A stretch of DNA of 64,000 bases from Macrostomum hystrix (taxonomy: Eukaryota; Animalia; Platyhelminthes): contig CATNEN010000001.1 of the NCBI GenBank assembly GCA_950097015.1, forward strand, positions 15,376,001 to 15,440,000, given 5' to 3'. How positions within the stretch are numbered: position 1 is the stretch's first letter; each line of letters starts with the position of its first letter. The position numbers were made by a program, and so were the translations under genes. The notes beneath the pieces are model-generated. The model was not told the DNA's origin. It saw nothing but the letters and a program-made list of their open reading frames with translations, and ran no database searches. This document shows positions 1 to 64,000 of this stretch, piece after piece.

Positions 1-104
1 CCCTGGAAGAGAGACCAGCTGGGATTAGTCCGGAATATGCGAATGCGAAGCACTTTTTAGATAATTTTGCAGCAACTCATATGCACAGCCCTTCTGCCTG
101 ACTC

Positions 105-2690
105 TATGAATCCCAATTCCTATGAATCCCAATTCCTATGAATCCCAATTCCTATGAATCCCACTTCCTATGAATCCCAATTCCTATGAATCCCAATTCC
201 TATGAATCCCAAGTTCTATGAATCCCAATTCCTATGAATCCCAATTCCTATGAATCCCAATTCCTATGAATCCCAATTCCTATGAATCCCAAGTTCTTTG
301 AATCCCAAGTTCTATGAATCCCAATTCCTATGAATCCCAAGTTCTATGAATCCCAATTCCTATGAATCCCAATTCCTATGAATCCCAATTCCTATGAATC
401 CCAATTCCTATGAATCCCAATTCCTATGAATCCCAATTCCTATGAATCCCAATTCCTATGAATCCCAAGTTCTATGAATCCCAATTCCTATGAATCCCAA
501 TTCCTATGAATCCCAATTCCTATGAATCCCAATTCCTATGAATCCCAATTCCTATGAATCCCAATTCCTATGAATCCCAATTCCTATGAATCCCAAGTTC
601 TATGAATCCCACTTCCTATGAATCCCAATTCCTATGAATCCCAATTCCTATGAATCCCAATTCCTATGAATCCCAATTCCTATGAATCCCAATTCCTATG
701 AATCCCAAGTTCTATGAATCCCAATTCCTATGAATCCCAATTCCTATGAATCCCAAGTTCTATGAATCCCAATTCCTATGAATCCCACTTCCTATGAATC
801 CCAATTCCTATGAATCCCAATTCCTATGAATCCCACTTCCTATGAATCCCAATTCCTATGAATCCCAATTCCTATGAATCCCAATTCCTATGAATCCCAA
901 TTCCTATGAATCCCACTTCCTATGAATCCCACTTCCTATGAATCCCAATTCCTATGAATCCCAATTCCTATGAATCCCAATTCCTATGAATCCCAAGTTC
1001 TATGAATCCCACTTCCTATGAATCCCAATTCCTATGAATCCCAATTCCTATGAATCCCAATTCCTATGAATCCCAATTCCTATGAATCCCAATTCCTATG
1101 AATCCCAATTCCTATGAATCCCAATTCCTATGAATCCCAATTCCTATGAATCCCAAGTTCTATGAATCCCAATTCCTATGAATCCCAAGTTCTTTGAATC
1201 CCAAGTTCTATGAATCCCAAGTTCTATGAATCCTAAGTTCTATGAATCCCAAGTTCTATGAATCCCAAGTTCTATGAATCCTAAGTTCTATGAATCCCAA
1301 GTTCTATGAATCCCAAGTTCTATGAATCCCAAGTTCTATGAATCCCACTTCCTATGAATCCCAATTCCTATGAATCCCAATTCCTATGAATCCCAATTCC
1401 TATGAATCCCAATTCCTATGAATCCCAATTCCTATGAATCCCAAGTTCTATGAATCCCAATTCCTATGAATCCCAATTCCTATGAATCCCAATTCCTATG
1501 AATCCCAATTCCTATGAATCCCAATTCCTATGAATCCCAATTCCTATGAATCCCAATTCCTATGAATCCCAAGTTCTATGAATCCCACTTCCTATGAATC
1601 CCAATTCCTATGAATCCCAATTCCTATGAATCCCAATTCCTATGAATCCCAATTCCTATGAATCCCAATTCCTATGAATCCCAAGTTCTATGAATCCCAA
1701 TTCCTATGAATCCCAATTCCTATGAATCCCAAGTTCTATGAATCCCAATTCCTATGAATCCCACTTCCTATGAATCCCAATTCCTATGAATCCCAATTCC
1801 TATGAATCCCACTTCCTATGAATCCCAATTCCTATGAATCCCAATTCCTATGAATCCCAATTCCTATGAATCCCAATTCCTATGAATCCCACTTCCTATG
1901 AATCCCACTTCCTATGAATCCCAATTCCTATGAATCCCAATTCCTATGAATCCCAAGTTCTATGAATCCCAATTCCTATGAATCCCAAGTTCTTTGAATC
2001 CCAAGTTCTATGAATCCCACTTCCTATGAATCCCAATTCCTATGAATCCCAATTCCTTTGAATCCCACTTCCTATGAATCCCAATTCCTTTGAATCCCAA
2101 TTCCTATGAATCCCAATTCCTGTGAATCCCAATTCCTATGAATCCCAAGTTCTATGAATCCCAATTCCTATGAATCCCAAGTTCTATGAATCCCAATTCC
2201 TATGAATCCCACTTCCTATGAATCCCAATTCCTATGAATCCCACTTCCTATGAATCCCAATTCCTATGAATCCCAATTCCTATGAATCCCAATTCCTATG
2301 AATCCCAATTCCTATGAATCCCAATTCCTATGAATCCCAATTCCTATGAATCCCAATTCCTATGAATCCCAATTCCTATGAATCCCACTTCCTATGAATC
2401 CCACTTCCTATGAATCCCAATTCCTATGAATCCCAATTCCTATGAATCCCAAGTTCTATGAATCCCAATTCCTATGAATCCCAAGTTCTTTGAATCCCAA
2501 GTTCTATGAATCCCAAGTTCTATGAATCCCACTTCCTATGAATCCCAATTCCTATGAATCCCAAGTTTTATGAATCCCAAGTTCTATGAATCCCGATTCC
2601 TATGAATCCCAATTCCTATGAATCCCAAGTTCTATGAATCCCAATTCCTATGAATCCCAATTCCTATGAATCCCAAGTTCTATGAATCCC
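105..2690. repeat. 16-bp satellite (TATGAATCCCAATTCC and variants), ~160 units
   Basis: Period of 16 read directly (TATG at 121, 137...). Variant units AAGTTC/ACTTCC recur in blocks. Confidence 0.97.
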
Positions 2691-3050
2691 AGTTTCTTTG
2701 AATCCAAATTCTACGAATCCCAGTTTAGCAAATCCCATTTCCATGAATTCCAGTCCCATAAGTCCCAGTTTAGCAAATCCCATTTCCATTAATTCCAGTC
2801 CCATAAGTCCCAGTTTAGGGAATCCCATATCCATGAATTCCAGTCCCATAAGTCCCAGGTTAGCAAATCCCATTTCCATGAATTCCAGTCCCACAAGTCC
2901 CAGGTTAGCAAATCCCATTTCCATGAATTCTAGTTCCATAAGTCCCAGTTTAGCAAATCCCATTTCCATGAATTCCAGTCCCATAAGTCCCAGTTCAGCA
3001 AATCCCATTTCCATGAATTCCAGTTTCATAAGTCTCAATTCTATAAACCC
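2690..3050. repeat. 45-bp higher-order repeat (3 x ~15 bp), diverged end of the same satellite family
   Basis: AGTCCCAGTTTAGCAAATCCCATTTCCATGAATTCCAGTCCCATA units. They explain the 15-aa periodic ORFs on both strands. Confidence 0.9.
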
Positions 3051-3800
3051 TTGTAATAATCCTTAACTATTCCGTTTCGCTAAAAATTAAATCCAACTAT
3101 TCAGTGACTGTCCATTTATTTATAAATTGTGAACATACGAAGTATTGAAATGTAGTAAATTTATTCCGTAAAAGTTTAAATTTAAAACTAAAAGCTTAGA
3201 CACAATGGTACTGTTATACTTTATTAACGCAATGACACAGAAGATTAAAACTGAATGGCTAATGGAAGTGCCTTTCACTGGTTTATAGCCAGTTGGAATT
3301 CAACCACAATATAACATTCATAACATGACATTACAGTAAGTACACAAAAAACACATAGCAATGTACAGTGGTCATTTAGTTCAGCTTCGTAGCTGTGGCA
3401 TGTTGCGCCAATGGAAACTTAAATAAACCAATTCGACATTAACAGTAAAACAACATCAGAAAAGTCTGCTTTAAAATGCTGCAATGACGACTCGATCAAC
3501 AATGTCAGACTGAGAATGTCAGACTGAGAACATTGCATAACTGCGACACCGATTTGTGTTTAACTGAAGCAATCCAGGACCAAAAGCAGACAGAGCGAAA
3601 TTGAAAGACAGTATTAACAATAATTTGACGCGGGGCGAGGCATTGTTTCATTGAGATGACGTCAGCAACGAATTCCCGAGCCAAAATATGAGAGGGATCC
3701 ATTAGTGCTGAGCTGCCTTGCTGAGCTTCCGTGTGAGAACAATGTGTTTCCTGGAATTTGAACAGGAGTCCTGATTCTTCAAATAGCTATTTACACCATT

Positions 3801-4350
3801 AAGTCCCGATTCTCCGAGTCCCGTTTCTTCGAGTCCCGATTCTCCGAGTCCCGATTCTTCTAGTCCCGATTCTTCGAGTCCCGATTCTCCGAGTCCCGAT
3901 TCTCCGAGTCCCGATTCTCCGAGTCCCGATTCTCCGAGTCCCGATTCTCCGAGTCCCGATTCTTCGAGTCCCGATTCTTCGTGTCCCGATTCTTCGAGTC
4001 TCGATTCTTCGAGTCCCGATTCTTCGAGTCCCGATTCTCCGAGTCCCGATTCTCCGAGTCCCGATTCTTCGAGTCCCGATTCTCCGAGTCCCGATTCTCC
4101 GAGTCCCGATTCTTCGAGTCCCGATTCTTCGTGTCCCGATTCTTCGAGTCTCGATTCTTCGAGTCCCGATTCTCCGAGTCCCGATTCTCCGAGTCCCGAT
4201 TCTCCGAGTCCCGATTCTCCGAGTCCCGATTCTCCGAGTCCCGATTCTCCGAGTCCCGATTCTTCGAGTCCCGATTCTCCGAGTCCCGTTTCTCCGAGTC
4301 CCGATTCTCCGAGTCCCGATTCTCCGAGTCCCGATTCTCCGAGTCCCAAC
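3801..4350. repeat. 15-bp minisatellite (GAGTCCCGATTCTCC), ~36 units
   Basis: Direct periodicity. The ESGLG/SENRD/SESRF ORFs are artefacts of it. Confidence 0.97.
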
Positions 4351-4379
4351 TCACCAAATAAATTTAAAACGCCCTTGCC

Positions 4380-6394
4380 TCAGGCAAAGAGGTCCTCGAA
4401 AATGCCTTTAGTCAGTCGGTTTACTCTCTCGGTGTCCTGTCTCTTCAGTCTTTGATCTAGATGGCAGCTGGTGATGACACCAACGTCAGAACCTAGAGAC
4501 GCTATCTGATAACGCAATCTTGCGCAAGACACACCGTCACGCGCTGGCAGGCAGTGGGAAGTGAAAGTGTTCAACGCATCAGCCGGGCAAAACTCTAAAG
4601 TCTGCACATCGTCCTGACACTCCTCCTCCAGCCAGCGCGGCCATCTTCGCTGATGCCTTTGCCGAAATCGACGTCCGTCATTGCCTGTGGTCTCCCGACG
4701 ACGCCTCCGGCGCTGAGGTCGCCATTTGAGAAGCCGCAGATTGAGACCACCGCTGACGCTCTCAGACGGTGTCAGAAGGAACAAGCATTGGCGCTGCCAT
4801 TGAAGACTTCCCAAAGCCGCAGCCTGAACGGATTGTGCAGGGCGCGTGTCAAATCAACGCCAAAATCAACCAGTTTAACAAAACAAAATGCGCACCTTCA
4901 GTTTGAGTCTGCCGCCGCGAACGCTGCAGACGAAGCCGTGGGCTCCTTGGCGAAGGCTCACAATCTGGCCGTCTCCGCGTCGCAGCCATTTCAGCGGCAC
5001 TCGACGGCGGAAGGCAGGAATTCGAGTCCAGATTTGTAGCTTGAAAATCTCTGCAGTTTTACACGTAAAGAAAAAGATAAGCGGAGAAAAAAAAACCCAA
5101 CCAGAGATTAGGTAACTTTGCTCAGAGTCCAAACTTGGACAGAGTCGAACAACAGACATTTCTAAGACTCAAACTTCTTTGCTTCGTTGATTTTTTTCTA
5201 AGAATCCCAATTTTAAGAATCCCAATTCTATGAATGCCAATTCTAAGAATCCCAATTCTAAGAATCCCAATTCCAAGAATCCCAATTCTAAGAATCCCAA
5301 TTCTCAGAATCCCAATTCTAAGAATCCCAATTCTAAGAATCCCAATTCTAAGAATCCCAATTCCAAGAATCCCTATTCTAAGAATCCCAATTCTTAGAAT
5401 TCTAAATCCCAAAAAGTAACTTTTTTACTTTTTGTTCTCAAAATCCCGATTCTCCAGTTAATAATTTTGTTTGAATTTTAATATTTAAATTTCTTCCATA
5501 ATCTTCCATTAAGGGCGGCTTTCTAGAAGTAAATATGGGATTTTGTTACCAAAACTTAGAACTTTAAATTTTGGATGACAGGTACAAATCTCTGCCGAAA
5601 TTGTTAATAATTGTTAATCCATGATTTCTCCACTAAATGCTTTTCTATATGAAACTGTGCCTTCTAGGAGTTCCTTAGTTACTCACGTCTGTATAGAAAA
5701 AGGATCCGAGGCGCTGGAAAATCGTCAGTTCTATTTTCGACTTCGCTAAAGCAGTTGGATGCAGTGAATTGTTTTTAGCCCTAGAGAATTTTACGACAAA
5801 TGTATCAAAAGGAGTCACTAATGTTGAATCTACTGGCTACCGCAAATATAAACGGTGACTTTGTTAAAGTGTGAGAGTTCAGGAGACAAATTGGGTCTGC
5901 AACCCATTTTCTGGACCTCCTGGCGCTCCAGCTGTGAGACAGCTCATAAAAACGTTCACAATGGGCCCTCAGCTATGAATAAAATCGGTTTGAAAATTAT
6001 CGGAAAATTATAAAACCTTTGACAGCCTGTGAAGCGCATTGGTCGACGGAGAAGCACTCTGCTCGCTGCTCATCTGCTGCTAGCAGGCTGTGCTCAACTA
6101 GTCTCAGAAATCTATTCGAGCAGCTAGACAGTAGGCGAATGTTCGACTCGACGACTGGTGGCAAGCTTGCTGTCAAGTTTCCCAGACTACCAGCCGACAC
6201 GGGCTCTCTGGCCAGATGGTCCCCGACGATGACCCTGTTGCTGGCCGCGCCGCAGTTCTGAAGCCATGAATATTGGCTGCAATAAATGCCGATTCCACTG
6301 CAAACCTGAAGAGCGGAATCTGAGAACTTACCTGAGCAATGCTGAGGAGCAGGAGGATTAGTAGAATGCTACAGACTGATGCAATCCCAAACAT
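4380..6394 (-). CDS. Putative secreted FGF-like protein, ~300 aa; exons 6394-6332, 6257-6017, 5050-4896, 4823-4380
   Basis: Exon 1 is signal-peptide-like (MFGIASVCSILLILLLLSIAQ|GTAAGT). All junctions are GT-AG and phase-compatible (0,1,0), with 74- and 72-nt introns. The core IRLLSSCSNRFLRL...GQIVSLRQGAHGFVCSVRGGRLKLK|...QCLF resembles FGF beta-trefoil strands. The donor at 6016 (AG|GTTTTA) is weak, so an extra exon is possible. Confidence 0.5.
5198..5412. repeat. 15-bp array (AAGAATCCCAATTCT) in intron 2 of the FGF-like gene
   Basis: About 14 units sharing the GAATCCCAATT core with the 105-2690 satellite. A few inverted units occur at ~9630-9670. Confidence 0.93.
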
Positions 6395-8515
6395 TTTGGT
6401 ATTATCTGGCAGTGACCAAATAATCTTCCTGCTTGAAGCCCGAGAATGTTCGGCGAAATTTTTTCTTTGGTTGACAGGGAAAACTCTAGCTGGTGGCTTT
6501 TGTAGAGGCCCAACCGATGCTATAAATAGATGTGACTAAGGAGTAGCTCTGCGAATGTAGCGAGGCCTGTTGTGGGGAACTACCTCGAGCGTCTGTAAAC
6601 TGGCAACAACCCGGCCAACCACAACGGCCTAAAGAAGGAAATTTCAGTGGGCCAAGCGCACAGCCTTGGTGACGGCTTCGCCAAGCTTTCCCTATTGGTC
6701 CAGGGCTGGCAGTCACGAGAGCTTCGAGTTTCGCAATCGAATAGTACTGATAATAATTATCTATGGGCAAATTCGAGTAGGCGCCTCATTTGGTGGGAGT
6801 ACACACATCTGCGTTGACTTTCCCATTGTCAGACAATCCACCGTTGAAGTTTCTCATCGTAGCAACTTAATCTTCACAGATTCTAAACAATTTCGAATCT
6901 GTCTTCAAACAGCATTCAGTAATAGATTTTTAGTTAAGAAAATTTTGCCGCTCTGTTGAGTCACGCGGTGCTATATCAAGTACAAATATGGCAGGTAAAA
7001 AAACTAAAATGCGGTACTTGGGTGATAGCTTTTTGTTTTAACACACCCCCACTTTGTGTGGTGGGTGGAAAACTGCGCAATAGATTCGAGCCGTACAAAT
7101 ATAGTGCTTGACGCTGATTTTACTCTGTTAGGACTGCTGCCAGCACTGTTTATAAATTAGTCACTCTCAGAACAAGGACCTTCTTTTTTGGAACCTCAAT
7201 TCATTGTTTTCAACTCCCCCTTCTGTCGCAAGAGTAGGTTGTCGCACATTAAGCTGCTTGAAATTAGCAGTGACAGTCTCAATTGAATAATATCAGATGT
7301 TACATGCAGCCCTTCAAGTTTTAGCGAAATTGGTGCAGCCCTAAACACCAAAATCCGAGGCTTCTAAAGTCTAAGTTTCACTTTACGCTAAAGTAACATT
7401 TTGCTAATGTTCTTGTTCTGTTTTTCTCTAAAATATTTTTTTGTTCTTTTTGCTTTCTTGTTGCCGCCGCCGCCGCCGCCACCGCCAACTCCTCCGCTGT
7501 CAAAGATTTTGTCGGGCCGATTCTGTCTGCATCCGCTAGTGGACTGTCTGCGTCCCTGACCTGGGCAAGACAGGGGAGAAACAGCCTACATGACTGTTAA
7601 GGTAAGAAATGCTACCGGATTCTTGTTGCCGTATATTTTCGGTGTAAGATTTCTAAAGTAGCGAAATTACTAGCCAGTTGAAATACTGCTAACCGCAGCC
7701 TGGACGTGGTGAGGCTTCAAGCGCTCGCACTTTCCTTTTATAGTCGTAGCTAAATGTATTTTTGCATCAGGCTACTTCCATTGCCAGCAGTGTCATCTAT
7801 CAAATTGCCTTGGCTTGTTTGAGTTTTGGCACAGACAGTGAACACACTGCTGTCTTTGCACTTTACAAACGGTGCCAACACGCCACAGGATTTACTCATT
7901 TTGTTCTTTGTTCTAGACTTCTTTCTCGAAGCAGCTAAGGCACCATTTCCATCCCGCTTACCCCTGAGCACAAACACGAATTGACCTAACATCTAACACA
8001 CACTTGACCAACCATTCAAAGCCGTCTGGGTCGAGATGGCGAATTCATATTGGTCAAATATACAATAACCAAAATAACCAAGAATCGTTCAACATCTCGA
8101 CACGATGCGGATGCTTGGTGATTCTGTCTGGCTTTATCTGGATTTCTAGATTTTTCTGGCGAATGGAAAAATGAATAATGCGGATATTTGATACACCCGT
8201 GGTCTGTTCATTGTTAAGCTCTAAATAAAAAATGGCTACTGGGTTCCAGTATTTCTGAGTAAATATTGCTGTGAGCTTTGGATTGCGAGCTAGCACAATG
8301 GTCCAACTTCTTGCAGGATAGAGTTACACACCAATCAATAGCTCTTTATCCAATGAAACAGAAAACAAATCATGGACAAAATTTCATAGCCACTGAGACA
8401 ATTTTGTGTGGCCAAAATATTTTCCAATTTTGATTACAACGCATCTATTGTCTCAATGCATTGTACTATAATAATAAAATCCTATAACAGGTTTAGGGTG
8501 TCAGGTTCCACCGAT

Positions 8516-9553
8516 CTAACCAGCAGCAACTGTAGTCGCAACAACTGTCACAGGCGGGGTTGCCATGGAGACAGACTTGCACGCCAGCCGCCTAGCCAGG
8601 TGACGCCTTAGGCCGCGATTGAACATGACAGTCAGGCAAGGCACAGCGGCTGAGTTGGCAAAGAATAGGTAGAACAGGCATGCGTCCATGCCGCTGCCGG
8701 TGACATTGTCCAGAACCATTGGCAGGAGGCTGGCGAACTGAACCACATTGCCCAGTACTAGCGCCAGCAGGGGCCGACGGGCCTGCTCGATGGCAGCCGC
8801 TCGCTGCTCGCCAACCGGAGCCACCGATCTGGCTCTCACCAGCAGCAATGCGCCAGTGGCAGTGTAGACACAGGCGGAGAACAGGTAGGCTAGAATCCCT
8901 ATGCCCGTCTTCACGTAAGTGCTGATTCTGGTGTACAAGATCACGCGGTCGCACACCATAACATCACTGAGGTCGTCTAGACGGCTGTAGCGCCACGACT
9001 GTATACCGATTTCTCCGGTTGCCATAACAACCAGACCAGCCAAGGCCGCCAAACCGACCATACGACTATTCCATCGAGTATTTGTCGGTGCCGTGATAGC
9101 CAACAGACGGTCTAGAGCCAGCAGGCTGTACACGTAGACCTCCAAACCGATGGCTACGTCTCTGGCGCTGTACAAGATTCTCAGCAGAGTGACATGTCGC
9201 ACGTAGAACTCATTCTCGCTATCGCCGCTCCACTCCGGGCTGATCAGTTCGCTGCCGAACAGTCGATTTTGATAGCCGACGCCAAGCCTGAAGAGCAACA
9301 GCGCCAGCAGGGAGGCTTCGGCCAGTTCGCAGCAGCACAGCACCAGAGTCAGTAGACGAAACGTCCGTCTCTGGATAACGCTTCTCTGCCGCTTGTCCGA
9401 CAGAACGGTGGCCAGAATCAGGCTGTTTCCCACCAGTGCCACGGCGCACACGACGGAGTAGATGCAGAAGAAGTACACACCGATTGGGCGACCCTTGTAG
9501 TTGCTCTGGAATCTGGGGCAGACGTCCTTCACCGATGCGGTCACGTTGTCCAT
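8516..9553 (-). CDS. Intronless rhodopsin-like (class A) orphan GPCR, 345 aa
   Basis: Seven hydrophobic segments. TM1 GNSLIL, TM3 LLALDRLLAI (DRY-like), TM7 FANSAAVPCL (degenerate NPxxY), helix-8-like FNRGLRRHL, N-terminal NVT sequon. Confidence 0.85.
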   Translation of the reverse strand: MDNVTASVKDVCPRFQSNYKGRPIGVYFFCIYSVVCAVALVGNSLILATVLSDKRQRSVIQRRTFRLLTLVLCCCELAEASLLALLLFRLGVGYQNRLFGSELISPEWSGDSENEFYVRHVTLLRILYSARDVAIGLEVYVYSLLALDRLLAITAPTNTRWNSRMVGLAALAGLVVMATGEIGIQSWRYSRLDDLSDVMVCDRVILYTRISTYVKTGIGILAYLFSACVYTATGALLLVRARSVAPVGEQRAAAIEQARRPLLALVLGNVVQFASLLPMVLDNVTGSGMDACLFYLFFANSAAVPCLTVMFNRGLRRHLARRLACKSVSMATPPVTVVATTVAAG

Positions 9554-9804
9554 CTCAACAAAGAACCGAGTAGCAAAGATATAACCGATTTATTGTCGAA
9601 ACGCTGCCAAAATGTATTTGAATTCTTGCAATTGGGATTCTTAGAATTGGGATTCTCAGAACTCGGATTCTAATTCTAATTCTAAGTGCATGTTGTACTA
9701 TAAAACTAATTTCGGAGTGAATTTGCACCCTTAGACAGTCCTAGTTTTCTAGTTTCAGCTGACTGAGATTCCAATGATTTTTGGAAGTACTCACTGATGT
9801 TTGA

Positions 9805-10478
9805 AAGGCGATGAGAACACGGGGCTTCTTATTGAACGGACACGATTTTTCAGTTTAACTGTGCTGGCTTCAAGGCGATGAGAACACGGGGCTTCTTATT
9901 GAACGGACACGATTTTTCAGTTTAACTGTGCTGGCTTCAAGGCGATGAGAACACGGGGCTTCTTATTGAACGGACACGAGTTTTCAGTTTAACTGTGCTG
10001 GCTTCAAGGCGATGAGAACACGGGGCTTCTTATTGAACGGACACGAGTTTTCAGTTTAACTGTGCTGGCTTCAAGGCGATGAGAACACGGGGCTTCTTAT
10101 TGAACGGACACGAGTTTTCAGTTTAACTGTGCTGGCTTCAAGGCGATGAGAACACGGGGCTTCTTATTGAACGGACACGAGTTTTCAGTTTAACTGTGCT
10201 GGCTTCAAGGCGATGAGAACACGGGGCTTCTTATTGAACGGACACGAGTTTTCAGTTTAACTGTGCTGGCTTCAAGGCGATGAGAACACGGGGCTTCTTA
10301 TTGAACGGACACGAGTTTTCAGTTTAACTGTGCTGGCTTCAAGGCGATGAGAACACGGGGCTTCTTATTGAACGGACACGAGTTTTCAGTTTAACTGTGC
10401 TGGCTTCAAGGCGATGAGAACACGGGGCTTCTTATTGAACGGACACGAGTTTTCAGTTTAACTGTGCTGGCTTCAAGG
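9805..10478. repeat. 67-bp tandem repeat, 10 near-identical copies
   Basis: Unit AAGGCGATGAGAACACGGGGCTTCTTATTGAACGGACACGAGTTTTCAGTTTAACTGTGCTGGCTTC. Only one variable position seen (first two units). Confidence 0.97.
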
Positions 10479-10694
10479 ATCCTAGCTTTATAACAGAATC
10501 TCGCTTGAATGAGATCTGTTGCCATTGGCTGGCAAAATGATGCTTTTTACACCCGCTGAATTTAGATCATTTGCTCAACTCTCTATTTAAATGTCACGCA
10601 CTGTTTTATTCAACTGTCCTAGTTTGAATAGCGCTAAATATATATACCTACGGAATTCAGCTCGTACTTGCACATCAAAGTAACGGAAGTTGCT

Positions 10695-10820
10695 CCGGGA
10701 TAAGTGGTAGAGCGGTCAACGCGCTTGCCTCTCGCACCAAGGTCCCTGAGCTGTTTCCGTGGCGAGGTCACATTCATTTGGGTCGCAGCCACAGAGAGAA
10801 GTCTTGGGAGCTTGGTGTAA
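10695..10820 (+). mobile_element. tRNA-derived SINE-like repeat, family A (truncated)
   Basis: A-box-like GTGGTAGAGCGG. Shares TCAACGCG.TTGCCTCTCGCACCAAGGTCCCTGAG...CACATTCATTTGGG with an inverted copy at 11731-11925 and a diverged copy at ~20990-21100. Confidence 0.6.
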
Positions 10821-11730
10821 CGTATCGTAAGTATTGCAAATCATTTTTTATTAAAAAAACGGATACAGAATGGAGCGGATGCTGCTAATGAAGTGGCCCA
10901 ATCGATTGATGTGGACACACAATCAATCTAGCAATAAGTGTAGAATAAGAACAATTCACTATGAAAGTAACGCAACTTACTCTAAAGGTGACATACTTTG
11001 TGGTAAAATTAACGATAGTTAGTGCCATGTAACGCATTACAGGTAAACAAAGTGACCAAACAATCAACGCTTTGATAAAGTAACGAGTCAAGTGTTAAAA
11101 ATGCTTTATAATTAAAAACTGCAAGTTAATAATGAATTACTGCAAGTTACCACAAGAAACGCTAGCTGTGAAAGTAACGAAGTGAATATAAAATTAGCGC
11201 AAGTTACTGGCGAATAAACGTGAATTCTTACCGAAAAAGCGGTAATACTGTCGAAGTAACGAAATAGCTGTAATATATCTGTGTAATTTTCTCCCTAATA
11301 AAAGGACGACGAAACACAGTAAGCAGAATTTCAGTAACAACAGGAACTCCTATTTGCTTACAGTCCGTCCAAAGCTTTCAGCAACTAATTATTTATTTGC
11401 CATTAACATCCTTCAGAACTTCTAATCATAAGAACCAGACATTGTCCGTAGTATGTCTGCTAGATGCGGTTCTCATACTATTGAGTCATTGATTCTGCTG
11501 CACAGACACGATTTCTGTATTTGTCTGCTCTGAATCAGGCAGAGCAAACACTCAAGGTCGTCTTTTTCTCGGCCAAAGTCCTGGATTAACAATCAAAGCC
11601 AATAAATAATTGGCAATTTCGCGTGTCGCTCAGATCATGCTGAGAAATAAGAATTCAAGAAGAGAACAAGCAAGAGGACTGTACGCAGGCATGCGCTGCA
11701 GGCGTGTACATCGGCCCTGACTTTCTCATC

Positions 11731-11925
11731 GTCAGACAGTGCAAACTCTCACCGTGCCTTGGAGGTTGGCCCTCAATGGCGTAAATTGCACGACAAGCCC
11801 CCAAGCCTCCTCTCCGCGGCTGCGCCCCAAATGAATGTGGCCTCGCCGCGGAATCGAGCTCAGGGACCTCAGGGACCTTGGTGCGAGAGGCAAACGCGTT
11901 GACGTCTCAGCCACTCAGCCCGTCG
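11731..11925 (-). mobile_element. tRNA-derived SINE-like repeat, family A
   Basis: Reverse complement matches 10695-10820. B-box-like GAGCTCGATTCC. Confidence 0.6.
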
Positions 11926-12617
11926 AGCTACGAAATCCTGTTGCATTTGTAGCAATGTCAAAAAAGTATTCGCATATTCCATGTCATCTACTGTCTACTC
12001 AAGGCTAGTAGTCTGCTCTGAATGAACTGATGCATTTTAGTGCAAAATGTCTGCCAAAATATCACTAGCACGGCCGAGAGCTGAAGGCATTGAAGAATCC
12101 TAATATCGATTGCTTCTCTTTATTCGTAGTTGCTGGCCAAACTAAAAGCACTAGAACAATGGACTCCGTCAGCGAAAAAACACTGCAAGTGAATTGGACT
12201 TTTCCAAGATGGCAAGGACGCCAGCAATGAATAATTGATGATTTCTGCTTACCCACTTCCCATTACTTCCAAGACTCCCCTCCGTCTGAAATTCATGAGC
12301 CAAAACCGCAGTAGCTAGGGAAAGCTTTTCTGAGAAACTGCATTCCAATGCGGACCTCTGCAAACTAGAGAAGTCTCGTGAGTTTGAGACCGCACTAAAA
12401 GGCCTAGCGAGATGTGGAACCCAGGTGACTAGGCTGTGTTGACACAACGTGATGGAGCTTGTGTGCTGTTCAGTTCATTGCTCAGTATACCATCCTGTTT
12501 GACTGAAAAAACACTGATGAGAACTGGAGAGATGACGTTGGAACTTCATCCGGATTCTCACAGCCCAACTGATCGAAGGTTCTAGAACGCATTTTAGGCC
12601 ATCTTAGCCAAAAACAT

Positions 12618-14736
12618 AAACCACAGCTCAGACTGCAGCCTGAACCATAGCTCAGACTGTAGCCTGAACCATAGCTCAGACCGTAGCCTGAACCACAGCT
12701 CAGACCGTAGCCTGAACCACAGCTCAGACCGTAGCCTGAACCATAGCTCATACCGTAGCCTGAAATATAGCTCAGACCGTAGCCTGAACCATAGCTCATA
12801 CCGTAGCCTGAACCATAGCTCAGACTGTAGCCTGAACCATAGCTCAGACTGTAGCCTGAACCATAGCTCTTACCGTAGCCTGAACCATAGCTCATACCGT
12901 AGCCTGAACCATAGCTCAGACCGTAGCCTGAACCATAGCTCAGACCGTAGCCTGAACCATAGCTCATACCGTAGCCTGAAATATAGCTCAGACCGTAGCC
13001 TGAACCATAGCTCATACCGTAGCCTGAACCATAGCTCAGACTGTAGCCTGAACCATAGCTCATACCGTAGCCTGAACCATAGCTCAGACCGTAGCCTGAA
13101 CCATAGCTCATACCGTAGCCTAAACCATAGCTCAGACCGTAGCCTGAACCACAGCTCAGACCGTAGCCTGAACCATAGCTCAGACCGTAGCCTGAACCAC
13201 AGCTCAGACCGTAGCCTGAACCACAGCTCAGACCGTAGCCTGAACCATAGCTCAGACCGTAGCCTGAAATATAGCTCAGACCGTAGCCTGAACCATAGCT
13301 CAGACCGTAGCCTGAACCACAGCTCAGACCGTAGCCTGAACCACAGCTCAGACCGTAGCCTGAACCATAGCTCAGACCGTAGCCTGAACCACAGCTCAGA
13401 CCGTAGCCTGAACCACAGCTCAGACCGTAGCCTGAACCATAGCTCAGACCGTAGCCTGAAATATAGCTCAGACCGTAGCCTGAACCATAGCTCAGACCGT
13501 AGCCTGAACCACAGCTCAGACCGTAGCCTGAACCACAGCTCAGACCGTAGCCTGAACCATAGCTCAGACCGTAGCCTGAAATATAGCTCAGACCGTAGCC
13601 TGAACCATAGCTCAGACCGTAGCCTGAACCACAGCTCAGACCGTAGCCTGAACCACAGCTCAGACCGTAGCCTGAACCATAGCTCAGACCGTAGCCTGAA
13701 CCACAGCTCAGACCGTAGCCTGAACCACAGCTCAGACCGTAGCCTGAACCACAGCTCAGACCGTAGCCTGAACCACAGCTCAGACCGTAGCCTGAACCAT
13801 AGCTCATACCGTAGCCTGAACCACAGCTCAGACCGTAGCCTGAACCACAGCTCAGACCGTAGCCTGAACCACAGCTCAGACCGTAGCCTGAACCACAGCT
13901 CAGACCGTAGCCTGAACCATAGCTCAGACCGTAGCCTGAACCACAGCTCAGACCGTAGCCTGAACCACAGCTCAGACCGTAGCCTGAACCATAGCTCAGA
14001 CCGTAGCCTGAACCACAGCTCAGACCGTAGCCTGAACCATAGCTCAGACCGTAGCCTGAACCACAGCTCAGACCGTAGCCTGAACCACAGCTCAGACCGT
14101 AGCCTGAACCATAGCTCAGACCGTAGCCTGAACCACAGCTCAGACCGTAGCCTGAACCACAGCTCAGACCGTAGCCTGAACCATAGCTCAGACCGTAGCC
14201 TGAAATATAGCTCAGACCGTAGCCTGAACCATAGCTCAGACTGTAGCCTGAACCATAGCTCTTACCGTAGCCTGAACCATAGCTCATACCGTAGCCTGAA
14301 CCATAGCTCAGACCGTAGCCTGAACCATAGCTCAGACCGTAGCCTGAACCATAGCTCAGACCGTAGCCTGAACCACAGCTCAGACCGTAGCCTGAACCAT
14401 AGCTCAGACCGTAGCCTGAACCATAGCTCATACCGTAGCCTGAACCACAGCTCAGACCGTAGCCTGAACCATAGCTCATACCGTAGCCTGAACCACAGCT
14501 CAGACCGTAGCCTGAACCACAGCTCAGACCGTAGCCTGAACCACAGCTCAGACCGTAGCCTGAACCATAGCTCAGACCGTAGCCTGAACCACAGCTCAGA
14601 CCGTAGCCTGAACCATAGCTCAGACCGTAGCCTGAACCATAGCTCAGACTGTAGCCTGAACCATAGCTCAGACCGTAGCCTGAACCACAGTTCAGACTGT
14701 AGCCTGAACCATAGCTCAGACCGTAGCCTGAACCAA
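12618..14736. repeat. 24-bp minisatellite (CCATAGCTCAGACCGTAGCCTGAA), ~88 units; reads as an open (SYGSGYGL)n frame on the minus strand
   Basis: Direct periodicity. ORF 12482-14479 lies almost wholly in the array. Confidence 0.95.
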
Positions 14737-15499
14737 AACTAGATCTGTTCCAGTAGCCCTAACTAGATCTGTTCGTCTGGCTGCCTATTCATTATTGATT
14801 GGCCGGAAATATTTTGTTTGTCTAGCAAAATTCAACAGCCAAATTGATAGCATTCAAAATGCTATTGAAGCAAACCCATTTTTAAGTTAAACAATGGTTT
14901 GGCAGAAAAGGCTTTGTCAAATTTCTTCCATTGTTGTCTCACACTCAAGCTTAGTCGATGCAGTTGAGTACACCTCTGCTCATCCTCATAGTTTTAAGCA
15001 TTTGCTTTCAATTTTCAAAAGCATTTTCTCTTAGAAGAAGTACATTGGAACCACACACTGCAAGAAGTATGGAATGTATTGCCGATTCTAAATCGCACAA
15101 CCAATTCTAACCTGTGTGCAAAAACTAATAGTACAGTGTCGAAAAACTTATTATGATGAAATCATTTGTGGAAATTACTTTTCATTTGACATCATTAATG
15201 CCAGACTATAATCCTACCCAACATGTGCGTGCCTAGCACACTAATCCATATCTTATCGATGTGAGCTGGTTAGAGTTTTTCCTAGCTGCGAGTTAATTAG
15301 ACCAGTAACAACTCGCCTTGAGCTCAAGATCTCAATTTGGATGCACACACCTGTGTGATTGAGTGCCTGTGAGCACTTTCTGTGTACCTGTGTGCTCAAA
15401 TCTGGTAGAATAAGTAGAGTCTATGGTAGTAATATTAAAAATATAGTAATTAGGCCAGATGTGCAGCTGACAGCACAGCCGCAGCTATGGCGGCGCATC

Positions 15500-15680
15500 T
15501 GAAGGCTGTGTACGGCTATTCAGTCCATGGACTGGGGGTCTACACCTTAAGTTAACCCCAGATAATGCTGGTTTATCAGCTGGGTGAACTGAAGCAGTCT
15601 AGAGGTAAATGTAAAGTGGAGTCTGGAATCGAACCCCAGACCTTCAAGTCGTGAAGCTAGGCTACAACCCCTTAGTTGCT
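15500..15680 (-). mobile_element. tRNA-derived SINE-like repeat, family B
   Basis: Minus-strand B-box GGTTCGATTCC. TTCAGTCCATGGACTGG...CAGCTGGGTGAACTG is shared with 33487-33660. Confidence 0.6.
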
Positions 15681-16127
15681 CTTCTTCTTCGAGCTTCATA
15701 TATACTCATATATAAATTCATGTATTTATACTTCCATAATGAAATGAAAAGTTTTTTATTTTTAATTAATGTCAATTTTTTAATTCATTGCAAAATTTAG
15801 GGTGTGTGAGAATGGCAAGTGAGCAGATTCCTGCTCAACTCATGTGGGCTTGAGTTGTGGGTTGCCTCTGCAGTCCCTGCCGCCCCCAACCTGCTGGCCA
15901 ATCAGTGAGCTTCAAAGTCTCCGCCGCACAATGGCCACAGTCACACACGCACAGGGCTGAGACCAATTCGCATGCCTCACCAATTATATTTAGTCATTTT
16001 CGCTCCTGTCGTGCTGTGGAGCCTCCAGAGACTGACAGAAAACTAACAAAATAAAAGTGTGCTGCTTCTAAAAGCAGAAATTGTTCTACATTCTACAACA
16101 CTTTGATCTGTATAGTATTATAAAACA

Positions 16128-19100
16128 ATGGCGGATCTGAAAAACTTTGACCAAAGCTTGGTGGCCGAATATCGAGAGGCATTCGCTCTGTTCGATAAGG
16201 ACGGTGAGTACTTTGAGATGTAGTAGGCTGGAGGCTGAAGTGTTGGCAGCAACTGCATACACACACACATACACACAAATTTGCCTTATCTTTCCTGCCA
16301 ATTACATCGCTGAACACCATTTTTGGACACCTAAAAACAATTACAGGCGACGGTTGCATCACAACAAAGGAGCTAGGCCGAGTGATGAAAGCACTGGGTC
16401 AGAATCTAACGGACGCTCAACTACAAGTGAGTGTCACTGAGCACAGTTGCTGATGTTCGAACTAAATTTAAAACTAATTCTGCACCTGTGAGACAGGAAT
16501 CTGCTAATCTGTCAGAAAGGAATCTGCTAATCTGTTAGACAGGAATCTGCTAATCTGTCAGACAGGAATCTGCTAATCTGTCAGACAGGAATCTGCTAAT
16601 CTGTCAGACAGGAATCTGCTAATCTGTCAGACAGGAAACTGCTAATCTGTCAGACAGGAATCTGCTAATCTGTCAGACAGGAATCTGCTAATCTGTCAGA
16701 CAGGAATCTGCTAATCTGTCAGACAGGAATCTGCTAATCTGTCAGACAGGAATCTGCTAATCTGTCAGACAGGAATCTGCTAATCTGTCAGACAGGAATC
16801 TGCTAATCTGTCAGACAGGAATCTGCTAATCTGTCAGACAGGAATCTGCTAATCTGTTAGACAGGAAACTGCTAATCTGTCAGACAGGAATCTGCTAATC
16901 TGTCAGACAGGAATCTGCTAATCTGTCAGACAGGAATCTGCTAATCTGTCAGACAGGAATCTGCTAATCTGTCAGACAGGAATCTGCTAATCTGTTAGAC
17001 AGGAATCTGCTAATCTATTAGACAGGAATCTGCTAATCTGTTAGACAGGAATCTGCTAATCTGTGAGACAGGAACCTGTTAGACAGGAACCTGTTAGACA
17101 GGAACCTGTTAGACAGGAACCTGTTAGACAGGAACCGGTTGAACAGGAACCCAATAGCTTTTCGAACTCACTCTCAGGACATGGTCAGCGAGGTGGACAG
17201 TGACGGCAACGGTTCCATCGAGTTCTCCGAATTTGTGGCAATGATGGAGCGAAGAAAAACGGAAGACGAATTTGCTGCGGAAATTCAGGAGACTTTCAAA
17301 GTTTTCGACCGAGATCAGGACGGGTATGAAAAAACTGAATTGGTTGTTCAATTGCCTGATCAATAATAAATCAACAGTCTGATCAATAAATCAACAGTCT
17401 GATCAATAAATCAACAGTCTGATCAATAAATCAACAGTCTGATCAATAAATCAACGGTCTGATCAATAAATCAACGTTCTGATCAATAAATCAACAGTCT
17501 GATCAATAAATTAACAGGCCGATCAATAAATCAATAGTCTGATCAATAAATCAACAGTCTGATCAATAAATCAACAGTCTGATCAATAAATCAACAGTCT
17601 GATCAATAAATCAACGGTCTGATCAATAAATCAACAGTCTGATCAATAAATCAACAGTCTGATCAATAAATAAACAGTCTGATCAATAAATCAACAGTCT
17701 GATCAATAAATTAACAGTCTGATCAATAAATCAACAGTCTGATCAATAAATCAACAGTCTGATCAATAAATTAACAGGCCGATCAATAAATCAACGGTTT
17801 GATGAATCAATAAACGGCCTGATTAATAAAATCAACAGTCTGATCAATAAATCAACAGTCTGATCAATAAATCAACAGTCTGATCAATAAATCAACAGTC
17901 TGATCAATAAATCAACAGTCTGATCAATAAATCAACAGTCTGATCAATAAATTAACAGGCCGATCAATAAATCAATAGTCTGATCGATAAATCAACAGTC
18001 TGATCAATAAATCAACAGTCTGATCAATAAATCAACAGTCTGATCAATAAATCAACGGTCTGATCAATAAATCAACAGTCTGATCAATAAATCAACAGTC
18101 TGATCAATAAATCAACAGTCTGATCAATAAATCAACAGTCTGATCAATAAATCAACAGTCTGATCAATAAATCAACAGTCTGATCAATAAATCAACAGTC
18201 TGATCAATAAATCAACAGTCTGATCAATAAATCAACAGTCTGATCAATAAATCAATAGTCTGATCGATAAATCAACAGTCTGATCAATAAATCAACAGTC
18301 TGATCAATAAATCAACAGTCTGATCAATAAATCAACGGTCTGATCAATAAATCAACAGTCTGATCAATAAATCAACAGTCTGATCAATAAATCAACAGTC
18401 TGATCAATAAATCAACAGTCTGATCAATAAATCAACAGTCTGATCAATAAATCAACAGTCTGATCAATAAATCAACAGTCTGATCAATAAATCAACAGTC
18501 TGATCAATAAATCAACAGTCTGATCAATAAATCAACGGTCTGATCAATAAATCAACAGTCTGATCAATAAATCAACAGTCTGATCAATAAATCAACAGTC
18601 TGATCAATAAATCAACAGTCTGATCAATAAATCAACAGTCTGATCAATAAATCAACAGTCTGATCAATAAATCAACAGTCTGATCAATAAATCAACAGTC
18701 TGATCAATAAATCAACGGTCTGATCAATAAATCAACAGTCTGATCAATAAATCAACAGTCTGATCAATAAATCAACAGTCTGATCAATAAATCAACAGTC
18801 TGATCAATAAATCAACAGTCTGATCAATAAATCAACAGTCTGATCAATAAATCAACAGTCTGATCAATAAATCAACAGTCTGATCAATAAATCAACAGTC
18901 TGATCAATAAATCAACAGTCTGATCAATAAATCAACGGTTTGATCAATAAATCAACAGTCTGATCAATAAATTAACAGGCCGATCAATAAATCAACGGTT
19001 TGATGAATCAATAAACGGCCTGATTAATAAAATCAACAGAGTATTCAATCAATCAATGCTCTAATCGATCAATCAACGCTCTAATCGATCAATCAATCAA

Positions 19101-19305
19101 CACTCCAATCAATCAATCAAAAACCCGCAGATTTATCAGTCCGGCAGAGCTCCGTCTTGTTCTTGGCAACCTTGGCGTGAAACTCACCGACCAAGAAGCC
19201 GCAGAAATGATTGCCCAGGCCGACTATAACAAAGACGGCCTGGTTGACTTTGACGAATTCTACAAAATGATGAAGACTAGAAACCCGCCAAAGTTGCGCA
19301 GGTGA
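16128..19305 (+). CDS. Calmodulin-like protein, 158 aa, 4 EF-hands; exons 16128-16203, 16347-16426, 17178-17323, 19131-19305
   Basis: The spliced GT-AG frame is open. EF loops [36 protein letters not shown] and [12 protein letters not shown], plus an [10 protein letters not shown] motif. Too divergent to be canonical calmodulin. Confidence 0.92.
16487..17150. repeat. 23-bp minisatellite (AGACAGGAATCTGCTAATCTGTC) in intron 2 of the calmodulin-like gene
   Basis: Period of 23, decaying into shorter AGACAGGAACCTGTT units near the acceptor. Confidence 0.95.
17357..19040. repeat. 20-bp minisatellite (GATCAATAAATCAACAGTCT) filling intron 3 of the calmodulin-like gene
   Basis: Period of 20, ~84 units. 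Confidence 0.97.
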
Positions 19306-19642
19306 CCCAATCTGTACAGTGACAGTGCGTTTCATTCAATTGTGGGGATCAGAAAATGATATTTTTTTGTTTCCGGTTGCCCTTCTGCTGAAAAAAACTT
19401 GTTGTGTTTTAAACATATCTTCCTCGAATTTCCAAATACTGCATTCCAGCACCAAAATGGTACTAGATTGTTTTGACGTTATAAAAGGCAAGCCAAGAAA
19501 AGCCTATCAGATTGAAAAATTTCGTTCAGATAGAAAATAAACCTAAACAAACATTTCGAGCTACTTTTCAGTTTTCAGTAGAGTAGTGCGCGAATCGTCT
19601 CATTTATCTTATTTGTAAAATACGATGATTAGCTGCTTTATC

Positions 19643-20830
19643 TGAGTCAGGAGATTGTGTTCTGACTGAACTGTCATTGAGTCATGAGATTGTGTTCTGA
19701 CTGAACTGTCATTGAGTCATGAGATTGTGGTCTGACTGAACTGTCATTGAGTCATGAGATTGTGGTCTGACTGAACTGTCATTGAGTCATGAGATTGTGT
19801 TCTGACTGAACTGTCATTGAGTCAGGAGATTGTGTTCTGACTGAACTGTCATTGAGTCAGGAGATTGTGTTCTGACTGAACTGTCATTGAGTCATGAGAT
19901 TGTGGTCTGACTGAACTGTCATTGAGTCATGAGATTGTGGTCTGACTGAACTGTCATTGAGTCATGAGATTGTGTTCTGACTGAACTGTCATTGAGTCAG
20001 GAGATTGTGTTCTGACTGAACTGTCATTGAGTCATGAGATTGTGGTCTGACTGAACTGTCATTGAGTCATGAGATTGTGTTCTGACTGAACTGTCATTGA
20101 GTAAGGAGATTGTGTTCTGACTGAACTGTCATTGAGTCATGAGATTGTGTTCTGACTGAACTGTCATTGAGTCATGAGATTGTGTTCTGACTGAACTGTC
20201 ATTGAGTCATGAGATTGTGTTCTGACTGAACTGTCATTGAGTCATGAGATTGTGTTCTGACTGAACTGTCATTGAGTCATGAGATTGTGGTCTGACTGAA
20301 CTGTCATTGAGTCATGAGATTGTGTTCTGACTGAACTGTCATTGAGTCATGAGATTGTGTTCTGACTGAACTGTCATTGAGTCATGAGATTGTGTTCTGA
20401 CTGAACTGTCATTGAGTCATGAGATTGTGTTCTGACTGAACTGTCATTGAGTCATGAGATTGTGTTCTGACTGAACTGTCATTGAGTCATGAGATTGTGT
20501 TCTGACTGAACTGTCATTGAGTCAGGAGATTGTGTTCTGACTGAACTGTCATTGAGTCATGAGATTGTGTTCTGACTGAACTGTCATTGAGTCATGAGAT
20601 TGTGTTCTGACTGAACTGTCATTGAGTCATGAGATTGTGTTCTGACTGAACTGTCATTGAGTCATGAGATTGTGTTCTGACTGAACTGTCATTGAGTCAT
20701 GAGATTGTGTTCTGACTGAACTGTCATTGAGTCATGAGATTGTGTTCTGACTGAACTGTCATTGAGTCAGGAGATTGTGGTCTGACTGAACTGTCATTGA
20801 GTCAGGAGATTGTCATTGAGTCTGACTGAT
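19643..20830. repeat. 35-bp minisatellite (TGAGTCATGAGATTGTGTTCTGACTGAACTGTCAT), ~33 units
   Basis: Period of 35 (GTCATGAG at 19681 and 19716). Confidence 0.97.
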
Positions 20831-21179
20831 TAGATCTTTTTTACTTCTTTATAGGCAAATTTCTGAATTTATTAATTTAATTCTTAGTTTTAGACCAACG
20901 AATTTCATTGAAAACGACACAGTGACATTTATAAGTAAGAATTAAGGTGACAAACAATGGAAAATCGGCCGCAATCTAGATTGCGAAGCTAAAACGCGTC
21001 TGATCCTTTCTCCAGCGTCCTGAGGTCCTCAGTTCGAGCACGCTACGAAGTCACATTAATTTGGGGTGTCGCAACAGAGAGAAGGCTCGGGGGTTTTTCG
21101 AAAAATTTTCTGACAACCTCAAAACACAATGCGTGTGTACAACGAGGGTCAATCAATCACCTGCGTGTAGGTTTGCACT

Positions 21180-24100
21180 GAAGCCGCAGTGATTGGTGGA
21201 ACAGAAGCCACAGTGATTAGTGGAACAGAAGCCACAGTGATTGGTGGAACAGAAGCCACAGTGATTAATAGAACAGAAGCCACAGTGATTGGTGGAACAG
21301 AAGCCACAGTGATTGGTGGAACAGAAGCCACAGTGATTGGTGGAACAGAAGCTACAGTGATTAATAGAACAGAAGCCACAGTGATTGGTGGAACAGAAGC
21401 CACAGTGATTGTTGGAACAGAAGCCGCAGTGATTGGTGGAACAGAAGCCACAGTGATTGTTGGAACAGAAGCCGCAGTGATTGGTGGAACAGAAGCCACA
21501 GTGATTGGTGGAACAGAAGCCACAGTGATTGGTGGAACAGAAGCCACAGTGATTGGTGGAACAGAAGCCACAGTGATTGGTGGAACAGAAGCCACAGTGA
21601 TTGTTGGAACAGAAGCCGCAGTGATTGGTGGAACAGAAGCCACAGTGATTGTTGGAACAGAAGCCGCAGTGATTGGTGGAACAGAAGCTACAGTGATTAA
21701 TAGAACAGAAGCCACAGTGATTGGTGGAACAGAAGCCACAGTGATTGGTCGAACAGAAGCCACAGTGATTGTTGGAACAGAAGCTACAGTGATTAATAGA
21801 ACAGAAGCCACAGTGATTGGTGGAACAGAAGCCACAGTGATTGGTGGAACAGAAGCTACAGTGATTAATAGAACAGAAGCCACAGTGATTGGTGGAACAG
21901 AAGCCACAGTGATTGTTGGAACAGAAGCCGCAGTGATTGGTGGAACAGAAGCCACAGTGATTGTTGGAACAGAAGCCGCAGTGATTGGTGGAACAGAAGC
22001 CACAGTGATTGGTGGAACAGAAGCCACAGTGATTGGTGGAACAGAAGCCACAGTGATTGGTGGAACAGAAGCCACAGTGATTGGTGGAACAGAAGCCACA
22101 GTGATTGTTGGAACAGAAGCCGCAGTGATTGGTGGAACAGAAGCCACAGTGATTGTTGGAACAGAAGCCGCAGTGATTGGTGGAACAGAAGCTACAGTGA
22201 TTAATAGAACAGAAGCCACAGTGATTGGTGGAACAGAAGCCACAGTGATTGGTCGAACAGAAGCCACAGTGATTGTTGGAACAGAAGCTACAGTGATTAA
22301 TAGAACAGAAGCCACAGTGATTGGTGGAACAGAAGCCACAGTGATTGGTGGAACAGAAGCCACAGTGATTGTTGGAACAGAAGCCACAGTGATTGGTGGA
22401 ACAGAAGCTACAGTGATTAATAGAACAGAAGCCACAGTGATTGGTGGAACAGAAGCCACAGTGATTGTTGGAACAGAAGCCACAGTGATTAATAGAACAG
22501 AAGCCACAGTGATTGGTGGAACAGAAGCCACAGTGATTGGTGGAACAGAAGCCACAGTGATTGTTGGAACAGAAGCCACAGTGATTGGTGGAACAGAAGC
22601 CACAGTGATTGGTGGAACAGAAGCCACAGTGATTGTTGGAACAGAAGCCGCAGTGATTGGTGGAACAGAAGCTACAGTGATTAATAGAACAGAAGCCACA
22701 GTGATTGGTGGAACAGAAGCCACAGTGATTGGTCGAACAGAAGCCACAGTGATTGTTGGAACAGAAGCTACAGTGATTAATAGAACAGAAGCCACAGTGA
22801 TTGGTGGAACAGAAGCCACAGTGATTGGTGGAACAGAAGCCACAGTGATTGTTGGAACAGAAGCCACAGTGATTGGTGGAACAGAAGCTACAGTGATTAA
22901 TAGAACAGAAGCCACAGTGATTGGTGGAACAGAAGCCACAGTGATTGTTGGAACATAAGCTACAGTGATTAATAGAACAGAAGCCACAGTGATTGGTGGA
23001 ACAGAAGCCACAGTGATTGGTGGAACAGAAGCCACAGTGATTGTTGGAACAGAAGCCACAGTGATTGGTGGAACAGAAGCCACAGTGATTGTTGGAACAG
23101 AAGCTACAGTGATTAATAGAACAGAAGCCACAGTGATTGGTGGAACAGAAGCCACAGTGATTGGTGGAACAGAAGCCGCAGTGATTGGTGGAACAGAGCC
23201 ACAGTGATTGTTGGAACAGAAGCCACAGTGATTGATAGAACAGAAGCCACAGTGATTGTTGGAACAGAAGCTACAGTGATTGATAGAACAGAAGCCACAG
23301 TGATTGGTGGAACAGAAGCCACAGTGATTGATAGAACAGAAGCCACAGTGATTGATAGAACAGAAGCCACAGTGATTGGTGGAACAGAAGCCACAGTGAT
23401 TGGTGGAACAGAAGCCGCAGTGATTGGTGGAACAGAAGCCACAGTGATTGGTGGAACAGAAGCCACAGTGATTGGTGGAACAGAAGCCACAGTGATTGGT
23501 GGAACAGAAGCCACAGTGATTGGTGGAACAGAAGCCACAGTGATTGGTGGAACAGAAGCCACAGTGATTGTTGGAACAGAAGCTACAGTGATAAATAGAA
23601 CAGAAGCCACAGTGATTGATAGAACAGAAGCCACAGTGATAAATAGAACAGAAGCCACAGTGATTGATAGAACAGAAGCCACAGTGATTGATGGAACAGA
23701 AGCCACAGTGATTGGTGGAACAGAAGCCACAGTGATTGATAGAACAGAAGCCACAGTGATTGGTGGAACAGAAGCCACAGTGATTGGTGGAACAGAAGCC
23801 GCAGTGATTGATGGAACAGAAGCCACAGTGATTGATAGAACAGAAGCCACAGTGATTGGTGGAACAGAAGCTACAGTGATTAATAGAACAGAAGCCACAG
23901 TGATTGGTGGAACAGAAGCCACAGTGATTGATAGAACAGAAGCCACAGTGATTGGTGGAACAGAAGCCACAGTGATTGGTGGAACAGAAGCCACAGTGAT
24001 TGATAGAACAGAAGCCACAGTGATAAATAGAACAGAAGCCACAGTGATTGATAGAACAGAAGCCACAGTGATTGATGGAACAGAAGCCGCAGTGATTGAT

Positions 24101-24437
24101 GGAACAGAAGCCACAGTGATTGATGGAACAGAAGCCACAGTGATTGTTGGAACAGAAGCTACAGTGATAAATAGAACAGAAGCCACAGTGATTGATAGAA
24201 CAGAAGCCACAGTGATAAATAGAACAGAAGCCACAGTGATTGATAGAACAGAAGCCACAGTGATTGATGGAACAGAAGCCACAGTGATTGGTGGAACAGA
24301 AGCTACAGTGATAAATAGAACAGAAGCCACAGTGATTGATAGAACAGAAGCCACAGTGATTGATGGAACAGAAGCCGCAGTGATTGATAGAACAGAAGCC
24401 ACAGTGATTGATAGAACAGAAGCCACAGTGATTGATA
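21180..24437. repeat. 24-bp minisatellite (GAAGCCACAGTGATTGGTGGAACA), ~135 units
   Basis: Direct periodicity. A stop variant at ~22956 and a 1-bp deletion at ~23197 break the spurious ORFs. Confidence 0.97.
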
Positions 24438-25087
24438 CATTCTGTACCCATTTTACAGGGACTGCAACGGCTAGGAATTTTGGAATCTATGACCCTAACC
24501 TATAACCCTCATATGTGTGCTTGGTCAAAATTTTGTCACATGTTGAAGCTCTGAACGCATAAGTACAGGTTCCCGTTATCCTGAACAAAAGACAATGGCT
24601 AACAAAGTAACAAGCTCGAACAGAAGTTCGACAATATTTTCTACCAAATAGTTTGAAATTTGAAGCTAGAAATATTTCAGCGACAAGCATAATATTCTCG
24701 TTTATTGATCTTTTAAAGGCTCTATGATAGCACAGGCTCTGAATATTTAGTATCAGGGAATATCTAAGGTACAAAACTATTGATAAAATTGTACTTTCGA
24801 CTCATAAAAAATAGAGCTATAAAATTGTTTTTCTTAGAAGGTAAATAAAAATCAGAATGCTCCGTAAAATGGACTATGCCAACAACTAGCAAAGACTCGG
24901 ACGAATACTTACTCAAACTATTTACCAAGAGGTTCATATGCGCTAAAAGATAGTAAGTAGGATTATTAGGATTAGTTAAGTAGAACAAGAAAGTAGAAGC
25001 CCAATAGTGTACAAGCGTACAATTTTGTTTCTCTCAAAGAAGTTAGTAACCCTATAAATTACTCAACTAGGCTTTCAGGTAACAGCA

Positions 25088-28066
25088 TCACAATCCATTC
25101 GTATGGTCAGCCAGCCAGGACCTCAGCGAAGGCAGATTGCTTTCCATCCACTTCACATTGATCCGCACATTCTCCAGGGCCAGCTCCAACGCTCGAGACG
25201 CAGTTCCGAGGGTGTCTTTGTGCAGCTGCTGGAACCGCTCCATCTCCTCGAGTTTCTGCTTGGTGTTGAAACTCTCCAGATTTCTCACAATGTAGGGCAA
25301 CGTAAAAGAGCCAAGACCGCTATTCGAAAGAGAATCCCAATTGCGCTGCAGATAATCCCACATGATTTGCAGACCGTTGGGGTTGCCTGCAACACTTGAG
25401 AACACGGTGGAGGCATCCTGACCTCGGATCTGTTCACTGTCCAGGGCATAGTCCAGGTAGCGGTTGAGGATCCACGGCTCGCTGGTGCAGGCCAGGCTGC
25501 GGATGATGTCATTTTTGATGCCGGGGTGGGACACGGTCTTGCTGTACTCAAACAGTCGGTCCCACACGACCACAAAAGACGTGACCACTCCTTCACAGAG
25601 AACCCGGCGTCGGATGTCCGGACTGATGATCGTGGTAAAATTGGTAAAATTTGAGCTTACGAACTCGCTGAACTTTTGGGTCGCGGCCTCCTCGCAACTT
25701 CGCACACCGTACAGGCAGGCCGATGAGACGATGAGCTCTCGCTTCAGTCGGGTCAGGTGCGTATCGCTCTCCTTGTTGTCGAGTCCGACGTCCTTGAAGG
25801 CACCTTCGAGCAGGTCGCGCATGTAGGCACTCAGAGGACCGTACTCCGGAGACTGTCGGTGGAGCATCGAGTGCAGGTAGCTCATCTTCGAAAGAGCCGA
25901 CTGCCACGGAACCAAGTGGGTCTCGCTCTTCAAGTACTTGGTCATGTTGAGCGGAACGCTGTAGTCCAGGTAGCCTGCGCTGGCCAGAGAGAAGCTGTCA
26001 TCGAGCAGACGGGCTCTGTCCTGCGGAGTGAACACGCTGTGGTTCGACAGCAGCTGTTGGATGAGAGCTTCCCAGTTCGCTAGCTCGTAGTTCACTCTGT
26101 AGAAGCCGAGCGAGCGCAGATTGAGCAGGTACCAACTCGAGCCGGAGTCCAAGTCGAACGTTTGGCTCTTGTCGGCCATCCATTGCACGAATCCTGACAC
26201 ATCCTCCGGAGTACCCGAGGTGAGATTCTCCTTGGTTGCCAAGGTGACTGGGATGATCCACGTGTAGTTGTAGTCACTCTCGTAGCTGGGCTTCTGGCTG
26301 GGGTCGCTGAGGAAGTGGTTCTGGGTCAGTGTGAGCTGGTCTGCACTCCTGGAGCAGTTGAGCACGGGATATCCCATCTGCTTGATCCAGCGGTCCATCA
26401 CTTGACCCACGTCGAGCGGTCTGCCCCACGTTTCGTTGTACTGTCGAGCCAGACTGTCATAGAGAGCAGTGTGGAATGTGTTGCCGTAACTGTTGTCCAA
26501 CAGGTATTTTCCGACTCCTTTCCGGAACACTTCGTCACCCACGAAGCCGTGAAGCATGCGGAGAACAGTGGCACCCTTTCTGTAGGTGATGGTGTCGAAG
26601 ATCTCGTTGATCTGATCTGGATTAAAGACTTCAACGTAGATGGGATGACTCGCACCTTTTGAGTCCACTTCAAAGGCTGCTCTTTGTTCTGTGGGAACGA
26701 ACTGTGCATCAATATCCCATTCTGGGTGCAGATTATTTATGCCGATGTTTTGAACAAAACTCGCAAATCCTTCGTTCAGCCACAGGTCGTCCCACCAGTC
26801 CGGAGTGACCAGATTTCCGAACCACATGTGGGCGAGCTCGTGACTCACAACGCTGCCGATTAGTTGGAAAGTAGCGCTGGTGTCTTTTGTTTCATCATAT
26901 ACTAAAAAACTCTCTCGATAAATGATCAGTCCCCAGTTCTCCATCGCACCTGCGTTGAAGTCGGGAACTGCAGCCTGATCTGTTTTATTCAGCGGGTATG
27001 ACACGTTGAAGTAGGACTCAAAGTGCTGGGTGATGTTCTTGACGGCCTCAAGCGAGTAGTTTGTGAGACTTTTGAACTCGGGTCGAACACAGTTGCGATA
27101 TTCGCGACCCTTGTCGTCCTTGCTGTCTACATAGTCGAATTGAGACACAATGAACGCCAGAAGGTAAGTAGACATGAAGGGAGTAGTCTCAAAGTCCTCC
27201 TTCACTACATGAGCTGAGTCGGCCATCTCGCTAAACCACTGCTCGGCAGTCACGTTGCTTATCTGCTTTGATGGCATGTTGCTGATGGACTTGAAAGACG
27301 CAAGTCTCACGAGGCTGATGTCAAACTTTGCCTTGAATCCAGGCTCATCGAAACACGGAAATGTCTTCCTGGCGTCCGTCGGCTGCAGTTGAGAAGTGGC
27401 GAGGTACTTTGTAACTCCGTTCTCAGTGTAGGAGCTCAGATAGAGACCTCGAAGATCAGACCGAAGTGGACCTCGGAACTTATCGATCTGCAGGACGACG
27501 CTTGAGCTGTTCGCAGGCAGCTGCTCGCTCGTGTCGATGCTGTACCACTGACGCTTGTCGTCGTACACAACGCTCGTGACGGTGAAGTTTATGTTGGAGC
27601 TGTCATCGTAGATCTTTATATCCTGGACCGTCAGGTTGATCCTGTCTGCGTGCAGCTTGAGGTTGTTGGTGCTCTCGTTGACACTGAGCCTCACTCTGAC
27701 GGAGCCGGTGAAGTAGAAGACCGATGCGTTCGTCCCGTAGATGTAGGGCGCCAGGGTGACGCTGTAGTGCACGGGCTTGACGCCAGCCGGCAGTCGGACG
27801 TCTTTCACGAGCGGTGGCGCAGTCGATGGTCCCGGAGTCGCCGGCGGCGGACTGCTCGGAACCGTTGTCGGAGGCGGCGTAGAGGATTGCTCGCACTTTG
27901 GAGCGGTGAAGTGCACGATGAGCCCCACCGCCACCACGGAGACCGCGAAGACGATCGCGAGCAGGACGAGAATCGGCACCGTCAGGAAGAGGCCTTTCTT
28001 GCCCGACCCGCCACTTGCAAGGTAGACGCTGTTCTCGGAGCCCTTGTAAACTGCGTAGCCGCCCAT
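25088..28066 (-). CDS. Aminopeptidase N-like M1 metallopeptidase (type II membrane), intronless, 992 aa
   Basis: N-terminal TM anchor and P/T/S stalk, followed by RLP, DARKTFPCFDEP, MSTYLLAF, GAMENWG, HELAH-x18-E (WLNEGFA), YRKGA and an ERAP1-like C-terminal domain. Confidence 0.95.
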   Translation of the reverse strand: MGGYAVYKGSENSVYLASGGSGKKGLFLTVPILVLLAIVFAVSVVAVGLIVHFTAPKCEQSSTPPPTTVPSSPPPATPGPSTAPPLVKDVRLPAGVKPVHYSVTLAPYIYGTNASVFYFTGSVRVRLSVNESTNNLKLHADRINLTVQDIKIYDDSSNINFTVTSVVYDDKRQWYSIDTSEQLPANSSSVVLQIDKFRGPLRSDLRGLYLSSYTENGVTKYLATSQLQPTDARKTFPCFDEPGFKAKFDISLVRLASFKSISNMPSKQISNVTAEQWFSEMADSAHVVKEDFETTPFMSTYLLAFIVSQFDYVDSKDDKGREYRNCVRPEFKSLTNYSLEAVKNITQHFESYFNVSYPLNKTDQAAVPDFNAGAMENWGLIIYRESFLVYDETKDTSATFQLIGSVVSHELAHMWFGNLVTPDWWDDLWLNEGFASFVQNIGINNLHPEWDIDAQFVPTEQRAAFEVDSKGASHPIYVEVFNPDQINEIFDTITYRKGATVLRMLHGFVGDEVFRKGVGKYLLDNSYGNTFHTALYDSLARQYNETWGRPLDVGQVMDRWIKQMGYPVLNCSRSADQLTLTQNHFLSDPSQKPSYESDYNYTWIIPVTLATKENLTSGTPEDVSGFVQWMADKSQTFDLDSGSSWYLLNLRSLGFYRVNYELANWEALIQQLLSNHSVFTPQDRARLLDDSFSLASAGYLDYSVPLNMTKYLKSETHLVPWQSALSKMSYLHSMLHRQSPEYGPLSAYMRDLLEGAFKDVGLDNKESDTHLTRLKRELIVSSACLYGVRSCEEAATQKFSEFVSSNFTNFTTIISPDIRRRVLCEGVVTSFVVVWDRLFEYSKTVSHPGIKNDIIRSLACTSEPWILNRYLDYALDSEQIRGQDASTVFSSVAGNPNGLQIMWDYLQRNWDSLSNSGLGSFTLPYIVRNLESFNTKQKLEEMERFQQLHKDTLGTASRALELALENVRINVKWMESNLPSLRSWLADHTNGL

Positions 28067-28714
28067 TTTCGTTGTTGAGGCAGTTAAAGAATCACTTTCT
28101 TGTTTTTTACCCTCATTTGACTTTCGGTCAGTGCTTTATATGCATTTCTTTCATATCGGGCCTGCGTGAAATGTCGTTAGCTGGCAAGAGTGAGTTTATG
28201 ACGGCACTGATTTGATAAGATATGTGTTTCTGAGTAGCCTAAATGCTTTAAAGTCACTTTTCTGCGCATTCATGGGCGAATTTTACGAGTGCAAGAAGCA
28301 GTTTTATTTAGAGTCAAGTCTTTGTACGCAGTAGAATTTTACTGATTAAAGGTCTTATTTAACAAAGGATTTATTTTCTTTGTCTTTGTCAGTGCTGACA
28401 ATGCAGACAGTGCTGCGATCTTCAATGTGGCTTGACAATTTTTTATCGATTCGAAGGATCAGGAAATTTTCATTTACATGTTTTTAATATTTCTGCACTG
28501 AGATAGTTTCAGAGTCCGAACAAAGACCGTCAGTGTTTCAAGAAGCTGCTGCTGCTGCTGCTGAACGAAATCGTTCACTACTTTGCACTGATCACCTTAC
28601 TTGAATATTGATCTTTCGTTTATCATTAGGTTGTTAGGTCAACAGAATCATTGGAGCAAAACCTAATATAACCTGATATAGCCTAATATAGCCTAAAAGT
28701 ATATCAACAGTTTG

Positions 28715-29590
28715 AAACAGGGGATCATAGAGACAGGGGATTATATAGACAGGAGATCATAGAGACAGGGGATCATAGAGACAGGGGATTATATAGACAG
28801 GAGATCATAGAGACAGGGGATCATAGAGACAGGGGATAATAGAGTCAGGGGATCATAGAGACAGGGGATCAGAGAAACAGGGGATCATAGAGTCAGAGGA
28901 TAATAGAGTCAGGGGATCATAGAGACAGGGGATCAGAGAAACAGGGGATCATAGAGTCAGGAGATCATAGAGACAGGGGATCATAGACACAGGGGATCAT
29001 AGAGTCAGGGGATCATAGAGACAGGGGATTATAGAGACAGGGGATCATAGAGACAGGGGATCATAGAGACAGGGGATCATAGAGACGGGGGATTATATAG
29101 ACAGGAGATCATAGAGACGGGATTATAGAGACAGGGGATCATAGAGACAGGGATCATAGAGACAGGGGATCATAGAGTCAGGGGATCATAGAGACAGGGG
29201 ATCATAGAGACAGGGATCATAGAGACAGGGGATCATAGAGACAGGGATCATAGAGACAGGGGATCATAGAGACAGGGGATCATAGAGACAGGGGATCATA
29301 GAGACAGGGGATCATAGAGACAGGGATCATAGAGACAGGGGATCATAGAGACAGGGGATCATAGAGACAGGGGATTACATAGACAGGAGATCATAGAGAC
29401 GGGATCATAGAGACAGGGAATCATAGAGACAGGGATCATAGAGACAGGGGATCATAGAGACAGGGGATCATAGAGACAGGGGATCATAGAGACAGGGGAT
29501 CATAGAGACAGGGGATCATAGAGACAGGGGATCATAGAGACAGGGGATCATAGAGACAGGGGATCATAGAGACAGGGGAATAAAGAGACA
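28715..29590. repeat. 16-bp purine-rich minisatellite (AGAGACAGGGGATCAT)
   Basis: Direct periodicity with G-run length variants. Confidence 0.95.
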
Positions 29591-29859
29591 GATACTCGTA
29601 CGAAGGATCGAACGAGAAAGCAGAATAAAACAGGTATTTCTTCCAATGAACGCAGTTGGATGAATAGTTCAATGAGTAGTTATCACAAGGTTTTTCAGAA
29701 AAACTTCTGTAACCGCCAGATCGTGTTTATTATTATCTTGACCAGTTAAAACTTCTCAAATTAGCTTCTTAACTCCAGGGCCTGCTAGCAAATCGGAGCA
29801 GTTTCTGGTAAGTGTTCACAAACGAGTCAATTAGTTTTTTCACAGCAGGTCGGCTGCCT

Positions 29860-32800
29860 TCACATCTGATGGCGATACAGGACTTTAGCGATCCAGTCGA
29901 TGCTGGCGGACACGTTGGCGTAGATTCCAGGAAAGCCGCGTTGGGCGCAGTCGCGGCCGCGAGACACAATGCCCGACACGGTCCATCGGCCACGCTGCTG
30001 GCACATTAGCGGGCCTCCGCTGTCGAACTGAAATCAGTTGGACGGGCGCTATGCTTACAATACCATCAGCAGTTATCCCCAGTTCATCCTGTCAGCAGTT
30101 ATCCCCAGTTCATCCTGTCAGCAGTTATCCCCAGCTCATTCTGTCAGCAGTTATCCCCAGCTCATCCTGTCAGCAGTTATCCCTAGCTCATCCTGTCAGC
30201 AGTTATCCCCAGCTCATTCTGTCAGCAGTTATCCCCAGCTCATCCTGTCAGCAGTTATCCCAGCTCATCCTGTCAGCAGTTATCCCAGCTCATCCTGTCA
30301 GCAGTTATCCCAGCTCATCCTGTCAGCAGTTATCCCAGCTCATCCTGTCAGCAGTTATCCCCAGCTCATTCTGTCAGCAGTTATCCCAGCTCATCCTGTC
30401 AGCAGTTATCCCCAGTTCACGCGATCAAGGACTCTAGTATCATAGTCTTAGGTATAATAGACAGTGGGGATCATATTCAGACTGGTGGCATGTGTAGCTG
30501 TGGTTGTAGGGAACCACATAGAGTTGTCACTCACATGGCAGGCATCGGTTGTGTAGTCCTCACCGGCGGCGCAGATCTCACCTGGCTGCAGGTTTACGGA
30601 GTCGTTCTGATAGGCTGCGTTACATTCAGCTTCATCGTGAATTCTCACAGTGGCATGGAGTAGCTTCTCCGAATGCTGCCGATCTGAAACAGTTAATTTG
30701 TGGAAAAATCCCGGATCGCAGATTTTTTAATTCTGTTTCGAAGTGAAACTGCAGTCAACCAGCCGCTCACCCATTGAGTTGATTTTGCCCCAGCCGGCCA
30801 CTACGCATTCCGTGCCAGTCGGCAGTCGATCGGTTTCAATTGGCAGGCAGGCCGGGCGAACGTAGCGCGACAGGGCGACGGGACGGCGAAGGCGCAGCAG
30901 GGCGAGGTCCGGATCCACGGAGACTTGGCCGACTAGTAAAAACAGGTACGCGAAATTAGAGTGGCGAAGTCACAATTCATTTTTGGGCACAGACGCGACG
31001 GCTTAGGGGCAATTTAATGGCCAACCTCCAAGGCACTGGGAGAGTGTACACTGCCTGTGTGAGAGTGTGCCTGAGTACAGTATCTGTGTGAGAGTGTGCC
31101 TGAGTACAGTATCTGTGTGAGAGTGTGCCTGAGTACAGTATCTGTGTGAGAGTGTGCCTGAGTACAGTATCTGTGTGAGAGTGTGCCTGAGTACAGTATC
31201 TGTGTGAGTGTGTGCCTGAGTACAGTATCTGTGTGAGAGTGTGCCTGAGTACAGTATCTGTGTGAGAGTGTGCCTGAGTACAGTATCTGTGTGAGTGTGT
31301 GCCTGAGTACAGTATCTGTGTGAGAGTGTGCTCAGGAGTTAGCGGAATGAGCTTAAAAATTGCTTCCTGTCGCGATGTCGCCAATGGATGCGTCAGTGTA
31401 TTAACATGAGCGCAGATGCTGTTGAGTTTGATTGCTTAGCAACTAGGAAATAAAGCCACTCTGTGAACTTCTTTTTTAGTGTTTTTTTTAACTGCCTAGA
31501 AACGTAAGCAGAAGTCTGGCATCAACAGGCGGAAAGCTAGGAACAATGACAATTTAAATTAAGCGAAAAGGAAAAGCTAATTTTAAACCGGCTCTCACCT
31601 GTCACACTGGGGACCGAGGCTCTCACCTGTCACATTGGGGACCGAGGCTCTCACCTGTCACATTGGGGACCGAGGCTCTCACCTGTCACACTGGGGACCG
31701 AGGCTCTCACCTGTCACACTGGGGACCGAGGCTCTCACCTGTCACACTGGGGACCGAGGCTCTCACCTGTCACACTGGGGACCGAGGCTCTCACCTGTCA
31801 CACTGGGGACCGAGGCTCTCACCTGTCACACTGGGGACCGAGGCTCTCACCTGTCACACTGGGGACCGAGGCTCTCACCTGTCACACTGGGGACCGAGGC
31901 TCTCACCTGTCACACTGGGGACCGAGGCTCTCACCTGTCACACTGGGGACCGAGGCTCTCACCTGTCACATTGGGGACCGAGGCTCTCACCTGTCACATT
32001 GGGGACCGAGGCTCTCACCTGTCACACTGGGGACCGAGGCTCTCACCTGTCACACTGGGGACCGAGGCTCTCACCTGTCACACTGGGGACCGAGGCTCTC
32101 ACCTGTCACACTGGGGACCGAGGCTCTCACCTGTCACACTGGGGACCGAGGCTCTCACCTGTCACACTGGGGACCGAGGCTCTCACCTGTCACACTGGGG
32201 ACCGAGGCTCTCACCTGTCACATTGGGGACCGAGGCTCTCACCTGTCACACTGGGGACCGAGGCTCTCACCTGTCACACTGGGGACCGAGGCTCTCACCT
32301 GTCACACTGGGGACGGACGCTCTCACCTGTCACACTGGGGACCGAGGCTCTCACCTGTCACACTGGGGACCGAGGCTCTCACCTGTCACACTGGGGACCG
32401 AGGCTCTCACCTGTCACACTGGGGACCGAGGATCTCACCTGTCACACTGGGGACCGAGGCTCTCACCTGTCACACTGGGGACCGAGGCTCTCACCTGTCA
32501 CACTGGGGACCGAGGCTCTCACCTGTCACATTGGGGACCGAGGCTCTCACCTGTCACACTGGGGACCGAGGCTCTCACCTGTCACATTGGGGACCGAGGC
32601 TCTCACCTGTCACACTGGGGGCCACGTAGATTCGCCGGATGGCCCGCTCTAGCTCCGTGTTGTCGGGCCGCCCGATCTCGTGTTCGCCAACCACGGCGGT
32701 CCAGGCGCAGGGGCTGTCGGCTTCCAAGTCGAGGAGGAGCCTGAGAGTGGGTCAGGTTTGAAAGGCGGCTTAAAGCGCAGATTGTTCAACGGGTCTTTGT

Positions 32801-34045
32801 ACTGTATAAGCGAACTAATATATTTGCAGACAGACTCACACAATAAATTTGCATTCAACAGTTTCATGATGAGCATGGACTCACGTTCTAGATAGAAATT
32901 CCAGATTGCTATCAGAGAAGCAGTGCTTAGCAGACAGCACCCATTGTGGATGGATGAGCACGCCGCCGCAATAGTGCTTGCCGTGAACCTTCATCTGCGG
33001 GTTATTTAGCGAGGTTAGCGAGGTAAAAGACTATATAGAATTTCCAGTCAAAGAGTGTCACTGCGCCCACCTTGAAGAATTTTTTGAAAAGCTCGTGCAG
33101 CATCTGGTTGTCGTTTCTTAGCGACACCAGCCAGGGCCATTCGCCGCGTCGGGAGGCCACGCCGCCGACTATTCGCTTATTGACGGCATCGGCGCCCATG
33201 GCTGCCATGGCGTTGAAGAGGCCATTGGGAGCGGCTGTGTCCTGCCAGTCGACGAAGGCGTCTGGCATCTCGAAGTGGGACCTGCCGCAGTTGGCCAGCT
33301 GTTGCCGGATCTCTGGTGGCACCGGGAGGTCGGGTACAACACAGCTTAACTTTGTGTTAGATAAAATGCCAGTTTATTGAGTGTGTAGGCCTCTTTCATC
33401 CATTGCAGTCCTTGCTTGCTGCCTTTTCAAAGCCGACAGCACAGCCACGAAAATTGAGCGACGCACCTGATTCGCTGTGTGCGGCTGTTCAGTCCATGGA
33501 CTGGAGGCGCTACGTGCACCCTCAATTACCCCAGCTGATGCTGGTACCAATTCAACAGCTGGGTGAACTGGAGCAATGCAGGCTCATATTCCAGTGGAGT
33601 AGGAATCGAAACCCCGACCTTCTAGTCGTTTGTGCGATGCTACAATCCCTTTCAGTGGCAGCAGTGAAAAGATTGCCTTTTTAACAAAAGTTAAGCGGTT
33701 GGTTAAGCATGCCGCAACGCAAAAAACAATAAATCAAGGACGCGATCTGCTTTGAAGTGCGTCATAGCGTGTCACTAGAAACAGGTAAAACTGGGCGTGC
33801 AATTTTCAACCAATCTGACACCAGGCAGAAAATTCATCAGGGATCTGGAGCCAAATCAGAAGAAACACGGCCAATCCAGCACTGATTAAGAAAGGCGATC
33901 TTGAAAAATAATTTTTCTTAATAAAACTGAAAGCAGACCAACCTTGAAAGGTTCTCCTCCTGTGAGCAGCTCTGGCGCACAGGCCGCAGAGCAAGGCGCT
34001 GCAGAGCAGGCCAAGCACAGTCACACTGGCCGCGACCTTGGCCAT
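29860..34045 (-). CDS. Secreted trypsin-family (S1A) serine protease; exons 34045-33943 (signal peptide), ~33350-33071, 32994-32885, 32740-32607, 30932-30771, 30683-30535, 30027-29860
   Basis: Activation site R|IVGG, then [26 protein letters not shown] (His57), DPDLALLRL (Asp102), CVVAGWG, DACHFDSGGPL (Ser195) and PGIYANV. The last six exons splice in phase with GT-AG. The link from exon 1 to the IVGG exon is unresolved. Confidence 0.9.
30064..30419. repeat. 25/26-bp minisatellite in the last protease intron
   Basis: CAGCAGTTATCCCCAGCTCATCCTGT units. Confidence 0.93.
31055..31332. repeat. 29-bp minisatellite in a protease intron
   Basis: CTGTGTGAGAGTGTGCCTGAGTACAGTAT, ~9.5 units. Confidence 0.95.
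31590..32620. repeat. 28-bp minisatellite made of the protease exon/intron junction, ~37 units
   Basis: Minus-strand unit CCCCAGTGTGACAG|GTGAGAGCCTCGGT. The first unit overlaps the real donor at 32607/32606. Confidence 0.95.
33487..33660 (-). mobile_element. tRNA-derived SINE-like repeat, family B (intronic)
   Basis: Homologous to 15500-15680. B-box-like GTTTCGATTCC on the minus strand. Confidence 0.6.
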
Positions 34046-35292
34046 GGCTTCAATCTCAGACGGCAGGGGGGAAATCAAATTAGAATGAAACTGAGAAATG
34101 ATTTTCAATTTCTAATCCGGCTCCCTGCCACCGTCTGTGAAAGCAGGCCCGGAGCGCCAACGAACGGAGCTGGCTTATATAGCCGCACAATGGAGGAGGT
34201 CGGCGATTCGCCTGAAATTGCTGCCCGATTGTCATTGGAAGCTGCGGATGCAGAGTTTCTGCTAGAAAATGCGCTCATTGCAGACTGGGGGAAGCGGGAG
34301 CGCCGTCGGACTTTTTTTTCGCACGGTCGAAAAAGCCAGCATGGAATCTGCGAGGAGATGGTGGCAGAAGAAAAACCCGAATAAACAAGCCCAGCAAAGT
34401 CACGGGACGCGAAACTAAGGGGATTTCAAATCTGGGAGAGTGGCACTGTTCAGGTTCGAAGCTAGGTTTATCTTTACCTGAGAAGTCTCTTTTCGTTGAG
34501 ATGCAAAGAAAAAATGCTTCAGCAAAAAAGAGAAGTTACAGATTGCGACTTGCCATTTCTTTTTTCCGAGATCTAGTTAGAACAGGATTTGAGTTCTCTG
34601 CTTTCGCAGCTAAAAATAGACCAGTGCGTTGCGGCGAAGAACAAATGCAGCTGGCTGCGAACATTCGCTTAACATTTGAGATAACTTTAAACTATTGAAC
34701 TCGAGTTCGCTCCCTCGAGTTAAGCAAGTACAAAATCCTATTAGAGGGATGGACAGCTTGCAGGAAGACAGCCTCGACAGAAAGAATTTCTCCTGGGAAC
34801 CCGCCAGCGCCAGTTGTGAGAATGACAAAGGAAAGCACTCAGATTAGCCATGTTGAGCTTAGCCAGCCCGGTCCATTTCATCCTAGCAGCCGGGCAGCCC
34901 GCTAGTTAAATCAGCTGGGAGCAAATCCTTCCTGAGTGACATCTTTCACAAAATTCAACGCTTCGCTACTCTAAGTCACCCACGAAGAGTTGTCACCCCT
35001 TCACTCTGTCGCAATCATGTTATTCAATTTTAACTGGAGCGAAAAATTGTTAAATATGTATTTACTCATCACAAATTGTACGTTTATTTCATTTATAAGT
35101 TTGCTTTTTTAGTTTCAATTTTTCCAGTTAGTATATGTTTTAGAGCAGAATGATTCTTGCTGTATGCTCCGGATGTTCCAAAATGCATGCATAATTCAGT
35201 AGATTGCAAAGAAAGTATGGCGCCGCTTGACTAGTTATAACTATGCTCATGATTATTGACAATATCTGCAGTACTGCACGTATCTGCCTGCT

Positions 35293-36045
35293 AAACTAAT
35301 GTACTTTTTAGCTAATGAACTTGTTAACTAATGTACTTGTTAGCTAATGTACTTGTTAACTAATGTACTTGTTAGCTAATGTACTTGTTAATAAATGTAC
35401 TTGTTAACTAATGTACTTGTTAGCTAATGTACTTGTTAGCGAATGAACTTGTTAACTAATGTACTTGTTAGCTAATGTACTTGTTAACTAATGTACTTGT
35501 TAGCTAATGTACTTGTTAGCTAATGTACTTGTTAATAAATGTACTTGTTAACTAATGTACTTGTTAGCTAATGTACTTGTTAGCTAATGTACTTGTTAAT
35601 AAATGTACTTGTTAGCGAATGAACTTGTTAACTAATGTACTTGTTAGCTAATGTACTTGTTAACTAATGTACTTGTTAGCTAATGTACTTGTTAACTAAT
35701 GTACTTGTTAGCTAATGTACTTGTTAGCGAATGTACTTGTTAACTAATGTACTTGTTAGCGAATGCACTTGTTAACTAATGTTCTCGTTAACTAATGTAC
35801 CTGTTAGCTAATGTACCTGTTAGCTAATGTACTTGTTAGCTAATGTACTTGTTAGCTAATGTACTTGTTAACTAATGCACTTGTTAACTAATGTTCTCGT
35901 TAACTAATGTACCTGTTAGCTAATGTACCTGTTAGCTAATGTATTTGTTAGCTAATGTACTTGTTAACTAATTTACTTGTTAACTAATGTACTTGTTAAC
36001 TAATGTACTTGTTTACTAATGTACTTGTTAATTAATGTACTTGTT
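35293..36045. repeat. 16-bp minisatellite (CTAATGTACTTGTTA[A/G])
   Basis: Direct periodicity, ~46 units. Confidence 0.95.
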
Positions 36046-37984
36046 GTTCGTAGAGTCCACATGCGGCACGTTGCTCTAGTCGATTGCGCTATATTAACAT
36101 TATTTTGTGGGCGGAACGTTGCCGTCAGTCATGTTTGCCCAGGTCCAGGTCCAAAGGTCCAGAGTGGCCATCATTTCGGTTTGTGTTTTTCTTATCTGAG
36201 CTTTCTCTTAAAACAAGAGTTCGCCTTGTCATTAGGATGCGACAGAAAGTTTTATAATTAATTCTGTTGATCAAAATGACTCTCCAAGATCGTGATCCAG
36301 TGAATGGACAACGAGTCAAGGCGGGAAAACTGTTGTTTTAGTTGAAAAATTGACATCAAATATGCAGAAAAACTGGCCTATTTTCTGGGACGCGATTTTC
36401 TGCGTTTCAGCTTTCAGACGAATGCGAACCTCGTGTATCCATTATTCTAGATACTCGGATAAGCTATATTTTTTGCTATATTATGTATCGCGAACTATGC
36501 AGTTATGTATCTATTAACGGCCAAACTATGTATCTAGGGGCTGGCTTTGGCTTCCGACCTAAGTCATCAGGCAGTTACTCTGAGGGACAGGTGCCACAGG
36601 TGTCATGCGCTAATATCCTTTTGAATAGCACCGCTCACACACCCACCCAACTCCACTTTTGGTATACAAGTCGGGACTTTCAATTGTTTTTAAGCAATGA
36701 CTAAGTTTACTACCTTACTGTCTCTCTTACGCCATGTATATTAGCGAAGGATACAAAGTGCAAGTGCACGATTTCAACGCAATCTGGTAGTTTCACTGGC
36801 ATGCTCACTTGTCCTCATAACTTGTAACTCATCCGGCAGCGTCAGCCTCAAAGCTGGGGTTCTCCTGACTTCAATTTAAATGTGCAACAGTGGACAAAAT
36901 CCACTGTTGAGAGGTCAAGTCAGCTTGAGGAAAGAGACCAAAGGGGTCATGCTGGGCTTCGAAAAGTTCATTGAAGTCAAGGATTGGACTATCTGGTTGA
37001 CGCGGCTGGTTCAGGACTGTTGTGACGAGTTCGTGAAGCCCCTTGGGGATACGTGGCAAGTATCAAAGAAATGACAGTATAGAAAAATATATCCGAAATA
37101 AAATAGTCGAATATGAGATCGAAATAAAACAATAAATTCCTCACAATAGACTACTGTCAGTAGAAATAGAACCAATCTCTATATGAACGTCTGAAAAACT
37201 GACGTAATAGAATAGTGACTTAACACGTAAGCATCTAAGACAGCAAGAAGGCCAGATTTCTCTACTTATCATTGACTTGCTGTATATTGACAGGTGCAAA
37301 TTCAATACAGCCAAAGACTATTTCTATTGCGGGCAGGATTTCTGCTCACCTGTATATCTGTGCATTGAGACGGCATCTACTACTCATTGACTTCTCATTG
37401 AAGATTGGCTGTATGATACAGATGATACAGACACTCATTGGCTACTTGTCATTGACTTGTTCCGATTATTTGTAACTCGTTGCATTTAGGCGGATATATT
37501 GACAGGTTCAAATTCAAGTATAATAAATAATGTACTATTAATGGCAATATTGGCTTTACTTTTCTTTTATGTACGAGTGCTCGTACTGCATTCAAGGAGA
37601 AACAGTAGCAAAACAGTAGCAAAACCTATATACGAGCGTATACAGACGCGGTATTTGCAAGTCGCTGCTTTCTTTTTTTGCGATATTTCGTTCTGCAAGC
37701 CGAAATCTTAGTATTTCAACAATTTTTTGAGTCGGGACTCATTGTCCAGTTTGGCGACATGCTGAAATTTCTTAAACGCGTCCTTCATCATTTTTGACGC
37801 GTTTGGCGGAGCCGTTTCTTCGTCGTTGGCAAAGCGCCATCGATGCAGCCAGGCACTGCTGGTCGGGGTGTCGAGGAACTGCACATGCACTTTCGGCAGT
37901 GAACCAATGCCTCTGGAGCAGCTTTTGGTTTTGGCCGGCAGACTATTGCCGGCCACCCAGCTCGCCCTTGTATGGCCAGGTCGG

Positions 37985-38600
37985 TGCTGACTAGCACGTC
38001 GCTGCTGACTAGCACGTCGCTGCTGACTAGCACGTCGCTGCTGACTAGCACGTCGCTGCTGACTAGCACGTCGCTATTAGCCGGAGCAGAAGTAGCAGCC
38101 CGTGCAGCCAGAGCAGCCCTTGCAGCCGGAGCAGCCCTTGCAGACGGAGCAGCCCGTGCAGCCGGAGCAGCCCTTGCAGCCGGAGCAGCCATTGCAGAAG
38201 GAGCAGCCCGTGCAGAAGGAGCAGCCCTTGCAGAAGGAGCAGCCCGTGCAGAAGGAGCAGCCCTTGCAGAAGGAGCAGCCCTTGCAGAAGGAGCAGCCCG
38301 TGAAGAAGGAGCAGCCCGTGCAGAAGGAGCAGCCCTTGCAGAAGGAGCAGCCCTTGCAGAAGGAGCAGCCCTTGCAGAAGGAGCAGCCCTTGCAGAAGGA
38401 GCAGCCCTTGCAGAAGGAGCAGCCCTTGCAGCCAGAGCAGCCCTTGCAGAAGGAGCAGCCCTTGCAGCCAGAGCAGCCCTTGCAGCCGGAGCAGCCCTTG
38501 CAGCCGGAGCAGCCTTTGCAGAAGGAGCAGCCCCCATATCTGGGGCATCGCTGCTGGCTGGGGCATCGCTGATGGCTGGGGCATCGCTCCTGGCTAGGGC
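37985..38600. repeat. 18-bp repeats inside the last exon of the YR gene (AAPSAR / SDVLVS linker)
   Basis: GCAGAAGGAGCAGCCCTT and GCTGCTGACTAGCACGTC units. Confidence 0.9.
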
Positions 38601-40370
38601 ATCGCTCTTGGCTTTTTTTCTTGAACTCCGTATTCTCTCCGGTCATGTCGACGCGGCGCTTTTGCCAACGACAGGCCAAAGTCGTAGGCGCGGCATCTGG
38701 ATCGCTTGGCGCCCCAGCTGCCGATGAGCCATCAGTCGCCGTCTCATTGATCCTGTCCAGGATGCTGTCCAGATCGTTGGCTAAAGGTAGCAAGCAGGGG
38801 TGAGTTTACTAAAATATTCAATCATTTTAATGAAGATTGGTAATCTTCTTTCTATCCTGAAACAAGTATTTTTGTGTCACAATATTTTTTAATACTATTT
38901 TTAGAGCAAGCAGTGCATTTCTTAGTATGTAGAAATTTGATAAGCATTATGGGAAGTGCATTTTTGAAGTGAAATTTAAGGCTGATTATACTTGTGTCTT
39001 GATTTCTTATGCAACAAATTGAGTCCTCGCAGTAAGAACCCGTTCATACGGCCGTGAGCCAATTCAGGCCGAGAGTCAAAATATATTTAAGTTTAACAGA
39101 GCGATAAGGATGGGGGGTTGGCGGTACGATAACAAGAGTGCGCGACTGAGGGTAGGAGAGGAGGCTAGAACGTGAGCGGCGGACCAATCAGAGAGGAGGA
39201 AAGAAAGAAAGGATAGAGAATAGAGGATAGAGATCAGCCGCAGAGATAACGAGAGAGAAAGAACTAGATTGAACTGGACGATGTAAACAAGAAAAGTGCA
39301 GAGAACGAAAGAGTGAATAGAGGACAGAAGGCAGAGACGAAAGTCGCGACAACTTGTATTTAAATATTTTAGAACACATTAATGCTTCTATAGTTGTATT
39401 CGACGATTGGCTTTATAAAATATTAGTAAATATTAAAACACGTTGTGACAAAAGTTAAAAATTTTATGTGAACTCACTATCGCCGTTTATCCGCTCGCCC
39501 AGGGTAGCAGCAGTGGTGGCGAGCTGGGCGCTGTTCAGCGGTGCTGGAGCATTCAGCAGGCCTTCGGGCACTGCGGAGCCCTGAGCCAGCAGCCTCTTCA
39601 TGAGAGCTCGGCCAGCCGCACTTCTCTTCGCAGTTTGGGCCTAAGATGGTTTAAAAGATGGTGTAAAATTTTTTTGCTGATTCGCTGTATTCGCTCAGAG
39701 AAAACTTTGTATTGAAATAGTAATACTAGGTCAGGCGGAATTACTATTCAATAAGGCTGCGAGAACGAATCTAAATATAAGATGCTCATTATTAGTATAC
39801 CAGAAGTTTTATTAAAAAATACATTATCATGCTTTCAAAAAAATTATTGCAGTTTAACAGTTGCAGTAGTAAAGAATAAACTACCTGGTAAAATTGCCTT
39901 TGAACACCTTCAGTGTGGCCTTGATGGTCTGTCATCAGTCGCTGCTCCTCGGCTGTGGGGTTTTCGAAGCCCATGGTCTCCAGCCACTTTCTGAACTTAG
40001 AGACCGTAACATTGGCGAGCAACGGCGAGTAGCGCTGGCGATATTGATAAAATAGCCGATCGAATGACCCATAGGGAAATTCGAGCGCCAAATGTTCGTC
40101 AGCGGGTCTGTCAGCAAAGCGCTGGGCAAATACCTGCATGAGCAGGTCGGTGCAGCATGTCACACTGGCCCAGGCTTGTCCGTACTTTCCTGAGCTCTTG
40201 TGCGACTTGACTTTAAGTGGCTCGTTCGGGTTCTTCAACCAGCGGCGTGCATCCGATATTTTGCAGAACGAAGCAACGCCCTGGCGGTTCGCATTGCCAT
40301 CACCGAAGCAGATGGCCATTCCAATGGCGAGGAAAATTACAGTCCTGTGTAGGTTTAGACAAAAAAGTAT

Positions 40371-40480
40371 GAGTGCCAGTTCTAAATCGAGTGCCAGTTC
40401 TAATCGAGTGCCAGTTCTAATCGAGTGCCAGTTCTAATCGAGTGCCAGTTCTAATCGAGTGCCAGTTCAATCGAGTGCCA
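40371..40480. repeat. 17-bp repeat (TAATCGAGTGCCAGTTC) in intron 1 of the YR gene
   Basis: About 6 units. Confidence 0.9.
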
Positions 40481-43087
40481 CTTAAGACAAGTGGCATTTA
40501 GCTCGTACTAATTAGTAATATATTTTAATTCAGAAAAAATTTACATGTCTTTTGTTGATCTCGCTTCTTCCAAGACCTTTCCTTCATTAAAAAAACCGCC
40601 TTTATTTGCTCTCCGGTGAGCAATTTTTCTTCTTGGCGGTCGTAGAGGTCGGCATAATATGCTGCCTTTGCACCCATCGAGCTTGCTGTCCAATTTTTTG
40701 TCGCCTGTCTGTATGAAGTCAGCTGGTCGACTAGGCCATTGTCGACGATCAGCTGGTACCTTCTGGTAACAAGGAAGTTACCAACTTTTTCCAGTGCCGA
40801 CACGGATTGCTTCAGAATAGAGTACGTAAGCGCGTCTAGGTAGGCGCTGATGCTGTCTCGCAATTCTTCTCTTACTAGCTGTTCGAATGACCGAATATCT
40901 AGGGCCCTCATCAGTCGCCGAAGATAGCATCGAATCTCGCGCACCGTTGCTGGCTTCTTCCTTCCGCCGAGGGAGCTGGCAAGAATCAGGCACAGTGCTT
41001 CGATGTCCGCACTCGACGGATGCTCTTCAATAGGCGGTCTGGCAGTTTTCGCCACCGCTTTGGCCCTAGCTTCGGTCAGCCTTTTCTGCTTCTCCGCCTG
41101 CGCTTCCTCGGCGTGGCTGTTGCGGATATGGCTGGATAGCAGATTGGCACTGTTGCGCCATTCACCGCAGAATGGGCACTGCTTGGCGCTTTCGGATAAC
41201 GGGCCAGCGGTTTTTGAATGCGTACGCATCTTCACCGCAGCGCGCAGTGCTTTAAGTGCCTTCTTTGCACTTGCATGAGCCGGAATGCCATCTTCCTCCA
41301 GCTTGCGCTTAGTTGATTCTAAAAGACTGGCGAGCACTTTGCGCAGGTTGTCGGCGAAGCGCGATTTGTTAATCGGATGGCAATCGCCGAAGGGGCTGCT
41401 GCCCAGCACGCGGCTTCTTGCTTGTTACGACTTCTGCAGCAGCCGATTGATGTAACTGGACTGCAGGAGCAGATGGCTCCTCCGATGCCATGCCGTCTTC
41501 AGCAGCCGAATTCGGCAGATCGGCTTGAGGAGCAGGCGGCTCAATACGCTGGCCGAGCAGACTTTCAATAAAAGCTTTATTCATTTTTGAGAATTCTAAA
41601 ATTTTATTTATTTTATTTCAACTCAGTGGGGGTTCACTGGGATTTTAATAAGAAAATAAAAGCAAATAAAAAATGTTCCCATTGGTCCATAAAATAAATA
41701 AAACTAATTACTCATCAGATTGTAAGGACATTCAACTTGGTACACCAGTAAAATTTTACTTTCAAACAAAAACTGCGCAACCATCAGTTTTTCGCCAACG
41801 CATCATTAAGGTGCGAAAATGGAAACTCAAGCTAAGATATTTTCAAAAACAATATCCTTTTTGCTAAAATTTGCGAATTACTGTCTTAAATCCCAATGCA
41901 CAGATATACAGATGAGCAGAAATCCTGCCCGCAATAGCAGTGTCTTTGGCTGTATTTCAAAATAAAAATTCTATTTGTCCAGCGGGATGCTTTCTTGTTT
42001 GCTTAATTCATGAGCATACAATGTCCTTTGTTTGCGAATAGTGATTTTCGAGTAGTAAGTTTGGTTTGTGTAATCTTGATTTAATTGTGGTAGAGAATTG
42101 TGTTCCCGTCTACTGGTCTTTGTTGCACACTGGATATTTCTATTCTAGTATTTCTAGTTCATTTCTACACTTGGCGCGATCGCCCCTTTTTGTGAAAAAA
42201 GGCAGGGAAGGAGGGGAGGAGGGTCAGTGAAAGAAAGGATGTGGTCCTATTGGTCCAGTCCGACTCGTAGCCACGAACATAGTTTTTGTGCCTAGCCCAA
42301 GCAGTGCTCGAACTCGACGATGAATTCTAGTTAAGGAGAAACTAGATATACCCATAATTGGCAAAAGCAAGGCAAAACTGTCTACTGTCGTAAGTAGCGT
42401 AGTTGACTCCGGGCTTTGGCAGCAGTGGATGGAACAGTCCAGCCTCCTATCCGATAATTGCGGAAATGCTATGAGGCGAAGCGGTGGTTGCGCCACCACC
42501 CAGTGCGCTTGCGTTGCCGCCGCAGACATTTGGAGACGTGGCTGCCCGGAGTTTACCGCTCGAAATTTATTATTTAGTTCCTGACAAGCCTTAATCGATT
42601 CTTAATAATATTAAGTCTTAAAGTCTGAGGTCTTAAGTCAAGTCTTAAGCCAAAGTGCAATAGTCTTAATCAAATTTTAGTCCTAATATATTTGCAGTTC
42701 GTTAATTCATGCCCACTCTGCATAATTCATACTTTTCTACCATTATTCATGCTTCACCTTGATAATTCATGCTACCCCTTCGGTAAAAAATGATACCCTC
42801 TTTAATAATTCATTATGTTGTCTTGTAAAAATAGCTTTAGCCTCAAAGTATTGTTATTCCCTGAAAATCTCATACTATCTCTTCAAGACAATACAAAACT
42901 TCCTAGATATCTAATGCTTTCCCACAAAAACTCCTTGCAATTTAGTTGATATCTCATGCTGCTATCCATTGATATCTAGCTCCATATTCCTTAGTTTCAT
43001 TTTCTCCTCCGAATTATTATGCTTTCAAAATATAAAACAACACAGATTGCTTCCATGCTCGAAAAAACGTATATTTAAAAAATAATG

Positions 43088-43400
43088 TAATACTATAGCA
43101 TGGTTTCCGAGGTCTTTAATGTCATGGCCGAGGGCGCGAAGCGCCTCGAGGCCATAGACATTAAAAACCGAGGAAACCGTGCTATAGGGTTATTGTAGTA
43201 CGATAATAGTTTCCCATCTATTTTAAAGATTTCTCTAAAAATGGATCAGTCCGAGGACGCGAAAGACCGCCTGACTGGGGAAACACCCATTAAAGACCGA
43301 TGTCTATATTTCTTATGTCTATTCTTATATGAGTTTAACCATTTTTTGGAATACCCTAGGGAAATCCCAGGGACGCGAAAGACCGCTTTTATCGTACTAC
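43088..43400. mobile_element. ~313-bp non-autonomous hairpin element (MITE-like)
   Basis: Absent at the paralogous site ~60075. Flanked by an AATG duplication. ~95-bp palindrome at 43093-43187 and a 15-bp IR ATTGTAGTACGATAA/TTATCGTACTACAAT. Confidence 0.75.
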
Positions 43401-45535
43401 AATGCTATTAGCTAGGATTAAAATATATTATCTCCTAGTTTTTAATCTAATAACGATTTCAGCTATGCTCGAAACACTTTTCTGAAGTTTCGAAAAATGC
43501 TAACAGCTACACATGCTTAAACAGTCTTCATTTAGTTTGGAATCGAAAAACATTTGAAGAAAATACTCGAAAAATGTTAGAACTTAAAATAAATACCGCT
43601 TTTAGCTGTGCTCAACATATTTTCATCTAGTTGTGAATCTGATAACGCTTGCAGCTATGCTCAAAAAACCTTTCCTTAGTTAGTATCGAAAATCACATAC
43701 TGCTACACTCGAAAAAATTTCAATTCTCTTCTCACAACGAGTAGAGTAATGATTAAGCTGACTAATATTTGCTTTCACAGTATCTAATTAAAAGCGCTTA
43801 AACCTAAAATGTCTAATAAAGAAAAACAAAAAAATAATATTTTGTTTTTACAGTTCAAAGAAAAGAGAAAAAAGAAACATTATCAAAACAGATGCAGTAA
43901 ATTGACCTGCATTCGGCAAAATAATAAAAGTACGAGTACTTTGCTTCGAAGCTAGATTACAAGAAAGCGGAACAATAGGATAGATAGGAGAAGGAGAGTT
44001 CTCGCTTGCATTGAGCATCATAAAAGCCCAATCATTGAAATCAGCAACGAGCTTACGTGCGTTTTACTTGTTCAAATCTAAACGCTAAATCAGCTAAGAG
44101 ACCTATACCACTATCGCAGTGACAGCAGTGACACAATCCCATTCAACTGGCGGTATCGGGCCATCTGTTCTGTGCTACTAACGCACGCGCGGACGAGAAA
44201 AAGCACCGATGCAATCTCAAGACAACTGAGAGTTTTGAACCCTATTATAAAAGATGAAAAACTAACCTTAAAAGTATAGCAGAAAATGACAGCTTTTTCG
44301 AATATTTAATGCCTTTAGAATGAAGCAAATGATTAGAAATTTAACGTGTACCATCTCGAAAAGAATGCATATCTTGTAGAGAAAAAATCGCAAAAATCGC
44401 ACAACGCGTTCGCTAGAACAACGACAAGACTTCTTTTTTACATTGATTGAATGGGCATGTATATAAATAGTTTTAAATTCATTATAAATGACGAATAGGA
44501 ATTTTATGCCCGCCTCTGGCGCTTTCTACTCAAAATTACAATTTTCTTTAAAATAAATTCTACAGAAACAATGGCACGAAAATGCCAAAGCTGTCATTAT
44601 GCTCTTGTAATTATTTTAGTCATTTAAGGAAATTAATGTTAAGGAAATCACAAATTATTCACAGTGTTCGTTAGTAAATCATATTTTTCTGCTCTAATTT
44701 TATCATTACGGTTAGTGTTACGCATTTGTAATACAAGCGGAACTCCTCCTTCGGAGGAGATTGAAGGGATAAAACTCCCATCGCCTGAATTCCAGCAAAG
44801 ATAACAATACTAAGAGAAAATCCAGACCTTTAAATCAGCTGAACTCAATGCATATTACATTTCAAGACAACGATTCTCCAGTCCAGCTCAACTTAATTCG
44901 TATGAGCACATTACTCTCTCCGCCAAGTCAGAATTACCTACACTATAAAAAGCAACATCATTGAAATGTAAACGTTTTATATTTTCAAATCCAATCGCTT
45001 GTAGTGGCCTTAATTCGCGAAACTTCTGTACGATATTCAATCAGCCAAAGGACCAATATCACTATCTCCATATATAGACGCACGTATGGGTAATAAAAGC
45101 AGTGCCGCAATCCTATTCAATTGGCGGTATATGGCCTTCTGTTCTACTAACGCACGCGCGGACGAGAAAAGGCACTGATGAAATCAATTAAAACTGAGTG
45201 TCGGGCCCTATTCTAAAGATGATAAACTATCTTTAAAATTATTGCAGAAAATAACAGCTTTTTTAATATTTAATGCCTTTGGGATAAGGCAAATGCTTAG
45301 AAATTTAACATGTACCAACTCGATAAGAAGGCGTATCTTCTAGAGAAAGAATCGTGAAAATCGGACAACGCGTTCGCTACCGAGTTTGAGTCAGAAGTGA
45401 CACTTTTGGCAGCACTGACGTCAGTTGCTATTTAAAAAACAACTTGATTACATCAAGTTCGGTTCTGGCTAAGTCCCGAAACTGACCTAGCCTTCCCTCC
45501 CGTTCAAAGTACAAAAAACGACACAAAGTACAAAC

Positions 45536-45735
45536 CTGCACTTGCGGCTAAGCTGCCATGTACAGCAGCATCCACTCATGCAATCTGGCTGTCGTAGCCG
45601 TGCCGCCGAAGAACAGCTTCATGCAGAATCGGACAATCTGGAAGTCCGTGTAGGTGTCAAAGTCGCCCGCCGCCTCAGCCTCCGCCTTGGACGCGTTGTA
45701 AGCGTCGGCGAGGTACATTGCCGTACGGACCAACT
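45536..45735 (-). pseudogene. Isolated cytochrome P450 (CYP2-clan-like) I-helix exon with an in-frame stop
   Basis: KLFFGGTATTARLHEWMLLYMAA*PQVQ|GT matches the I-helix pattern LFxAGTETT..L.W.LLYM...P.VQ, ending at a phase-0 donor. Confidence 0.7.
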
Positions 45736-45829
45736 CATATGTTCTCCAATATCGATTCGTTTAATAATTTTTCTACTTTTCTTGTTAACCAATTACACAT
45801 ATTTATTCGCAAAGTTTTATGTTTTCTCC

Positions 45830-47190
45830 TGGAAATCTCATTCTTTCTCCTGGAAATCTCATGCTAGATATTGATGAAATCGTGATATTCCCTAGATATC
45901 TCAAGCTTTTCTCCACGTATTCCATACCATTTTCCTGGTGTCTCATGCATGCTATCCATTGATATCTAGCGCTATATTTTTAATTTCATGTCTTCATTCG
46001 AGCTAATATGCTTTTAAAATAGAAAAAAATGACGATTGCTTCCCTGCTAAAAACGCTTAATTAACAAGGAACTAAATACGAATTCCGCGATTCGTCACGA
46101 TATTTTTTTCTCCTAGCTTTGAATCTAATAACGATTGCAGGAATGCTCAAAAATGTGAAAATTTATAATGAATAACGCTTTTAGCTGTGCTCAACACATT
46201 TTTCTAGTTCTGAATCTGAAAAAACTTGCAGCAATGCTCAAAATGCTCAATCTTTCCTAGTATCGAATAAAAATTGCTCCTACACTCATAAAACGTATAA
46301 TATTTTCATACAGCGAGAAGAGCAATAACAAAACTAACTAATATTTGCCTTTTTCGGAAGCTAATCTAAAGCGCTTACTATTATATTAATACTCGAACAA
46401 GAATTTCCACTAAAAATAATAAACAAGAACTTAAATTTTCAACTGTTGATGACACAAGATTAAGAGAAAAGGAAGCAGCAAGAAAAATGAAGCTGAAATT
46501 GGACCTGCATTCTGCAAACTAATAAAAACACCTTAGCTAGATGATAATAAAGCGACACAATGATCGAAGTCGAGACAAGGTTTCACAATATCTAGGCTGC
46601 AGTTTTCATGGATAGAAATGAGGAGAGGTCTTGCTAGCATTGAGCATCATAAAAGCCCAATCATTGAAATCAGCTATGTACGCTTTACTTATTCAATTCA
46701 ATCGCCTGATCAGCAAAGAGACCAATATCACTATCGCAATATACGAGAGTATAAACGTACGTACGGTTGCTAAAAGCAGTGACGGGCAAGAAAGGCACCC
46801 ATGTAATCTAATAAGACTGACAGTGTCGGGCCACATTCTATAGATGACTTTAAAAAGTATAGAGTACTAAAATATCTTTAAAGTTTATGTTTTCAAATAT
46901 CATAAACCTTTAGAATGGAGGAAATTAGTAAACTTGTACCATGTAAATAGATCATCTTGTTTAGAAGGCGCATCTTTTAGATAAAGAATCGCAAAAAATC
47001 AGATAACGCCTTCGCTAGAGCAAGGATAAGACAATTTTTAATTGATTGAATCAATTTTATTATAAATGACGACTAGCAATTTTATGCCACCTTTAAATCA
47101 GCTGAACTCAATGCATTCAATTTTAGGACAACGAATTTCCAGGCAACGACTTCCCGATTTGTAAGCACATTACTCTCTCCGCCTAGTCAG
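45830..47190. repeat. Older, diverged copy of the AT-rich segment ~42870-44930
   Basis: Shared blocks include GCTATCCATTGATATCTAGC, GCATTGAGCATCATAAAAGCCCAATCATTGAAATCAGC and TAAATCAGCTGAACTCAATGCA. A further partial copy lies at ~45040-45380. Confidence 0.75.
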
Positions 47191-47592
47191 AGGTGCGAGT
47201 GAAAATAAATTAATTTTGCGTCCCCTGCGCCGAGAAAGTTGATGCTGTCATTCATCACATCAACTGACCCTCCTTAGTAATACAGCACAGCATATTGCTC
47301 TCTTCGCCCAGTCAGAGGTGCGAATTTCAATAAATAAAATATGAGCACTCCTCTCCTCTCCTCTCCCCCCAATCAGCGCTAATTTTTTACATTACGCTCG
47401 AAAAGGCGACTGCAAATTCAGCCACTGCTAATCAGTATTTATATATTACAAATAACTTTGTCGCAAACATTCAACTGACTCACTGACTATCTCGCTAAAA
47501 ATAAATCTAAACTCTACACAATTCTACACAAAAAACTTGTATATATATCTAACAACGTTCTAATTTTCGTGCACGTAAATCATTGCGAAAAA

Positions 47593-50364
47593 ATGGGCGG
47601 CTACGTAGTTTACATGGGCTCCGAGACTAGCGTCTACATCGGGGCAAATGGCGGCTCGGGCAAGAAAGGTCTTTTCCTGACGATGGAGATTCTCGTCCTG
47701 CTCGCGCTCGTCTTCCTGGACCCCGTGGTAGCATTGACGACGGTTCCGACAACGGTTCCGAGCACTCCAGGACCATCGACGGCGCCGCCGCTTGTGAAAG
47801 ACGTCCGACTGCCGGCTGGGGTCAAGCCCGTGCACTACAGCGTCACGCTGGCGCCCTACATCTACGGGACGAACGCATCGGCCTTCTACTTCACCGGCTC
47901 CGTCAGGGTGAGGCTCAGTGTCAACGAGAGCACCAACAACCTCAAGCTGCACGCAGACAGGATCAACCTGACGGTCCAAGATATATTTATCTACGATAAG
48001 AACTCCTATGAAAGATTCACCGTCTCGAGCGTAGTGTACGACGACAAGCGTCAGTGGTACAGCATCAACATGAGAGAGCCGCTGCCTGCGAACAGCTCAA
48101 GCGTCGTCCTGCAGATCGACAAGTTCCGAGGTCCACTTCGGTCCGATCTTCGAGGTCTCTATCTGAGCTCCTACACTGAGAACGGAGTTACAAAGTACCT
48201 CGCCACTTCTCAACTGCAGCCGACGGACGCCAGGAAGACGTTCCCGTGTTTCGATGAGCCAGGATTCAAAGCAAAGTTTGACATCAGCCTCGTCAGACTT
48301 GCGTCTTTCAAGTCCATCAGCAACATGCCGTCAAAGCAGGAAAGCAAAGTGGCTGCCAAGCAGTGGTTTAGCGAGATGGCCGACTCAGATCTTGTAGTTA
48401 AGGAGGACTTTGAGACTACTCCCATCATGTCTACTTACCTTCTGGCGTTCATTGTGTCTCAATTCGACTATGTAGACAGCAAGGACGACAAGGGTCGCGA
48501 ATATCGCAACTGGGTTCGACCCGAGTTCAAAGGTCTCACAAACTACTCGCTTGAGGCCGTCAAGAACATCACCCAGCACTTTGAGTCCTACTTCAACGTG
48601 TCATTCCCGCTGAATAAAACGGATCAGGCTGCAGTTCCCGACTTCATCGCAGGTGCGATGGAGAACTGGGGACTGATCATTTATCAAGAGAGTTTTTTAG
48701 TATATGATGAAACAAAAGACTCTAGCGCAATTTTACAAGAGATCGCCATCACTGTGAGCCACGAGCTCGCCCACATGTGGTTCGGAAATCTGGTCACTCC
48801 GGACTGGTGGGACGACATCTGGCTCAATGAGGGATTCGCCAGTTTTGTAGAAAACATCGGAGTGCACAATCTGCATCCCGACTGGGAGATCGATGCTCAA
48901 TTCGTGTCAAAAAAGCAGAGTGCGGCCTTCGATCTCGATTCAAAAGGCTCGAGCCATCCAATTTATCTTCAAGTTTATAATCCGAGTCAAATCAACGAGA
49001 TCTTCGACACCATCACCTACAAAAAGGGCGCCACCGTTCTCCGTATGCTTCACGGCTTCGTGGGTGACGAAGTGTTCCGAAAAGGAGTCGGAAAATACAT
49101 GTTGGACAACAGTTACGGCAACACATTCCACACTGCTCTCTATGACAGTCTGACTCGACAGTACAACGAAACGTGGGGCAGACCGCTCGACGTGGGTCAA
49201 GTGATGGACCGTTGGATCAAGCAGATGGGATATCCTGTGCTCAACTGCTCCAGGAGTGCAGGCCAGCTCACACTGACCCAGAACCACTTCCTCAGCGACC
49301 CCAGCCAGAAGCCCAGCTACGAGAGTGACTACAACTACACGTGGATCATCCCAGTCACCTTGGCCACCAAGGAGAATCTCACCTCGGGAACTCCGGAGGA
49401 TGTGTCACGATTCGTGGAATGGATGGCCGACAAGAGCCAGACGTTCGACTTGGACGCCGGCTCGAGTTGGTACCTGCTCAATCTGCGCTCGCTCGGCTTC
49501 TACAGAGTGAACTACGAGCCAGCGAACTGGGAAGCTCTCATCCAACAGCTGCTGTCGAACCACAGCGTGTTCACTCCGCAGGACAGAGCCCGTCTGCTCG
49601 ATGACAGCTTCTCTCTGGCCAGCGCAGGCTACCTGGACTACAGCGTTCCGCTCAACATGACCAAGTACTTGAAGAGCGAGACCCACTTGGTTCCGTGGCA
49701 GTCGGCTCTGTCGAAGATAAGCTACCTGCACTCGATGTTCCACCGACAGTCTCCGGAGTACGGTCCTCTGAGTGCCTACATGCGCGACCTGCTCGAAGGT
49801 GCTTTCAAGGACGTCGGACTCGACAATAAGGACAACGAGACGCACCTGACCCGACTGAAGCGAGAGCTCATCGTCTCATCGGCCTGCCTGTACGGTGTGC
49901 GAAGTTGCAAGGAGGCTGTAACGGAAAAGTTCAGGGAGTTCGTGAACTCAAATTTTACCAAGACCATCAGTCCTGACATCAGACACCGAGTTCTCTGTGA
50001 AGGAGTGGTCACATTTATGGACGTGTGGGACCGACTGTTTGAGTACAGCAAGACCGTGTCCCACCCCGGCATCAAAAACGACATTATCCGTAGCCTGGCC
50101 TGCATTCAGGAAAAGATCCCTGGCTCCTTCAATTTTTCGACATTTATTAACAACCTGGCCGACTTAAACATCGAGCAGAAGGTTTTGGAGATAGAGAGGT
50201 TCAAGGCGCAGCACAAGGACGACCTGGGCGCTGCGACGCGGGCCATGGACCTCGCCCTGGAGAACGTGCGCATCAACGTCAAGTGGATGGAGCGCAACCT
50301 TCTGGCTGTTCGCAGCTGGCTGGCCGATAATGTGAAACAGTTTGAAGAGGGGCGCACGATGTGA
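47593..50364 (+). CDS. Second aminopeptidase N-like paralog, intronless, 923 aa; shortened anchor/stalk and ~52-aa in-frame deletion in the C-terminal domain
   Basis: ATG at 47593 (MGGYVVY). GAMENWG, HELAH-x18-E and YKKGA are intact. Long stretches are near-identical to 25088-28066. Confidence 0.9.
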   Translation: MGGYVVYMGSETSVYIGANGGSGKKGLFLTMEILVLLALVFLDPVVALTTVPTTVPSTPGPSTAPPLVKDVRLPAGVKPVHYSVTLAPYIYGTNASAFYFTGSVRVRLSVNESTNNLKLHADRINLTVQDIFIYDKNSYERFTVSSVVYDDKRQWYSINMREPLPANSSSVVLQIDKFRGPLRSDLRGLYLSSYTENGVTKYLATSQLQPTDARKTFPCFDEPGFKAKFDISLVRLASFKSISNMPSKQESKVAAKQWFSEMADSDLVVKEDFETTPIMSTYLLAFIVSQFDYVDSKDDKGREYRNWVRPEFKGLTNYSLEAVKNITQHFESYFNVSFPLNKTDQAAVPDFIAGAMENWGLIIYQESFLVYDETKDSSAILQEIAITVSHELAHMWFGNLVTPDWWDDIWLNEGFASFVENIGVHNLHPDWEIDAQFVSKKQSAAFDLDSKGSSHPIYLQVYNPSQINEIFDTITYKKGATVLRMLHGFVGDEVFRKGVGKYMLDNSYGNTFHTALYDSLTRQYNETWGRPLDVGQVMDRWIKQMGYPVLNCSRSAGQLTLTQNHFLSDPSQKPSYESDYNYTWIIPVTLATKENLTSGTPEDVSRFVEWMADKSQTFDLDAGSSWYLLNLRSLGFYRVNYEPANWEALIQQLLSNHSVFTPQDRARLLDDSFSLASAGYLDYSVPLNMTKYLKSETHLVPWQSALSKISYLHSMFHRQSPEYGPLSAYMRDLLEGAFKDVGLDNKDNETHLTRLKRELIVSSACLYGVRSCKEAVTEKFREFVNSNFTKTISPDIRHRVLCEGVVTFMDVWDRLFEYSKTVSHPGIKNDIIRSLACIQEKIPGSFNFSTFINNLADLNIEQKVLEIERFKAQHKDDLGAATRAMDLALENVRINVKWMERNLLAVRSWLADNVKQFEEGRTM

Positions 50365-50876
50365 ACTTTGTGTGCGAGAACTGCGAGAAGAGTCCCGACG
50401 ACCAGTAATTATGATTTGCAATTATCGTGAAAACTGTTAAGGAACTGGGACAGAAGAAGAATCTGCTTCATTGTAGCTACGTGTTACGTGTAGAGCTACG
50501 TGTAGTTTTAATCCTTTTTTGCGTAGTTGAACCGTAGTCTGAACTGGGCTTCAGGTGCTGCATATTGAACGTGTGAAATTAATCACGTTAGGACTGCAAG
50601 GTCAATGTGGTTTTGTTGCCTCGAGGAAGTTTTGTTGCCTTAAATTTTAATTTCAAGGTTACTTCGTTAATTTTATTGGAATGTTAGATGGCTCATTTAT
50701 AATAAAAAAATTCGATTTATGTCCAGATATGCAGCGATTCTTGTCGAAGACCGTGGCGACAGGAACATTGCTCTGCATAAACCTTACTAAAATAGCCTAC
50801 ATGAGTTTCTTGATGATAATTTGCCCGTACCTACTTCGTATATTGGTGGCTTTCGCCACCCAGCAGAAACCTCTAC

Positions 50877-52160
50877 AAGAATCGTTCAACATCACGACGA
50901 TGCGGATGCTTTGTGATTCTGTCTGGCTTTTTCTGGATTTTTCTGACGAATGAAAAAATGAATAATGCGGATATTTGAAATTTCATTGTTAAGCATTGTT
51001 AAGCTGTTCATTGTTAAGCTCTAAATAAAGAATGGCGTCTGGGTTCCAATATTTCTGAGTAAATATTGCTGCAAGCTTTGGATTGCGAGCTAGCACAATG
51101 GTCCATCTTCTTGCAGGATAGAGTTAATTGCAACGCATCAATTGTCTCGATGCATTGCACTATAATAATAAAATCCTATGACAGGTTCATGGAGACAGAC
51201 TCGCACGCTAGCCGCCTGCCTCAGACCAATTTGCATGCCTCACCAATTATATTTAGCCATTTTTGCTCCTGTCGTGCTGTGGAGCCTCCAGAGACTGACA
51301 GAAAACGAAAAAAAGTCAGCTACTTGAAAAAGCAGAAACAAGTAACAAAATTCTCTTGTCGCTGGAAAGTAGTTTAATTAATTAATTAGTTCTACATTCT
51401 ACAACACTTTGATCCTTGTAGTACAGGGCGGCTAGTTTAAAGTATCTGCAGGATTGGCAGAATTTTATAAAACACACGCACACACACACACACACACACA
51501 CAAATTTGCCTTATCTTTCCTGCCTAGAGTTCCAATTACATCGCCGAAATTTCGGGCACCTAAAAACAATAACAGGCGACGGTTGCATCACACCAAAGGA
51601 GCTTGACGAGTGATGAAAGCACTGGGTCAGAATCTAACGGAGTGTCACTGAGCTGTCACTGCTCAACTACAAGTGAGTGTCACTGAGCACAATTGCTGCT
51701 GTTTGAACTAAATTTAAAACAAATTCTGTGCCTGTTAGACAGGAATCTGCTAATCTGTAAGACAGGAATCTGCTAATCTGTTAGACAGGAATCTGCTAAT
51801 CTGTGAGACAGGAATCTGCTAATCTGTCAGACAGGAATCTGCTAATCTGTCAGACAGGAATCTGCTAATCTGTTAGATAGGAATCTTCTAATCTGTTAGA
51901 CAGGAATCTGCTAATCTGTCAGACAGGAATCTGCTAATCTGTCAGACAGGAATCTGCTAATCTGTTAGATAGGAATCTTCTAATCTGTCAGACAGGAATC
52001 TGCTAATCTGTCAGACAGGAATCTTCTAATCTGTCAGACAGGAATCTGCTAATCTGTCAGACAGGAATCTTCTAATCTGTCAGACAGGAATCTGCTAATC
52101 TGTCAGACAGGAATCTGCTAATCTGTTCGACGGGAATCTGCTATCCTGTTAGACAAGAAC
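50877..52160 (+). pseudogene. Deleted patchwork duplicate of the ~8.1-17 kb region (GPCR 3' flank and tail, calmodulin-like upstream region, exon 2, 23-bp array)
   Basis: 50877-51125 ~ 8080-8325; 51130-51187 ~ 8435-8492; 51188-51220 ~ 8563-8595; 51222-51310 ~ 15960-16045; 51480-51730 ~ 16260-16490 (exon 2 frameshifted, exon 1 missing); 51735-52160 is the 23-bp array. Confidence 0.85.
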
Positions 52161-52320
52161 CAGTGTCATTGCTGTCAGTGTTTGGACTAAATTGCAGAAT
52201 CGACTTGCAGATTCTAAGCTTCCCATCCCAAGTACATCAGTTTCTAGGAGACTAAAGCTCCCCAGGCTTTTTATGCATGGAGAACTATGATTTCAATTAT
52301 TGTGCTAAAGAAGATGAGCT

Positions 52321-52546
52321 TGTAGAGGATCAGAACTCTAGCATATATTTGTGGGTAGCTCTTTAGCTTGCGAGCAGAAAGTTAAACAACAAAACTCGCG
52401 CGACAAGTGCCTTCATCTAAGTCGCAACTGTGCGTCAGACTAAGGACCATAGACGATAACTAAGTCAACAAGGGTTTGGGGAAACGATGGCGATCAAGTG
52501 GCCTGGCAAAGTACTGGCCGAAATCTTAGCTTTTAGGTCCGCTACA
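52321..52546 (-). repeat. 3' LTR
   Basis: Direct repeat of 56427-56652, adjacent to the PPT. Confidence 0.95.
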
Positions 52547-52567
52547 TCACCCTCCCCCAGCACGGCG

Positions 52568-55500
52568 CTACGATGAGAAGTGCGTCGGGCGACAACGACG
52601 GGGCGGCAGGAAACGGCGGTCCGCCGGTTCGCCTGTCACTAGGTGGGTCCTTGGCGGTCTGGCAAACGGGTGGTGCTCCGTAGTGGTCTCCATCCCCGGG
52701 TCAGGTAGAGGGTGCGTTGACGGAACGGACGAGCGGGTGGGTCGACCTCTGCGCCGGATGTCCGGCGGTGGGACGGGATCGGACGGGTCTAGGACCGCTG
52801 GCTTTAGCCGGTCCACGGAAACATGGTCCTGACTCGTGCCGAGATCGAGAAGGAAAGTCTTGGTGTAGCGCTGAAGGTCTCGGAAAGGTCCGGTGTATGG
52901 TTTCTGGAAAGGCGCGCGGTAGCCATCCCGGCGGATGAACACAAAGGTGCATGTAGCCAGGGCGCCCAACTCCGATGCCTGTCGGTTGCCATGTGGGACG
53001 GTCGGCTGAGGACGGAAAGCTTGAATGGCGGCGCGCAGGTTGGTGAGGAACGTGCTGTGCAGTGCTGTTGGTGGGCCAACCTGTATGCACTCGCCAGGCA
53101 AAAGCAACGGGGCGCCATACACCAACTCGGCCGACGACGAGTGAAGGTCCTCTTTGGGTGCCGTCCGGATGCCCAACAGGACCCACGGCAACTCGTCCGT
53201 CCAGTTCGGACTGGAGAGGCGTGCCATGAGTGACGCTTTGAGCTGGCGATGGAAACGCTCGACTAAACCGTTGGACTGCGGGTGAAACGCTGTGGTGTGA
53301 TGCACGTGCATGCCGAGCAGTTTGGAAACGGCGGTCCACAGTTCGGAGGTAAAATTCGGGCCCCTGTCGGTGGTGATGTCACTGGGGACTCCGAATCGAG
53401 CGATCCAGGTAGAAATGAAAACGGATGCACAGGCGCTGGCGGACGTGTCAGTGATGGGTATTGCCTCAGGCCAGCGCGTAAAACGGTCGACCATCGTCAG
53501 CAGGTGCGTGAACCCGTGGGACTGCGGCAGGGGACCAACAAGGTCGATGTGGACGTGGGCGAAACGGCTGGTCGGTACCGGGATTATGTCCGGCGTTGTC
53601 GTGTTATGCCGATGGACCTTGGCTTGTTGGCACGGAAGGCAACAGCGAGCCCACTGGCTCACGTCTCGGTTGAGACCTGGCCAGACGAATTTAGCTGCGA
53701 TGAGGCGACGAGTGCTGCGGATGGAGGGATGGGCTAATCCGTGGACCGCATCGAAAACGGCACGACGGAAACTCACTGGCACCAACGGGCGCGGGCGCCC
53801 GGTCGACATGTCACAAAGCAATTCCAAATCAGGATGCATGGTGACGAGCTCGAGCTTGAGACTGGGAGTCGCCGTCGGCATTACCAGCTGGTGCTGCTCT
53901 TTCGCCAATGCCGCATAGTCCACTCCTGGCAACAATGTGTGCACACTTGCTACTGTGCAACGGGATAGAGCGTCTGCAACTGAGTTGTCCTTACCGGCGA
54001 CGTGTCGAATGTCCGTGCTGAACTCCGACACTGACGCTAGATGCCGCTGTTGTCGTGCGGACCAAGGATCCGATAACTTGGACATCGCGGATGTCAGCGG
54101 CTTGTGATCCGTGTAGATTGTGAAAACGCGTCCTTCGGGGAAATAACGGAAATGCCGTGTGGCCAAATATAGCGCCAGTAACTCCCGGTCGAACGCACTG
54201 TATTTCTGTTCCGCGGGACGCAATTGTCGGCTGAAAAAGGCGAGTGGTTGCCACCCGCCAGCAATTCGCTGTTCCAAGACCGCGCCAACGGCCGTGTCCG
54301 AGGCGTCGACGGTCAGGGCCGTCTGCGCAGTGGGCCTAGGGTGTGCCAGAAAAGTGGACTGAGCTAGGGCCTGTTTGGTGGCGGTGAAAGCATCGAGTAG
54401 ACTCGTACTGGCAATGGCGGCGTAAATGGGGCGTAGCAACTGGGCGGCATGTGGAACAAATCGGTGGTAGAAGTTCACCATACCGGCGAATTCTTGCAAG
54501 CCTTTGATTGTGGTCGGAGGTGCAAACCTGACGACCGCATCGACCTTGTCTGGCAGAGGCCAGGCGCCGCTTTGATTGATTCTGTGGCCCAAGAAATCGA
54601 TCTCGGTACGTCCGAACTGGCATTTGGCCGGATTCAACAGCAGACCGTTGTCGACTAGTCGGCGGAACAAGGTGCGCAGGTGCTCCACGTGCTGCGTTTG
54701 GTCGCTGCTAGCCACTAGGAAATCGTCCAAGTAGGCGAAAACGAAAGGCAAATCCTGGCTGATAGAGTCCACGAGTCGCTGGAATGTCTGTGCAGCGTTC
54801 TTGAGTCCGAAAGGCATGCGGAGGAACTCAAAGAGTCCAAACGGTGTGATGATAGCCGTTTTAGGGATGTCAATTTCCGCCACTGGTATCTGGTGGTAGC
54901 CTCGGACAAGGTCAATCTTTGAGAAAATGGTACTGCCGGCCAGGTGCGCGGAAAAATCCTGAATGTTCGGTACCGGGTAACGATCGGGTACAGTGGCGCC
55001 ATTGAGCCGTCGGAAATCGCCGCAGGGACGCCAGCCTCCAGACGACTTCGGCACCATGTGGAGCGGTGATGACCAGGGGCTGTCGGACCGACGAATGATG
55101 CCGAGCTGTTCCAGGGTACGGAATTCCGCTTTAGCTATGGCCAACTTGTCGGGTGCTAGGCGGCGTGCGCGGGCATGGGTTTGGGGGCCTTGCGTCTGAA
55201 TGAAATGTTCGACGCCGTGGCGTGGTTGTGCCCGTTGAAAACTCGGCTCCGTGAGCGACGGAAACTCCGCCAGCAATGTACTGTACGGGTCGCGGGCGAC
55301 GGCGGCCGCCAGCCGAGGTGCTGTGCCGCAACCGAGGAGCAGATGTGTGCTGGCCAGTGAGTGGGAGTCCAGTAGGCGGCGGTTAGGTAAGTCGACCAAC
55401 AGTCCGTGGTGTAACAGGAAATCAGCGCCGATGAGGGGGCGCGACACTTCGGCAAGAATGAAAGGCCAGGTGCAGGTTCGAACGCCAAGGTCGAGAGTGA

Positions 55501-55722
55501 TGGTGCGACTGCCAAATGTACGGATCGGGCTGCTGTTGGCGGCGAGGAGCGGTGGTCCAGGGGTGATTGTACGCGCATCGACCCCGGATGCAGTAAAAAG
55601 ACTCACTTCTGCACCGGTATCCACTAGAAAACGCCGACCTGTGTGTATAAGCAAATAAGCAAAATATTGTTGTTCTCGCCGGTCGTCGAGGTGTTTATTG
55701 ACGACCGGCCTGGCCGTTTCCC
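52568..55722 (-). CDS. pol: Gypsy Pol (PR-RT-RH-IN), probably expressed by -1 frameshift
   Basis: PR LVDTGA; RT YLDD; RH VDASD...DRELLA...TDHKPL; IN HHCC and D-D35-E (HIDLVGP, TTDRG, GLVERF); GPF motif. Slippery G_GGA_AAC at 55722-55716 in the gag/pol overlap. Confidence 0.95.
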
Positions 55723-56390
55723 TGGAACTTGCAGGGTGGCTCGCAACGGCGGGCCTTGGCACCAAACTTGCGATGGAAGAAACACAAGTCCTGTTGCTCG
55801 TCAGAGGGTGGATGTCGGATGGGTCGACGTCTGTCGTCGCGGCGGTGTTGCGCAGCAGCGACTAAGGGCAGTTGTTCAGCCAGCTGGGCGGTGGCGATCA
55901 CCGGCTGGGGGCGGCAGGCCCACAGCTCGTCGGCACGTTGTGCGACCGCCCTTGGATCGGCGAAATCGGCGGACACCAGCGCCAATCGGATGTCGCTTGG
56001 AAGCTGTTGGCGGAACAACTCCTCAAACAGCAAGCAGGGCCGGTGGTCGCCGAGCAAAGCGAGCATTTCGTCCATGAGCTGGGACGGTTTCCTGTCGCCC
56101 AACCCCGACACGCTCAATAACTGGCTGGCACGCTGCTGTCGTGAAAGGCTGTAGGTGTTGAGAAGGCGGGCCTTTAGCTTTTCGTATTTCTGGGCATCGG
56201 GGGCGTTCTCGAGCACATCTAGGAGACGCTCTGCTGTTTGCTGGTCCAATGCCGCCACTAGATGGCAGTACTTAGTCGTATCTAGGGTGACGTTCCGGAG
56301 GCTAAACTGCGCCTCGGCTTGGATGAACCAGGCGCGTGGTTGTGAAGTCCAAAACGCTGGAAGCTTCACGGTGACAGCAGATTCGGTCAT
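55695..56390 (-). CDS. gag: Gypsy Gag
   Basis: VKLPAFW...[18 protein letters not shown] and a C-terminal [18 protein letters not shown] knuckle. Likely ATG at MTESAV. Confidence 0.9.
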
Positions 56391-56426
56391 CCTCAAGCAG
56401 TCGGTTGAGGACGTCGGGCTCATCAA

Positions 56427-56652
56427 TGTAGAGGATCAGAACTCTAGCATATATTTGTGGGTAGCTCTCTAGCTTGCGAGCAGAAAGTTAAACAACAAAA
56501 CTCGCGCGACAAGTGCCTTCATCTAAGTCGCAACTGTTCGTCAGACTAAGGACCATAGACGATAACTAAGTCAACAAGGGTTTGGGGAAACGATGGCGAT
56601 CAAGTGGCCTGGCAAAGTACTGGCCGAAATCTTCGCTTTTAGGTCCGCTACA
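56427..56652 (-). repeat. 5' LTR
   Basis: Direct repeat of 52321-52546, followed on the minus strand by the PBS and gag. Confidence 0.95.
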
Positions 56653-58029
56653 AGCTTGTGTTTTTGTGTTTGTGTTTTACTCTCTAAAATCCCGCCAACT
56701 TTCTCAGAAGCGTTATTGGATATCCACTTTTTTACCTAGTTCTATGGCATGAGTATCTATTGTACCCTTCTCGTTCATGTAAAACGTAATATTTCCACTG
56801 CTGTACGGGTTCAACCAGTTGACCATGTAAAAACTGTCTATGAAACAGCGCTTGAGTGGAGATTGCTGCTCAGAAGCTTTATCTTCTCAATATTCATCTC
56901 AATAATATTCTCAAAATTATTCTCAAAGTCTTCTCAATCTTCTCAATATTAACATTACGTTGTGGGCGGAACGTTGCCGCCAGTCATGTTTGTCCAGGTC
57001 CAGGTCCAAAGGTCCGAAATTCTAAAGTTATATTTTTTGCTATATTATGTATCGCGAATTATGCAATTATGTATTTATGAACGGCAAAACTATGTATCTA
57101 GGGGCTTGCTTTGGCTTCCGACCTAAGTCATCAGGCAGTTACTCTGAGGGATGACTCAGCGCTCACACACCCACCCAACTCCACTTTTGGTATACAAGTC
57201 GGGACTTTCAATTGTTTTTAAGCAATGACTAAGTTTACTACCTTACTGTCTCACTTACGCCATGTATATTAGCGAAGGATACAAAGTGCAAGTGCACGAT
57301 TTCAACGCAATCTGGTAGTTTCACTGGCATGCTCACTTGTCCTCATAACTTGTAACTCATCCGGCAGCGTCAGCCTCAAAGCTGGGGTTCTCCTGACTTC
57401 AATTTAAATGTGCAACAGTGGACAAAATCCACTGTTGAGAGGTCAAGTCAGCGTGAGGAAAGAGACCAAAGGGGTTATGCTAGGCTTCGAAAAGTTCATT
57501 AAAGTCAAGGTTGACTGATCTGGTTGACGCGGCTGGTTCAGGACTGTTGTGACGACTTAGTGAAGAAGCCCAATGGGAAGAAGGCAGGGAAGGAGGGGAG
57601 GAGGATCAGTGAAAGAAAGGATGTGGTTCTATTGGTCCCAGAGTAGCCAGTCCGACTCGTAGCCACGAGCATGCCTAGTTTTTGTGCCTAGCCCAAGCAG
57701 TGCTCGAACTCGACGATGAATTCTAGTTAAGGAGAAACTAGATGTACCCATAATCGGCAAAAGCAAGGTAAAACTGCATACTATCGTAAGAAGCGTAGTT
57801 GACTCCGGGCTTTGGCAGCAGTGGATGGAACAGTCCAGCCTCCTATCCGATAATTGCGGAAAGGCTATGAGGCGAAGCGGTGGTTGCGCCACCACTCAGT
57901 GCGCCTGCGTTGCCGCAGACATTTGGAGACGTGGCTACCCGGAGTTTACCGCTCCAAGTTTAGTACTCAGTTCCTGACAAGGCTTAATCGATTCTTAATA
58001 AGTCTCAAAGTCTGAGGTCTTGAGTCTAA

Positions 58030-58560
58030 AGTCTTAAGCCATAGTGCAATAGTCTTAATCTACGAGATTTGCAGTCTTAATCTATTTGCAGTCTTATTCT
58101 ATTTGCAGTCTTAATCTATTTGCAGTCTTAATCTATTTGCAGTCTTAATCTATTTGCAGTCTTAATCTATTTGCAGTCTTAATCTATTTGCAGTCTGTAT
58201 CTATTTGCAGTCTTAATCTATTTGCAGTCTTAATCTATTTGCAGTCTTAATCTATTTGCAGTCTTAATCTATTTGCAGTCTGTATCTATTTGCAGTCTTA
58301 ATCTATTTGCAGTCTTAATCTATCTGCAGTCTTAATCTATTTGCAGTCTTAATCTATTTGCAGTCTTAATCTATCTGCAGTCTTAATCTATTTGCAGTCT
58401 TAATCTATTTGCAGTCTGTATCTATTTGCAGTCTTAATCTATTTGCAGTCTTAATCTATCTGCAGTCTTAATCTATTTGCAGTCTTAATCTATTTGCAGT
58501 CTTAATCTATTTGCAGCCTTAATCTATTTGCAGTCTTAATCTATTTGCAGTCTTAATCTA
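58030..58560. repeat. 17-bp minisatellite (CTATTTGCAGTCTTAAT), continuing at 59540-59645 after the mariner
   Basis: Period of 17, ~30 units left of the transposon. Confidence 0.95.
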
Positions 58561-58568
58561 CCCATCTA

Positions 58569-59534
58569 CCCGGGTGGCCCATGCGTTTAAGGACAACCTT
58601 AAAAATAAAAGAAAACAAAGCCAGCGGTAGCTAGAGCATAATAGTTTTGGTCATAGACAAAATAGTATCTATATAGTCTGTAGCTGCCGCGAAAATTTTC
58701 GGCAACTTAGCATTAGCCATGAATCGCGCTAAACGTTTGATGGTGGTAGACCAGCTCGCGCGGGGGGTATAAGCCCAGCACAGATAGCAGAGAACCTCAA
58801 TGTTGCAAGGTCGTTTGTTTACGCCGTCAAGAGCGACATTGAAGAAGTTGGAGCTGCTGCGGCAGTTGAAAGGAGACTCCAGCTCTGCTGCGGAGGAACA
58901 CCGCTTCATGCCTCGCCAGCAACATGCCAAAGGTGCCATGTTTCTCGGTGTCGTGGCTTCGGACGGCAGGGTGGCTCCCCCGATCTGGAGTGAAAATCAA
59001 CTCAGCCGAGTACATCCGCATGCTGCAGGATCATGTACTGCCATGGATTCGACACAACTTTGCCCCAGGTACGTTTGTTTTTCAGCAGGACGGCGCTCCT
59101 GCCCACACGGCTGTCGCTACTCAAGAATTTCTTCGCCGGGAGCTCGGCGAGGACTTCTGGGATGCGACCACTTGGCCACCATCGAGTCCAGACTGTTCCC
59201 CTCTCGATTACTTTGTGTGGAACAACGTGGCCCGCGTTGCATGTTTAACAAATTATGCTACCGTGGAGACTCTCCAAGTTGCTGTTAGTGCTGCCTGGTC
59301 AGCTCAGGGCCCTGCCGTCATCAGAGGTGCCTGTACCAAGTTTCGGTCTCGAATTGAAGCCGTGTATGCAGCGGAGGGGGGCTACATTGAGTAAATGTTA
59401 TTTTTAGTTGCCATCTAGACATTATGGCGGTCAGTTAAAATGTTAAAGTTTTCGTTTGTTGGTTGTTTTTATATTAAAAATGTATATACATTTGATCATT
59501 TTTAAGTTGTCCTTAAACGCATGGGCCACCCGGG
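58569..59534 (+). mobile_element. Internally deleted Tc1/mariner-superfamily transposon (maT/DD37D-like; D-x38-D here), 966 bp
   Basis: TIR CCCGGGTGGCCCATGCGTTTAAGGACAAC(C)TTAAAAAT at both ends, TA on both sides. Broken transposase at 58719-59394 with FQQDGAPAH and WPPSSPDCSPLDY. The first catalytic Asp region is missing. Confidence 0.93.
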
Positions 59535-61389
59535 TACCCGGGTACCGGGTATTTGCAGTCTTAATCTATTTGCAGTCTTTATCCATTTGCAGCCTTAATC
59601 TATTTTCAGTCCTAATATATTTGCAGTCTTACTTTATTTGCAGCTCGGTAGTTCATGCCTACCGTTCGATAATTTATGCCCTCTCTGTATAATTAATACT
59701 TTTCTACAATTTTTCATGCTTCACCTTGATAATCCATGCTACCCCTTCGATAAATCATGAAACCCTCTCAAATAAATCATCCAGTCGTCTTGTAAAAATA
59801 GCTTTAGCCTCAAAGTACTGTTATTCCCTGGAAATCGCATCCCTTGTGCTGGAAAATCTTATGCTATCTCTTTAAGACAAGACGATAATCCCTAGATATC
59901 AAATGCTTTCTCACAAAAATTCCTTGCAAATTAGTTGATATCTCATACTTCTATCCATTAATATCTAGTTCCAAATTCCTTAGTTTCATGTTCTCCTTCG
60001 AATTATTATGCTTCCAGAATATGAAACAACACAGATTGCTTCCATGCTCGAAAAAACGTAGATTAAAAAGCAATAATAATGCTATTGGCCAGGATTAAAA
60101 TATATATTTTCTCCTAGTTTTGAATCTAATAACGATTTCAGCTATGCTCGAAACACTTTTCTAAGCTTTCGAAAAATGCAAACAGCTACGCATGCTTGCT
60201 TAACTAACCTTCATTTAGTTTGGAATTGAAAACGCTTGAAGAAAATACTCGAAAAATGTTAGAACTTAAAATAAATACCGCTTTTAGCTGTGCTCAACAT
60301 TTTTTCATTTAGTTGTGAATCTGATAACGCTTGCAGCTATGCTCAAAGAACCTTTCCCTAGTCTTCGTATCGAAAATCACATACTGCTACACTCGAGAAA
60401 AACCCAATTCTCTTCTCACAGCGAGTAGAGTAATGATTAAGCTGACTAATATTTGCTTTTACAGTATCTAATTAAAAGCGCTTAAACCTTATTATGTCTA
60501 AAAAAACTAAAAATTGATATATTATTTTTTCTGTTCAAAGACAGATAAAAGAAACAGTATCAAAACAGATGCAGTAAATTGACCTGCATTCGGCAAAAAA
60601 TAAAAGTACGAGTACTTTGCTTCGAAGCTAGATTACAAGAAAGCGGAACAATGATTGAAGTCGAGACAAGGTTTGACAACATATAGGCTGCAGTTTTCAG
60701 CGACAGATAGGAGGAGGAGAGGTCTCGCTTGCATTGAGCATCATAAAAGCCCAATCATTGAAATCAGCAACGAGCTTACGTGCGTTTTACTTGTTCAAAT
60801 CGAAACGCTAAATCAGCTAAGAGACCTATACCACTATCGCAGTGACAGCAGTGACACAATCCCATTCAACTGGCGGTATCGGGCCCTCTGTTCTGTGCTA
60901 CTAACGCACGCGCGGAAGAGAAAAAGCACCGATGCAATCTCAAAGCAACTGAGAGTTTTTAGCCTTATTATAAAAGAAGAAAAACTGACTTTAAAAGTAT
61001 AGCAGAAAATGACTGCTTTTTCGAATATTTAATGCCTTTAGAATGAAGCAAATGATTAGAAATTTAACGTGTACCATCTTGAAAAGAATGCATATCTTGT
61101 ATATTATTAAATAATAGATTAGTATTTAATTAATTAAAATGCTCAGTTATTCAACTCAAATCACCAGGATGGACAGGTTGGAAGAGAATATTTAAATACT
61201 AAATTATTTTATAATTAAAAGTTGCGTTACTTCAGTACGTAGGATATAATTAATGGGACCGAACATATCCACAAAGTCGCCCTTAAACCCAATTACCGTG
61301 TGCAGTTCAAAAGCTGCATTCCATAAAAAACTTTGGTTTTCACAGAGAGCGGCCAAAGTCGAAAGCTGCTGTCAGCGACGACTCCGAAC

Positions 61390-61522
61390 GGGGGGCGGCT
61401 GCTGCTAGCGCGGCAAGCGACTTTTGCAACCCCAACCAACGGGCGGCTGCTGCTAGCGCGGCGAGCGACTTTTGCAACCCCAACCAAGGGGCGGCTGCTG
61501 CTAGCGCGGCGAGCGACTTTTG
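61390..61522. repeat. 48-bp GC-rich tandem repeat, ~3 units
   Basis: GGGCGGCTGCTGCTAGCGCGGCGAGCGACTTTTGCAACCCCAACCAA. Confidence 0.85.
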
Positions 61523-62939
61523 AGAGGGGGCTGGTCGGGAAGGCCAGTAGCTTCAGCTGACTGTTAAACGGGACTTCATCTCGCTGCTTTTATATATTTT
61601 TATTAATTAAAACTAAAGTACTTGTCTTCGTTCCTCGAACCCAGTTTCTGTTTAAGGCAGTGTTTTCACACTGTACTCTTTAAGCACTCTTAAGTACTCT
61701 GGTACTCTTTAAGGGCGTAGCAATAGAGTACTCTGGTATTCTTTTAAACTGCGTACTTTAAAGTAGGCAAGTACTTTTTAAAGTGCAACGCATTTCATCA
61801 TCAATCCTAATTTTGTACTATATGAAAGTCTCAATAATCGCTGGTACAACGTAAAATTATTATATTTATTATATGTAGTCTTCGGCAAAGGTCTCGCGCC
61901 GATAAAAAAGTAATAATGTTTCGAAGTCTGAAACTTAGATATCCATAAGCTTTTTTTTCCAATTACAGATGCAGCCCTAAACGAAATACTGTAGAAAGCA
62001 AACAGTTTTGCAACACATAAAAACCCTAAAAATTCTAAACTATTGTAAACTACTTAGACGCTAAGTTTTTTTGTTACAGATGTCCTGTGCAACTAAGTAG
62101 TTATAATTTACTATTCATTAATTTTTTTATCATAAAGTTCCACTAAATAGACTTGAAAATCGAAGCCAGTAACATGAATTACCACTGTATGCAAAGGTCT
62201 CAGAAAAAATACTAATAATACTATACTCGTAATAGAAAATCTTAGACATTCTGTATATTCGGATTACAAATTTTAAAGAGAAAAATCGGAAAAAAATACA
62301 ATATATGCTATTGGTGGAAAAATACCATGTAATCAATATATTTAGAATTCGATAAAAAAACAATAAAATCTTGTTTATTAATTCTTGTGCAACTGGGCTA
62401 AGTAGCATAGCTGGCAATGGTAATAATTACAAAGTTGAAAGTGAACATGCTACCTCAATTAATTAAACATTTACGTAAAAATAATCTTAAAAGTAAGAAC
62501 AGTTCTGTTCACTATAATTTAAAAAGAGATTTTCCAAGACATTAAGCATTTCAAATGTATAGTTTAATACCCACAGGTACGTAAAACCACCTGCAACTTT
62601 GCAGTGAAATGCATTGCCATTCAATACAAGTTACCCAACATTAGGTAGGCCTAGCCGGATCATTTAGCTAAGTCCAAAATTAGACACTGCAGCTTTAAAA
62701 AAATGCAAAACAAAACAAATCAACCAATCAATATCAAAATCAATGTTGAGAGAAAAATACTGCTGTGTCAAAAACAAAAAGCGTTGAAAATTTAACTAAC
62801 CTCATGGTACAATGAGACTTACAAAGCAAACAACAATATTTTTATAGAAATTTTACACAGTAAAAATATTTTACACTGTGGAGGTTAATCAATGCTACTC
62901 ACATTTTTAAGGACTTTCACTGCACAGTTCACTGCTATG

Positions 62940-63280
62940 AGCCAGACAATTATGCTCACCAGTTGTACAAGACCCTAGTTGAAACTTCAGTTAGCGCGCG
63001 TGTCACTAGAGAAAAAGCCCAACGTAGACAGAAACGCTACTATGACCGGTCCGTGTTTCAATCCAGTTACGAAATAGGTGAATTGGTGTGGGTGCTGAAT
63101 CCCAACCACAAAGGAATTAGACCCGTCAGTTTGGCATGGACCGTACCGTGTAGTCCAGAAAATTTCGGAGAGAAACTACCGGTTAGTTCCCGAAATCAAC
63201 TGTGCCAGTTTGCAATATAAGCTACCGAATCCGAGTCACAATATTTATAATGTTGACAAACCGAAGCGCTGCATGCGCTA
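62940..63280 (+). pseudogene. Degenerate gypsy integrase C-terminal (GPY/F) fragment
   Basis: AQRRQKRYYDR...YEIGELVWVLNP, then frameshifted WHGPYRVVQKISERNYRL. Confidence 0.75.
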
Positions 63281-63589
63281 GCTGAATAATCCTAAGTCAT
63301 GTCATGTTAACTGACCAACAACGTTAAGGGCCAGTGCCAACAACAGCGGTCTATTTATTAGGCACAGACTTGTCTATGGAAGTACTTATGCCTCGGTGGT
63401 GATTAAACACTGCTAGAGAGAGAGACAGCACACGAGGGATAGGAAGAACGATATCATAGAATGTAACGAGGTCTAAAACATAAAAGTGCAACCGCAAATC
63501 CAACACTGCCCCCCTCAAACAGACAGACAAATATTGTTGTAATACCTAGCAATTTCATTTAGCAATTACAGTACCCCATTACAATTACA

Positions 63590-63738
63590 GTACGATGTCG
63601 TAGTCATACGCCGATAACCGAAGTGCCCACCGAGTCAGTCTGGCAGACACAGTCTTAGGCAGATTTTTGCTCGGGTTCAGGATGTACCTTAGGGGTTCGT
63701 GGTCGGTTTGGATAGTGAACTTCTTCCTCAGCAACATC
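63590..63738 (-). pseudogene. Gypsy RNase H fragment of a deleted LTR element
   Basis: Minus strand reads KKFTIQTDHEPLRYILNP...ARLTRWALRLSAYDYDI. A PPT-like TGAGGGGGGCAG|TGTTG lies at ~63518-63501. Confidence 0.75.
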
Positions 63739-64000
63739 TTCCTGGCTCTGATTTCAACATCTTCCTGATTAGGATTGTAGTATAGGCCTAGCTGGCGCAG
63801 TCGGTCGGAGAGCCCAGGAGGCAGACGGAAGAGCGGCGTGCCGAGCAGTCCTACGAGCGTAGTAGCGAGGAGGTACAGTCACCAACCCGTCGGCTGCGAG
63901 GCGCCCCGGTTGATCTCAGCCTTACGCCACGGGACGCTGGCAGTGACGATTCGACGGCAGTTGACTGCGGCCAGTTTAGTGCAACCAGTAGAGCATCGTG

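Follow-up and report, generated by a model that had tools for sequence, protein, structure and literature searches.

Cryptons are eukaryotic DNA transposons that encode only a tyrosine recombinase (YR); they have been described without terminal inverted repeats, and the animal CryptonA and CryptonI elements without terminal repeats and without a C-terminal domain (Kojima and Jurka 2011, PMC3212892; Krysinska et al. 2026, PMC13465315). CryptonV (Repbase; Kapitonov and Jurka 2012) is, as cited in PMC8869645, an animal YR-only group that targets microsatellites. Starships are fungal elements of tens to hundreds of kilobases that carry cargo and have DUF3435 captains (PMC11162782, PMC9156397). According to Kawato et al. 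2023 (PMC10871703), nimaviral integrases combine a C2H2 finger, a SAM-like domain and a YR domain, some being encoded by several exons; their genes are part of large viral genomes, their targets are telomere repeats or 28S rDNA, and related YRs are also found outside viruses, in decapods. CTnDOT-type integrases recombine across a mismatched overlap with identity only beside the cut (PMC2817482).

We found a YR-only element of about 5.1 kb in a 64,000-nucleotide stretch of the Macrostomum hystrix genome (the window). Its single gene is a spliced, Cre-like YR. Like Cryptons, it has one YR gene and no reverse transcriptase (RT), tolerates introns and has a short junction repeat, and a circular intermediate is proposed. 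Unlike Cryptons, it carries inverted repeats at its termini (imperfect) and subterminally (92%); its protein has an N-terminal C2H2 finger and matches neither DUF3504 nor GCR1_C; and its direct repeat is not intact in the empty target. With respect to the features that define Cryptons, the YR is the sole mobility gene and no RT exists among frames of at least 150 aa, but 30-bp terminal and 67-bp subterminal inverted repeats are present; the direct repeat is 7 bp long at both junctions, and the empty sites share its GCCC(C) with AA for TT. Starships resemble the element in their core-binding and catalytic YR domains, direct repeats, occasional terminal inverted repeats and low copy number; unlike them, it is a small one-gene animal element with no DUF3435 match. 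Its domain layout (C2H2, SAM-like core-binding, YR) is the nimaviral one, but it spans just 5 kb with one gene and lies in a dispersed repeat. By the cited description, CryptonV is likewise an animal YR-only transposon with a target-site preference, whereas the target here is no microsatellite. CTnDOT is a mechanistic analogue with a mismatched centre; it belongs to bacterial conjugative elements, and the likeness is one of mechanism. The element works like a Crypton in the broad sense, with CryptonV and the nimaviral YRs compared by description. We consider it an ageing, probably non-functional YR transposon that likely moves by circle excision and recombination into sites resembling its joined ends (probability about 0.7).

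Ends, junctions and empty sites

The following features define the insertion.

36461..37037, plus strand: host repeat, left flank of copy A, from alignment to copy B
37038..37044, plus strand: GCCCCTT, left copy of the 7-bp direct repeat (host GCCCC and central TT; AA here in empty sites)
37045..42186, minus strand: YR-only DNA transposon, ends GGGG...CCCC, TT at each flank, in copy A only
37045..37074, plus strand: left terminal inverted repeat, imperfect, about 30 bp, from anchored alignment with the right end
37262..37517, plus strand: short subterminal direct repeats, families D5 and D6 (three of 18 bp, two of 23 bp)
37304..37370, plus strand: subterminal inverted repeat, left arm, 92.5% over 67 bp with 41891-41956
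41891..41956, minus strand: subterminal inverted repeat, right arm, pairing with 37304-37370
42157..42186, minus strand: right terminal inverted repeat, imperfect, from anchored alignment with the left end
42182..42188, plus strand: GCCCCTT, right copy (element-end GCCCC and TT; the following host bases differ from the empty alleles)
42196..42698, plus strand: host repeat, right flank of copy A, from alignment to copy B
57561..57595, plus strand: empty site in host-repeat copy B, core GCCC-AAT-GGG at 57568-57577

The two flanks of copy A align with copy B at 90% (36461-37038 with 57025-57565) and 89% (42196-42698 with 57578-58092). Thus, about 5.15 kb are confined to copy A, bearing out the proposal in an earlier note on this DNA that some 5.1 kb are present in A and not in B; the junction letters quoted there were also confirmed in the sequence. 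The host repeat is low-copy and dispersed, and the insertion occupies one of its copies, being absent from B and from at least one further copy in run X1. This run contains a second empty form unlike copy B, making at least two different empty forms, and its depth is 128-575 in the flanks versus 87 in the element. Both element ends are single-copy in X1 and are crossed by single unbranched contigs (depth 88.8 and 86.7). The single filled copy stands against two distinct empty forms in X1, which upholds the idea that the element was inserted in A and not deleted from B. No other filled site is known, and run X1 contained no second copy with the same ends and other flanks at 80–85% likeness.

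GCCCCTT occurs on the plus strand of the window at 37038 and 42182 and nowhere else. The shared 7-mer is weak evidence alone, because 127 of about 5000 random pairs of 26-bp windows have at least 7 bases in common. The empty sites do not bear out the earlier proposal of a clean site from which the 7-bp repeat was derived: they lack the repeat and read GCCC(C)-AA-(T/G)GGG, with AA in place of the TT seen at the filled junctions. The empty allele is not recovered at the right junction, although substitutions in the nearby flanks amount to just 7 of 332 and 14 of 377 columns. A symmetric core is common to the empty target (GCCC-AA(T/G)-GGG) and the joined ends (GCCCC-TT-GGGG). The motif GCCC-N2-3-GGG, which was picked post hoc and is expected about five times in shuffles, occurs twice on both strands of the 64 kb, one occurrence being the filled left junction and the other the empty site. 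In this one insertion, the resemblance between target and joined ends breaks down only at the centre, a hint of mismatch-tolerant integration.

The score of the terminal inverted repeat was reached at none of 3314 control positions, and the subterminal arms are candidate arm-type binding sites. Neither the inverted ends nor the absence of the 7-bp repeat from the empty site had been noticed earlier. The joined ends fold with z-scores of -5.7 (top strand) and -2.8 (bottom strand) against mononucleotide shuffles; a folded single-strand intermediate was given no weight, since any inverted repeat folds likewise.

The circle route is likely because the landing site resembles the two joined ends of the element, and this likeness would favour an excised circle as the intermediate. 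The 30-bp inverted ends would form the two halves of a core site, contacted by the core-binding and catalytic domains, and the subterminal repeats may serve the C2H2 finger as arm-type sites. Excision would yield a circle with a TT-centred junction, and integration would be a Cre/Int-type strand exchange without true target duplication. The listed contig joints (X1 and X3 contigs) include no circle junction.

The recombinase gene and its probable decay

We then investigated the gene, whose parts are as follows.

40545..41584, minus strand: exon 1, ATG at 41584, C2H2 finger at about 41178-41113, core-binding domain
40544, minus strand: exon 1 donor, or in-frame donor at 40576 (scores 147.9 and 145.3 versus 134.7 bits)
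39885..40344, minus strand: exon 2, YR catalytic domain (6/6 invariant residues; fold search)
39478..39640, minus strand: exon 3, GT..AG introns on both sides, both skipped in X3 contigs
38077..38780, minus strand: exon 4, entering an 18-bp minisatellite, stop at 38079, joined to exon 3 in an X3 contig
38995..39351, no strand assigned: solo LTR of 357 bp in intron 3, TGTC..GACA, 5-bp target duplication ACTTG

The C2H2 finger and the NANR, SHKS, SKFRK, QGH and FY motifs that had been read from one spliced gene are all present, the finger matching Pfam zf-C2H2_4 with an E of 0.02, below the cut-off. The putative catalytic positions, given by motif order, are R 40286, K 40199, R 39992, H 39917 and Y 39890. 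In the alignment of exon 2 with five homologues, R20, K49, R118, H143 and Y152 are invariant in all six sequences, and the first H of HxxR is S or T in every one (S here, at 40001). Exon 2 and the family profiles gave no sequence-level match to Pfam YR families or the PDB. A fold search with the exon-2 model returned YR-fold or topoisomerase IB chains in the top 26 of 50 rows, the best of the listed matches being XerA (Z 7.7, rmsd 4.0, 135 aligned), and the suspected YR fold was thereby recovered, with middling scores (Foldseek E 1.3; model pLDDT 68.5). The homologue P0002 reached Z 12.1 at most and matched XerH over both domains (Z 11.6, rmsd 5.2, 289 aligned); its residues 98-212 matched the integrase N-terminal domain 3nrw (Z 9.1, rmsd 2.6, 97 aligned) and the lambda core-binding domain (Z 7.6). 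Exon 1 of the window fits the core-binding region of the family profile with 45 bits (best of 200 shuffles, 4.5), so that the core-binding domain suggested in the earlier note stands. A full-length homologue has the C2H2 finger, core-binding and catalytic domains. The modelled fold, the residues and the core-binding domain place the gene in the tyrosine recombinase superfamily, with exon 2 as its catalytic domain.

Introns 2 and 3 are spliced out in X3 contigs of a close relative, from which 244 and 697 bases are missing where the introns are predicted; no spliced contig covers intron 1, and no RNA data set is listed as containing the stretch. The reading frame of exon 1 is probably broken twice, around 41405 and around 40592. 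Evidence for the first of these breaks is modest, local scores being higher with three of five homologues and equal with two. A second X1 copy (98%) covers exon 2 only, and X3 holds a third variant. Seven of the eight listed exon-2 differences in the second X1 copy alter the protein and one is a stop; of the seven in the spliced X3 variant, two are stops. With single-copy ends, probable frame breaks in exon 1 and stop codons in 97–98% relatives, neither recent activity nor the notion of a recent or intact copy is supported. The copy A element is ageing and probably non-functional. The solo LTR in intron 3 is a later insertion, with an X1 depth of about 10,000 versus 87 and loose ends at 38995 and 39351; it had been overlooked, as had the probable frame breaks. 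Other frames of at least 150 aa in the element lie only over the minisatellite. Thus, as previously stated, it has no RT, DDE, polB or capsid frame of that size.

Family placement and alternative readings

The DUF3504 domain of CryptonA and Glomhopper has no match in the window exons (E up to 1), six homologues (E up to 0.5) or P0011, and the GCR1_C domain of CryptonF has none in the window exons, homologues or P0011. The Starship DUF3435 is likewise unmatched in the window exons and homologues, in an element of 5.1 kb with one gene, and the element has no RT-RNase H frame of the DIRS, Ngaro or VIPER kind. These domain searches support a YR family outside the Pfam-defined Crypton and Starship groups, in line, to that extent, with the distinct family envisaged before. 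The one named homologue source is Macrostomum lignano. Intron-free homologues with open frames exist; the contig of homologue L001 is just 2.5 kb, and no homologue is visible with its own ends. A word-based search found nothing for exon 2 among longer proteins, a profile search gave one new protein, and the P0005 query returned only itself, so the family size is undersampled. The literature searched, which leaves Repbase and most subscription journals outside, holds no description of this family, and for Macrostomum with tyrosine recombinase or Crypton it gave only apparently unrelated work. We tentatively suggest, as a somewhat doubtful possibility, an undescribed animal YR group (C2H2, core-binding and catalytic domains, S/TxxR for HxxR) that would have lambda-like core-plus-arm ends and a mismatched-centre integration (TT into AA) like CTnDOT, not the exact microhomology suggested for Cryptons and Starships.

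The element might also be the remnant of a larger YR-integrating virus-like or cargo element (of nimavirus, Polinton-like or Starship type) that kept its integrase and ends. The C2H2, SAM-like and YR layout, in some cases multi-exon, is that of nimaviral integrases (PMC10871703). Exon-2 features resemble unnamed viral clusters (0.95–0.97) and those of P0004 resemble DUF3435 clusters (0.90–0.91), but the best whole-protein Atlas clusters are animal and both ends are present around a single gene. Viral contigs returned no locus of the family (one confirmed stretch was reported without a locus), and all BFVD matches had E above 0.001, with no nimaviral protein named among the 50 rows listed. PHROGs gave weak matches only (E 0.001 or worse), several over the zinc-finger region, and P0004 had no match in phage records. 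We regard such a remnant as unlikely.

DDE elements typically carry inverted repeats at and near their ends. Such repeats, with TT flanking both ends here, would suit a non-autonomous unit moved by a DDE transposase in trans, the YR gene being cargo and TT a 2-bp target duplication. However, the empty sites have AA and not TT, the inverted repeats match less well than is usual, and the target resembles the joined ends, a likeness that a DDE element does not require; the sole gene, moreover, is an integrase with its catalytic residues retained. This reading is quite improbable. A domesticated host YR, lost by deletion from the other repeat copies, would agree with the single-copy ends, the three introns and the spliced relative in X3. 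It is very improbable in view of the two or more different empty forms, the probable frame breaks in copy A and the exon-2 changes in its relatives (seven of eight protein-altering with one stop in the second X1 copy, two stops among seven in the X3 variant).

Implications for YR-only transposons

The model for the movement of eukaryotic YR-only transposons still derives from bacteria, and delimiting these elements is difficult. In this case the two ends, two empty sites and the predicted circle junction are fixed to the base. Together with the intron-free, open-frame homologues, this makes the circle model and the need for crossover homology testable, in an animal YR family that Pfam does not cover. 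The value of the finding is limited by its resting on a single, probably dead copy and by the comparison with CryptonV being one of descriptions. If the mismatch-tolerant group is real, it would provide a compact integrase from an animal whose CCC-nn-GGG target is both short and predictable.

Filled and empty sites

In a self-comparison of the window, the arms flanking the element in one host-repeat copy (copy A, 36461-37038 and 42196-42698) are ~90% identical to those of a second copy (copy B, 57025-57565 and 57578-58092), and 5.15 kb present in copy A is absent from copy B. Two frames of the host repeat were tested against Pfam and gave no match.

Features of the window
8516-9589 (-), intronless 357-aa frame, seven-helix-receptor-like by eye
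25088-28135 (-) and 47479-50364 (+), a pair of M1 aminopeptidase genes without introns, 90% alike and in inverted orientation (Pfam basis for the first)
36091-44378, 45820-47191 and 56946-61101, three partial copies of the host repeat
37045-42186, element with a tyrosine recombinase (YR) only
40545-41584, 39885-40344, 39478-39640 and 38077-38780 (-), exons 1 to 4 of its gene
38995-39351, solo LTR in intron 3 (357 bp, TGTC..GACA, 5-bp duplication ACTTG)
52321-56652 (-), LTR retrotransposon just upstream of copy B; its frames are gag-like and RT-RNaseH-integrase, its 226-bp repeats 98.7% alike

We used four public runs of one study (X1-X4) that contain the stretch; X1 is possibly the source of the window and is not independent. 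In X1, the depth of the element is ~87, equal to the level of a single contig, while its flanks range from 128 to 575. Two different X1 contigs skip the element, one being copy B and the other a further allele, and from 42199 leftward three contigs enter non-element sequence. One filled copy stands against at least two empty forms, which favours insertion. The junction letters quoted in the earlier note match the window, and its empty site in the same window holds in that copy B lacks the element; copy B also lacks GCCCCTT and is not a clean pre-insertion allele.

This 7-bp repeat, found at 37038 and 42182, is absent from the empty sites, which read GCCC-AAT-GGG (copy B) and GCCC-AAG-GGG (the other X1 allele). 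Sharing as good occurs in 127 of ~5000 random window pairs, making the repeat weak evidence alone. Right of the element, the host letters also disagree with those of the empty alleles, yet substitutions affect just 7 of 332 and 14 of 377 columns of the nearby flanks; the junction was therefore changed at or after insertion. An imperfect 30-bp inverted repeat starts from GGGG at 37045 and CCCC at 42186, and was matched by none of 3314 control positions. A 67-bp inverted repeat (92%) lies 230-330 bp inward of each end, and the left end carries a cluster of short direct repeats. Joined via TT, the ends give GCCCC-TT-GGGG independently of the boundary choice; the empty target shares this symmetric core and differs from it at the centre. 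The motif GCCC-N2-3-GGG, picked post hoc, has two occurrences in the window, one in the filled left junction and one in the empty site.

The recombinase gene and its relatives

The element carries one minus-strand gene of four exons with GT..AG introns. Exon 2, the catalytic exon, matched six proteins at E up to 0.001 among 1.84 billion representatives; the five long ones are 27-36% identical to it, and one of the six is a Macrostomum lignano hypothetical protein. A profile search added one further homologue. A spliced relative of the same YR family occupies 27-2383 of a 2.5-kb JGI metagenome contig (L001); its intron positions differ from those of the window gene. R20, K49, R118, H143 and Y152 are invariant in the alignment of exon 2 with five homologues, and the H of HxxR is replaced by S or T.

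The YR fold proposed in the earlier note for this exon is borne out by structure comparison: the best 26 of 50 matches to the exon-2 model (pLDDT 68.5) are YR-fold or topoisomerase IB chains, with middling Z scores (best 7.7). The full-length homologue P0002 aligned with XerH across both domains (Z 11.6) and with integrase core-binding domains alone (Z 9.1 and 7.6). Window exon 1 scored 45 bits against the core-binding region of the family profile; 200 shuffles gave at most 4.5. In Pfam, the window exons and homologues matched no YR family, DUF3504, DUF3435 or GCR1_C; the homologue P0011 matched Phage_int_SAM_5 below threshold (E 0.0009). Judged by its gene content, the host is an animal. Atlas clusters with similar features occur in chordates, arthropods and cnidarians, which suggests a wider animal YR group, some of which Repbase may already name.

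Known systems and a possible mechanism

Krysinska et al. apply 'Crypton' to any eukaryotic YR-only DNA transposon, a non-monophyletic group in their account (PMC13465315), and the element works like a Crypton in this broad sense. It differs by its inverted ends; animal CryptonA and CryptonI are described by Kojima and Jurka as having no terminal repeats (PMC3212892). It has the domain layout of nimaviral YRs, a group set apart from Cryptons, DIRS and Enterprise in PMC10871703. The comparison with CryptonV concerns only the name and a remark on its target (PMC8869645, PMC4455052, PMC5753468), and the Starship features compared are as reported in PMC11162782 and PMC9156397.

By analogy with known YRs, we infer a circle, binding sites and strand exchange. 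On the excised circle, the inverted ends would together make up a core site, each serving as one half; the subterminal repeats could act as arm sites bound by the finger, and the circle would integrate by paired strand exchange at a similar core. The TT versus AA centre, seen in a single insertion, may mean that the copy A target already had TT, as in the microhomology model that PMC13465315 gives for Cryptons and Starships. Alternatively, the enzyme may accept an overlap containing mismatches, as described for IntDOT (PMC2817482).

State of the copy and of the family

Exon 1 is GC-rich, and the frame of its start ATG (41584) closes near 41370; the first ATG of its main frame is at 41229. The strong donor at 40544 fits the homologue spacing (147.9 and 145.3 bits, compared with 134.7 at the in-frame donor 40576), but it does not stay in phase with exon 2. 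An X1 contig over this stretch shows zero differences from the window. Exon 1 thus probably carries two frame breaks; alternatively, the gene might still yield a shorter open product that starts from 41229 and is spliced at donor 40576.

Contigs of X3 (96-98% alike) skip 244 bases that are exactly intron 2, and 697 bases at intron 3, where a single base of the junction is altered. The X3 label 'DNA?' is a guess, so these contigs may be transcripts or intron-less copies. One X4 contig, otherwise equal to the window, skips 839 bases (37835-38675, + strand GC..AG, four shared bases), removing a minisatellite; this reflects either antisense splicing or an allele that carries a deletion.

A second X1 copy, 98% identical and also found in X2, covers exon 2 and short intron borders only (39860-40414). 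Seven of its eight listed differences alter the protein, one being a stop common to X2 and X3; a further stop is present in the spliced X3 variant. The solo LTR reaches ~100 times the single-copy level in X1, and X3 loose ends beside it resemble a tRNA primer-binding site.

We conclude that the element is a genuine YR-only transposon, that its family is poorly sampled, and that its ends and target are unusually well defined. The window copy is probably dead, and the family is small and decaying rather than caught in the act.
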